The translations under genes and the position numbers were made by a program. The notes beneath the pieces were generated by a model that made no database searches, was not told the origin of the DNA, and saw nothing but the letters and a program-made list of their open reading frames with translations. DNA of 64,000 bases, taken from Schmidtea polychroa. Lineage: Eukaryota. Where the stretch lies: assembly GCA_044892525.1 (NCBI GenBank), contig CM097887.1, positions 3,596,001 to 3,660,000 on the forward strand. The letters are read 5' to 3'. Numbering within the stretch: position 1 is the stretch's first letter; every line of letters starts with the position of its first letter. This document shows positions 1-64,000 of this stretch, piece by piece.

Positions 1-1712
1 ACGTGTCCAAAGTGGAGTCATTAAGCCTCGATCTTATTTTGGTATCCAGCTATTTTTTTATCCGGCTACATAGAACGCTCTCTCGGATTCTACACTAGTT
101 GGTTGGATTGTCAATAATGCCTGAAAACAGATTCTAAATATTTTCCTCTATGATTTCGTTTTCTGTCTTAATTATGCCTCTGATGTCTTTTGTTGTATCT
201 GCGGCTTCTTTATCATTAATTGGCAAAGTTAGTTTTTCATGAATCAATAAATGCAATTTTTCTTTTATGGAAACGTTACCAGGTTCAGCATGAGGCATTT
301 CTTGAACATCATATACAATTTCAATATCAGAGTCAACTTCATTGTTGTTGGCTGTATTTTTTTGAGAAAACAAAAGTTCCGCCAGCTCTATGATAGTTTT
401 TATCATAGTTGATTTTGTTGTTTTGTTGAAAATGTTATAATCATCGGCATCTAAATCCAAATCGTTTTGAGGGTTATACATGAACTCTACTACGTCCGAA
501 TAAACTGTTCGTCTGTCCTTCAAACGGTGAATAAAGGTGTTCTTGAGTTTGGCAGCAAGTGCAGTTTCCTGTTGTGATAACTCATCAAGCATAAACTTAA
601 GTACAACGTCAGCCCTCAATAAATTTTGATTCTCACTGCATATAGTTTCGACTGCAAGTTTTACTGGACGTAATACAGAAATAAGGTCGCCCAATAGCTC
701 GCTTTGTGAAAAATTTATATCTACTGATATATCAATCATGCTCTTTCGAATACAGTCACGAAGCTCAAAAATCGTTCGAGCATATCAAACAAGCTGTTCC
801 ATCTTGTTTTCGCGTCTAGAACCAACGATTTTTATCGTTTAAACTGCATTATCACATGCTTATGCAGAACACTATCATTTTTAGTCGGTGACTTTCGGAA
901 GATCTTCACCACTTTTCTTATTTTTTCAATTAACGGATGAATGGCAGGGAACAACGGCCATTAATCGATTTTTAAAGGATCATCAAGTGTTACAATTAAA
1001 TTTTCATCGTATTCGTCCTCGTCGTCTTTGACTACATCGACGTTATCCTCGTTTTCCGTGATACTGGGCAAACATTCTTCAGCGTTAACATTTGAAATAT
1101 CTTTCCTGTAGAGAACAGCAACAACAGCCAGTTGCATATCGTGTGATAAGCAAGTTTGATGGCCGATGTTTGACATGCGTCCAAATTTCTTCAGTGGTGC
1201 TGGAAACAAAATCATCCAAGGTTAAATTTAACGTATTCAGTTTTTCTTTTAAAATTTCTAAGCATCTAGGAGCTGGCATAGAACCATGAACTCTGGCCAA
1301 TCCAAGATTCCAGAACTTAGTTGTACTATGCACATTAATGTCATGTATCTGCGGTTTCTGGTTGAAGACCATTCGTCTAGCGTCAAACTGAATTTTTTCC
1401 TTTTAGCTTACAAGCCAAAAGTTCTTCAATTGTTTTTTTGCGTATTTTCGTGGCATACTCCATTACCATTTTTTTAATTGAATGTGGAGAAAACGGAAGC
1501 GACCCTTTTGACTCAATTAGTTTCCTCGACTCATCTCTTCGTTAGCAGATGTTATAGTACTTATGCTCTCCGATTCATTTTCTTTAACCTTTTGACTGAC
1601 TTCATATTTGTTGTCTAACCTATCTGACTCTGCTTCTGTTTCGGTTGACGCTGGTTTCTTGTTTAATTTTTTGTTTCTCTTTGCTCGTCGCTTCTGTTCT
1701 TTTAATAAACTA
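1..1712 (-). mobile_element. Decayed hAT transposase (Ac/hobo/ZBED-like), frameshifted, continues off the left edge
   Basis: Minus-strand fragments LGLARVHGSMPA..EILKEKL, CLSHDMQLAV and LISVLRPVKLAVETICSENQNLL. At 1-130 is the hAT C-terminal dimerisation motif ALLTIQPTSVESERAF..AG..SRLNDSTLD. The probable 5' terminus CAGAGCTGTGGAGTCGGAGTCGGAGTC lies at 6559-6585, beyond nested insertions. Confidence 0.85.
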
Positions 1713-2541
1713 GTGTTAGGTAATTGGGTTGGTGGTAATATTTAAAAGTTACCATTCAAATCTTTGACTCCAAAGCGTGCTTTATTCGATCCACAAAATA
1801 ACAATTCTCAAACAATATAAACCTTTATTGATTATCACAATTGATTACACGAATTATAACAACACGATCGATTTAATACTTAAATAAGTAATTATACAGA
1901 GCTTATTACAACATTACGTGAGGAATAGCTCTACTCGTATAATTCCCAATTACTGAACAATCACCAGCCGCTGATGTGACTCAATAATTTGATAGATTTG
2001 CTGGGGTACCACTCGATTGAATCTGTCCACGTTACCTCTTTCGCTAAGGGATGATTGTCCACCTCGTATGTTATCCGTTTTCGCCGTTCAACTCAGAGTG
2101 GGACCTCACATAACTTGTCCTTCAACATAGTGCCCGTGAATTGCTCCACGTTGGTACTGCACTATGCAGGCGAGACGCCAGCAAGCAAGTGAGCTTCTGC
2201 CTTAAAACTACTCCTTGCTGAGGCCTCGACTTTTCACTTACGACTGCCGATAGAAGGGCTTACGTCCGTTCTCAGTACACAACCGCCTAGCGAAATTTCG
2301 TTGAACACAGATTTGCATTCGTTTCCTGGGTCTCTAGAGTTCTTAGCTCGACGTCCTTAATCATAATCAGACTAATCTTGAAAGGAAGAGAAAACAAAAT
2401 GAACAGTAAGATTTATTGATTACTATATTATAACACAGAACTTAACCATACACATTTCAATGTTTTCAATAGGAAGGGGAAATATCACAACAAAGGTAGA
2501 TGGAGTCTTTGGATATCCTTATGAACGCTCACCGTGGCCTC

Positions 2542-3291
2542 TTATTTCTCCCATTCAGTATCGGCGAGTAACTCATCCAAATCAAAGAACTCGGAGGCGT
2601 TCTCTTCCCAAGTTACTCCCGTTGCTGAAATAACTCGTGCTGGGGGCCCGGTAGTTAGGTCTATGGTCGCGTGAGAATCGTTGATGCTGGTTGGATTTTT
2701 CGTTGAGGAGACGTTCAGCTTTGTGGATGCACGCTCACGTTGTCTCCTTTGACGCTCAGCACGTGACAACTGCCGACGCTTAGGCTTTGAGGAGCTGCTG
2801 ATAACGAGAGGCAGGGCGGAGGTAGAAACGATAGATGGAGTCGTTTTGCTGGTGCCGGTAAAGATCACGTCGGCTGGCTTGGGCGAGAGCTGAGTCTCTA
2901 CGCACCCTTTGCAAGGCTTTCTAGACGGTGACGACGACTTTGACGAGGTATCATGGTGCCTTGGGAAGAGCTGATCAGCTTCGCCTATAGGAATTTAGAC
3001 AATTTGCCGGGTGGCGGCTGCCTGGATATAGACTTTGTGCAGCGCCTCCGACTGCTCCTTTATTAGACTTCTCTGGGCACGGCTCTCAGAGATTAGAGCG
3101 TCCCTGCAATGCTCACTACGATGGAGCTTCTTCTGGGTCTCTTTCATCTGGGCGGGATTGAACCATGTCCCCTCTAGCTCATCGATCTTTCTTTTGTATT
3201 TCCCAATCTGGGTCTGTAAGTCTTTGATGATGGCGTTTTTGTCCGAGCAGGAAAAACAAGGACGTAACGCAGGCTTGGCAGTTGGAATCAT
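2542..3291 (-). pseudogene. Unknown 250-codon reading frame (CxxC, coiled coil, second CxxC, Ser/Thr-rich, basic patch, acidic tail) with one in-frame TAA at 2995-2997
   Basis: ORFs 2995-3330 and 2542-2868 are in the same frame, joined by 42 open codons (IPIGEADQLFPRHHDTSSKSSSPSRKPCKGCVETQLSPKPADV). The ATG at 3291 follows a pyrimidine-rich acceptor tttgcctttatag. Confidence 0.6.
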
Positions 3292-5392
3292 GATAACTAT
3301 AAAGGCAAATGTGAGATGTGGAATATACAAGAATCAATTTTCAAAATATAGACTCGACTAACTGGCTATTCGCGGGTATTCAACGAACACCAAGAAAGAA
3401 CTTATTTTTACATCCAACTCTGTTACTTAGATTTTTACAGCACAATTCAACTTAAGTGTAAATTGTCGATTTGACGAATGCGAAGAAAGATGGTGAAATT
3501 TCCCATTTTGGTAAAATGTTTAGTTCGCAGCCCTCCCTTTGATTTATTCAATTAAGTGATTACGCAAATAAGTTCCTTTAAGATTGATATTTAACTCCTA
3601 CCCTGGGTTCGTATTTACCATCATCCATTTCAAATTCCTATGTCGTTATTTAAAGAATTTGTTTATTTCCATTCAAACACTCGGTGTTATCGTTTACAAT
3701 CTGCAGTAATTAGTTATTATGCGTCATGTGTAAGGATCGCACACTCCGTTTACCATGAGTATGCACCGCGGCGACGATTGTCCTTATCACTCAGTTCACT
3801 ACGCACGATTGTCGGTTGACCCGAACGGGGATTGATAGTAGATAATTGACCCTGCGAGTTCTAATATCTGTTATTATCATTGGTGGCTCACACTACTTAG
3901 CCTATCATGATATGAAAAATCTACCGGTCTAACATCTGCAAATCGACAGCTTACAAGATTCATTAGCCAACACACTTATCTACTAGCATTCGTCGGGGTG
4001 AGAATTCAAATGCATGCGTCCTGTGTCAGAACAGTTGTGTGTCAATTATGCAATCTCCCGTTCATATGCAGTACAGATGTCACCAACCATGAGTAGATAT
4101 CGTTCAACAGGAGTTTGTGCACTAGCTCGGTGACGTAGAAAACTTTGGATATTATCTCACTGCCTGCAAATTCACGCTCGTCTACAATGTTGGAATTAAT
4201 TGCTGTAATTCGAAAATTTCTTTATGTTGTGATGCCTCAAGGTTATAAAATAAACGAAAATCAAATGATATCCTCGAGCCGTATTTCCGGGAAAATATTC
4301 CGAATGCGATGCAGAACAGACACTTATCCAGATAGTAAGAATTTATGTCCTAACTGCATTAAATAAAATATTAAAGTAAATGTAGTCTTATGTTTTAATT
4401 CATTTTCGTATCATGTCACTTATCTGAATGCCACAAAAAAAAATTAAATTCTCGACTCTGGCTTAGTAGCGAAATTTTCTCATGAAATTCAATACTGGAG
4501 TGTCGTAGATGAGTCTACTCTAAGTGTGGTAGTGAAGATCAAGATTCGGATTTTCAGATAAGTGGGATTTTCGAGTGATGAGATGTGACGTTGTGAAATA
4601 ATAAGAAGTGTAAAATTTGCGTTTTCCCCAATCACTGTGAAGCATATACATGACTCCCCAAAATTTCGGAATCTGTTACTGAAATCAATAAGATATCCTT
4701 CTATGAATTTTATGTCACCTTCAGCGATTGGACCCGTGAAGAAGCCTCCACATTTCGGCCCAATCTAGCTGCGTGATTGAAATATTCCATGTCCACCGGC
4801 TGAGCTCCCGAAGGCACCTCACGCCATGACATGGAGTATCTCAACTCCACGTGTCTCATTAAATTTAATTCAATCAAATAATACTTTATGAAATAAAAAT
4901 ATCCAAATTGTTCGATAATAATAAATTTATTATAAAATGAAAATATGCTTTAACCAAATAAATCGTTCACTGCATTAAATCATTTATGGGACCAAACGAA
5001 GAGAAAATAAAAACTAGTTTAAGAAAACTTTTAATCATTCATTAAATAGGTGTAATTACCATTAACTTCAAAGAATTATAAACAAATCATAATAAATAAA
5101 TAAATCCGGCTTACGCTTGAGTTAGGCTGAATCGCAAATAATGCTCGTGGTCAAAATGAGTCGGTTGTCTCTGGTTCTATGAATCCTTCTGGTTATACCT
5201 CAGTTACTAGTTGAATTGAGTTATCGAGTCACTCGTGAATTTAGGTTCGCTAATATTTCTGATGCTGGAATTAGTCCTGGTAAGTCGTAGTCGTTTACCT
5301 ATGAAAATTTTGATTAAACAGTAGGTTGGTAGAATTGGCACTTACCTATGAAAATTTTGATTAAACAGTAATTTTAATGATTTTGGTGCCCG

Positions 5393-5427
5393 TTTATATA
5401 GTAAGTTCTTATTTGTGCGGACCAATC
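5393..5427 (-). promoter_or_regulatory. TATA box (CTATATAAA) and CCAAT box near the 5' end of the 3.75-kb element
   Basis: Minus-strand CTATATAAA at 5401-5393 and CCAAT at 5422-5426. A consensus donor CATAG|GTAAGT follows at about 5345, and a duplicated donor CATAG|GTAAAC at about 5299. Confidence 0.5.
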
Positions 5428-6273
5428 AAAATTGAGTACCGCTTATTTTATTAAATTAATTTGCTTTTTTCCTATTTCTTTGGATATTTTACTTATTTTT
5501 CTACTTTTATTATATCTTTTATTTATTTCTTAAATTCCTTAATATTTATTGCATTTTACACTATTTCTCGTCATTCAATTGTCTTATTTAATTTTTCTTA
5601 TATTTTTTGTTTTAATTCTTATTTCCTAATTATTGTTTTTCTTATATCTTGTTCTATTTTATTCTTATTTTGGTTTATTTTATTTTTATTTTAATTTAGT
5701 TATCCCTAACCTAATTTCCGAGGTGTTTTCCGATTCAGCCCAACAGATTGAATTGAATTTCTCTTTGATTTGACTTGACTTGACTTTATTCAGTATACTT
5801 TAAACCTTTCTTGTTCAACACAGTTTTGTGACACTGTTTGGTTCCAATATTTTCTCTTCTTTCCAATTTCTAATTTCTTATTTTTAATTTCTCAAATTTT
5901 CTCTAATACCGAATTATTTTTCGACTATCTTGTTAAATTTTCCTTCGACCACTATTTCTGATTCCATTAAGAAGACTTTTGCTTTATGATCCGCACTTGT
6001 CCGACACTTGTGACAATTCATTTTTTTATTCCTCTCTCTCCATAATTTGTACAGCCCCTGTGTGGTCACTGATAGCTTAGCACTCGGGATAATTTGTCAT
6101 TTTTTTCCATTTCTGCTTCTGACATTTCTCATACTTATTTCTATTTCCCACGTTATCTCTAAAAGTTTAGAGATGCCGATTTTGTTTTCATTTTCATCTT
6201 CATTTTCATTTTGTGTAATAATGAATGTGTATGACGTATGAATATTAAACGTCTATGCATCATGAGTTGCGGA

Positions 6274-6531
6274 CAGCGCAGTCTCTTCCATTGTGCTAAC
6301 CGTGCTAAGCACAGGGGGCGCCGTGAGTGAAGGGGCGCCGTAAATTTTATAAAAGCCATAAATTTGATAAAATTTGCACTTTCAAATATAATTTATGATA
6401 TTACAAAAAAAATTATGAATAATTTAAAAAATTTCCCAATAGAGGCCACTGGTTGAAAATAAAAAATTGTTATTTTAGGGGCGCATTATAGTTTATACCA
6501 CATGGGCGACAAATTTCTAAAGACGCCTTTG
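6274..6531. mobile_element. hAT-type MITE, 258 bp
   Basis: 8-bp TSD GTTGCGGA at 6266-6273 and 6532-6539, GGGGCGCC subterminal motifs, degenerate CAG/CAA TIRs. Confidence 0.75.
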
Positions 6532-7351
6532 GTTGCGGATAAAACACCGCGACTCCACGACTCCGACTCCGACTCCACAGCTCTGATTATAATAATTAAA
6601 TAATGATTAAATAAATTATAATTAAATTATGACATGTGAACAGTTTCTGAATGACTGGCCTCAAGCATATCTGGTCCTCATTCAGAAAAAAAACATTAAT
6701 ATTGTACAGGTTAAATAAAATAAAAAATAATTAATTCATTACATTTTATAGTTTTAATTGCCACACAGAATTTTGTTGCCATGATTAAAACAACAAAAAC
6801 GCATTTTCTGAGTGACAGCAAACCATTTGTGAACTTTTTGCATTGTTTGAGAATTTATAGCAAAACAATAGCCATTATGGTGGCATCACTTGAATATATA
6901 ATAAAAATAGTAATTAANNNNNNNNNNNNNNNNNNNNNNNNNNNNNNNNNNNNNNNNNNNNNNNNNNNNNNNNNNNNNNNNNNNNNNNNNNNNNNNNNNN
7001 NNNNNNNNNNNNNNNNNNNNNNNNNNNNNNNNNNNNNNNNNNNNNNNNNNNNNNNNNNNNNNNNNNNNNNNNNNNNNNNNNNNNNNNNNNNNNNNNNNNN
7101 NNNNNNNNNNNNNNNNNNNNNNNNNNNNNNNNNNNNNNNNNNCAAGTAAATGATAATATAAGCCGTTATGCTGCAAAGCATATATTTAATAAAATGAAAC
7201 AATTTTCGATTATAGCAATTAATGTTATCCTTAATATGCTTGACTTGCATGAAGAAATAAGAATTTTGTTGATATAAGAAATGCAGGAGAGTGCAAGTTA
7301 TCAAACGGTAAACATTAATTTTATATAAGCATTGCATCCGTGTATAAACTG

Positions 7352-9171
7352 TCAGATCTCATTCACTGAGCATTCTAACAAAAGACTTGAGCACCTCTCG
7401 AGCAGTCTGCCATTTCCAAACTCCGCAAGCATAAAAATAAACGCATCACTAATGTTGAACGAATTCATAATCGGTTTAGAAATTCGACAGAATTTTCTAA
7501 TGGTTTTTAAATTCTCCATATTATCTGGATTAATGAAGCTTATTGTTACATTGGCCTTGAATGGCCATGGTAAAGGAACATCTTTTACGCTATGGAAAAC
7601 AATCAATGACACGTTAAATCGAGAGGAATGAACACGAATAGCCAATCGCATTTTGTATGGATGGCTATTCGATGAAAAATGCTTGCTGAATAAAATTCTG
7701 GATGCTTTAAGTCTAGTAAATGTGGAGTCGATTCTCCACATCAAAACTCCATCAATTACTTGAGAAAGATTCCTCTCTGCGTGTGTGAGTTTTCCCATAA
7801 GTTCCTTCTCATGTTTATCGAATTTGTCGTTGATTGTCTTTAATTTTTCCTCGAGTGTTTCTCTCATTTCCTATAAAAAACCTTTCTTATTGTCATTATA
7901 AAAGCTTGATTTACTTGCTGTATTTCCTGGCGTTTCATATTCATTTCCGCCGTAATCTTGTCCACGTTGCTATTGACGGTTTGTTGGAATATATGTATTT
8001 TCTGGGCTAGCAATTTCCCATTTCTCTACAATTAACGAGTTGAGGTAATTTTATTAATTCACAAAATAATTCATGCCATTGCTGTTTTAATTTCTTTGCT
8101 GATCAAACGAATCTTGTCTGCATTCATTCCAGCTATTGAGTTCTCTAAATTTCGACGTAGGACTTCAACATTATTTGCTAATTTCTCTTGCTCCTATCAA
8201 CAATGATTCATCTTTTATGTTATAAAAACATTCACCTTTATCCTAGCTTTCAGTTCTTCTTCATCCTTTTTGTTTTTTTCCTTCGTGGAGTAAGCTTGAT
8301 CCTTCATTTCCTAAATTCAATTAAGAAGTAGAATGAAAATCTAAATTTCTAACCTTATTCATGACCTCCACTCGCATTTCAAAGCAAGTATTAAGATGAT
8401 CAATTTTGTTTTTTAATAAATCTATTTCAGATATCATTTTCAAATTTTCTATCTAAATCTATTATAAGTTGAAATAATGATCTCTACTAACTTGTTTGGT
8501 TTCCATTTCTGATCGGATCCGATCAAACGTTTTTGACTCAATTTCGAATCTCATGCTATCAACTTTTTTCTCTATATTCTTTTTCCAATATTCACTTATT
8601 TGCGCTTTATTTTCCATNNNNNNNNNNNNNNNNNNNNNNNNNNNNNNNNNNNNNNNNNNNNNNNNNNNNNNNNNNNNNNNNNNNNNNNNNNNNNNNNNNN
8701 NNNNNNNNNNNNNNNNNNNNNNNNNNNNNNNNNNNNNNNNNNNNNNNNNNNNNNNNNNNNNNNNNNNNNNNNNNNNNNNNNNNNNNNNNNNNNNNNNNNN
8801 NNNNNNNNACACACAAAGAAGAAATAAATAAATTTTTACTAATTAAATATCAATTAAATTACTCTTATTGATTTAATTTCCTGATTTAATGAACTAATCA
8901 TTTGGTCTCTCAATTTTTCAGTAGATTGCAATTTTGAGATTTCGTTCTTATGAACTTCGTCGTTCTTTTTGATTTCTTCTATACTCGATTTAATCGACTC
9001 CAGCATTACAATAAGAGATTTGCTGTGGGTATAACTTTCAAGTCGCAAATGTTCAACCATTTGGTCAAATATAACGTATTCTTGATCACAGCCGATACCG
9101 TAAAAAGGACATTTTGATATCTTTTTCGGCTTTTTGAAGAAATCAAACATTTTAAAATTGAATATGCTCAT
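7352..9171 (-). CDS. TRAF-like protein (TRAF zinc finger, long coiled coil, MATH domain), at least 7 exons, one exon boundary in an N-gap
   Basis: Exon 1 (9171-8863) has CPFYGIGCDQEY..MVEHL..YTHSKSL. Short coiled-coil exons are separated by about 39-51-nt introns that keep frame. The last exon has the MATH motif DGVLMWRID..FSKHFSSNSHPYKMRL..LPWPFKANVTISF and ends at TGA 7352. Confidence 0.8.
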
Positions 9172-9555
9172 TCAAAGTCAAATTGAAACTAAAATCTGAA
9201 AATAGAAATTTGAAAAAATTGCATATAAATAATGCCATTCTGAGCTTAAAATGCAGTAACTTGATAAATTTTATTAATTATTATTGCCAAACAAAGTTTA
9301 TGATATAAATTAATTTTGCAGTTGTCGCATTTAATATTTATAAATTTTGCTTTATTATAATTAAATATTTTTATAATTAAAATAAAAAATTAAATATATA
9401 AATATGAAAATTTTTCCACTACTTCATAAATTTCAATTTTAGATAACAAACATTTGTTTTAATGCATTGTTTTAATAATGGCACAGTCTTTCAGTTTTTA
9501 AATATTTTCAATTTCGTTTACATCTTTGTAATTTAAGTGATTATATTTATCAGAA

Positions 9556-12500
9556 ATGTTTGACCTAAATGATTGTCAATCTCTTGCATTAAAAGTGGCT
9601 ACCACAGGACTGATTGTTGCTGGTGGAGTTATGTGGTCAATGACTAAACCTCCTGCGCCAGTTTTAATGAAAAATGCTAACTATGATTGCCAATCTATCG
9701 TTGTTGATGCTGAGGTTAGTAATATTTTTGCTAAGCTTTGAAGATTTCTTTCTAATCTATCATTTCTGAATTGCATATTTACATAAATAATATGTAGTTT
9801 AAGTCATTGAAAGTGTATTATATAATATTTTTGAACAACGTAAACCTTGATAACAAGTTATGTATAAAGTTTGCTGAAAAATTGATAGATTTTGCCATTA
9901 TGGCATCAAATTGAATCCGACGTTTACTGAACAATCCTAAATGTATATCTGTCAAATGGCAATGATTTAGTAAATTTTTAGTTAATATAATGTTAATTGC
10001 TATCTTTGAAATTAATTTTATCCCACAGAATGATTCACAATTTATACTATTTAATCAGGGTTTCATTAATTCTGTTGAACTGCAGTAAATATTAGCAGCT
10101 TCTTTTCTATAAGCTTATTTTATTGATTTAAATTTTGCCCGGTATCCATGGTAACAGTAACCATATATCATATGGCAATTATACATTGAAAAAAACCTTT
10201 AATTATAAATCAAAAATTTATCTCATAATAAACGCGTGTGTTTGTGTGTCATTAACAAAATTGATATCAAAGCGCCTTGTTACATGAAATAATGTCATAT
10301 TTCTATTTATCAATTGCTACAAGTTTGAATTTTCTATTACCATTTAATATTCAATAAATAATTGATTAACTAATATAAATAACTATTGATTATATTGACT
10401 GCTAGGAAATCTAGATTAAAATGCTTATAAATCCACAATAATTGAATCAATTGCATTGCTCATAAAATATTGATTAATTATTAGTCCTAGAAAATATAAA
10501 ATTTATTCAATTACCCTTACAAATTGAAATAATGAAAGAACTCCAATTATGTAGATTTCTCTAATGTTTTTATCCTTTCTTTGTCCGGTTGAAACTGCCT
10601 TTGTCTATCCGTTACTCTTTATCAGGATTATTCTAACGTTTGTGGTATTTATCTAAGAGAAATTTAACACCTTTAACATGCCATTCAGAACTTCTACAGT
10701 ATTATCGCTATTTTCTTGTGTAACTGGAATTGAATTAAAAACTTTGCTATTTTCATCACTGAATTTCATTTTATCATCAAAAAACCTTTGGACATTTTCC
10801 TCTTGTAAATATGTCTAACCTTTTGTAAAATTAGCCATCTTGCCTTTTATACTGTCTTCAGTATTCTGCTATGCTTGTTTCTCATAATCATCTCAGGAAA
10901 TTGTTGAAGGCATTTCTTAGGTTTCTTTTTCCTTTTTCCCAATGGTAATTATAAACTGTTACGTCATCGAATATTATTGTTATCGTTTCTTTGTCCGGTT
11001 CAAACTGCTTTTGTCCCATTTGAGTTATTATTAAATTTTACCGAATTTAAAATTTTCTTTCATTCAAAATTGAGAAACCAAATATTTTTTAACAAAACTA
11101 TCTTTAATCCTTCATCCGGTCGCTGTCAGTTATTAATGTCCATTGTTGAGTGTTTGTAATATAAGAAAATTAAAGCTTAATAAACACCATTATACACAGA
11201 AATCGCTCATATACATTTCCTATAATATAAAAAAATCAATAATCTTATATTATACAAACATACAAATTCACTTTCATTTAACACTGATGTTCTCATTGAT
11301 AGTGCAATAATATACACCTTACACAAACACAACACATACTAATAAATACATGCAAACTTTTGATATATAGAAATGCGTCGCTGGGATACGTTTCTATAAT
11401 AACTTTATTTTTAAACAATTTTTAGACAAATGTTTTGAAAGAATATATATTTTTGGTGATTACTTTAATTATTTAATTACAATTTAAATATATCTGACTT
11501 ACATTATATCGAAATAATTCTAAAATAAATTTCATAAATTTGCTAAAAAGTAATAAAAATAATTTATAATACAAATGTTGATTAAAAGTAATATTTAAAA
11601 ATTTGAATAATAATCTCAATTATATAAAATCAATAAAATATATATTAGCTAAAATCTATATAAAATCCAAGCCTAAAAATTTACTTAAAATTGAATATTT
11701 TACCTGAAAGCCATTTCAAAATTGGTTGAAATAAATTTCAAGAAATAAATTTATTAAATTGGTGAGTCAATTTAATGATGTGCGCACTAATCACCACTAT
11801 AGAAAATGTATCTCAGTAGTGTGGTATATTTTTCTTAAAAAATAGGTTCCGGAATTCATGCTTTACTAAATATTTACCTTGACTTTTTTAGTAAAAGAGC
11901 GTAATAATGAAGTACACAGTTTTTTCAATTCAAAATAGTTTTATTATTCAAATATTATAAACAAAAAAAATCAAAAACAAAAATCAGAAAAAAATACAAA
12001 AATTTCCACACACACAGAGCATATTTGCATCATGTTCAGCATCTCTTCTTTGCTAAGTGCTGAGACTAGAATGATGTCCTTTGACGATCCATGATTCAAC
12101 ATATTTAGTAGGGTGAAAGTGGCGAAGCGGTGTTCCAACAATACGCAAAAATAGAAGCTATGAAACAGTATTTGTGAGAAGGGATACTTTTCCAGATGTG
12201 AGGAAAACTCTTTGTCTCCCAACTAGAAGAAAGTGTTACCATTCTCTGTTTCAGTTTGAATATTTTCGGGTTTGTCTTCTGTTGAAAAAAACTTGTAATT
12301 TTGTTCTTGTTGTCCATTAGGAATTTAAAAAATAACTAATTAAATAAAATTCAAATTAACTGAAATCATTAAGCATATATAAACAAACGCTTGCTCGATT
12401 CAATTATTTTTTTAGGAACGCACCGAAAACTTTTAATACATTAAAAATAGAAAAATTGGTTCCGGAACTACTTTTCGGTGCGTTCCGGTAGAAAAATAGC

Positions 12501-15500
12501 ATTGCCAACCACAATTATAGAAACTGTGTATAGAAATAGATTAAATGGTAGAAAAATAACTTTAACATACAACCACGACATATAAAAACATTCATTTAAA
12601 TTTTCGATATATGAAAATATTGCATGGAATGATAGCATTTTATATTTTGATTTTTTAAAGAAAATATATTAAAAATTTAGAATTTAATGAAAAAATATTT
12701 AGTACTCTAGAGTTTCGAGGTAATAAAGAAAAAATAGTAAATAATGAACACGAATTGCGTTTTAATCAGTCATTATAATTATTACCGAAAGTGCATTTAG
12801 TTCTATAATTTACAAATTTGAAAGAGATAAACTTCAGAAAGTCAATGAAAAAATTTATGCACATTATTTTATAAATATTTCCAAAAAATACGATGAATAA
12901 TATAAAAGCATTAAATTTAATTTAGAAATTCTTTTAAATTGTAAAATTTCCAAAAAACAAATTTTCTAAATTATTAATTTGAAAAACATGATTATGGCCT
13001 ATCTGTTGGTTTGCACACAAACCTGCACTATAGGTGTTATTATTCCATGCAAGCTGGTGTCTAGGTAAGTTTTATTTATATTACACCTGGTTGCTTTTCT
13101 CTATGTATATTATTAGCTACACCCAACTCTTTTTTTACACGATTTTGAAATAACACGGTCCACAAAAAAGGAACAAATCTTTTTTTGCACGAAATATTCG
13201 GTTTAACACTATTTTATTTAATATTGTTTTTATTGTTATTTTGACAAATATTTTTTTAGAAAATTTTACTTACATAAGGAAGTTTTAATAAACTGGTAAT
13301 GTTATTTTTTTTAAATTTTAAATTTTTTAGATATTATTTTATTTTACTAAAGGAAATTTTAATAAACTGGTAATGTTATTTTTTTTAGATTTAAAAATTT
13401 TTTATTAAGTGTTTTTATTTTAATTTTTATTATGGCCGATTAATAAGATGCCTAAACCAACGAAAAATAATCGGAAGCGACAAGCGATTTCTTTGGAAAC
13501 TAAAATAAAAATTTAAGACAGTATTGAGACAGGCGTAGGTTCCACATCTGTTGGCAAAGATTTTAGTTTAAGTGAAGCGACTATCAGAACCATTTTTTTT
13601 TCAGAAGCAATTTTTTCTCACTCATGATCCTAACGTGGAACGTGCATTAAAATTCCAACGGAATTTACAGGTTTGTATGGCTGGCTATCAAGAACTTTAT
13701 AAGGAAGTTAAAAGGGCAAAAACCCAGCAGCTTATAATAGATTTTATCATAAGAAAACCTATATCAGATTTGATAGACCTAAGTGAGTAAAGCAATTTAG
13801 CCAGTCTACAATAAACGTGCACGCTTATTATAAAGTAGTGATAATAAATATTAGTTGCTAAATAAGACTTATATTTCCAATTTGAATTTAATTTGTATGT
13901 ATTTATGAACTAAAATTTTATTTGTTTTTTACTTATGGACTAAAATTACTATTATTATCTATTTTTAAAAAAAAACATGTATGGATTATATTTTCTAAAA
14001 CTTATATAATATGGTTTCAAGATTTACTATTTTTTTGCACGGTTTTTTAGAACAACTAATGGTTCCTTTTTCTATTTTACACGGTTTTCTATAATTGTAG
14101 AACACATCCTCAATTTTACTATGGTTAACATGTCTTTTTTTACACGATTTTCTTTCGAACGTATCTACCGTGTAAAAAAAGAGTTGGGTGTATATTGTTT
14201 CATTTTATTTATGCATTTTGTGAAAAAATGGCGAATTTTGAAAATTAATGTTTTTAAATAAAATTTTTTAAAAAATTATAAATTACAAACTTTTTGGTAT
14301 TCATAATAGCCGTTAAAAATGAAATTCATATTCATCTTTTACTATCACTAATCACAATCATTGCATTCGATAGCATCCAAATATTTTTTTTTATTAAAAA
14401 ATTCTTTCAAAATAATGAATTTATTTTTTTTTACATAAAATTATTTACTTTCATATGCTCATATAAAAATAATACCTTATAAGGATATCGGAAGAAATTT
14501 TATTATTAATTTAATTTTTATTAACATGAAATAAAAATTACAACGTAAAAAGGCCTTAACCCCTTTACCGTCAACTTCTTTTTCTGAAATTGACCCTTAA
14601 TTGGCGACTTTATTTGCGGCTATAAAAACATTAATCTTTTAATTATTTTTCAAACAACTTTATCAACAATAATGAACAACTAATAACGAATAACAATTAA
14701 CTAATTAATAACAAATAAAGCTGTTTTTAGTATTGTTGTAAAGTAATGAGTAGTGGATAACAAGGTACTGAATAAGATGAACAATTGTTTTGCAAGTTTT
14801 TGTGTCTTTTGCTCCAACCTTTTGTAAGAATTTTTTTGTATTGTCTTCAATTTTATTTATCTGACACACTAGAACAGCATAATAATAGTTGTTGTGATGA
14901 TTTAGCCTATAGCGATGGGGTAATACAGCCAACGTTCTCTCTAAGCTGCGCGCGCAGCACCTCCAACTCCCCAGCGCAGCAAAATTATTTTCAGCGCAGT
15001 ATATTTAATTCAATTTTTGATACTCAATATTATTATGTGGTTCATTTTGAATATTTAAAAATTTTCAATGTTAATAACAAGATGCATAATAACAGTATAT
15101 TTCTGTAGTGTCGTTTTAAAACTCTTACAACCACGTTATAGCATTTTGACGCTCATTTGTATTTAAAGGCTGCTCAGCGCAGCTGACTTTGCGCGCACTG
15201 CTGCTTATGGCTTAGAGGGAACATTGAATACAGCTACATTGAGGTTTGAAACGTTTTCTGAGATTTCATGGGATATGGTTTTTGTATAATTTTTTATTTT
15301 GTTTAGCCCTGCCATACATTCTTGCCCTCAGCAGGGCTAGAGTTGTAGTAGAGTGCATGGTTATTATGGTTTGATGTTTCTAAATGACCTAGAACGACGT
15401 ATTTACGTTTAGCCGAGTATACTCGGGTTTACCGGTAAAGGGGTTAAACTTATAAATTAATTCTAGACATGGAGCGTGTATCAAGTAAAATAAATATATA

Positions 15501-18500
15501 CACACAAACACGGTTCACAAAATTTCTAAAATAAAAAATACACAATTTGACAATAAATATTTTCACCTTATCAACTCGTCTATATAACAAGATTATAAAA
15601 ATGTGTAAGTTCATATTTTAAATTTAGCTAATATATATTTTTAATTGATATATTTATTAAAAATTGACTATGAATCAGTAAAGATATCGATATTTTTTGA
15701 TATCTTTACTGATTTAAAGGCAATTTTTTAATAAATATAATGTTAATTGAAAATGAAAATAAATCAGAGGTGAAAATCAAAAGAAATTCTTATTATAATA
15801 TTTTGTGAAAAATATATCCTATAAAGTAAGCTTTTGGCGGGACAGTCCTGATTTATCCCGCGTCCCACAACGTTTTTCCAAACTCCCGACTTTTGGAATT
15901 AAGTTAAATTTTATATTTATGAAAATCATTGTTTTGCATTATAAGAATCCTACGGACTACTAAGACTAACATATTGCTTTTCTTACCCAGTTACATTGTA
16001 TTTGTTTCTCAGATGATACACTTCGTGTTCGTACTGCGTGCTAGGAAGCTAATTAAACAAATAAATATTACAAATATATGCTACATACCATAGAAAATTA
16101 AGGTAAGTAACTTATTTTTATATTTCATAAATACATAAATTTTCTTAAACTTAGCTTAAAATACTCGTAGTCTTCAATTTTATATTGATAACAAAAAGTA
16201 TATCATTGACCCTAATCTTAAAAGAAATTGTAGAAAGAAATATAAAAATAAAATTTTGCAAATATTTTAAGTTAATCAAACTAATAATATGTCAAGGAAT
16301 AAAATATTATACAATTTTTTATATTTATAAATTGTACTTATGTTAAAAATCAAAAAAATATTACCATATTATTTTTATTCTATATGAAAATTTTTGTTGA
16401 TACCGCCCTCCTTCAAAGTTGTCCCGCTTTGCCCATCTAAAAATCTGGTTACCTAACTATAAAGTTTCTTTAATTCTTTATACGGTCGCTGTCCATTGTT
16501 AAGTGTTTTAATATAAGGAAGTTAAGGCTTTAATAAAACGCTAGTTACACCAGGTTTCGTTAAATAATATCGTCTGTAATATGAATATATCAATGAATTT
16601 ATATTATGGAAGTATACAGATTTGTAGAGAGATTAATAGTTTCAAAAAACACAGGACAGAGTCGAGATCAACATCACCCGTTTCCATGCAGGCAAGAGAC
16701 AACCAGAAGTTTTCGTACACTCGTTTCCACCTATCTTCGTTGTCTTATCCTTGCTTATAATCTGGCTATTTAAACCGAAAAACTTTTTATATTANNNNNN
16801 NNNNNNNNNNNNNNNNNNNNNNNNNNNNNNNNNNNNNNNNNNNNNNNNNNNNNNNNNNNNNNNNNNNNNNNNNNNNNNNNNNNNNNNNNNNNNNNNNNNN
16901 NNNNNNNNNNNNNNNNNNNNNNNNNNNNNNNTTAAAGGTTTCATTTCATTTCTTTATAATATTAGTTTTCTTATATAATTTTGCGATGATATTGCAGCTT
17001 TTTGGGTAATAGGTTAGGCATAATTTATTTAAATATAAAATTATATTATACATGTTTTTAAATGTAAAAGAACAATGCTGTATAAATAAATGATGCCATA
17101 ACACTACCTTTATTAGATATTATTATGCCTACTTACAGTAAATATTGTAGAGCTATTTTGTGAGCAAGCTATTATGACGGGCACCATATTTTTGTTTTTA
17201 TCATTATTTATTATATTTATTTAACCTTTGAAGCGGAGAAATGGACACATTTTGTTTTTTATTAATTTCAACATAAATAGCTTCTATGTTGTTAGCGTTT
17301 TATCTAAATTTGGTTTCAAAGAAAAATAAAGTCCAAAATTTTCAAATATGTAGGACACCTGAAATTGTAATATTGACGCTAGTTAATAAATGGATATTAG
17401 AGTGATCATTAAATGATCTTATTCAGAATTCAATTCGATCATCCCAATTTCCTACAATTCCACCGGTAAGCAGAGGTAAATGCTCTGACATGAAAACTCT
17501 GTATGATTTGTTTCAATGTGGCCTAATTCACGGGGGTAATTAGAATGATATCACCAGGCATTATATTGCTATAACCATTTATCTTATCAGAACATGAGCC
17601 ATGCCTCGGTTACAAAGTGGATAGTTCAGCCTCCAATTATCACTGGCTGACATATAGTGAAGTGAGTTGTTCAATTGTCCAACTTGTATCTATCCTTAGC
17701 GTCATATGACAACGACATGTTAATAACGGCGGACCCTTGCAATTTAATATTCATGTTGTTGACCTGTTGAAAATTATTATTATTATTATCAACCGTTATT
17801 ATCTCGCTAATTCTCACTTGGCTTAATGAATGTCCAAATTTTATAATTAATCACTGCCATTAACTTTATCACTAATACTCTTTACTTTTTGAGTTTGACA
17901 TCAATTCCCAGTTGATGCGAATTTCACATGTTTATATTGCCCCAATTGCCGATCGTTCTCCTTGAATAATTCCTTCTTTTCATATATATATTTTCTGTGC
18001 CTTTACTCGTCGCTTAAGTCTTTTTAATCTACACCTTCTGTATTATTATCCGATTGGTTTACTTAGAAACAAGGTCCATATAATTCCTCTTTAAAACTTA
18101 TTCGTTATGTTCAAGATTGCAATATTCGACATTTAGGTCGATGAAAATTCTCGACGAACTGGAGCTGGTATAATAAAGCTTTTGAATCAATCTCCAGGAA
18201 TAAATACAAAAATCGGGATATTCATGAAGAATTGCGTTGAAGTAAATAAGTTATTTTCTTGACATCACATTAATTGTGACATTACAAAGTGGGTCTATGT
18301 TGAGCAAGGCTGTACAAGATATTCCATGCTCCTTGTGCCACTGTACGATACCAGTGGGGAGCAGTCCTGCCAATATATTATCAATCATGGTTAGTTATCA
18401 TATTATTATACAAGTTATTATACAAAGCTTCTATAACTTGTTCCTAATTTCTTTTAATAAATAATATTATAAAATATTTATAAAATCATTTTAATAATTA

Positions 18501-19432
18501 TATATGCAATTAATAAATTTTTTAACATAATTTTGAACCAATGAGAAGAGAGAAAATGGAAATAAAAGAAAAGATCAAAAAGCATTTGAAAATTGAAGCA
18601 GCTAATTCCAGGAAATTGATAAGGATTATTATTATAGTCCAAAATCTTTTCATTTTATTCAATATATTCTTCGCATCAGTGATTCCAAAAGTGGTCTATA
18701 TTTACCCCCAGGGGTCGACGGCGACTTGTAAGGTGTCCATGTCAGCGGGGAAATAAATAGGGGGTCCATAAAACGAGATTAAATCTCATATAAGCAGGTC
18801 GTGACATTCAGCGGTTTTGACTATCTATCCATATTGTGACATTGATGAAAAGGATGTCATATTACAAGAGGAACTGATCGGAATAAGCACTAACGAAACT
18901 CTTAAGTTACTGTTTCAAAAAGGCCTGTTACTTATCCCATATTGTGGAATATTTTTAATAGCTTCTCCATCCTCATACTTAGTGGAAAGGGTTTCATTGC
19001 AGTTGACAATCTCATAACAAAATAAAACAAACTGGACATCATTAACCGAGGAGAATTGAGATTGAACCTAACTAAATCGATACCAAATGTTGAAAATTTA
19101 TTATTAAAGTATCAGGTTCATCCTTCCCACTAAAAGCATTTATTTTTTACTTAGTTATTTTATGTTATAAAACTTACTGTGTTTTTCACATTACACCTCA
19201 CTACAGTTGGAAATTTAAATCTTTCAAAGTGAGTAGTACCATACCAACTGTCAAAAATATATTTGAAGTTGATGAATTTGCAAAGAATCATTATCAGGTA
19301 AGCAGGGGGTCACCCAAAATCGAAAAACATGGTAAGTGGTCCATGGGACAGAAATGTTTGGGAACTTCTGGCTTATATTATTATTTAATTTTTAAACCTT
19401 TAATTAATGCTGCTACCAAGAAATCATCACTT

Positions 19433-19465
<33 letters not shown>

Positions 19466-22315
19466 TAGTCATAGAAATGGTAAACATAATTACTATCATC
19501 ATGTGACATCATATGAACAAGAAAACAAATAAAATGAGATAAAATAAAAAAATGACATTACATAATACATAATTGATAATATTTATCATCATCAATGACA
19601 AGTTTTGAATATCCAAAAATAAACTTGTACTCTTAATTGCAAAATGTGCTAATGAACCTTAATTGATTGGCAATTGATCTTTGTCCAAATCATTGATACG
19701 TTCACTTTCTTTGACTTTTGACTTTGCAACTTATCCAGTTTTAGCATTGGACTTTGTCATATAGTTAATTTCATTTATATTTGTATAGAGCGTGCGGCAG
19801 AAGTCCCTTAAAGATCTAAGATGGAAATCCAAGGTTCTTTATTGATTTTTTTACATTAGGTACGGCAAATTATGTTTGATAGATGATATTATCTTTTCAT
19901 TGCGCTTCTTAGTCTTCTCCTTAAAGAAATAGGACACTGTCAAATCTTGTAAACAAGGTCACCAAACTATATAACCATTTTTCAGTATTAATCGATTAGG
20001 AAAATGTTACTTCAAAATTTCAATTGTTGCTCTGGTTGTATGAGCGGTTGTGCCATCCTGCTGGAACCAGATCTTATTAGCGCCTAGGTCGTATATTTTT
20101 GACATTTTTAGTTCCTTTGAGTTATAAAATCATCATTCTCGAAGAAATACAGTCCGTTTATTTTTGCGGATGTAATGCTACACGAGCGCAATGGTTTTTG
20201 ATGAAGCTGGCGTGGATTTGATATCTCACAAAATCTACTGTTTTGTCTACTCACCAATCCTTTTAAATGAGAAGTGATTCAATCTGTTATCATTAAATTT
20301 AATAAAATATTATGGTTTTCCCTATTTCATTTAAAATCTTTCTGATAGGTTGAACAGGAATGATCAATCTCCTGGATTGTTGAATTACTTGAATTTTGTA
20401 TGGGTATAGAAGCAAATCAATTTATAAAAGTTTGCAAATGTATTTCACTGGATCCTTGTTTGTTTATTTTGATTCGAATATCCTTCATTACTTTTCAATG
20501 CCTGTCTAAATGCCTTATTTCTAGGATTTCAAACATCTTTCATTGCTCACATGAAATGATAATAATATTATGATTATTAACCTCATGTCTGGGCGCTTTC
20601 AAAGCTTAATAATTCCTGAATAATTTTTTTTTTGAATAAAAATTTTTAAAAAATGTTAAATTGGGTTTTCTAAGGGCGGTGTAATTTGTAAATGTTTATC
20701 GGATATGATATACATTCATTACATTCATTTAAAGCTTATAAAATTCAGCCATACAGATATAAAAACAAATAGTTCTAAAGCATGAAACAAAAATTAAACC
20801 GATTATTTAATTATTAAAAACATGAAATCCGAATTAAAATGTAAATTAGCATATAATCAATTAAAATCAATTTGATTTATCGTCATTATGATGATAGATC
20901 AATTTCTTCATATTTAACCAGAATTTTTGATAGAATTTTTAACACTAAAAAGTCAGTGCTGAAAATTTGTGTTAAATAGTAGAAAATTGATCTATAGTTG
21001 AAATAAAGGCTAATGTGGTTATGAAATAGAAATAATTAACAGTTTTGAAAGAAATTTTTCCGCCATTTGAATAAATTAAGTATTAATAAATTGAAAAAAG
21101 TCAATTTTCATACAACGTTAATATCAAGTGAACAAGTGAAACATTTTGGTTATGATCAATATTTTCCTTTCAGTAAAATGTGAAGTAATATTTGTGGACA
21201 CGGACAAAAAAATTGATTTCCTTCTAAATTTAAAGTCATCAATGCCTCATTTGAAATATATAGTAACGCTGAATGATGTTGGAAAAGAGAGACTTCAAGA
21301 AGCTTCGGTGAAAGGAGTGCAATTTTTTAAATTTTCAGATATATTGGCAAGTGCAATTATCGATATTTCTTTTAAAATTCCATCTTTTTCTTTATTCAGG
21401 AAGCTGGCAAAAATTATCCAATTCCATTGCAGGTAAATTACCTTCGTTGGATTGGAAATCATAATTGGTTTTTCAGTTACCTCAAGCACATGACCCAAGC
21501 TCGATTTTGTTCACAAGNNNNNNNNNNNNNNNNNNNNNNNNNNNNNNNNNNNNNNNNNNNNNNNNNNNNNNNNNNNNNNNNNNNNNNNNNNNNNNNNNNN
21601 NNNNNNNNNNNNNNNNNNNNNNNNNNNNNNNNNNNNNNNNNNNNNNNNNNNNNNNNNNNNNNNNNNNNNNNNNNNNNNNNNNNNNNNNNNNNNNNNNNNN
21701 NNNNNNNNNNNNNNNNNNNNNNNNNNNNNNNNNNNNNNNNNNNNNNNNNNNNNNNNNNNNNNNNNNNNNNNNNNNNNNNNNNNNNNNNNNNNNNNNNNNN
21801 TTGTGCAATAATATCCTGAAATTATAATAAATGATATTGGAAGGCCTGTAATTATTGTCAATCCTTAATATCACTCAGGAATACCTAAGGGCTGCCTTAT
21901 AAGGCACGATTCAATTTTGTCTAGCATTGGCTCAGCTTCAACTTTTTCCGATGTCGTTAGTTGATTGTTATAATGGCTTCCTATGATATATTTGCAATTC
22001 GATTTGGCTCGGCTTAATCATTTATAATTGAATATACTCGCCATTAACCAATTGATTTACCAATTGATGCATAAACAAGTTCATTGAACTGTCCCTTCAT
22101 TATCTGCTGCCATTGGATGATTCGCGTCAGCACTAACCACGTGTAATTGTTAACATTCAATCAGTGATCTTGGCACCGGGTTGCATGTGTCCCTAGAACT
22201 CTTTCATAATATACCTGATATTGCTTCTCCATCTGCGATCACGCCGCAGGTCATCTAAATCCTTAATTCCTTGATATCACCTTGGCAATATGCACAAAGC
22301 GCTTGGAATACTCCT

Positions 22316-22352
<37 letters not shown>

Positions 22353-25300
22353 GATAAATAAATTACTTTATAGGAACAAACATAAAGCTAGCGGTGATAA
22401 TTAACATAATAAATGGGTACCCCCAAACACGAAATCAGTGCATTCTATGTATGGGTATTGTGAGGTGTTTTCAGCTGAGAATTGAATATTTCAATGATAT
22501 ATTAAGATAATTCTAAATGATAAATAATGGATTATTGAAATATTTTTTAAATTGAAAATTTGAAAAATTAAATAAGTTTTTTTTAAAAGAAGTTTTATTA
22601 GTATATAATTTTTAAATAAATATATTTTAAATATCGAAATTGTAATAAATTGTTTTGAAAATTATACAATATTTCATTAAATAAATACTGGGAATTATGA
22701 CGTCGTTATCTTTTGAACCGGATTTATAAAATAATTTAGAAGGTGTTAGTAGAATCTAATAGGTACAAACGCAAATGAGCACGGCTAGCCTATTAAAGGG
22801 GCATTTAAAAACATTTTCACAATTAAAATTAATATTAAATCGATTATTAATTATAATTAGATAATATAATCGAAATTAAACATTTAAAAGATAATCATTA
22901 ATATACAATATTCAAATACAATATTTATTCAATTATTATTGAAGATATGTAATATTTATAATGGCGCCCTAATATTAGCTATGGCAGTCAAATATGCAAA
23001 TGTGGAACTGGCATTTGTACATGATGAATTTCACAAAGCCTCTATATACTTCCATTTTCAAATTTCATTTAGTTTTATTTATTGTAATTAATTAATTAAT
23101 CACAATAAATAACAAAATTGGTAATAATAATTAATAAAATTATTCAATATTCATCTGCATATATATAGAGTTATACTTGGTAATTTGGTTGGTGGTAATA
23201 TTTAAAAGTTACCAATCAAATCTATGAGTCCAAAGCGTGCTTTATTTGATCCACAAAATAACAATTATCAAACAATATAAACCTTTATTGATTATCACTA
23301 TTGATTACACGAATTATAACAACACGATCAATTCAATACTCAAATATGTAATTATACAGAGCTTATTACGACACTACGTGAGGAATAGCTCATCTCGTAT
23401 ACTTCCCAATTACTGAACAATTACCAGCCGCTGATCTGATTCAATAATTTAGTAAATTGAATTGAATTTCCCTTTGATTTGACTTGAATTCTTACCGAAC
23501 TCAATTTTGTGCACCGTTTAGTTCCAATATTTTCTCTTCTTTCCAATTTCTAATTTCTGATTTCTCTAATTCCGAATTATTTCTCGACTATCTTTTAGTC
23601 TTTCCTCGACCACTAACTTCTGATTCCATTTAGAAGACTTGCGTTTATAGTCCGATACTTGTGATAATTCATATTTCCATTCCTGCCTCTCAATAATTTG
23701 CACAGTTCGGCACTCAGGATAATTTGTCATTTTTTTCATTTCTGCTTCTTTTCTATTTTCCTCATTACCTCTGAAAGTTTGGAGAAGCCAGTTTTGTTTT
23801 CATGTTTTGTTTTTTTTAGAATTCCTTTTTACTTTCTCTTGTACTTATTAATTATAAGTGACCTCCGCTTTATTGTTATATTTCTTTTGTTTTGTTATTC
23901 CTTCCTCATTTCTCAATTTTTTCCTTTCTGTTTTCTTCTCCAAGTTTCAGAGTGCTATCCCAATCACCCTATCGGTCTTCCCCAAGTTATTCTAATTATT
24001 TATAATATTATTTACTATTTAGATATCCTCAACAGTTATCTATCTGTAATAGTAAGGGGAAATCTAAGAAATTTATTAATTTCTGTATAATTTCGAGCCC
24101 CATGCTTCCGTATACAATTGATCTAAATATTAGATTAATTGTTCCCGCATTTGTATCTTTTGCTAGAAGGGTGCAAATTTCTTCCATTAGGGATATTTGA
24201 CATCTTTGGAGGTTTCCTTCAGGCCCCCCCCCATTCCATTGAATAATTCGTTTTATTCATAATTTAAGTGAAAATTCTGATAGGTTGGTGTGATTGAAAT
24301 ACCCTTCAATTAGTCATATATTTTTAGTTTTTTGTTATGATAATTGTGGAAAGTTTTCTAATCTTTCGGACTTTTCGGTTATTCTTGGTTTTTTACCCCC
24401 TTCCCCTTAAAAGCATATCCCATGTCGTTCTCAATCTCAGTATCCTAATTAATCATCCGGTCTCGATAATAGTAGCACAAAAGTTTAAAACATAAAAAGT
24501 AATTGTTGCACTTGTCTACTGCCAATAAATGGGAATAAAACTTTCTCCGTCAGATGCTGAGGAGAGAAAAGGAATTTGGATTAAAATTTATTTATTTATG
24601 ATTAATCTATTCGGATTTATCTTTATAATAAATATCTTGATGGGAATTAGACTTGTTTAGTGATGGACTAAGATGTAAAATTATGCAACAAACATCTCCC
24701 TGTTTTCGTTATTCTGACTTTCTCACAAATTACACCTATTGGCCATTATTAAATATGAAAATATATTCTAGAATTGTTAGAATTCTTTCAGTCAGCTTCA
24801 TTGAATGATTACTTTCCCCCAGCTCTTCCTGTTCACATTTGATTTCCTGCTGATTTGCACATCATCATTTAACCTCATCATGCTAACTACTCATTTTATT
24901 TTCAGATAAAATTCGGCAGCAAAAAGGAAGTTCATTTATCGTTTTTACCATTGACTCATGTTTATGAGAGATTAGTCCATGTGAGTTGATTTTTATTATA
25001 GCTCATTTATCTGGATTTCCCATATTCATTTTATTGTTTTCTCTAATTCTGCATTTGCATTTTACTCAATTTTTGTTCTAATGTCATATTTCTATTTATC
25101 AATTGCTACAAGTTTGAATTTTCTATTACCATTTAATATTCAATAAATAATTGATTAACTAATATAAATAACTATTGATTATATTGACTGCTAGGAAATC
25201 TAGATTAAAATGCTTATAAATCCACAATAATTGAATCAATTGCATTGCTCATAAAATATTGATTAATTATTAGTCCTAGAAAATATAAAATTTATTCAAT

Positions 25301-27073
25301 TACCCTTACAAATTGAAATAATGAAAGAGCTCCAATTATGAAGATTTCTCTAATGTTTTTATTCTTTCTTTGTCCGGTTGAAACTGCCTTTGTCTATCCG
25401 TTACTCTTTATCAGGATTATTCTAACGTTTGTGATACTTATCTAAGAGAAATTGAACACCTTTAACATGCCATTCAGAACTTCTACAGTATTATCGCTAT
25501 TTTCTTGTGTAACTGGAATTGAATTAAAAACTTTGCTATTTTCATCACTGAATTTCATTTTATCATCAAAAAACCTTTGGACATTTTCCTCTTGTAAATA
25601 TGTCTAACCTTTTGTAAAATTAGCCATCTTGCTTTTTATACTGTCTTCAGTATTCTGCTATGCTTGTTTCTCATAATCATCTCAGGAAATTGTTGAAGGC
25701 ATTTCTTAGGTTTCTTTTTCCTTTTTCCCAATGGTAATTATAAACTGTTACGTCATCGAATATTAAATTTTAGAACCTAATGTTTATGTACACTGGGAAA
25801 ATTGCCTTTTTCTCTGGCGAAATTCGTTTTTTGGCTGAGGAAATGAAAATTATAAAACCGACAATTCTATTTGCTGTTCCTCGCATTCTCAATCGGATCT
25901 ATGACAAAGTGATGCCGATTATTTCACAGAGCCCTCTAAAATCATATATTTTCAATCTGGGTTTGGCGGCTAAAATGAAGGAAGTAAACCGGTAGGGATA
26001 TATTAATATCGATATGAGCAACCTGCCGATTCACGGTTATCATTTTCAGCGGCATCATCAGAAAGAATAGCATATGGGATTATATTGTTTTCAGGAAGAT
26101 CCAAGCGATTCTTGGGGGAAATGTGGAGATAATTATGGTAGGAAGTGCGCCGGTGTCCTCTGATGTTGTTAACTTTTTCCGATCGGTTATGGGCAGCTTG
26201 GTAATTAGTGTTCCTTTTTGGCATCGATCTACTTTACGTTGTGGTAGGTCATTGAGGGCTATGGACAAACTGAAACCACAGGACCTGCTACATTGACTCT
26301 ACCGGGGGATCCTGATCCTGGACACGTGGGAATTCCCGTTCCTGGATCTTTTATAAAGCTTTGCGATGTTCCTGAACTTGATCTAGTCGTTGCCAGGGAT
26401 CGTAGAGGAGAAGTAACATATTGAAATAGCGATCAAATAAGGTTCTAGTGTTCGTATAGGTTTGCGTGAAGGGCACGATGTGCATCAGTGAATACTTTGG
26501 CGACCCGGAAATGTCAAGTAAATTGATCGATTCTGAAGGATGGTTACATACCGGTGATATTGGGCTATGGACAGAGGTTGTTTATGGATTTGTTTGTCCC
26601 GCGCAAGATTTACGCTGCCATATCGTTTTTTTAAGAAAGGCCAATTGAAAATTGTCGACCGTTGCAAGCACATATTCAAGCTGGCACAAGGGGAATATTT
26701 AGCCCCGGAACGATTGGAGAATATATACAGTCTCAGTCCATTAGTTGCACAAATTTTTGTCACAGGAGATAGCTTGAAGGATTTCTGCGTTGCGATTGTC
26801 ATTCCGGATCTCGACGGTTGGCAGGCTATCGATAGTAAATATAGATCAGTCGAGGACATTTGCAACGATCCCATGGCGACAGAAATCATTGAAAAGGCTC
26901 TCAGTGTAGTTGGGAGACAGAATAAGCTAATGGGATTTGAGATTGTTAAACGGGCTCGGCTCTGCTCGACAGCTATGTCTCCAGAAAATGGCCTCCTCAC
27001 TCCGACATTGAAATTAAAACGCAATGAGGCTTCGAAATTCTTTGCTCAGGAAATCCAAACATTATATCAGTGA
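9556..27073 (+). CDS. ACSL: Long-chain fatty acyl-CoA synthetase (ACSL1/5/6-like), about 15 exons
   Basis: Exons 9556-9714, 17427-17535, 17591-17661, 18137-18241, 18290-18389, 21174-21346, 21400-21432, 21477-gap, 21879-~21955, 24906-24980, 25774-25991, 26050-26200, 26248-26412, 26460-26576, 26636-27073. Splice phases are consistent. Motifs: TLYDLFQCG, VPLYDT, SILFTS/GIPKG, SFLPLTHVYER, EGYGQTETT, GWLHTGDIG, KLAQGEYLAPE, LLTPTLKLKR. Confidence 0.93.
10290..11230 (-). repeat. Dispersed retroelement-like repeat; 10290-10976 is near-identical to 25079-25765, and 11115-11230 resembles 16480-16600
   Basis: Direct comparison shows two 687-bp copies differing at a handful of positions, plus a decayed minus-strand reading frame. 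Family not identified. Confidence 0.8.
11840..12512 (-). mobile_element. Decayed hAT fragment (N-terminal KITSFF and TTF-like zinc-finger remnant)
   Basis: Minus-strand MDNKNKITSFFQQK.., frameshifted Trp/Cys-containing segment, GTTCCGG subterminal repeats, GGTTGGCAATG-like terminus. Confidence 0.45.
13120..14190 (+). mobile_element. Internally deleted Tigger/pogo element
   Basis: TIR CACCCAACTCTTTTTTTACACG at both ends with TA TSD. From 13448, MPKPTKNNRKRQAISLETKIKI*..SLSEATIRTI (CENP-B/psq HTH) is fused to a C-terminal remnant DPNVERALKFQR. Confidence 0.85.
14560..15443. mobile_element. piggyBac-type non-autonomous element
   Basis: TTAA flanks, TIR CCCCTTTACCG...CGGTAAAGGGG. Confidence 0.8.
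14930..15226. mobile_element. hAT MITE (297 bp) nested in the piggyBac element
   Basis: Perfect 8-bp TSD AATACAGC (14922-14929, 15227-15234), TIR CAACGTTCTCTCTAAGC / GCTTAGAGGGAACATTG. Confidence 0.88.
15655..15810. repeat. Foldback/palindromic repeat family (core GACTATGAATCAGTAAAGATATCGAT)
   Basis: Inverted arms around ATCGAT. Related copies at about 34420-34545 and 55415-55630, with fragments near 29570-29650 and 46595-46620. Confidence 0.7.
15826..16456. mobile_element. hAT-Tip100-like MITE
   Basis: GGGAC/GTCCC subterminal repeats, right terminus AAATCTGGTTACCTA typical of TAGGGTGACCAGA-type TIRs, left end degenerate. Confidence 0.55.
18676..19371 (+). mobile_element. Deleted Charlie/Buster-type hAT remnant
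   Basis: Left end CAGTGATTCCAAAAGTG, C-terminal remnant FLIASPSSYLVER, right end TTTGGGAACTTCTG. Confidence 0.6.
19790..20680 (-). mobile_element. Decayed Tc1/mariner-superfamily transposase
   Basis: Minus-strand WFQQDGTTAHTTRATIEILK*HFPNRLI..W*PCLQDLT, matching the QQDGAxAH...WPxxSPDL catalytic motifs. Boundaries approximate. Confidence 0.7.
22459..22800. repeat. Partial copy of the repeat at 47757-48857
   Basis: Shared TGTGAGGTGTTTTCAGCTGAGA...TTTTGAACCGGATTT..TTTAGAAG segments. Confidence 0.7.
23175..24034 (-). mobile_element. Solo LTR (about 860 bp) in an ACSL intron
   Basis: GTTAT repeated at 23170-23174 and 24035-24039. The minus-strand start is TGTTGAGG, followed by a purine-rich U3-like tract and AATAAA near the other end. 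Homologous to 1714-6200. Confidence 0.75.
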
Positions 27074-27559
27074 TCATTGAGGAATTTCTGGCTATCCGAA
27101 TGGCTCATTTTCTGTTGGACACTGATTGATGGATTCTGGGAATTTTACTTTAATAAATATATTTTTATAGCATCGATTTTACTTTTTATTTTTTGCTTTC
27201 TAAATATTTTTCTTAATATTAATTTCATTACAAAATCAATGTATGTATTTCCTCCCATTTGATGATACAGGTATGCTGGTACCTTGTTGGAATTAAACAA
27301 ATAAGAACATAACACGAGAGAATTATGTTAGAATTTTTATTAGCTATTAAACAATTTTCTAGGAAAACGTCACCTATAGGTGCACCTGGATATGGTACTA
27401 AACATCAAGTATATAGGTGTAGGGAACAAGTTGAATTTTAAAAATACATTATATTTTTTATTACCAATAATTTTAATTAATTAAAAATTAAATAATTTTG
27501 CATTTTGCTCAATAAAATCAAGTCAGAAAGGAATCACAAAAAAACTATTGTAATAATAA

Positions 27560-29084
27560 GGCCTGTTGAATTTTGTCGCAAAGTACTAAAGTTTTTATGA
27601 GAGCCTCCTATTGAGTTTCAAGGAAAATGGCTGTAGTCAAAAAACCCAACAATATCGGAGAAGAGTTGATATTATCTTGCTGCAAAGATATTATCAAATG
27701 TGTTGGGAAGTTCTGAACTTAATAAGCTAAGGTATGTTTGTCTGTGAAACGACACTGTATAAAGGCGAAATAGTGGAGATGTCTGATAATATACTTTCAC
27801 AGGTGTTGTCGAAGAATCAGAATTCAATGTCCAGCTTTATAAAACGATGGTTATTCTGTGAAACTCTCAGTATCAGAAAAGGAAATCTTAGAAAAATGTC
27901 CTTTTCCATGAGGCACTAATGGAAACATTTTATTCGTGTGTGTACTGAGGGCGCTCCAGCAATGCTTGGTTGCCATTCTAGGTTTCAAATTTTGGTTAAG
28001 CAAAAAAATCCTCAAACATTATTGGTACATACTGTACTTTTTATCGCCAAGCCTTAATAGTAAAAACCATGCCTGACGAATTGAAAAATTTTCTCAATCA
28101 TGTGATTACAGCAGTAAACTTCATTAAATCAAATCTACTTAACTCTCGTTTGTTTCGGGAGTTATGCAAAGTAAGTGATTTCGAATTTGAAACATTCTTG
28201 TTGCACTCACACTTGCGGTGGCTTTTTAAAGGGAAGGGTTTAAAGAGAATTTTTGTACTACATAAAGAAATTCAGCACTTTTTGAAAGATACCAAACCCG
28301 AAATGTAAGCAAAATTAAGCAAAATTTTCTAATTTCCCCCTTATTTTGATAAACATGTTTGAATTTGTGAATTCTATCAATCTGGTGTTTCAAGGAAAAG
28401 ATATCACGGTGTTCCACTGTCACGAAAAATAGACAGCTTTCAAAATGACGGTTGAACTATGGATTGTAAAGTTAGAGAATAAGAATTTTGCCCCATTTCC
28501 ACAGCTGAGCACATATTGATGAAAATGAGCTTGAAATCGATGGCGAGGCGATGAAACAGCATGTATTTTTTCTTAGCAGAGAAATGTTTTACTATTTTCC
28601 TGATCTACGGGAATTTGACAAACACCATCGATTTATCACTAACCCGTTTGAACTTTCCATTAGTGATTTACCTTTGGGGGACAATTTAATTCAGGAACAG
28701 TTTATAGATTTAATAAATGATGGGGAATGCAAAACATGTTTTTTGTGAAATGGCACAGTCTTATTATGATGTTGCGAAGACGGCTCTAAGAATCCTGATT
28801 CCGTTTCCAACCACATATGAGTTTGAGTCGGCTTTTTCTACACTAATTATTATCAAGAAAAATCTCGAAATAGATTGTATATTACAAATAACATGAGAGT
28901 TGCGCTTGCCAAAACACAGCCAAATATTTAAATTTAACGATTACATAACATGTAATATTTTCTGAGTACTTAATTGTTTGTAAAAAAAATATTTTTTCTC
29001 ACTACACTTTTCTTTTATTATTAAAGGGCTCGCGAGCTATCGAACAGTTTTTAAAGAGACCCCACAAAAGTGTGAGAACCGCTG
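27560..29084 (+). mobile_element. Degenerate Buster/Charlie hAT (ZBED5/FAM200-like transposase)
   Basis: LNHVITAVNFIKSNLLNSRLFRELC..LLHSHLRWLFKGKGLKR, NPF..EQFIDLIND, IPFPTTYEFESAFS. Right TIR GTGTGAGAACCGCTG ends at 29084. Left boundary approximate. Confidence 0.85.
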
Positions 29085-30387
29085 ATATATGTCGATAAAG
29101 TATACGCCCTATATACCGATGAAGTATACACATAGATGAAGTAAATAGTATATATGCCGATAAATTACACATTTAGTGGCACAAACCGTTTCTAAATTTT
29201 CATAAATTGAAAAAAATAACATAAATGATGATTCAAACATTTGGTTTACATAGAAACTTATATTATAGATGGTATTATTCCTTGGAAACGGCTACATAAG
29301 AAATTACAACTGTCCGAAATAAAATGCACACACACGCCGATTATGAAAATTGACTAATGATTCTAATTTATTTTTCAATGTATTAATTAATTCAATAAAT
29401 TTGATATTATAATCTTTTAGTGATTGTTCCTGATATAAAAATTATTCATTTCTAATTCAATTAATTATATTTTAATTAATTAATTTTGTTTAACTCCATC
29501 AAAATTAAGGACATTTATTAAGTAACAGCATCATATTTTACATAAAAGAAATACATAATTTCAACATCCAATAGATTATAAGAACTTTGTTTTCCAATTT
29601 CACCACTGATTTTTTTATTAATAATGTTAATTAATAATAAATACATTGTTTATTAATTATGTTATAAAAGAAATAAATCGGATGCTTTCTCCAAATAATG
29701 ATACACGCCTTTCCATGAATATATGATCATCATTTTATCTGACCCCCTTCTCATTGAGTTGAGTATTTATTTCTTTTATATATTTTCTGCAATTCCGCCA
29801 GTTCTTTGTAATTTAGATCAACAGTTGATATTTTCTCTGTTAGCTAAAATAAATAAAATCACAACATTTAAACAAAATATATCATTTCATTTTTGATAAA
29901 TAATCAATTGTTTTAATATCTGAATTTTAAAGCAAATATTTCTATGTTTGCCTGAAGTACAAAAACTATCGAACCTGAAGTCATAAAATTTGCACAAAAA
30001 ATTTTCTATTTATGCCAATGCAACTATTTTTCAGTATTTTCCACCATGAGCTATGGAGACTGTTTGTTTAACATTTTGCAGCCATGGTCATTACTGAAAA
30101 TGAATTTGAATGTGAATTATACATTAACATCGAGACATAAGTATAAACCAATCAATAGTTGTTGGTCAATCCTGAGTTTAATTATGTATCGCATCTGTTT
30201 GGGCATTGAGTATTGATTGTATATTTTCTGTTGGGTAGCACACACAGACGCGAGGCAAGGTATGTTTGAATTTTATATTTTATTAATTGATTTATTTTTT
30301 TTTGAGTTTAGAGAAGTTTGTTTTAAAAATTGTTTGTGGCGAATTTTATCGATAGAATAAAGATTTTTAAAAACTTTAGTTTTCATT

Positions 30388-33339
30388 ATGAAATGGTGTA
30401 ACTCAATGGTTCCCAACCCGTGGCCCGCCGGGCATAAAAAAGTGGCCCTCTCCTCAACAAAGAAAACTAAGAAAAAATTCACATTCACACCTTCTTTGGG
30501 AAAAGTTTGTCTTGAACTTCGTTTAAAACCATGATAAAACCATGATAAAACCATGATAAAACCAGATGCCAATTTAATAATAAAAGAACTGTGTATCGAT
30601 TAATTTTGCTTGGTTTTCATCAATAATCTGATTTTATTTCAATCTTCTGATTTTTTTTATAAATTCTTTTAATTATCTAATTTGGTTAAAAAACGAGCTC
30701 GGAATTTAAAATCATGGATAAAAGAAAGTTTGAACAAAATAAAAACTTAGCATGTCGTGAATTAAATGACGAGTGGAAAGAGAGGTATATGTTTGCTCTT
30801 GGTCGTAACGGAAAGCCGGTCTGCTTGGTTTGTGGATTTAGCGTTTCATTTGTAAAGAAATATAACATGGAAAGACATTTCAACAGTAGCCATGCAGATT
30901 TGGTCGATAAATATCCAATGGCCTCTGATTTACGAAGGGAATTTATCGCCAAGAAGGAGAAAGGAATGAATGTCCAACAATCCTTATTTACTGCTATACT
31001 ACAGCAAAACAAAAGTATGGTAATTGCATCGTATGAAGTGGCACTTCTTTTGGCAAAGAAGAAGAAACCCTTTACTGATGGAGAAGAGATTGTGAAGCCA
31101 GTTCTTGAAATAGCCGCCAGAATGCTAGGAGAAAAAAACATTGAAGCCAAGTTTAAAGATATTCCACTATCGAACAATACAATGACAAGACGGGTTGAGG
31201 AACTTTCTAATAACGTTAGTGAGCAAATTGCATTTCACGCATCAAACTGCAAGTTTTTCTCACTTCCAATGGACGAGTCAACTGACATTAGCGCTACCGC
31301 ACAGGTAACAATTTTTATTCGTGCGGTGAGTTATACTTTCGAGGTTATCGAAGAGCTGCTTGGACTTGAGTCAATACAAGTGACAGCCAAAGGCACAGAT
31401 TTGTTTGAGGTTTTAAAATCATGCGCAGAAAAAAATAAATTGGATTGGAAAAGGTTGGGTAGCATTTGCACAGATGGTGCACCAGCTCTAACAGGCAGAC
31501 ATGTAGGATGTTTGTCTTTGCTCGAAAAATTTCATGCTCGTCCACTTTTAAAATATCACTGCATTATTCACCAGGAGTCGCTTTGTGGGAAATCCATGAA
31601 TATGAAGCACGTTATGGATGGTAGTAGTGAAGTGTGTGAACAAAATCCGTGCAAAATCATTGCATAGGCGAGAATTTAGACAGTTTATTTCAGAATTAGA
31701 TGCTGAATATGGTGAACTTCTTCTGCACTGTGAGGTCAGATGGTTGTCAAAAGGTAAAGTTCTGTCGCGATTCTGGGATTTAAAAGGAAGTATTTTGGAA
31801 TTTTTGGCGGAAATTAATGAGTTGCCTATAGAACGTGAATATCTTTCAAATAATGAATGGCTGAATGATTTAGCATTCTTGGTGGACATTACAGGGCATC
31901 TCAACAATCTAAATTTGAAGTTGCAAGCAAGTAACAATCTGTTTGCAAATCTGTGTAACTGTATTGCTTCTTTCAAAATGAAATTACAATTATTTGCCAA
32001 TCAGTTATCCAAAAAAAAATTGGACAATTTTCAACACATGAAAGAAAGGATGACAGGTAATGACTTTGATGAAGACAAATATAGGTGTATGGTTGTCGAA
32101 CTTTTGACAGCTTTTCAGTCACGATTCAGTGAATTTGCAGATCAGTCTGACAATGTGGCTCTTTTTACCAATCCTTTCAACTTTCCAGACAAAAGGATCA
32201 ACTGCCTAGATGAGAATTTGCAACTTGAAATTATAGATCTGAAGTGTAACTCAGTTTTGAAAAGTCGATTTGCCGAGCTTCCGGTTATTCCAACTGCAGA
32301 TGATATGATATCATTTTGGAACCTGCTCCCAGACAGTGACTTTGAACATATGCGATCTTTTGCACAACGTTATGTTTGTCGTTTTGGTAGCACATACAGA
32401 TGCGAGCAGTCATTTTCTGCAATGAAATTGATTAAAAGCAAGAATTGTTCACGCCTTACTGATTCGAACTTGAATGGACTTATGATTCTGGCAACAACTA
32501 AACTTCAACCTGACATTGAAAAACTGGCTTCTAGTATTCAGCCACAAAATTCACATTAAATCCAAATGCCTGTGAATATTTTTATTGAAATTATAAGTAT
32601 ATTTTAACTATGATAATGATTTATTTCGAAAATCACTATCTCTGGACTTTATTGGTGTTCTATTTAATCCACAATTTCTTTATAAAAGTTAAAAACCAAT
32701 ATTTATCTCTGTAAATTAATTTACTAAACTAAAGTTACTAATCAGGAATTTGCCAATTGTAAAATATTATTGTAAATTATGTCATATAAAAAAAGTATCT
32801 TGGTTTTTTTCATCTAGGGTATTAACTCACAATAAGGTTTCTTCTTCGCCGTTTTTTGTTGTTTTAAAAATTTTGGCCCTTCGTGTCCTCCACCTAAACA
32901 AAGTGGCCCTAGGCCAAAATAGGTTGGGAACCACTGGTGTAACTTAAAGATTGGATATGAATTCATAAGTGTTGACAATGATAGTAGTTCTAACGATATC
33001 TTTGTTCATGTTAAATCTATCCCATCTGATCGAGAAGTTCTTTTAAATATTCCAAAAGTTGACAGAGGATCCATGGCTCAAATTATATTGGATACATTTA
33101 AAGCGCCAATGAAAATATTTACGAGAGTAACAATGATGTGTTTCAATTCAAGCAGTTCTTTCTTTGTACGCTTCAGGGTATCGTTCTGGACTCTAGTGAT
33201 CTTATACCACACACTATGGCAATTTATGAAACCTTATCAAGTGGTTCGACAATGTATCCTGGTGTTGCTGTTCGAATGCTCATCTCAACTCCATTACAAA
33301 TATATATCAGAATTTACCAGTTATAATGAAAATAAGTGA
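30388..33339 (+). pseudogene. Cold-shock-domain-like ORF interrupted by the hAT element
   Basis: Removing 30404-32944 gives MKWCNLKIGYEFISVDNDSSSNDIFVHVKSIPSDREVLLNIPKVDRGSMAQII, matching RNP1 (KWFN..GYGFI), RNP2 (DIFVH) and the distal V.F.I...DRG..A strand of CSDs. Confidence 0.7.
30404..32936 (+). mobile_element. Near-intact 2,533-bp hAT (Buster/GTF2IRD2-like) transposon; transposase 30714-32559 with one +1 frameshift near 31620
   Basis: TIR CA(A/G)TGGTTCCCAACC, perfect 8-bp TSD GTGTAACT (30396-30403, 32937-32944). C2H2 PVCLVC..RHFNSSH, DEST, CTDGAPA, HCIIHQE, EVRWLSKG and STYRCEQSFS motifs. Confidence 0.95.
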
Positions 33340-35411
33340 TAATTTATCACTAATAAATATTAGTTTCAACATTTTTTTAATTTTCAAATTGCATTTTAAT
33401 AACAGAATATTTTTAAAATTAAAACAGTTATATTCACTTAATTAAAATTAACCGATACACAACAAATTTTCATATATTTTAATAAGAAATTATGAATACT
33501 GCCAATAAACATGAACAGAAACTGAAAGCTTGACACTATTTTGCCGGCAATAATTAGAGACAGTCTTTTATATACTTCAAATTATGATCTTAACTTTGTG
33601 ATTAGAAAGTTTAAAGATGAAAGTAAGGGGTTAGATATAGTGAATGTGTTTTCTTACTCCCAGAGTGTTATAGACTTTTAGGTGATAAACCAACAATGAG
33701 GGCTAAGGGGTTAAATTACCTGGCACCAGTCATATTTAGACTGCTTTAACAACGATAGGATATGTTCGGTGCAATCAACTTTTTACATTTAAAAATAATA
33801 AAATCACTTTGTCTCACAGCGATGACAAACGACATTGGGGATTAATTGGGTGGGGATTAACTCGATCCTTACATTTAGTCATTGCTTAGGAGTAGATGCC
33901 AATGATGATGGTCAAGTATTCAAAATCAATCAAGAACTAGTTCGAGAGGATTAAAGTCGCCTTGGAGAAATTTCCACTAACCTATCTGACACTGATCTGA
34001 TGAATTTTAAAAATTTATTTTAATTAATAATTTTTAAACTACAATGCCAGCCGCTGTGTAGAGGGGGTAGGCGATAATGGTTGGAGTTAATCTTTGTATT
34101 TTCAAAAAATATATTTTATTTGAGATTGTGTTTTTCTAAAGTTGTACTTGTATGTACAAATTTGGTCATTCGTGTTCAAAAATTCAATGTTTTAAAAATT
34201 AAGTGCTTAGAATTTTGAGATTTTTGGTTTGGGAGAAATCATAAATTTGGGAAATTTTGAGCTGGGAAATTTATTTGGGGGTTTTTTGATTTTGGTACTT
34301 AAGATTTTTCCTGTAAATATCTTCGTTAATTTAATAAAAGATGAACATAATATCTAGATTATTTTCTACAATAAAAATATTTCCTATAATAAATACTATA
34401 AGAACTATTTTCAATTTTTACCACTGATTTCTTTTCAATTGACATTGTATTTATTAAAAACTTGACTATGAATCAGTAATTATATCATAAACACATCGAT
34501 ATCTTTAATGATTCATTGTCAAGTTTTTTTAATAAATATAATAAACACCCCTACATTTTATATTTAAAATTTATTTCTATAATAGAGTGGCTTGACTTGC
34601 ATATTTTTAAAAATCTTTGATCCAAAGGTAAAATCCTAAGCTTATTCATTGCTCGCAATAATTTATTAGGAAATTCCCGTGATTGACATTGAATAAGGGA
34701 CTATATTACAGGAAATTATACAAGAATTATGTAAGAAACGCTATGAATATCTCTGATATTGAGTATAATGGTGTTTGAAATTTATAGGAAAATCGTAAAG
34801 AAATCCTTTCATAGCGTTTAACAGTTTAGATAATTCTCATGTTAGAAGTCAATTTTGCAACCAATAAGAATACCTTGATGTGAGATATAAAACAGTACAT
34901 AAATAATTTATTCGTCATACAATGCCTTTTATGGGACGTGTCGCCTTTGGTTTCCACAACAAAAAGCGTCACCAGCCGCAAATAGAAAAATTAAGTGGTC
35001 AATGATTAAGGGAGCTAGCATTCATCTCCACTCATTGAAAAAGAGGCGTAACCCACAAATATTCCGTGATATTCAAAAATACTAAATCGCCTTTTGGCAA
35101 ACATTTTTATTTTTAAAATGTTTCTTTAATTCAGAAAAAATTTTAAATTTGTGAGTTACACCTGATGAGAAGGGGGAGGGGTGCCATCAATATGTCCTTT
35201 TTGAAAGTCAACTTTGAAACTGACTGAGAGAATGGAAATAATTCAATTATTATTAAATGTAAAGTTTTGGGAAATCACTCCGTTTGTCCATATAATAGAT
35301 TCAGTCAGGTGAATCCCTCCTCCTTACAAGATACCAACCATACGGAGGGTTCCACTTTTCTTTCAATTCTAGAGATTCATTTATGGAATAAAATTAAACT
35401 TCGAAATTAAA

Positions 35412-36304
35412 TTAGAGAAATGAAACTTTTTCACTTACTAAATCGTATAAAATGGAAATTTTCAATTTCAGGAGATTATTCTCTTCTTGAATTTGGTTGA
35501 CTTCATTTGCCAGTTGACTCGCCAGAGAGTCTGGAGGATTCAGAATTTTCTCTTTGGNNNNNNNNNNNNNNNNNNNNNNNNNNNNNNNNNNNNNNNNNNN
35601 NNNNNNNNNNNNNNNNNNNNNNNNNNNNNNNNNNNNNNNNNNNNNNNNNNNNNNNNNNNNNNNNNNNNNNNNNNNNNNNNNNNNNNNNNNNNNNNNNNNN
35701 NNNNNNNNNNNNNNNNNNNNNNNNNNNNNNNNNNNNNNNNNNNNNNNNNNNNNNNNNNNNNNNNNNNNNNNNNNNNNNNNNNNNNNNNNNNNNNNNNNNN
35801 NNNNNNNNNNNNNNNNNNNNNNNNNNNNNNNNNNNNNNNNNNNNNNNNNNNNNNNNNNNNNNNNNNNNNNNNNNNNNNNNNNNNNNNNNNNNNNNNNNNN
35901 NNNNNNNNNNNNNNNNNNNNNNNNNNNNNNNNNNNNNNNNNNNNNNNNNNNNNNNNNNNNNNNNNNNNNNNNNNNNNNNNNNNNNNNNNNNNNNNNNNNN
36001 NNNNNNNNNNNNNNNNNNNNNNNNNNNNNNNNNNNNNNNNNNNNNNNNNNNNNNNNNNNNNNNNNNNNNNNNNNNNNNNNNNNNNNNNNNNNNNNNNNNN
36101 NNNNNNNNNNNNNNNNNNNNNNNNNNNNNNNNNNNNNNNNNNNNNNNNNNNNNNNNNNACTCCATTGATAAATTTGATTTCTCTCCTTCCTAATATTCCT
36201 CGAATCTCTATCAAGTCCACCGACAGATCTCGCTGATCCAATGATCCGGTGCTATTGGAAATTCTTGTTGGAAAATCTTTTTTTGTTTTATTAGAATGAG
36301 ACAT
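35412..36304 (-). CDS. CBY1: Chibby-family (CBY1-like) protein; middle lies in an N-gap, 3' end uncertain
   Basis: N-part SNSTGSLDQRDLSVDL..LGRREIKFING and C-part QIQEENNLLKLKISILYDLVSE match Chibby motifs (SLKFENGQW; QLEEENNLLRLKVDILLDMLSE). Confidence 0.75.
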
Positions 36305-36433
36305 TTGATGTTGATTGAAAAGACAGAAAATATTAATTAATGCGACTGAAATGTAAATGAATGAAATTATTCATTACGGAGAAATTCATGACGAGTAGGT
36401 TTGCAAATTATGCGACATTTTCTGTCAGTTCTC

Positions 36434-36552
36434 GTTGTCATGGCAATGAAGCGGAACTTGCGGTGCTAGCCAATGAATAATTCATTAGCCATCCGTTATG
36501 ATATTCTCATATTAACCGAATGTCCGCATTAAATTCGCATTTCCATGGTTAC
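36434..36552. promoter_or_regulatory. Two RFX X-box-like motifs upstream of the Chibby start
   Basis: GTTGTCATGGCAAT (36434-36447) and ATTTCCATGGTTAC (36539-36552) versus consensus GTTGCCATGGCAAC / GTTTCCATGGTAAC, with a CCAAT between them. Confidence 0.65.
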
Positions 36553-37508
36553 CGATTCGGGCTTGAAAGATTTATTTGTTTTAATTAATGACAACAGATG
36601 AATATTTTCTCGTTATCTATCACAATCACTATTGAACCATAAAAAGGGATCGAAGTGGTTAAATGATTTCTTTTTAGAAATTAATGGCCCTCCTGGAGGA
36701 ATTTGTTGAAATATTAAATTTTATTCAAATTCATTCAAGCGATGTTAATATGTTTAAATAGGAAATAGATAAAACTTACAAAACTGTGACTGGAAATGTG
36801 ATACGAATGGGCAAAGCCCAACTCAAAGATGAACAAGCTGACGATTTCTCCTCCTCCAAATCAAGTTTCTCATATAAATATTTTATTAATAAAAAATAAA
36901 TAATTTTTATTGGCATGAAATGATGTCAGATTTATTATTTAACCAAAAATTATAATTATTATGAAATCTGATTGGTCATTTGCGCGTCTGACCTTCAGAG
37001 CGCTGTCGAGATGCTTGAGTTTAGGGTTTCATCAGCCTTACACCTCTGGACCTAGTACTAAGGCTCAGATTATAAAGCGAGACGGGTTCCGTAATTATTT
37101 TTACGAGACCTTCCATAAAATGGATTTAGAGACTTCCCTGAATATTAATCATAACGATTTAGATAATTTTCTGTTTATATTTTCTGTGACTTACTCACTG
37201 GTAGCGTGGAAATGACCCAGTTTAGATAATATTTCAGACATAATTGCTAATGCGATAAAATATGAATTGTAAACATTGAATCAGTCCACGTGTTGCGTTT
37301 GGTTTATTCAAATGTCAACGCCCAAAGGTGACATGTTTGACTAAGGAGTCTATTTACCTTTTCGGCTGGAAGAGCTATGCTTGATATGGGGGACGTATAA
37401 ACACTAGTCGAATTGTAATTTTTATACGTCTGCAAGTGATTTACAAGAGAATCAAAGTCTAATAATATATAATCGTTGATTACAGAATGAAAATCACAAA
37501 TCTCATCA

Positions 37509-38700
37509 ATGGAAAAGGGATTCACGAAAAGAATTGTTCTAGTCGGCTCACGGACGAGTCTCCTGGCAATGACACAGACCCATATGATAATAGATTTACT
37601 GAAGAATAAGAATCCTGGCATTGAGTTTCGATTAATTACGAGGGATACAATGGGGGACATGCTATTGAATACGAAGCTATATAAAATTGGGGACACAGCA
37701 TTATTCACCAAGGAATTGGAGTTGGCGTTATTAGAGAAAGAAGTGGACTTCGTTGTCCACTCTCTTAAGGATATGCCAACAATCATCTCGAAACAGTTTA
37801 TTATTGGTTCAATCTCTCTGAGAGAAAGCTGTGATGATGCTGTGGTGTTAAGATTGAATTCAGGATACAAATGTCTCGAAGATTTACCGGAAGGATCTGT
37901 GATCGGAACGAGTTCAGTGAGAAGGATATCACAGTTGAAAAGAAAATATCCACATTTAAAGTTTTCATCAATTCGGGGTAATTTAAGCAGTCGATTATTG
38001 AAATTAGATGATCCGGAAAAAGCGTTTCAAATGAATAAGGGCGATAATCAGAAATATGAAGCAATCATCCTAGCGAAAGCCGGCCTGGAAAGGTTAACAT
38101 GGAATCATAGGATTTCCGAGGTTTTGTCATATGAAGATACCCTTTATGCCGTTGGTCAAGGAGCATTAGCGTGTGAATGCAGACGTGATGACATTGAAAT
38201 GAGGAAGATCCTATCAACCATTAATGACGAGAATTCAATGTTGACCTGCATAGCAGAGAGGGCATTTATTCATGAATTAGAAGGGGGCTGCAGTACACCA
38301 TTAGGTGTTCGATCGATCTTGAAAGGAAACAAGTTAATATTGAATGGATGTTTGTTGAATATGGACGGCAGTAATTCGGTTCTTGTAAAACACGAAATAG
38401 ATTTACCAGAATATGACGAAAAATCGGTTGAGCCTCTCACTAATGGTCATGATAAAGTATTGGTAATAGTGTTTAATAGATAACATTTATTCATTGTGAG
38501 CATTCTAGATGGTCAATGGGGATGATTCGGACACAATATCTACTGGGATCGAAATCTACGGACTCAACCCAGTTGAAAACAGTCGCATCAAAGCTTCCAT
38601 CAAACTTGGACTTCAGTTAGCAACGACTATCCTTCTCAATGGGGGCGATAAAATCCTCAATGAAATCAATCTTAATCGGCTGAAGTCCTCTTCAAATTGA
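37509..38700 (+). CDS. HMBS: Porphobilinogen deaminase (hydroxymethylbilane synthase), 2 exons, 46-nt intron 38463-38508
   Basis: GSRTSLLA, LFTKELE, VHSLKDMP, GTSSVRR, IRGNL, AVGQGAL and cofactor Cys in LEGGCSTP. Exon 2 supplies the animal-type C-terminal insert and the LG.QLA..LL..GG.KIL helix. Confidence 0.95.
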
Positions 38701-39787
38701 ACTTGACATATTTCTACAATGATCTTAGCAATAATTTTAGGATAATGAATACATTTCTGAAGTTCGCAGTCTTATTTTAAAATTTTATAGCATTCAAAAG
38801 GTCCTAGATAACCTAAATGTTGTCAAAGATTCAACTCGCGTGCCCAACCTATAACAATACTTTCTGTCAGTGGCGTATTGAGGGGAAATATGTTTTATTA
38901 AAAATATAAAAAGTACCAATAAATTTCGTTACGAACATACATTATTACACAAAGTGTCATGGAAAGGGGCAGGGAAGGATATGGAAAACGCAAATATATA
39001 CGTACAGAAAACCCATTAACCCTTTCACGACTGTTGTTGCACTATTATACTATGTACGTTCATGTTGTTTAGTTATGAGGGTGTTTGTTAGTATACCATT
39101 ATATATATAGGAAATTGATGAGCCCAATAGAGGATCCGGTATAAAACCATTCTATCTGGACAGTTGGGGTGTGTTAACAATGATTAATTATATAATAACG
39201 ATATTAATTGTAATCACAAAAAAAAATAAACAAAAAAAAAGTAAAAAAAAACTTTTAAATAATAAAAAGATTTTTTTCAAAAAGCAATATTATAAAAATG
39301 TCCTGCTGGACTCGATCTGATCTGCATAACTTTTTTCTTAAACTTATTTCGAGATTTATTATTGAATTTCTTAATTTATTATAGGCCGGCCTGTGCAACC
39401 CGCGGCCCTTTATAATTATATGTGTTCTTTTTGAATTTAATTTTTGGGGGTAAGATAACACGGAAGTACCGAGCAATCTTATAGTTGACAAGGGCTATTT
39501 TATAGTCCAAAATTTTTCATTTGTATTAAATATATCATTTGCAGTAAAAGGCTTAAATTATCATTTAATTGTTTTAAAATATAATTAATGCTGCTATCAA
39601 GGAATCATCACTAATACTATTATTGGCATTATTATAATCATCAATTGTAATATTCATATGAAAGGAAGTAGCAAATTAACACAAATATCAAATATATCAT
39701 TCCAGGTTTATTTCCCTTATCAAATATGATTATAAAAGTCCTATAGGAAGAATTAAGTCGGCATATTTATTGATAGCTCCTAGCTGA

Positions 39788-42700
39788 TCAAGGTTTCCAT
39801 TGCTCTGAGAAGGTCTTGTGATTATTTATCAGATCCTCTAATAACCTCCAACCAGTTTTCTGAGTATTCAATAAATATATATTTGTGGGATCTAGGTATT
39901 TATTTGTGTAGTATCCTATACAGAGGGACAAGGCAATTCGAGTTTGTACACATATTGGCAATATCTTGATATCAGTCTCGTTGAGGTATTCTGGATTCTC
40001 ATATAAATAACCTTGCAGGCAGTATTTACCGATTGAGTACGCGTCCAATGATTCTGGACTGTCAATACCGATACTCATCAATGAAAATATCAGGATACTG
40101 AGATCGTAGACCTTGACGGATATCGTACAATCTTGCCAGTCGATGAAGCCAACTCTTTGTCTATCAGTCAATAAGATATTCATATCATTTGGATCGCCAT
40201 GAATGAAGCCTTAATGTATGATTTGTCATAAATAAGGCAAAATAAATAACATAAGATTATCATAATTCTTTCTGACAAGCTTGGACAGCATAAATATTAT
40301 TCCGAGATCTATTTTATGATCCGCTAAGGAATTTGAGCATTAAATCTCAAGTGGAATACACTAGCCTTCTTGCTCAGCAACTGACCCTTGAACATAATTA
40401 ATTAGAATTATTAACTAATTTCCATGATTCTAATACGTCATGCTTGACGGGGATTATATAATCGCTGAATTCCTCACTTTAAAAAAACAAATTCAAGGTT
40501 CAATGACAACTGAAGAAACAACTCCGAGAAGAATAACTAACAATGAAAGAACATTAATAATAAGGAAGTATGAAAATAACACAGGTATAAAACAAATTGC
40601 CTAAGATCTCGAAATAAATAAGAAAACCGTTGCTTCTATTATAAACGTGCACAAAACAACTGGAAGAATAGAACGAAAAGTCTCTATAGAATCCAGAGAA
40701 AAAATAATAATAATAATAATGATTGTTAGACGCAATTAAATTCAAATCTTCTTCAAGCATTTATTTTTATAACAACTTCAAATTTGTGTCGTTTACTAGC
40801 GTATTTAAACACCGAGGCGTGATAATTATTAATATTAATGTAATTACTGGTCATACATTTAATTGATTTAATTTAATATAATTTAATATAATATGATATA
40901 ATTTAATATATAATTTAAATATAAAAATTTAACAGAAATAATTATTTCTACTAACTGATCTCATTTCTACCTTTTAACCATAATAATTTTATATAGGGGT
41001 TTACTAACTCCTTACAATGATAATAATAATTGATAATTAATCATATAATAGCCGCCATTAATTTGTTTGTTTTTATACGTGTGTCAGATCATATCGATTA
41101 ATAATATAATATTTTAAACGATCCGGTTTTCTCACACGGACAACTCTACGTAGCTTTATCGAGATCAAGGAATCTTGACAACATCAAAATTTTCATCACT
41201 CCAGGGTCTCAAAATAGAAGGAATTTCACCCACAATGTAGTTTATAAGGAAATTTTTGACATGTAAAATTTAAAAAAATAAGAAAATAAAAAAAATTTTA
41301 AAAAAAAAATTTACAAATATTTACTCTATTTTTATTATCATTTTAACTTTTCTCGTCATGTTTGACGGGGGATTAAGCCACTCGGTTTTTCCATGGAACT
41401 ATGAGAAAACAAAATGTGATGACATCGCAACTCCAAAACCAGGCTACTCGAGACCAGTTTGAAATATTGGTGCTCAAGTGTAGGATTCATCAACTAGGGA
41501 CAGTGGGTTACCAGGAGTTCGTGACCAAATACATTTAGGAACAAAGTGCTGACCGGGTCTAACTTGGAGTTGTTTCTGGTAAACCAAGCAAACTAAAGAG
41601 CGCCTGAATTGATTAACAATCCACCAGTAATGACAAATCGATGTAAGTCGGGTAAGAAAAGACAGCTCAAAGAAAAACCAGGAAAAAGGACCGTATCCGC
41701 GGGACTCGAATGCCGGAAACCATGTCATCTGCGCGGACGTCAATTGCGCGGGTCNNNNNNNNNNNNNNNNNNNNNNNNNNNNNNNNNNNNNNNNNNNNNN
41801 NNNNNNNNNNNNNNNNNNNNNNNNNNNNNNNNNNNNNNNNNNNNNNNNNNNNNNNNNNNNNNNNNNNNNNNNNNNNNNNNNNNNNNNNNNNNNNNNNNNN
41901 NNNNNNNNNNNNNNNNNNNNNNNNNNNNNNNNNNNNNNNNNNNNNNNNNNNNNNACTCCGAGTCTATCCGACAAAATATTTTGTCCCCCTATGGGTAATG
42001 CTCACAAGGGTACTGCTCACGCTCAACAACTCACAAGGGTATTATTAAACAATTGACGTGCTACGGAATGCCGAGGCTTGAATCAGATCAACAAGTGTTA
42101 GGTGATATAGTTGATTCATGGACTTTCATGTGGATGGGGATATATAATGAATTTGGCACTGAATTTTGCGTTGAATTTTTAAATAACAAAACTTTTAGAT
42201 GACCCAAATACTCGTTATTTTGACTAAATAATGTCATTTATTAATTTTAGCTGAACAAACAATTGGGCAACTGTGAGTTGAGCTACTGTCAACATCCACA
42301 CAAGTAGGGGAACTCCAGTTGAACATAGGAGTACTCACGTGTAGAATTCGATAGCTCGAGGCAGCAGAAATTGAATGTCATTTTATGTAAAATAGAATAT
42401 ATCGTTAATATAGTTGAATTCACGGATATTTAATTACAGATTGTGGGATATAATTAATTGTGACCTAAAGTAAAGACGGACATATGCTTTCTATTGGTGG
42501 TCCTTGAACCCGTTTGAACATTCATCTATTATAGTGCACTGAGATGCGCTCACCTTTTGCGAATATTTTCACATTTGACACAACACCAACTTTGTTCACT
42601 CAATGAGTATTGAGTGTTAATGAGTAATTGTATCCAGAGTTGTACTGGATGCAACACAAAGGATAAAATCTGTATTACCTGCAACCCATTACAAGTCTCT

Positions 42701-45700
42701 CTTTTTTATATATCATCGGATGCTGAGGACGAAATTTTCTGGAAATGATTTTCTAAACTAGTGGTTCCCAACCTTTTTTACATCGCGGTTCACTATTGAG
42801 GTCTTAAAATTTTCACGGCACACCTTTCACAAAAAATAAACATTTTCTACTCATAAAGACTCTGTAATGAAATAATATAAAACAAAGAAGGAGAATATAA
42901 GGAGAATTGTTATTCACATATATACAACATATCCTGTATTCAGTACCGGGTATGGAATAATGAGGGTGAATGTCAGTGGGACAGTTGTGCCTGGTGCTTC
43001 TATACTACTGCTGCCATTTGTGGGCATATGTGAAAAAGACAAACTCTTAACTCTTCTTCCATGTTTTAAGTCCTTCACGTTTTTTATTTTTAATGTTGTT
43101 TAGGTAGGAAAATCCTAGTTCACATAGGTGCGAAGTTAAGAATTGCCGTAAGACTTTGATGGCTTTTTTACTAAGAGTTGGATACTCTTCCATAACAGAA
43201 ATCCAAAAGGCATCTAATGGAAGTTGTCGCGCTTCAAATTGAGTCCTTGATCTCTAGTTCTTCCTCTTCACATAACTCAAAGTTGGAAAGATTAATGGCC
43301 GATAAACCTAGGAAAGGATTGCGAATCCAATTAAATTCTTCATTGCTGATTAATGGGAATTATTCCTCAATTTTATTTTAACATTCTCTGAATGGTGCCA
43401 TTAAAGCGGTCAATTTGGCCTTGGGTTGGGATGCAAACGGTTTATGGTATTATTGATATATTATTAAATGTTTTTATTATCTGACATTTTTATTATCTAC
43501 AACAGTGATTACCTTATTAATATATTTTTGTCCTGTTTAATTTACTTCATTTGTTACCATAGTTTTAAAAGACTAATGAATAAATCCCCGGCCGATTTTA
43601 CCTTCAGTGTCATAAGTCCCGCATCATCTCTAGGAATCGGTATTATCGGAATTCGAAAGACCGTGTTTTCAGAAGTAACAAACATCGATATAAGACCTCC
43701 TATCAGCAGCCACGAATGCGTCGAGAAGGTATGCAGAGGAGTAGTCTTAACACAAGGGCTCACCTGCCTGTAGTTTTAGCCGACTTAGCAAACGTCCAGC
43801 GCAGTTGCAACCATGGGTGATTTGTCGTTGTGAAATGGTCGTGCGGCGACTTTCTGGAACTTGTACTCGTCGCAACATATGATCATACCCTCACCGTCAT
43901 TTTTCTCCTACATTCTCTTTGAACTTTCATCCAGTAAGCGCCAACAATATTATATATTGCTAAGTCTCATTTACCCCTTGGTCTTAGATATATTCTTTGA
44001 ATTCGAGTTATTATGTTATCCATCAAGAGAAAGAATTCAAGTTTTATATAAGCTTACCTCTTGTCAATTTGCCCATATTCGGTAGAATCTGCTCTTCATA
44101 ATTTGACAATGTTAGCTTCAGAATTGTCTGTTTGTGCTCACATTCAAAATGAGGAATAATGTGCCGGATAAGTGATGCGTTCTTTACATTCCAAATGCTG
44201 TTACTGGAGAACTCTTCAAGGTATCCCAAATCAGAACATATCTGTAATTTAGATCCAATACATAGATTTGTGATCCCAAAATGTAAAGCATACTTGATCC
44301 ACGCAGTTGGTTAGTTTGTATAGCTCTTTCGAAATTCGCCAACATAAATCTTTATCGATAATTCTATTAAGAATCAAGTCTCCATCAATGTATGTCAAAA
44401 GAAGCGATTTCAATATGTTGGTTTTCCCTTGACCTGTAAGTTATTAATAGGTAAGACGGTAGGTTTATATAATTTGGTATAGTTAACAATAGGAAAAAGG
44501 AAGTTGTTCCCAAAGTAAAATTTAGGAATTCAAAATGGTGGTCATGCTGCTANNNNNNNNNNNNNNNNNNNNNNNNNNNNNNNNNNNNNNNNNNNNNNNN
44601 NNNNNNNNNNNNNNNNNNNNNNNNNNNNNNNNNNNNNNNNNNNNNNNNNNNNNNNNNNNNNNNNNNNNNNNNNNNNNNNNNNNNNNNNNNNNNNNNNNNN
44701 NNNNNNNNNNNNNNNNNNNNNNNNNNNNNNNNNNNNNNNNNNNNNNNNNNNNNNNNNNNNNNNNNNNNNNNNATGGTGTTTTTGGCCAACTAATATCAAA
44801 TTTATTTGGTGGATTGCTGCCGCAGAATTTTAGATCCGACTCGTCAGATTACATGTTTTCAGATCAAAGTTTTGACAAGTGTGTAACGAGTATTAAGAAT
44901 CAATTTGAACAAAGTGGTCCTCCACTAGCAAATGAGGCAGGTATTGAGAAATTACCAGTCAAGAAAATCACTGCAGCTAATGATACAGGTTTCAGTTGTC
45001 TGTCAGATTATGAGGTGGCCGATGAAGTGTACGAGTTGCTCCGTCGAGACACGCGGACGATTATACGAAGAACCAAGCNNNNNNNNNNNNNNNNNNNNNN
45101 NNNNNNNNNNNNNNNNNNNNNNNNNNNNNNNNNNNNNNNNNNNNNNNNNNNNNNNNNNNNNNNNNNNNNNNNNNNNNNNNNNNNNNNNNNNNNNNNNNNN
45201 NNNNNNNNNNNNNNNNNNNNNNNNNNNNNNNNNNNNNNNNNNNNNNNNNNNNNNNNNNNNNNNNNNNNNNNNNNNNNNNNNNNNNNNNNNNNNNNNNNNN
45301 NNNNNNNNNNNNNNNNNNNNNNNNNNNNNNNNNNNNNNNNNNNNNNNNNNNNNNNNNNNNNNNNNNNNNNNNNNNNNNNNNNNNNNNNNNNNNNNNNNNN
45401 NNNNNNNNNNNNNNNNNNNNNNNNNNNNNNNNAGTGTTGACAATGATAGTAGCTCTGTAGATATCTTTGTTCATTTTAAATCACATCCACCAATGCCGAT
45501 CGAGAAGTTCCTTTCAATATTCTCAACGCTGACAGAGGATCCATGACTCAAATTATGTTGGAGACATTTAATGCACCAATGAAAGTTTTGATGATAATGA
45601 TAATGGAAATGTTGATGAGTATGAATAAGCGGCAATTATAACCCCACTGAAACATAATCCCCATTAAATCTTGCTTTCCATAGAATTGAACCGCAAATAT

Positions 45701-47162
45701 TACCATCATTGTCCATGGGTTTCTCTTCGAAATCAAGAATCACTTTTCCATCCTTGCTTTTGATGAGGTTCTGGGCTAAAATTCCGTTGTTTTGTAAATG
45801 CTGCAGAATCAGTGATAGGCAATCTGAATGGAAATTACAGTTTTATTGAATCAAGTATGGCAATAAAATAAATTTAATTAATTAAATTATAAATAAATTG
45901 GATTATTAACCTCCTCTGTGTCACTATTGGCATTTAATTGAAATAAATAATCGCTTTTTAAACCAGTGTTTTTCTAATTGTGGACTGCAACCGAAAATTC
46001 AGACCAAAGACGATTTTTAAGGCCATGGAAAATGTAAGAGACTTAGTTATATTTGATATAAAATTATTTTAATTAATTCGCAATAATTTCTATAAAACCA
46101 TACTTGAAGTTATTAACCCTTTCAATACTGTAGGAACATATTGTACCAGAGAATTTCTAATAATTATTAAATAATTTAAATGCTTACAAATGCATTTGGA
46201 TCCGGGATTTTAGTACTGTCGGGTCATAGGCTCGCACAAGTCCAAACCTGTCTGCTTTGTTGCGGTTTGCTGTCGTTTTTTGTTTTCTATAAAATTTTGT
46301 CCTTATTATTTTATTATTTGAATTATTGAAATAAAAAAATCGTACTGAAAAGGTTAATGGAGAATCTTTCTCAGTATCATGAAAATTATTAATTAAAATT
46401 TATTGATTTTTACTTGATTATTGTATTGAAAGAATTTTTCTTTCTTTTTTTCATATCATTTTATTAAAAAGCTCAAATGAAAAATATTTTAAATTTTTAT
46501 ATCTCAGAAAAAAAGTTTGTGAACTGTTTATCTATTCTACTACTTATTTTTCAAGTGATTTTGAAAAAGGCAGTTGCGAAAATTCGGAAGTATCAAAAAA
46601 ACATCGATTTATTTACTGATTNNNNNNNNNNNNNNNNNNNNNNNNNNNNNNNNNNNNNNNNNNNNNNNNNNNNNNNNNNNNNNNNNNNNNNNNNNNNNNN
46701 NNNNNNNNNNNNNNNNNNNNNNNNNNNNNNNNNNNNNNNNNNNNNNNNNNNNNNNNNNNNNNNNNNNNNNNNNNNNNNNNNNNNNNNNNNNNNNNNNNNN
46801 NNNNNNNNNNNNNNNNNNNNNNNNNNNNNNNNNNNNNNNNNNNNNNNNNNNNNNNNNNNNNNNNNNNNNNNNNNNNNNNNNNNNNNCTCTTTGGAATTGT
46901 GGAAATGTTGATTAAAAATGTAAAGCTCACCGAAAAAGCGAACATCTCGAGATTCAATAGAGTTGGCAATTTTGAAAATGTATCTTTTCCGCTCGTGCTC
47001 AGAATCAGTCGAGGTCACAACATATGTCCTGGAATCATATGAAACGAGCTCTTGAACATTCATATTCCCAGTGAACTCCCAATTTTGATTGAGAAATTTT
47101 TCCACTTGCCGAACCGAAATGGCAGGCTTTTCATTGAGCTTGATTGGAATATTCTCAGTCAT
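39788..47162 (-). CDS. HYKK: Hydroxylysine kinase (AGPHD1/HYKK-like), 5 exons, 366 codons
   Basis: Exons 47162-46931, 45823-45704, 44433-44294, 44241-44058 and 40209-39788 join in phase. Motifs SYDSRTY, YIFKIANS, LLTYIDG, IWNVKN, IHGDPNDMNIL, IDWQD, YLLNTQKTGW. Confidence 0.9.
41400..42400 (+). mobile_element. Decayed GC-richer coding remnants, possibly retroelement gag/coiled coil
   Basis: Two related stop-riddled segments, FEILVLKCRIHQLGT and LNIGVLTCRIR*LEA, split by an N-gap. Family uncertain. Confidence 0.35.
42759..43470 (-). mobile_element. 3' part of a Buster/SCAND3-like hAT
   Basis: TIR TAGTGGTTCCCAACC at 42759. Minus-strand WIRNPF..FWISVMEEYPTLSKKAIKVL..TSHLCELGFS..IKNKKR. Confidence 0.8.
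44773..45078 (+). pseudogene. RNF126/RNF115-like E3 ligase fragment with degenerate RING, antisense within HYKK intron 2
   Basis: SSDYMFS..FDKCVTSIKNQFEQSGPPLANEAGIEKLP..CLSDYEVADEVYEL resembles NPMDYAWG..LDAIITQLLNQFENTGPPPA...LP..CKDDY..GE.V..L. The first RING Cys and the CxH..C ligands are missing. Flanked by N-gaps. Confidence 0.7.
45433..45640 (+). pseudogene. Second cold-shock-domain-like fragment, frameshifted
   Basis: SVDNDSSSVDIFVHFKS../DREVPFNILNADRGSMTQIMLETFNAPMK, nucleotide-collinear with 32969-33120. Confidence 0.7.
46117..46353. mobile_element. piggyBac-type MITE
   Basis: TTAA flanks, CCCTTTCAATACT / GTACTGAAAAGG termini. Confidence 0.6.
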
Positions 47163-47452
47163 TCAGATTATTAGAATTTAAACCCTGATTCCATACTTTT
47201 CGTTATTATTAATCTCCTTTACGGACGCACACAACCACGTGCATACGTTCTGCTGCTAGTATGCATTCACTCAAGTCCAAATTTCATTGTACTTTATTGG
47301 AATCGTTTCATTCATTCAGATTAATAGAATTTGAACTTTGATTCCATATTTTTCGTCATTTATTGTCTTTACGGACGCACGCAAGCACTTGCATGCGTTC
47401 TGCTGCTAGTATGCATTTACTCAAGTCCATATTTCATTATACCCGATTGGAT
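47160..47452. repeat. Tandem duplication (period 153 bp) of the HYKK start/upstream region
   Basis: CATTCAGATTA..TTTACGGACGCAC..GTTCTGCTGCTAGTATGCATT.ACTCAAGTCCA occurs at 47160 and 47313. Confidence 0.85.
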
Positions 47453-47498
47453 GGCTGACTGATTCGTTGAGTATATCATTAATTATTATTTGTTATGA

Positions 47499-47499
<1 letters not shown>

Positions 47500-47585
<86 letters not shown>
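47500..47585. repeat. (ATT)n microsatellite
   Basis: Direct reading. Other SSRs: (AAT)n about 19434-19465, (TA)n about 22318-22350 and about 62115-62200. Confidence 0.95.
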
Positions 47586-47756
47586 TAAAACAATAAAATG
47601 ATAATTTAAGCCTTTTGCTGCAAATAATGTATTTAATGGAAAAATTTCCGACTATGAGATAGTCCTTGTCAATATTATTATTATTATTATTCTTAGGGAT
47701 AGACCTAGAGCCTGAAACAATAAAACAAGGAAAATTACTAAAATTAGATTTAGTAT

Positions 47757-48857
47757 TGTGAGGTGTTTTCAGCTGAGAGTTAAATATTTCAATGGTTTAT
47801 CAAAATAGTTTTAAATTGTAAATAATTAAAATAACTTTAAATAATTTTTAAATTGGATTTTTTAAGTTGAAATTTTTTAATTAAAAATTAAAATAGCTTT
47901 TTAAAAAAAAGTTTTATTAATGAAAAATTTTAAATAAATATTTCGAATTATATCTTTAACTTTTGAACCGGATTTAAAAAACAATTTAGAAGATGTTTTA
48001 GCAGCTTCTAATAAGTATATTAAAATTAATAAACAATTACTTAAAATAAAATATAGATATAATTAAATATTATAAATAAAAATAATCTATAATTAGTAAC
48101 AATTAGTGTAATGATATAATTATATTAATATTATAAATAATTATACTTTGGACTAAATACAGACTCATATAGAGAACGAAGGACGAAAAAATTTAAGAGG
48201 CGAATTTTGGAGGTTAAATCGGAAAAGTACAAATTTTAAAAGGCGAAAATAAATTGTTGGAAAACGTGATAAATTAATCACTGGAATTTTGTGTTTGAAC
48301 TTTCACAAAGAAAAGACGAAAGCAACTGTTACATTTTGTTTGGAAATTTGGACAATCAGCTCTTCACGGAAAACGATATTGGTACAGAGAAATCAATATA
48401 AATAGCTTGAGGAAATTCATATCGAGGGAAGAAAATCTCTGGAAATTGTGTTTGTAGAGCGAAAATTGAGGACTACCATCGAGAAGATTATTATCGCTTC
48501 TGAAGGTAATTAAATTGAAAATAATTAAATTTGTATAAAAAGGGATAAATTGATATCCTCGTGTTAACTAAAAGTAAAAAGCGAACACAAAGCACCGATA
48601 GCGGCTTTAGTGTGACCTGGGAGCCCCTAAATCATCCCTATTACTTTAACTTATCTTCTTTCAAAATTAGTTGCGATCGTTGTGCTACACAGGAGCCATT
48701 GATTTCTTGCAGACTGAGATAAACAGCAGGGATTAGTAAATCCGTGTCTTGAATTTTCCTTCTGTACATTTATAAAGTTGCCATTTGTAAATTGTTCAAT
48801 AAAAGTTTTTATAAAAAGTTGTCTTTTGTTATTTTGATCTAAATACGCGCAACCACA
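47757..48857 (+). repeat. Possible solo LTR of about 1.1 kb
   Basis: TGTG...CACA ends, purine-rich middle, AATAAA near 48800, 5' part repeated at 22459. No TSD found. Confidence 0.4.
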
Positions 48858-49572
48858 TTAAATCTTTTATATTTATATCTATTTTTATTTATTGGAATCA
48901 TAGTGTTAAGATTATAACCCCCATCTTTTCGATCTTAACATTATTTTTTAAACTTTTGATTATTTGTCACGAACATTTTGGTTAATATATTATTAAATAT
49001 GCAGATAATTATATTCAAATCAATTATTTTATAAAAATGTTTTTATTAGTCATTTTAAACAATTGAAATTTGTTAATTAAATTAAATTAAAAAGTTTATT
49101 TCTTTTTATTTTAAATTTGAATAAAGTTATTTGAAATTTAAAAAATACAATAAAATTTTTAATTAAATAAATAGTAATAGATAAAAAAAGAAATTATTTA
49201 TTCTGTAATGATTATGAATTGTTATTATTTGAATTTTGTAGCATTTCTTTTTACACCAGAATCTTTGTTCCTTAATATGCATTCGAACTTTATCAAATAA
49301 AATAAAAAACTTTGCAATATCACAACACAAAATAATTCGTAATTAATTATTATAATTAATCCAATTTTCCAGAAAATTTGTAAAAATTCACTTTTACATC
49401 TACTGAACAACAAATATTTTAACTTTGTTTCATATTTCCTATATGAAATAAAACTCAGGAGATCTTGTAATCAATTAACATTGAAACATTTTATATTGTT
49501 TGGGGAAGTCATATTAACAAATGCCAACAGGCTATTCAAATATTGGACATTTCACCTCTTGATGGATGTGCT

Positions 49573-50907
49573 CAGTGGCGTACGCAGGGGTGGGGGGTTA
49601 CTGGGGGTTTAACCCCTCATGATTCCAACAACAATATAAAAAACTATAATTCCTCCTTTTGTAGTGCGTATGTGTGGGGTACGTCTGGAGAGTGTCCGTT
49701 GCCAAGATTGCTTTCGGAACCCCCGTTGCGAAAAAGTCTACACGGCACAAACGCATCTTGCAGTAATGGTAAGCACATGTGGCAATCTTTTGTTTGTCAA
49801 GAGTCAAGTGCTTGCTATCACTAGTTTTGACATTTTGAGCCTGTTTCATTATTTACAAACTCTATTATTATTTAACTTAAAGAAAAATTACAAACATTAA
49901 TAGTGTAGTAAGGGTAGTTGTTTGATCAATGTGAAAATCTCCAGGAAGAAGCGGATAAAGTAATCGTGTTTGTGAACTAAGCCGAAAGTGAATAAGAAAT
50001 TAACCTAAGCGTTGGGCTACAAAGCATTTCTTTACCGGTGCTGGAGTGCTGAAGTCTAATTTTCGATTATTAGTAATTAGCAGTCAATGGTAGACCGCCA
50101 TCGACTCCGATATTCGCGACGTGGATGAATTAGAAATGACACCAAGTGACGAATTCAGAACAAATGTTTTCAATGTTTTCTTAGATTGTATTATTGGAAA
50201 TATTGCAAGAAGATTTAATGCGGCTAAAGAAATTGATTCGTTATTTAATGTAACATGGTTATTTCATAACCTTAATGATGAAGAAATACAAAAGAAGTCC
50301 GAAAAATTACAAAAGGTATATGAAAATAATATTGACCATAATCTTGGTAAAAAAATACTCCATTTAAAATCAATTTATGATGCCAATATACAAAACAAAT
50401 CTCTCTCGCTCATTGAGTTACTAAACATCAATAAAAAATGAAACTGGATGTATTGTTTCCCAACATAATAATAGCAATAAGATTATTTTGTACGATCCCT
50501 GTAACCGTTGCTGAAGCAGAACTATCCTTTAGTGTTTTAAAAAGGATAAAAGATGTTTTGAGATCCACAATGTCACAACACCGATTGAATGATTTAGGAA
50601 TGTTGTCGATTGAATCTGAAATGGCTAAGAAAATTGATTTTCAAGACGTAATTAATTTGTTTGCTAGGCGCAAGGTTCGGAAAGCAACATTCTAAAAAAT
50701 AATTTGTTTTTTGTACTTTTTTTGTAATTTTAGTTGTAAACGTTTTCATGTTTGTAAGAGAATTTTTGATGAATACATTGGTCCAATAACAATTAGGACA
50801 TTTTTCGGTTTCCCGCTTCATTTATAAATAGCCCAAAGTCCGAGGGGAAAATTTTTTTTCACGCTCTTGGCAGGGGCCCACACAAGAAGTATATCCCCGG
50901 GCCCCAA
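49573..50907 (+). mobile_element. Internally deleted hAT (ZMYM1/P52rIPK-like) with C-terminal dimerisation domain
   Basis: Left end CAGTGGCGTACGCAGGGG. LFPNIIIAIRLFCTIPVTVAEAELSFSVLKRIKDVLRSTMSQHRLNDLGMLSIES. GGGCCC-rich right end runs into a gap. Confidence 0.85.
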
Positions 50908-51574
50908 NNNNNNNNNNNNNNNNNNNNNNNNNNNNNNNNNNNNNNNNNNNNNNNNNNNNNNNNNNNNNNNNNNNNNNNNNNNNNNNNNNNNNNNNNNNNN
51001 NNNNNNNNNNNNNNNNNNNNNNNNNNNNNNNNNNNNNNNNNNNNNNNNNNNNNNNCATGTTTGACACGTTTGTCAAGAATGAAAATAAGTGATAGTTTGG
51101 AGCTAGAAGGCTAGCAGTAATTATTTATGCATAATTGTACTACACTCATTATACAAACTGTCAAATTGTTTTTGCAAAATACAAAAAATTAATTTAAGTT
51201 TTTTCTCAAAAATTTTTTCCACATTATTTTAATAAATTGAAAACAATTTGTTAATCATTTATAACTTTTAAAATGAAAAAGATTCTCAAAATTTTGCATG
51301 TATAATTTATCATGTGTGTTGTGTTTGTATGTAAATTATTTTCCTACACCTAATTCCGAAATACAATTAACATATTATTATTTTCAATTTATTAGAAAAA
51401 CATCGTAAGATTTATAAGACTATTTATAAATTTATTGCTTATATTCTCATTGTCTGAATTAGAAAATATTTTCATTAAAATAGCCATAAATCAGGGGGGG
51501 AATTGAAAATTTTATTAATTTCATAATTCTAAAAAAAATTTATAATACAAATGTTGACAAAAATTAATATTTAA

Positions 51575-51707
51575 CCTTTTCGCGACGAAGACCGTATATT
51601 CCCATATTTATCAGATTTCATTATATATTTAAGTTTAAACTTGTCAGTTATTTCATAGTGGCACACGAACGTTTTATTGGCATATTTAATAGGACGTCGG
51701 GAAAAGG
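51575..51707. mobile_element. Short piggyBac-type MITE (133 bp)
   Basis: TTAA|CCTTTTCGCGACG...CGTCGGGAAAAGG|TAAA. Confidence 0.6.
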
Positions 51708-51829
51708 TAAAGAACTTGAATAATTATCTCATAATTATATACAATCATAATTCAATTTACCAATCAAAAACAAAAAATCATTAATAAGCATTTTATTATA
51801 TAATACAATATGCAAAATAAATCTAAAAT

Positions 51830-53731
51830 TTATTTGCTGGATTTTTTCTTTTTAGCTTGTGGTTCATTATTCTCTGTTGGTTCCACTGCCGTTTCAATTC
51901 TGGACTTTTTCTTCTTCTTTTTCTTCTCTGCCTTCTCAGTATCCATGGGAACAGTCACTTTATCTTCCACCATTGCAGTTTCTATTTCTCCATTAACAGC
52001 AGATTTTGACTTATCCTTTTTCCTCTTTCCCGATTCTGCAGCTGCTGCTGTTGTTGTTACGCTTACTGATTCGCTATCGATTTTCTCTCTCTTCACTTCC
52101 GTTTCCATAGTGATTTCTTCTACTTTCGATTTCCTTTTCTTCTTTTTCTTTCCCACCAAATCAGAATTCTCCTCAACTTTAACAGCAATTTCCTCCACCT
52201 TGACTTCCTCAACTTGTTTTTTATTCTTTTTACTCTTCTCCTTGACAACCGCTTCTCCTTCGCCTTCCTTCAATTTCGATTCTTCTTTCACCTCGGTTAT
52301 TGGATTTTCCATCTTTTCTTTCTTCACCTTTTTCTTTTTCTTCTTTTCCTTGTTTTCTTCATTAATCAGCGAATTAAAATCGTTCTCAATTTTGATTGGT
52401 TCATTTTCATTTTTCATTTCTTTCTTCAATTTCAGCTCCGCAATAAATTCCTTCGCCTCTTTCACGGCATTTTCCATCATTTCAAAGTTTTTCTGTGGCT
52501 CCTTTCCCGTTTCCAAATACACCAATTGATCTTCGACGTGTTTTTTCAAGTGCTGTCCGTAGATATTGATTGGCTCGTCAAGAAAGCAATCCAATCGGAC
52601 GGCGAGGGAGATTTTCGCAGCGAGGAATCGTGAAATCCTTCCTTTATCCCCCTTTGCAGCGCGGCCAATGAACGACGAGTGGAAAATCAGGCCGTATTTG
52701 GGCGTGTTCCCCCTGGCCTTGATGGCGCGGAACAAAGCTTTCTCAGCGCCGAGGATCTGAATGGTTGACGCGGGGAACTTGGCGAGATTGATGAGGGAGC
52801 CCGCGTGGCTGATAAGCCGAGCTGCTACAATATCTCCAACGAGAGTCGAGAAATTCGGAGCGACTTGATTCATTTTCCTATTCAAATATTTCGCTGTGTT
52901 TTCCCGCTCGTTTATCATCAATATCAATTTATCCGCGAACGATTTGATGTTGATAAAATCCTCCGAGCTCAATTCGTATCCCATCGATGATTTAGCCGAT
53001 TCGATAACCATTTGAGATTTAGAGGAATCCTGAAGAATTTCTTCGATTCTATCAAAGTTAGATTGCACCGCTCCAGCTCGGGATCCAATCAATGAGGCGA
53101 TTCTTGCATACATTTTGTAATCGGGGACGATTTTAAACAATTCCGGATAATGATATCCAAACCATTCTCGCAATCTCATTGAAACGGTGTTAATATCTTT
53201 ATCCATTTGATCCAAGAGATTAATTGCTTGGATTATCATATTATCCGATCGATTGACGTTGTATTTGATTTTAATTCTAGAATAACCATGGCCAAGACCG
53301 ATATGGGCTTTTACGATATGATCTTGACTATCGTTAAGAAATAGATGGAAATTATGACGAAGTTCTCGCATATTGAAAATGAGGCTATTATCCGCCGAGA
53401 ATGCCAATTCAGGATTCAGATTTAATCCTTTTAATGATTCGAGCAATCGTTTGTCGTTGACAACCAAAATTGACTTGCCTTTGATTAGATGAGTAGTTAG
53501 AAGCTTTTCAAGGTCCTTAGATACAACACCATTGGCGATGTCAACACAGTTAAAGGCAGCATTTGCAGCGGAAGCAAAAGGTTTAAATTCAACTAACTCA
53601 AAATCCGAAGTAAATTTAGAAATATTTCTTTCTTTTAATTTGGTTAAAAGCTCATCTGTTGATTTGCAGGTTTTAGATAAAAGAAGACCATAGCCAATGG
53701 CCTGTTCTATTAGAATATAAGTTTGTACCAT
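51830..53731 (-). CDS. NOP56: Nucleolar protein 56 (box C/D snoRNP core), intronless, 633 aa with Lys/Glu-rich tail
   Basis: GLGHGYSRIKIKYNVNRSDNMIIQAINLLDQMDKDIN, REWFGYHYPEL, AKFPASTIQILGAEKALFRA, GNTPKYGLIFHS, KGRISRFLA; the NRxDNMIIQ signature favours NOP56 over NOP58. Confidence 0.95.
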   Translation of the reverse strand: MVQTYILIEQAIGYGLLLSKTCKSTDELLTKLKERNISKFTSDFELVEFKPFASAANAAFNCVDIANGVVSKDLEKLLTTHLIKGKSILVVNDKRLLESLKGLNLNPELAFSADNSLIFNMRELRHNFHLFLNDSQDHIVKAHIGLGHGYSRIKIKYNVNRSDNMIIQAINLLDQMDKDINTVSMRLREWFGYHYPELFKIVPDYKMYARIASLIGSRAGAVQSNFDRIEEILQDSSKSQMVIESAKSSMGYELSSEDFINIKSFADKLILMINERENTAKYLNRKMNQVAPNFSTLVGDIVAARLISHAGSLINLAKFPASTIQILGAEKALFRAIKARGNTPKYGLIFHSSFIGRAAKGDKGRISRFLAAKISLAVRLDCFLDEPINIYGQHLKKHVEDQLVYLETGKEPQKNFEMMENAVKEAKEFIAELKLKKEMKNENEPIKIENDFNSLINEENKEKKKKKKVKKEKMENPITEVKEESKLKEGEGEAVVKEKSKKNKKQVEEVKVEEIAVKVEENSDLVGKKKKKRKSKVEEITMETEVKREKIDSESVSVTTTAAAAESGKRKKDKSKSAVNGEIETAMVEDKVTVPMDTEKAEKKKKKKKSRIETAVEPTENNEPQAKKKKSSK

Positions 53732-54127
53732 TTATGACTAAAAATAATAATGTAATAATTTATAAAATACAGCACTATGAAACTCACATTAAAAAACACG
53801 ATTTTTACTAATTATTTAAACAATTTTTATTTATTTACTTAATTTAAAATCAGTCGAATAATTTACATTATTTAAACTGAAACTTTTTAACTAAAATTGA
53901 TAAACATCATTTTATTTTAAAATTATGAACAAATAAATGTATATTTTATAACTAATACTTTGCTTTTTTTGTAAATTTTACGAGTTAAATTTATTAAACA
54001 TTAAACTTTTTTTAAACGATTGAAATGTTTATAAGGTAAAAATATCAAATTAGGGGAAAACTAAATTCAATATAATATTGTTACTTTTTTCATGTTCTAC
54101 ATCAAACTATGGCATATTTAAACAATT

Positions 54128-54340
54128 TCAAGGCAAACCCTTGCATAACCAATCATATAAAAACCATGTTGGTAATGCTGGCTGAAACTCAATAAGCAGG
54201 TGAGCTCCAATATGTAAACTACTCCTCATCGCACTTTCATTTTTGGGTTCATGACTGTCGATAGAAGGTCTTGCGTCGCTTTTTAATATATATTCCTTTT
54301 TTAGATTATTATTCACCTTTGTTCATTAAATTAAGGTCCT
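54128..54340 (-). mobile_element. Possible THAP/P-element transposase remnant
   Basis: LKSDARPSI resembles the THAP AVPSI motif. Short and decayed. Confidence 0.3.
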
Positions 54341-54360
54341 CGTTACTTGATGTTATTCAA

Positions 54361-55000
54361 TGTTACCTTAAAACTTTCCGCGGGGATCCCCTTTATTTTA
54401 TAATGGATAAATACATAAAAAAACCTAAATGAAAAATAACATAATAAATAAATAAATTACCTGGGGAAGATCGTCATGACAAACGGGACGATCTATGGAA
54501 ACTTAGAAAAGAAAACAGAAGTAAAAAGAAATTAAAAATGAGAAAGATAAATCAAATAAAAGGAAACAACCAATAAATTAAAACAAAGGTCATTGTTAAT
54601 TAAGAAGTACAGGTGAAGTTGGAATTTCAAATTCCAGAAAAACAAAATAAAGGAAAAAGCCGTATCTTGACCGCTTGTCAAAGATAGCGAAATTGTCGGG
54701 AGAAGGCGGCTTAACAGAAAAGGAAAATGGAAAAAATATCTTGACATCTGTCAGAGATAAGGCTGATGTAGAGGAAAAGGAAAATGGTAAACAGAATCTG
54801 TCGCCAGTGCCACAAACAAAACAACTATATAAAGGAAAACTAGTGCGCGAGAAATCAGAACAAATTTAGAACAGATTTAGAACAAAATTAGAACGAGAAG
54901 TAGAACGAAAACAGAACGAAATTGAGAACAAAACGAAACGAAATTAGAGACAAAAGTAGAGTAAAATTTTAAATTTAACAACCTCAGCAATTTTTCCCCT
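54361..55000 (+). mobile_element. Diverged LTR related to 23175-24034
   Basis: Starts TGTTAC. CCTGGGGAAGATCG..GAAACTTAGAAAAGAAAACAGAA..GGTCATT..AAGTACA parallels the minus strand of about 23830-23990. CTATATAAA at about 54825. Confidence 0.55.
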
Positions 55001-55714
55001 ATATTTTCAAAAGTTAAAAGATAATTATCAAAAACACTTGAAAAAGGTTGTGCCGAAAATTCGTTATTATAAAAAAGATCGACTTCTTTACCGATTCATA
55101 NNNNNNNNNNNNNNNNNNNNNNNNNNNNNNNNNNNNNNNNNNNNNNNNNNNNNNNNNNNNNNNNNNNNNNNNNNNNNNNNNNNNNNNNNNNNNNNNNNNN
55201 NNNNNNNNNNNNNNNNNNNNNNNNNNNNNNNNNNNNNNNNNNNNNNNNNNNNNNACTCGGAACTTTAAAGATTCAAAATCATCAAGTCTCCCGAAAATAA
55301 ATTTTTATGTTTTCCACATTCCAATTGGTTGACCTGCACTAATTAATTAATGCTTATCTTTTACCTTACTTTTAATTTATTATTTTAATTTATTGAAAAT
55401 ATTATGATTTTCATAACTGAAAATGTATTTATTAGAAATATTTTGACTATGAGTCAGTAAAGATATCGATGTTTTTGGTATTCACGAAAAGGGCTATGCC
55501 GAAAATTAGTGAATATAAAAAAAAGTCGATATCTTTACTGACTCATAGTTAAAAATTTTTTAATAAATACAATGTCAATTGAAAAGAAATCAGAAGTGAA
55601 AATTGAAAAAGTTCTTATAATATTTTCATAATTTTAAAAGTCTTCAAATTGAAAAAATGAAATCAAATATTTTAAGGTGTTTTTGACTTTTGCCATGTAA
55701 ATATTTCCATGTGA

Positions 55715-55768
55715 CAACGTTTCCCAAACTGTTTTGACCGCGGCCGGTACGAGATTTGGGAAACGCTG
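55715..55768. mobile_element. Minimal 54-bp hAT element
   Basis: TIR CAACGTTTCCCAAA / TTTGGGAAACGCTG, 8-bp TSD CCATGTGA / CTATGTGA (7 of 8). Confidence 0.75.
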
Positions 55769-56385
55769 CTATGTGAGCTTCAAAAATACCAGTGGAGAAT
55801 CTGAGGTGTCCTAATTTAATTTATTTAATCATAAATTGACAATACATTATTCATATTTTTAGGCACACTTGAAAAAGGCTTTATCACAAAGTTTTAAGTC
55901 TAGAGGAGAACAGATAGTTTTGGTAAGATAATATAATGTACATTTGTTACTGCAACAATTCTGACAGGCATACTCTCGTTGGAAGTTCCTAGGCTCTTTA
56001 ATTTCGGTATCTTCTTTCAATCTACTGGTGATTACACCTGTTTTAGAACCTGTAATAAAAATAGTTTAATTAAATCCATCACTTCTACTCAAACGCCATT
56101 CCATTTCCTGAATCATGGAAAATAACAGAATATTAAGACAATTCGTGCACAAAATCATATGATTTTACATTTGAGGAGTGGACCTGCGCTAATTACCTAC
56201 AGGGAAATGTAAAATGATTCTACAGCTAGTTCATTATGACTTGGGCTTTATAAAAAACCAGTTTACTCTACCCTCCACAATCCCAACAAAATATTAATAT
56301 TTTATTGAACAATACAAATTAAAATTGATGAAAATTTTAAATCAAAAATTCACTAATGTCTTCACAACCCAATTTAACTCTAGGG

Positions 56386-59158
56386 CAGGCATAAGCAACA
56401 TACGGCCCGCGGGTCGGATCCGGCCCATGAGTTTCTTTTGACCGGCCCCCAGTGTTCATTGATTCACACCATATAACCAGGCCCTTGATAAGCTTTCAGG
56501 AATGTATGCAGTTGACGTTAGAGCTACACCATTAGTACAAATACGCATTTAATATAAGCGTGGTGGTGCAGCAGTAAACTTCCGGTCACCTCTCCACATT
56601 TACACCTCACTGTGAAGTATTTAGTTATATTCTATTAAGGAAACTTCCAACTTTCATGTAGAGCGTATAATTGTGCAGGGCTGAAGATGATCCCAAGTTC
56701 GTTGGTGTGCTACTGCTACTCTAATAGCTGGCCTTTATTCAATCCTGTAGGAGAGGTTAGGATGTACTAGTAGCTCTCTCTTAACTGTGAGGATGAGTGT
56801 GACTGGAATGAATGCATTAATGCCCTTGTTGTCATATTATTAGGCAGGTGAGGTTGTACAATAAAACTCCTTTAGCCAACAGTTCAATTATCAAAAATTA
56901 TGTTCACTACCTCTATGAACAAAACTTATAATTTTATGTTTATATTATAAAAAAAATACGCAACTTCAACCACAGTTGAGGATGAGCACTATTACAAAAA
57001 AACGAAAAGTTGACAGTGAACACCGAGTATTTAATGATAAGTGGACATCGGATTATCTGTTTGTAGAATCAAACAATATGCTCGTTTGTCTTGTTTGCTC
57101 GCAATCAATTTCCGTTAAAAAGGAATTTAATGTAAGACGGCATTACCAGACTCAGCATGCAGAAAAGTTCGATCAGATACAGGGACAATTAAGGAAAGAT
57201 AGGATCGAATCTCTCCGAAAAGCACTTCTAGGGCAACAGACATTCTTTATCAAAGTTAATAAAGAGGTTGAGTGTGTTGTGAAGGCGAGTTTCATGATAA
57301 GTGAGATAATTGCCAAGAAACTGTAAACCGTTTTCTGATGGGGAGTTTGTCAAAGAATGCATTGATGCTGCTGTGGATTGTATCTGTCCCGAAAAAAAAC
57401 AACTTTTCTCGAATATCAGCCTTTCTCGATTTACAATCGTAAGACGAATTGATGATATTGCAAAAAACATTGAAACAATCTTGAAAGAAAAAGCTGAACT
57501 ATTTCAAGAATATTCAATATGCCTTGATGAAAGCACGGATATGACAGACACCGCGCAGTTAGCAATTTTTGTGCGTGGGGTTGATCAGGACTTCCACGTT
57601 ACGGAAGAACTGTTGAAATTAGCGAGCATGATAGGGACTACAACTGGAGAAGATGTTTTTGATGAAATCAAAACTGCATTGGCAGAAAACGGGCTTTTTC
57701 TTCCAAAACTAACAGGAATAACGACAGACGGAGCTCCGGCAATGGTTGGAATAAAAAATGGAGTAGTTGGTTTATTGAAGGCGGAGCTTGTTAAAATGAA
57801 AGGAAGTGAGCAATTAATTTCATCACATTGCATAATCCACCAAGAGAATTTATGTGTAAAAGAACTAAAGATGGACCATGTGATGACAGTTGTTGTGAAA
57901 ACCATGAATTTCATAAGATCACGTGGATTGAATCATCAACAATTCAGAGTTTCTCACTAGCATTGAGACAGAATACTCGGATGTAATTTACTTTAGCGAA
58001 GTTCGTTGGCTGAGCAGAGGAAAAGTATTGCATCGCTTTTATTGCCTTCGTGAAGAAATTAAACTTTTTATGGAGATGAAGTCGAAACCAATTCCGGAGT
58101 TATCCGATGCAAATTGGCTACTTGACTTGGCCTTTTTGGTTGACATCACAACGCATCTGAATGATCTAAACACGAAGTTACAAGGCCGGGATCAACTGAT
58201 AAATAATCTTTACGATCATATCAAAGGATTTCAGACAAAGCTGAAACTATGGGAGAATCAATTATCAAAGGACATTACGGTGCATTTTCCAAATTTAACT
58301 GATTGCAAAAATGATGCAAATTTAGCTAACACGAAGAAATTTAATGAACACATAATTGCATTGAAAACACTGTTTTCTTCAAGATTTGCTGATTTTGCCG
58401 AACATGAAAATGATTTCAAACTATTTTCTGAACCATTCAGTGTTAATGTTGAGACAGCACCAGAATCAATGCAAATGGAGCTCATTGAATTGCAGTGTAA
58501 TGGCGATCTGGAAAGAAAGTTTCGTGACGTCTCTTTGATTCAATTCTACAAACTCTACATTTCTCAGAAAGCGTATCCATCAATCCGATATCATGCGCTA
58601 AAAATGGTCTCACTTTTCCCCAGCACTTACATCTGTGAACAATTCTTTTCTAAGATGAAACAAACAAAGTGCAAAAACAGATGTCGGCTCACTGATGATA
58701 ACTTGTCAAAGGAATTACGATAGCAACATCAACTATCAAGGCAAATATTTCAGATTTATGTCGTGATAAGAAGTGTCAAATGTCACACAGACCAAAACCA
58801 GAACAAGATTGATATTGATATTTTGGGTATATTTGAGTAGTATATGCAAACTTGAGAAGCATAAAAAATATAAATTCGAACAATCCAGAGTTTGTGCGAG
58901 TAAATAAACTATAAATATGGGATTATTAAAGTTAAATTTGGGTATTTTCATAGTTTGTATATTTTGCCTTCCAATAACAACTAGTATATAGTATATAATA
59001 TATAATATATGCCTAATCATGTAAATTTAAATGATCTTTGCTATTAAAAAGATATATTATTGGAATATATATTAATAAATTCGTGCTAAATACATCCGGC
59101 CCCGAAACATTTTCAAAGACTGAACTGGCCCCTAACAAAAACAAGTTGCTCATGCCTG
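56386..59158 (+). mobile_element. SPIN/OC1-like (Buster family) hAT, 2,773 bp; transposase about 56982-58760 with about 3 frameshifts
   Basis: TIR CAGGCAT(A/G)AGCAAC. KKRKVDSEHRVFNDKW, VCLVC..RRHYQTQH, KPFSDGEFVKEC, DESTD, TTDGAPAM, HCIIHQE, EVRWLSRG and STYICEQFFS motifs. TSD not preserved. Confidence 0.92.
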
Positions 59159-59468
59159 TTTTATAGTGTATGAAAATGAAAGCTATTTAAAATGTTTAAA
59201 TATTATCAAAATTGAAAAATATATAAATCTTCTTAATATGCTGTAAATGATATCGGCATGTTTGTTGCATTATAGAAATTAGATACACCATTAGATGTTT
59301 CATTAATTTTTTAATACTTTCTGGAATCCTTTAATAAATGAGCAGATGAACTTTGGTATATATAGGGTACTCGATCTAGATTCTAGAAGGATATACAGAA
59401 GCAAGTTTTAGTAAGATTTATTGCTCCATGTCAAATGGGATACATTATTTCATTGAACTTCTGCTTAA

Positions 59469-60078
59469 CACTAGGACGGCCGGAAATATTTTATACCTTG
59501 GAAGGCCAAACCGGTCAATTTGACCGGTGCACATATGCTCCTTATTTTCATGCTGAGATTTCTATGATGCAACTCATTTAGCAATACTTTCTTTGTGCTA
59601 CTAACACGCTTTCAAAATTTAACTATTTTTATTCTAACAGTAGTTAATTTATTAAACTACTTACAACAATAAAATAAAAATATTTGTTTAGCTGACACAA
59701 AGCTACACTATTTTAAACATTGTCAAGCTCAATTTCTTCATTAAAAAATCAGCTTTTATCTAGCAGGGATGGCACTCTTTGGAATCGAGTAGAAAACAAT
59801 CACGCTATTAGTGTTGGCAGTTTCCCTGCGCACAATATTTTTAGTGGAACACCTGGTGTGAAAGCTTTTGCAAAGCGCAAAATTGACTCACCCCTGAGCG
59901 CTTGGCGCTTGATAGTCTCTGAGGGAATGCTGAAGTTAATTCAAAAATACACAATTATGAAAGGAAAAGAAGCTTCGTCAGACTGGTGTATCAGTCTACA
60001 AGAATTAGATGCTTTTCTTGGATTGCTGTATCTCCGTGGTGCTTAACGGTCAAAATGACCGCTCTGGCCGTCCTAGTG
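59469..60078 (+). mobile_element. Internally deleted piggyBac (610 bp) retaining the transposase N-terminus
   Basis: TTAA TSDs, TIR CACTAGGACGGCC, internal CGGTCAA..TGACCG repeats, SRDGTLW..IDSPLSAWRL..ELDAFLGLLYLRG. Confidence 0.9.
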
Positions 60079-61963
60079 TTAATCGAGTGGTGGCCTAAAC
60101 TACCAGATGGTATAATGACAAGACAAGTTCATTGCAAAAATAGAATAGAAAATGTTTTTATTGGCAAATAATTACTTTTCCTGAGAAAAAGTTAAATATC
60201 GCTAATGAATATGAAAATTTTGTTCAAACATTTCCTCTTTACTGAACAAGAAACCAAATATTAAAAGACAATATTATTAAAAGACAAGTTCATTGCAAAA
60301 ATATGTTTATGATTTTATGAACAATTTTGCATGGGACAATTACTTCATTATGAAGGTGCGCGATATTAATATGAGTTAACCCCACCCCCCCCTCCCCTCT
60401 TCTGCTCGCCACCTTTCCAATATGTAATAAATAATAAAGTTAGTGTGGCAGAAATGCTGAGAAGGGGGGAGGGCTTGGGTAAGAACTAAATTAAAATACA
60501 TTTCAATAGAAAATAAAAAATCTTACAGCAGCCATTGATAAGGGAAATTTTGAGCTGGAAAATCGCATAAAATCTCATCAAATTTCTGCACAAATAAAAT
60601 TTCGTTGAATTTCCTTTCGGCATAAAATATATTTTATTATTATTTAATCGATAAATATAATGAATTAATTAAATAATAATTATTTTCTTTCATCCTATTT
60701 TGATTGAAATTATTTGATGAGAAAATAAAAATTTATCTATCCAAATATTTATATTTTTTGTGGTTTGGAAATTGTAAGTGTTAGGTTATGATCAGGTGGA
60801 TTGATTTTTTCCTAACACAGTTATATCTGACTCCAAAAATATAAATACTAAATATGTGCATGTAAATATAATTAATTTAGTATGGATTAAACAAGACTTG
60901 AATATAAAGAACTTTATTAACTATGCACAAATATACAAAAGTAAATAAATAGGTTTTCCAAAAATGCCGCTGAATTATATGCAGGAAAGGATATCCGTTA
61001 TACAAACCGTCCTCAGATAAAAGTGACAAATGCTGGATCTAATTGCTCACAGCACTGTATTTAAAGTTTGGAACAAGAGAGAGGGATTTCCCGAAGTTTA
61101 CGCGATCGTCTAGATCAAGATTGATCTAGCATTAGCTAGATTAAACCCTCTGGTAATTTAATTTAAGACAGACAGAAATGCTACTTCTCGTCGCCGAGTT
61201 GTGCAAATATTTCTATTTATAATTAAATATTCAAATAACCTCACGGCTAAGAATATTAATTGTTTTCACTTTTCTTTAAACGCTTTACAGCTTTTAATTC
61301 CTCCACGACTTTTATATTTGATTCTAAGCAGAAATCGCTTGAACAAATTTGGCTCTCTGATTGACTTTATATAACAAATTTCTGAGCAGTATCTGGTCAG
61401 TAATTCCAAAAACTACCGCAGTATTAAATTGCATTTTTTTCTTATTTTTTCTCTGGAAACTGCTGCTTATCGGTATTGATTTTGTCAGCACAGATCAAAA
61501 TTTATTTCTGCCTAACTAAAAAATTTCTACTTATATATATTTATAAATTACTTATTATAGTATTCTATTTGTATTTATTATTTATAGTAATTTATTCTAA
61601 ATTTAGTAATTATTAATTATTTATACTTATTATTATTTATTTCCTAGCCTTTACATGGCTATCGAAAATTGCTCTCAGAACGATCCAAACCCCAAAATAA
61701 GTTTGGTTAGGCTTTTTGGATCATGTCCATTATCTGCCACCCCGGTGGCAGATATTTCCCATATACACTTACAGAAATTGATCCTCTGTATAGCGTTTCA
61801 CGGTATAATGGTAAATTGAAAAAACAATCAAGTGTACAATCGGAGGGGTAGCGCGTGTGTTAAATGTACATATACATTTATGACCCTAGAGGGAAAAAGC
61901 ATCCTATTGGATAGACTACTCTATGAATGTGATTAATGGAAATGAGCTGGTGTATCTTGTTTG

Positions 61964-62113
61964 CAGGCCCGGTTTTAGGCATAGGCGACGTCGGCAGCAG
62001 CCTAGGGCGCCGATTTACAAGCGGGCGCCAAATAGTTCTGCTTTTTTTATCAAGTAAATTAAATATTTTATAAACTTTCTATCTTTATATTGATATATAC
62101 ATATGTATGAATT

Positions 62114-62207
<94 letters not shown>

Positions 62208-64000
62208 CGTAAAACATGTAATTCCATCGTTGTTTTAGTCCGATACCGATTACTTATTTCTTTTAAAATTTAAAAAAATACAACGGAAAATCGATTTAAA
62301 AAAATATTTTGCAAGTTCAAAAAAGTTAACTGAAAAGCGGTTTTAAAAAAAATTTAGCATATAGCATGCTCTGAAATTTTTTTAAATTACGCAATAATTT
62401 TTAGTTTTATTTTAAAAGAATAAAGTCACATGCAGTAAAGTTTTAAAAGACTAAAGTAAATGTTAAAAAAGTTAAAAAATAAATAAACAGAAAGTGAAAA
62501 AAAAAATAAAATTTAATTAGTGCAGGGCTCAAATTTTTTTTATTTAAAGTATATATAATTTCGGTCGTACTTCCAGTATAATTTTTACATATATACAACA
62601 CAGTAATTTAATTTATATTGGATTTTTCTACACCTATTATTAAATCTATTATATTCTATTAATTTTTACTTGAGGTAGCATAATGGCAGATAGAAAAAAA
62701 TTATCTGGCGCACAAAATAGAAAACGTAAAGCTGAAAAGAAAAATGAAGAAAAAAAGCAAGAAGGTGCTTTTCTGAAATATATTTGTCGTCAACAATCAC
62801 AAGATAAAAATCGAAATGAAATGACTCCGAGAAAACAAGTATACTGCAATTTGGAAGAGCAAATGGATAGGAACTCTACAACTAGAAATGCAGAGGTGCC
62901 TATTTTGACTGAGTTTCCACATACGAATGTGGAAGAAACTATAGAAGAAACTGAAGTTGAAACAATTGAAGAAACTGTTGAAGAACCTATAGAAGAAATT
63001 GTATTAGAAACTATAGAAGACACTGAAGAAATTTTAATTAATGAAACTTTGGAAATATTAGAAAGCGTAAATTCGAGTCTTGATTATAGTGATCCGGCAA
63101 CTTGGTTAAATTCACATGACTTACGTTCTGGCCGTTTGAGGCAAATTTTGGTTGAACACGGACCAGAACAAATTGAAGAATTTGATTTTCCTCAAAATGA
63201 GAGCCATAGAAAATTTTCAATGAATTTTTATAGAAGGAGACTTGCAAATGGAGAAGAAATGCGGCGTCATTGGCTACAGTATTCCAAAACAACTAATTCG
63301 GCTTTCTGCTTTTGTTGCAAAATTTTTAATAATAACCAGCGTGTAATACATCTCTCCGATAAAGGATCAAGCGATTGGAAAAATATGTCTGTAATTTTAG
63401 AAAGACATGAGAAAAATAAGGATCATTTAATTAATTTTCAAACTTGGAAGGAGCTAGAATTGCGTTTAAAAAAGAATAAAACTATTGACCAGGATAATTT
63501 GCGTCTCATAAAACAAGAAGAGAGACACTGGCAACAAGTCTTAGAGCGTCTTATAGGTCTAGTTAAAGTGCTTGCTACGCAAAATATTGCATTTCGCGGA
63601 AGCAATGAAAAATTGTATTCTCCTGGAAATGGAAACTTCCTTAGCTTTGTAGAATATTTGGCCTCTTTTGATCCAATTATGGGTGAGCATCTTCGCAGAA
63701 TAAAGAACAATGAAACACAAGTTCATTATTTGGGAAAAGATATTCAGAATGAGTTAATACAACTTTTATCTAAGAGTATTAAAACAAAAATTTTAAAATC
63801 GATTTCCATGGCTAAATATTTTTCAATAATCCTGGATTGCACACCAGACGTTAGCCATACTGAACAATGACGTTGATTATTCGTTTTGTCCATACAAATA
63901 CAGAAAATTGTGATTTAGATCCCATATGCATAAGAGAACATTTTTTGGGATTTGTGAAACTAACAGATACAACTGGTGCTGGTATGACCGATGAAATCGT
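61964..64000 (+). mobile_element. hAT (ZMYM1-like, TTF zinc finger) element, 5' part; ORF from 62683 with a 1-bp frameshift at about 63867, continues off window
   Basis: Left TIR CAGGCCCGGTTTTAGG, RHWLQYSKTTNSAFCFCCKIF, LATQNIAFRG, GNGNFL, YFSIILDCTPDVSHTEQ/MTLIIRFV. Acidic EETIEE repeats in the N-terminus. Confidence 0.9.

Follow-up and report, generated by a model that had tools for sequence, protein, structure and literature searches.

The 3747-bp element at positions 1999–5745 of the window (the whole 64,000-nucleotide stretch of DNA analysed here) is a real insertion, and its probable identity is that of a giant Gypsy-type LTR left on its own, oriented on the minus strand and carrying an accessory gene with predicted splicing. 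The solo LTR is supported by an exact empty site, TG...CA ends, a 4-bp duplication, the absence of terminal inverted repeats (TIRs), a multi-copy family and a conserved protein. The element's strongest features are its conserved hairpins and its protein family, both absent from the initial annotation of this DNA. Solo LTRs are usually treated as non-coding remnants; this one appears to amount to a complete gene for a conserved protein with no match in Pfam, NCBIfam, PDB, viral-fold or Atlas searches.

An insertion with an exact empty site

The element interrupts a high-copy, LTR-like host repeat on the minus strand, the left piece of which lies at 1714–1998 (minus-strand end TAACA) and the right piece at 5750–6194. 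A sister copy of this repeat on the same strand (23179–23806) retains the empty site at about 23455–23458, and the two align without gaps once the element and one duplicated copy are removed. The element-free junction is also present in contigs of sequencing runs X1, X4 and X5, which join 1965/1986 to 5775. The element begins with TG (1999–2000), ends with CA (5744–5745) and is flanked on the plus strand by GATT at 1995–1998 and 5746–5749. With the breakpoint set independently by the empty site, GATT, TG and CA would coincide there by chance with a probability of about 2e-5, given the base frequencies of the window. The TG...CA ends and empty site described in the initial annotation are borne out, and the chance match that it had named as a possible refutation is improbable. 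Its 5-bp AGATT duplication is instead the 4-bp GATT, with the terminal A counted twice: the right-hand AGATT borrows its A from the last base of the element (5745), so that a duplication of 5 bp would require TG...AC ends. The empty site is identical under either reading.

The several-hundredfold variation in sequencing depth along the element, with 7/30 bins uncovered in X5, could suggest that nested repeats came together by chance, with outer ends that mimic an integrase product. We give this reading scarcely any credence, however, in view of the single, clean empty site at which TG, CA and the duplication coincide, the contigs in which promoter and hairpin blocks are connected, and the common orientation of all signals.

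The terminal match claimed earlier, TGCTGGGG/TGTTGGGC, holds at 6/8 bases and then falls to 7/10, 9/20 and 12/40. Inverted similarity of the ends equals that of shuffles, and no TIR extends beyond these terminal bases. End-to-end direct-repeat similarity is no better than in shuffles at any of four lengths (4/4), with no LTR pair detected, and Pfam and PDB scans of the minus-strand frames gave no match to gag, pol or transposase, in keeping with the earlier claim that the element has neither an LTR pair nor gag/pol. Because the ends match at 6/8 bases and nothing more, the element has neither Ginger-type TIRs nor two LTRs. A TRIM/LARD non-autonomous LTR element, which requires two terminal direct repeats, was rejected for their absence.

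The TG...CA ends, the 4-bp duplication, one end of the form TGTNR and a length within the 2.6–7 kb typical of Ginger1 (PMC2836005) would all suit a non-autonomous Ginger-type DNA transposon. According to the available text of that source, however, Ginger1 and Ginger2 carry TIRs of 40–270 bp with TGTNR at both ends, and their targets are CCGG/CCGT (Ginger1) or RTATAY (Ginger2). Here, the element ends read TGTTG and TGCTG, the target is AGATTG and, of the long TIRs or transposase named at the outset as signs of a Ginger element, neither was found, the transposase search covering the minus-strand frames. Non-autonomous copies need no transposase; the absent TIRs largely refute the Ginger reading, which we consider very improbable.

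In the solo LTR reading that we favour, an integrase would have placed a full element at the site, and recombination between its two long LTRs would have removed gag-pol, leaving one LTR and the original duplication. Host sequence adjoins both ends, so that neither a primer site nor a purine tract survives. Neither 1999 nor 5745 is among the best-supported loose contig ends listed, and a second family member was not found within the 64-kb window.

A predicted transcription unit on the minus strand

The minus-strand motifs of the initial annotation are present as claimed. A putatively U3-like, A-rich (63%) stretch at 5450–5700 is followed by a predicted promoter at 5393–5426, which comprises a reverse CCAAT box (ATTGG, 5426) and TATATAAA (TATATAA at 5400; 5400–5393), and by a candidate splice donor, AG/GTAAGT, at 5345 (5340–5345). 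A predicted AATAAA poly(A) signal at 2412–2417 precedes a U-rich stretch at about 2400–2380. Promoter and poly(A) motifs thus share one strand, 3 kb apart, and the CCAAT/TATA block falls in a deeply covered bin of X1, X4 and X5. GTAAGT also occurs at 2241. A transcript driven by the TATA at 5400 would start near 5370, be spliced from 5345 to 3297, which leaves the ATG at 3291 as its first start codon, and end after the AATAAA at 2417. With such a layout, solo and paired LTRs alike would each form a small unit of transcription. We regard integration, LTR recombination and this spliced transcript, taken jointly, as the likelier course of events.

The splicing scheme originally proposed, one donor serving acceptors at 4353, 3297 and 2378, fares less well. 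Under a crude filter (C/T-AG with at least 12/16 upstream pyrimidines), the sites at 4520, 4424, 3297 and 2798 pass. Only 3297 is common to both sets: this candidate acceptor has a pyrimidine tract (3297–3330) and TAG/ at 3297, 6 nt before ATG 3291, and a real gene follows. The frames downstream of 4353 are stop-riddled, with no family or structure match, and the 2378 site, about 35 nt beyond the AATAAA, more plausibly belongs to the poly(A) site as its U-rich downstream element. The 5345 donor lies outside the block common to some relatives and inside three joints that are skipped or replaced in related contigs (4852–5373, 4864–5373 and 5142–5364), while a 28-nt duplication (5342–5369/5295–5322) creates a second, weaker candidate donor at 5298. 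Since a recognisable gene follows just one of the acceptors, another lies beyond the poly(A) signal and the donor sits in a region that some related contigs skip or replace, the multi-acceptor scheme is not supported. Of the earlier proposal, a giant solo LTR or non-autonomous element with accessory genes, support remains for an integrase-type insertion that is probably a giant solo LTR and holds one accessory gene, behind 3297.

One property of the spliced unit counts against it: a promoter at 5400 and a poly(A) signal at 2417 imply an R region of about 3 kb, which is unusual. Such an R would be avoided if the same solo LTR were organised differently, with a long U3 in which the gene has its own upstream promoter (compare MMTV sag). 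Genome RNA would then start near 2400 with a short R, hairpins at 2115–2240 would serve as leader or packaging signal, and the protein would have an accessory role (in anti-silencing, structure or export) with no connection to a second hairpin at 4725–4851. This reading thus gives the element the same identity and differs in its layout and in the role of the protein. It is consistent with a TATAAT just before the AATAAA, with GTTATAAT...TAATCAATAAA being common to the element and the host repeat, with the deep coverage of the 3' hairpins, with PPxY in 2/10 family sequences, and with the whole sag frame lying in the MMTV U3 (available text of PMC12789967). Yet R would then shrink to about 10 nt, and the sole canonical CCAAT/TATA pair of the element sits at 5426–5393; we hold the long U3 to be possible but doubtful.

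A conserved protein family

The gene behind the 3297 acceptor spans 249 codons on the minus strand (2542–3291) and is broken in the present copy by one in-frame stop at 2995–2997. A low-confidence structure model (pTM 0.30) predicts a helix at residues 15–43, a GTWFNP kink and a second helix at 46–98, followed by a disordered linker, an arginine-rich helix at 174–195 and an acidic C-terminal helix. Nine homologues were recovered from the protein collection: seven of the ten phmmer matches (36–41% identity) and two new profile matches (E values of 1.5e-35 and 1.2e-11). The remaining phmmer matches, P0001–P0003, are tandem-repeat proteins in which no stretch scores above 3.4 bits against the family profile, and were rejected. 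The element's protein is the most divergent in the alignment (23–32% overall). In the ten sequences formed by this protein and its nine homologues, GTW is invariant (10/10), LIxExRxQR occurs in nine, and seven contain at least five Arg in 12 residues; the predicted core of the family is helix–GTW–helix.

In seven of the nine homologues, the domain is fused to different, unrelated host domains (one of them below the Pfam cut-off), as would be the case for a dispersed repeat swept up by gene prediction. Even on this plain reading, the presence of the protein in at least seven unrelated predicted host genes deserves notice as an artefact of annotation. None of the nine contains gag, RT or integrase.

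That no homologue (0/9) is joined to gag or pol, together with the absence of an LTR pair and the self-contained look of the element from promoter to poly(A), would also fit a complete mobile unit, non-autonomous and lacking both LTR pair and TIRs, which would rely on a borrowed Gypsy-type integrase and encode a helper of its own. Solo LTRs, however, give an identical picture, and no route is known by which an element without terminal redundancy, primer site or TIRs is copied. We therefore consider a complete unit unlikely.

In the searches made here, the conserved protein resembles no described family or fold. When its members were scanned by sequence against Pfam, NCBIfam and PDB, all matches were to coiled coils or arginine-rich stretches and fell below threshold, among them Pfam REV in one of eight members at 19.1 bits vs a cut-off of 22. 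No family match to hepatitis delta antigen or Myb was obtained at E up to 0.1, Foldseek against viral and PDB libraries returned nothing at E ≤0.001, the ESM Atlas named no family, and scans of viral and metagenome proteins were empty. A word-indexed protein search with the whole frame gave 545 candidates, none of which scored, and a profile search at near length recovered only three members, all already known. The literature covered, with Repbase Reports, Grohme 2018 and the PDF supplement of PMC8532177 outside its scope, describes neither this protein family nor an LTR-encoded gene in planarian elements.

Conserved hairpins and comparison with known systems

The element family is multi-copy, with many variant contigs covering the element; those differing at position 3105 number 38 in X1, 37 in X4 and 21 in X5. 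Run X5 has next to none of the sampled words in common with the element. Deep coverage is concentrated in four blocks, the CCAAT/TATA promoter, the hairpin at 4725–4851, the core of one reading frame and the 3' hairpins at 2115–2240, and depth peaks coincide with the best-folding windows. The low-depth middle segment (3452–4648), with no intact frame and no family match, is likely subfamily-specific or decayed. In run X7, considered RNA only by guess, 18/30 bins are uncovered including the gene, and this run says nothing on expression.

The conserved double hairpin at 4725–4851 (4768–4851 plus 4725–4765) is the strongest folding window of the element, and also the deepest bin of the examined stretch in X1 and X4. 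Its z scores are -5.8 on the minus strand and -4.2 on the plus strand, with 0/200 shuffles as stable; a shorter window reverses the strand preference (-4.8 plus, -4.1 minus). The minus strand forms more pairs and more G-U pairs. Four of 61 windows have z below -3, two of them on this hairpin and a third on the 2115–2240 block, where two long hairpins, one of them capped by a GCAA loop, are predicted on the minus strand; in X1 and X4 this block falls in the bin that ranks second in depth over the examined stretch. An imperfect inverted repeat of about 20 bp at the element end (2002–2109) has a folding energy not above that of shuffles. In this copy the 4725–4851 hairpin falls inside the predicted intron; in some relatives it follows the TATA block closely. 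It could be a DNA palindrome rather than an RNA element.

The hairpin pattern was matched in two metagenome contigs, a bacterial IS-like transposase and a GC-rich unrelated gene, both rejected as chance with no extended DNA or profile match to the element; viral contigs gave 0 matches. The only Rfam match is a chance snoRNA outside the element, and no tRNA genes were found.

Arginine-rich stretches are often mere nuclear localisation signals. Here, the protein may oligomerise via its coiled coil and bind the 4725–4851 hairpin with its arginine-rich helix, and may promote export or read-through of unspliced genome RNA, in the manner of Rev or Tat. We put this forward tentatively, as a possible but doubtful role. 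It is rather unlikely that a planarian Gypsy-type lineage evolved such a switch wholly within its LTR and independently of the complex retroviruses of vertebrates; a short spliced LTR transcript would then encode the coiled-coil, arginine-rich protein of a new family, this would bind the conserved hairpin to turn on export or read-through of genome RNA, and each solo LTR would be a free-standing source of trans-activator. If the protein does act on the hairpin, invertebrate retrotransposons would join the systems in which a protein and an RNA element regulate expression in the Rev/Tat manner.

LTR-encoded genes are known in MMTV and HIV; the MMTV U3 holds sag and the second rem exon, and Rem acts in the Rem/RmRE system (available text of PMC12789967). 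The element resembles MMTV in having a gene inside the LTR that is expressed, here by prediction, through splicing, and HIV Rev/RRE and Tat/TAR in the predicted pairing of an arginine-rich protein with a conserved structured RNA (PMC12789967). An arginine-rich motif, as in Rev, Rex and Rem, is present in 7/10 sequences; in the element's protein an arginine-rich helix is predicted at 174–195. In contrast to Rev, Tat and Rem, the family core is a long helix–kink–helix and the host is an invertebrate; homology to Rev, seen in one homologue, stays below the Pfam cut-off given above.

Among planarian elements, Burro/GYPSM1 comprises giant Gypsy-like LTR retrotransposons with an internal region of up to 25 kb and a total above 30 kb, sizes that imply multi-kb LTRs (PMC6431247). 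Burro shares with the element a planarian-type host, implied multi-kb LTRs and accessory frames. Its extra domains (MATH, BIR, BCL2, ankyrin and env), however, lie in the polyprotein or an upstream accessory frame and gave no match in a Pfam scan of the element, and the available text of PMC6431247 mentions no LTR-encoded gene. Ogre of dicots likewise combines LTRs of 1.9–6.5 kb with extra frames of unknown function, but these are internal, outside the LTR, whereas the element's gene is within it (same source).

A lead to a described transposon comes from GLT2 of Schmidtea mediterranea, which is de-silenced in neurons after smedwi-2 RNAi; the available text of PMC8532177 does not give its structure or class. 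Translated by eye on the reverse strand, the GLT2 probe appears to hold an intron, an AG acceptor and then an open, coiled-coil-like frame. Within the first 400 of its 485 letters, T-W-x-x-P-E-x-x-x-K-L-x-x-x-I-x-x-L matches the spacing of the family core, with no LIxExRxQR in the same letters (PMC8532177). We take this resemblance as a lead to kinship, not as membership. The GLT probe has no TWxxPE-type motif by eye. If the link to GLT2 is true, planarians already offer a model in which transposon expression is tissue-specific and under PIWI control, and the element would be directly testable there by RNAi. The window itself is AT-rich, with short introns and a TRAF MATH gene, features that point to a planarian-type host.

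An integrase-type insertion in a host repeat

The element, a 3747-bp sequence read on the minus strand at window positions 1999–5745, is an integrase-type insertion with TG at 1999 and CA at 5745, as the initial annotation had described. It splits a high-copy LTR-like host repeat (1714–1998 and 5750–6194), which itself adjoins a decayed hAT-like frame. The flanks align gap-free at the insertion point to the sister copy of this repeat (23179–23806; 92% over the first 280 nt), bearing out the proposed empty site, and the same empty site is found in contigs of sequencing runs X1, X4 and X5, which join 1965/1986 to 5775. The element itself is therefore real. The target duplication had been given as 5 bp, AGATT; however, the right-hand copy contains the element’s terminal A and, given TG...CA ends, the duplication is therefore 4 bp (GATT, 1995–1998 and 5746–5749). 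A 5-bp reading requires TG...AC ends, and the empty site is identical under either reading. For GATT, TG and CA all to fall at the empty-site breakpoint by chance, the probability is about 2e-5.

The short terminal inverted match holds for 6 of 8 terminal positions, but further in only 9 of 20 and 12 of 40 agree. Neither direct nor inverted local similarity between the ends rose above 300 shuffles at four lengths, and the element thus has no TIR and, as previously stated, no LTR pair. Membership of Ginger was rejected, failing on TIRs, target and transposase by the criteria in the available part of PMC2836005.

A conserved accessory gene

The minus-strand motifs named for the element are all in place. 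The scheme of one donor serving three coding acceptors needs correction: the candidate acceptor at 3297 opens a conserved gene, while the other two lead to nothing recognisable. The frame behind 3297 starts with an ATG at 3291, ends at 2542 and is interrupted by a single in-frame stop (2995–2997); no ATG occurs in the predicted first exon, so splicing would leave the one at 3291 as the first start. The putative first exon is present twice, together with its donor, through an exact 28-nt duplication (5295–5322 and 5342–5369); the donor reads GTAAGT in one copy and GTAAAC in the other.

The gene encodes a conserved new protein. With its unbroken 98-residue part as query, phmmer returned 10 matches among 1.84 billion proteins; three were rejected as tandem-repeat artefacts, leaving seven homologues at 36–41% identity, and the similarity extends beyond the in-frame stop into an arginine-rich stretch. 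Two further, independent members emerged when longer proteins were searched with a profile. GTW is present in all ten sequences and LIxExRxQR in nine, with at least five arginines within 12 residues in seven and PPxY in two. Seven of the nine homologues carry the domain fused to one of unrelated host origin (SNF, GDC-P, subtilase, actin, L21, DAD/cold-shock and, below the cut-off, PI-PLC); gag, RT and integrase are absent from all nine, and the records are single-member. These fusions are likely annotation artefacts of insertions in public gene predictions. Family and fold searches gave nothing above threshold, and Pfam REV scored 19.1 bits against one homologue, below the cut-off of 22. The AlphaFold model (pTM 0.30) predicts two long helices meeting at GTWFNP, then a disordered linker followed by an arginine-rich helix, and finally an acidic C-terminal helix.

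The excerpted text of PMC8532177 describes GLT2, a planarian transposon with a probe in Table S1, as neuronally de-silenced after smedwi-2 RNAi. Translated by eye over the first 400 of 485 letters, the reverse strand of this probe holds an intron, an acceptor and an open frame. By eye and unscored, its T-W-x-x-P-E-x-x-x-K-L-x-x-x-I-x-x-L has the core spacing of the gene’s family; unlike in the element’s family, the later motif is not seen in that visible part. The odds of a real relationship are about even.

Copies of the element and conserved folding blocks

The element belongs to a multi-copy family. About half of the sampled words were found in four runs of one study, and contigs from 4 of the 15 listed runs were aligned to it at 80% likeness, all contigs being used, so that depth is not copy number. 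Coverage reached 30 (X1), 30 (X4), 23 (X5) and 12 (X7) of 30 bins, and summed depth was very uneven: 25,281 (X1) and 79,408 (X4) at 4649–4819, 15,713 and 32,101 at 2084–2254, 2,562 and 28,100 at 5333–5503, about 4,300–14,300 (across X1 and X4) at 2939–3280, and only 79–640 at 3452–4648 (X1, X4). The four deep blocks are also covered in X5, from another study with next to no shared words. In the gene core, position 3105 carries a different letter in 38, 37 and 21 contigs of X1, X4 and X5. Contig joints at 4852/4864–5373 (X5) and 5142–5364 (X4) show relatives whose promoter block is linked to upstream-numbered blocks without the element’s intervening sequence; the candidate donor at 5345 falls within these intervals.

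Conserved blocks of the element fold well. The predicted hairpin at 4725–4865 has folding z of −5.8 (minus) and −4.2 (plus), with none of 200 shuffles as stable; when the window is shortened, the plus strand folds marginally better. Among 61 sliding windows, four had z < −3; two of them lie on this hairpin, and the others at 2119–2238 (minus) and 2539–2658 (plus). The hairpin and the 2119–2238 fold coincide with the two deepest bins of X1 and X4. At 4724–4766 and 2115–2240 the minus strand forms more pairs and more G-U pairs, which may weakly favour a minus-strand RNA. Rfam gave no match within the element.

Interpretation and genomic setting

In our view the element is probably a giant solo LTR that carries a gene for a new family of accessory proteins. 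A full Gypsy-type element would have inserted and then collapsed to a single LTR; each LTR would yield a spliced RNA starting near 5370, joined at 5345/3297 and ending near 2400. This layout would make the R region unusually long, at about 3 kb; alternatively, the gene would lie in a long U3 and a second start near 2400, an arrangement resembling MMTV, whose U3 contains sag and a rem exon according to the accessible part of PMC12789967. Less probably, the element is a unit complete in itself and mobilised by a route not described so far. Under the solo-LTR reading, the gene’s protein might oligomerise, bind the double hairpin (4725–4851) and favour export or read-through of unspliced RNA, although we regard such a Rev/Tat-like role as unlikely. 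The same part of PMC12789967 records genes within LTRs and protein-plus-hairpin regulation in vertebrate retroviruses. The portion available of PMC6431247 describes multi-kb LTRs in Ogre and implies them in Burro, and therefore the element’s size by itself is not new. The literature covered (Repbase and Grohme 2018 lay outside its scope) described neither the gene’s protein nor any planarian element with a gene inside its LTR.

The AT-rich, eukaryotic window contains genes for a TRAF MATH protein, an acyl-CoA synthetase (interrupted by short introns), porphobilinogen deaminase and a Nop-domain protein, besides hAT-type transposases. AT richness, short introns and the TRAF MATH gene suggest a planarian-type host. 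The host repeat (1714–1998, 5750–6194 and 23179–about 24020) is A-rich on the minus strand, with AATAAA about 110 nt from its TAACA end; it has GTTATAAT...TAATCAATAAA in common with the inserted element, and its tail resembles 54425–54617 at 71%. To its left lies the decayed, frameshifted hAT-like transposase (134–1500, minus; motifs by eye, no Pfam match). Three hAT-type transposase genes (30690–32559, 56919–58723 and 62674–63870) carry a Spin-doc zinc finger, DUF4371 and hAT dimerisation domains, the first two each split by frameshifts. Porphobilinogen deaminase (37491–38483) and the Nop56-like gene (51830–53731) are each a single long open frame, in contrast to the many short introns of the neighbouring gene. 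A 300-nt direct repeat at 99% identity (10290–10589 and 25079–25378, the second copy within the acyl-CoA synthetase gene region) reflects either recent duplication or an artefact of assembly. An APH-like phosphotransferase frame and a frame upstream of it occupy 39788–40210 and 46593–47162, with gaps and repeats between; the upstream frame could encode its N-terminal portion or represent a paralogue.
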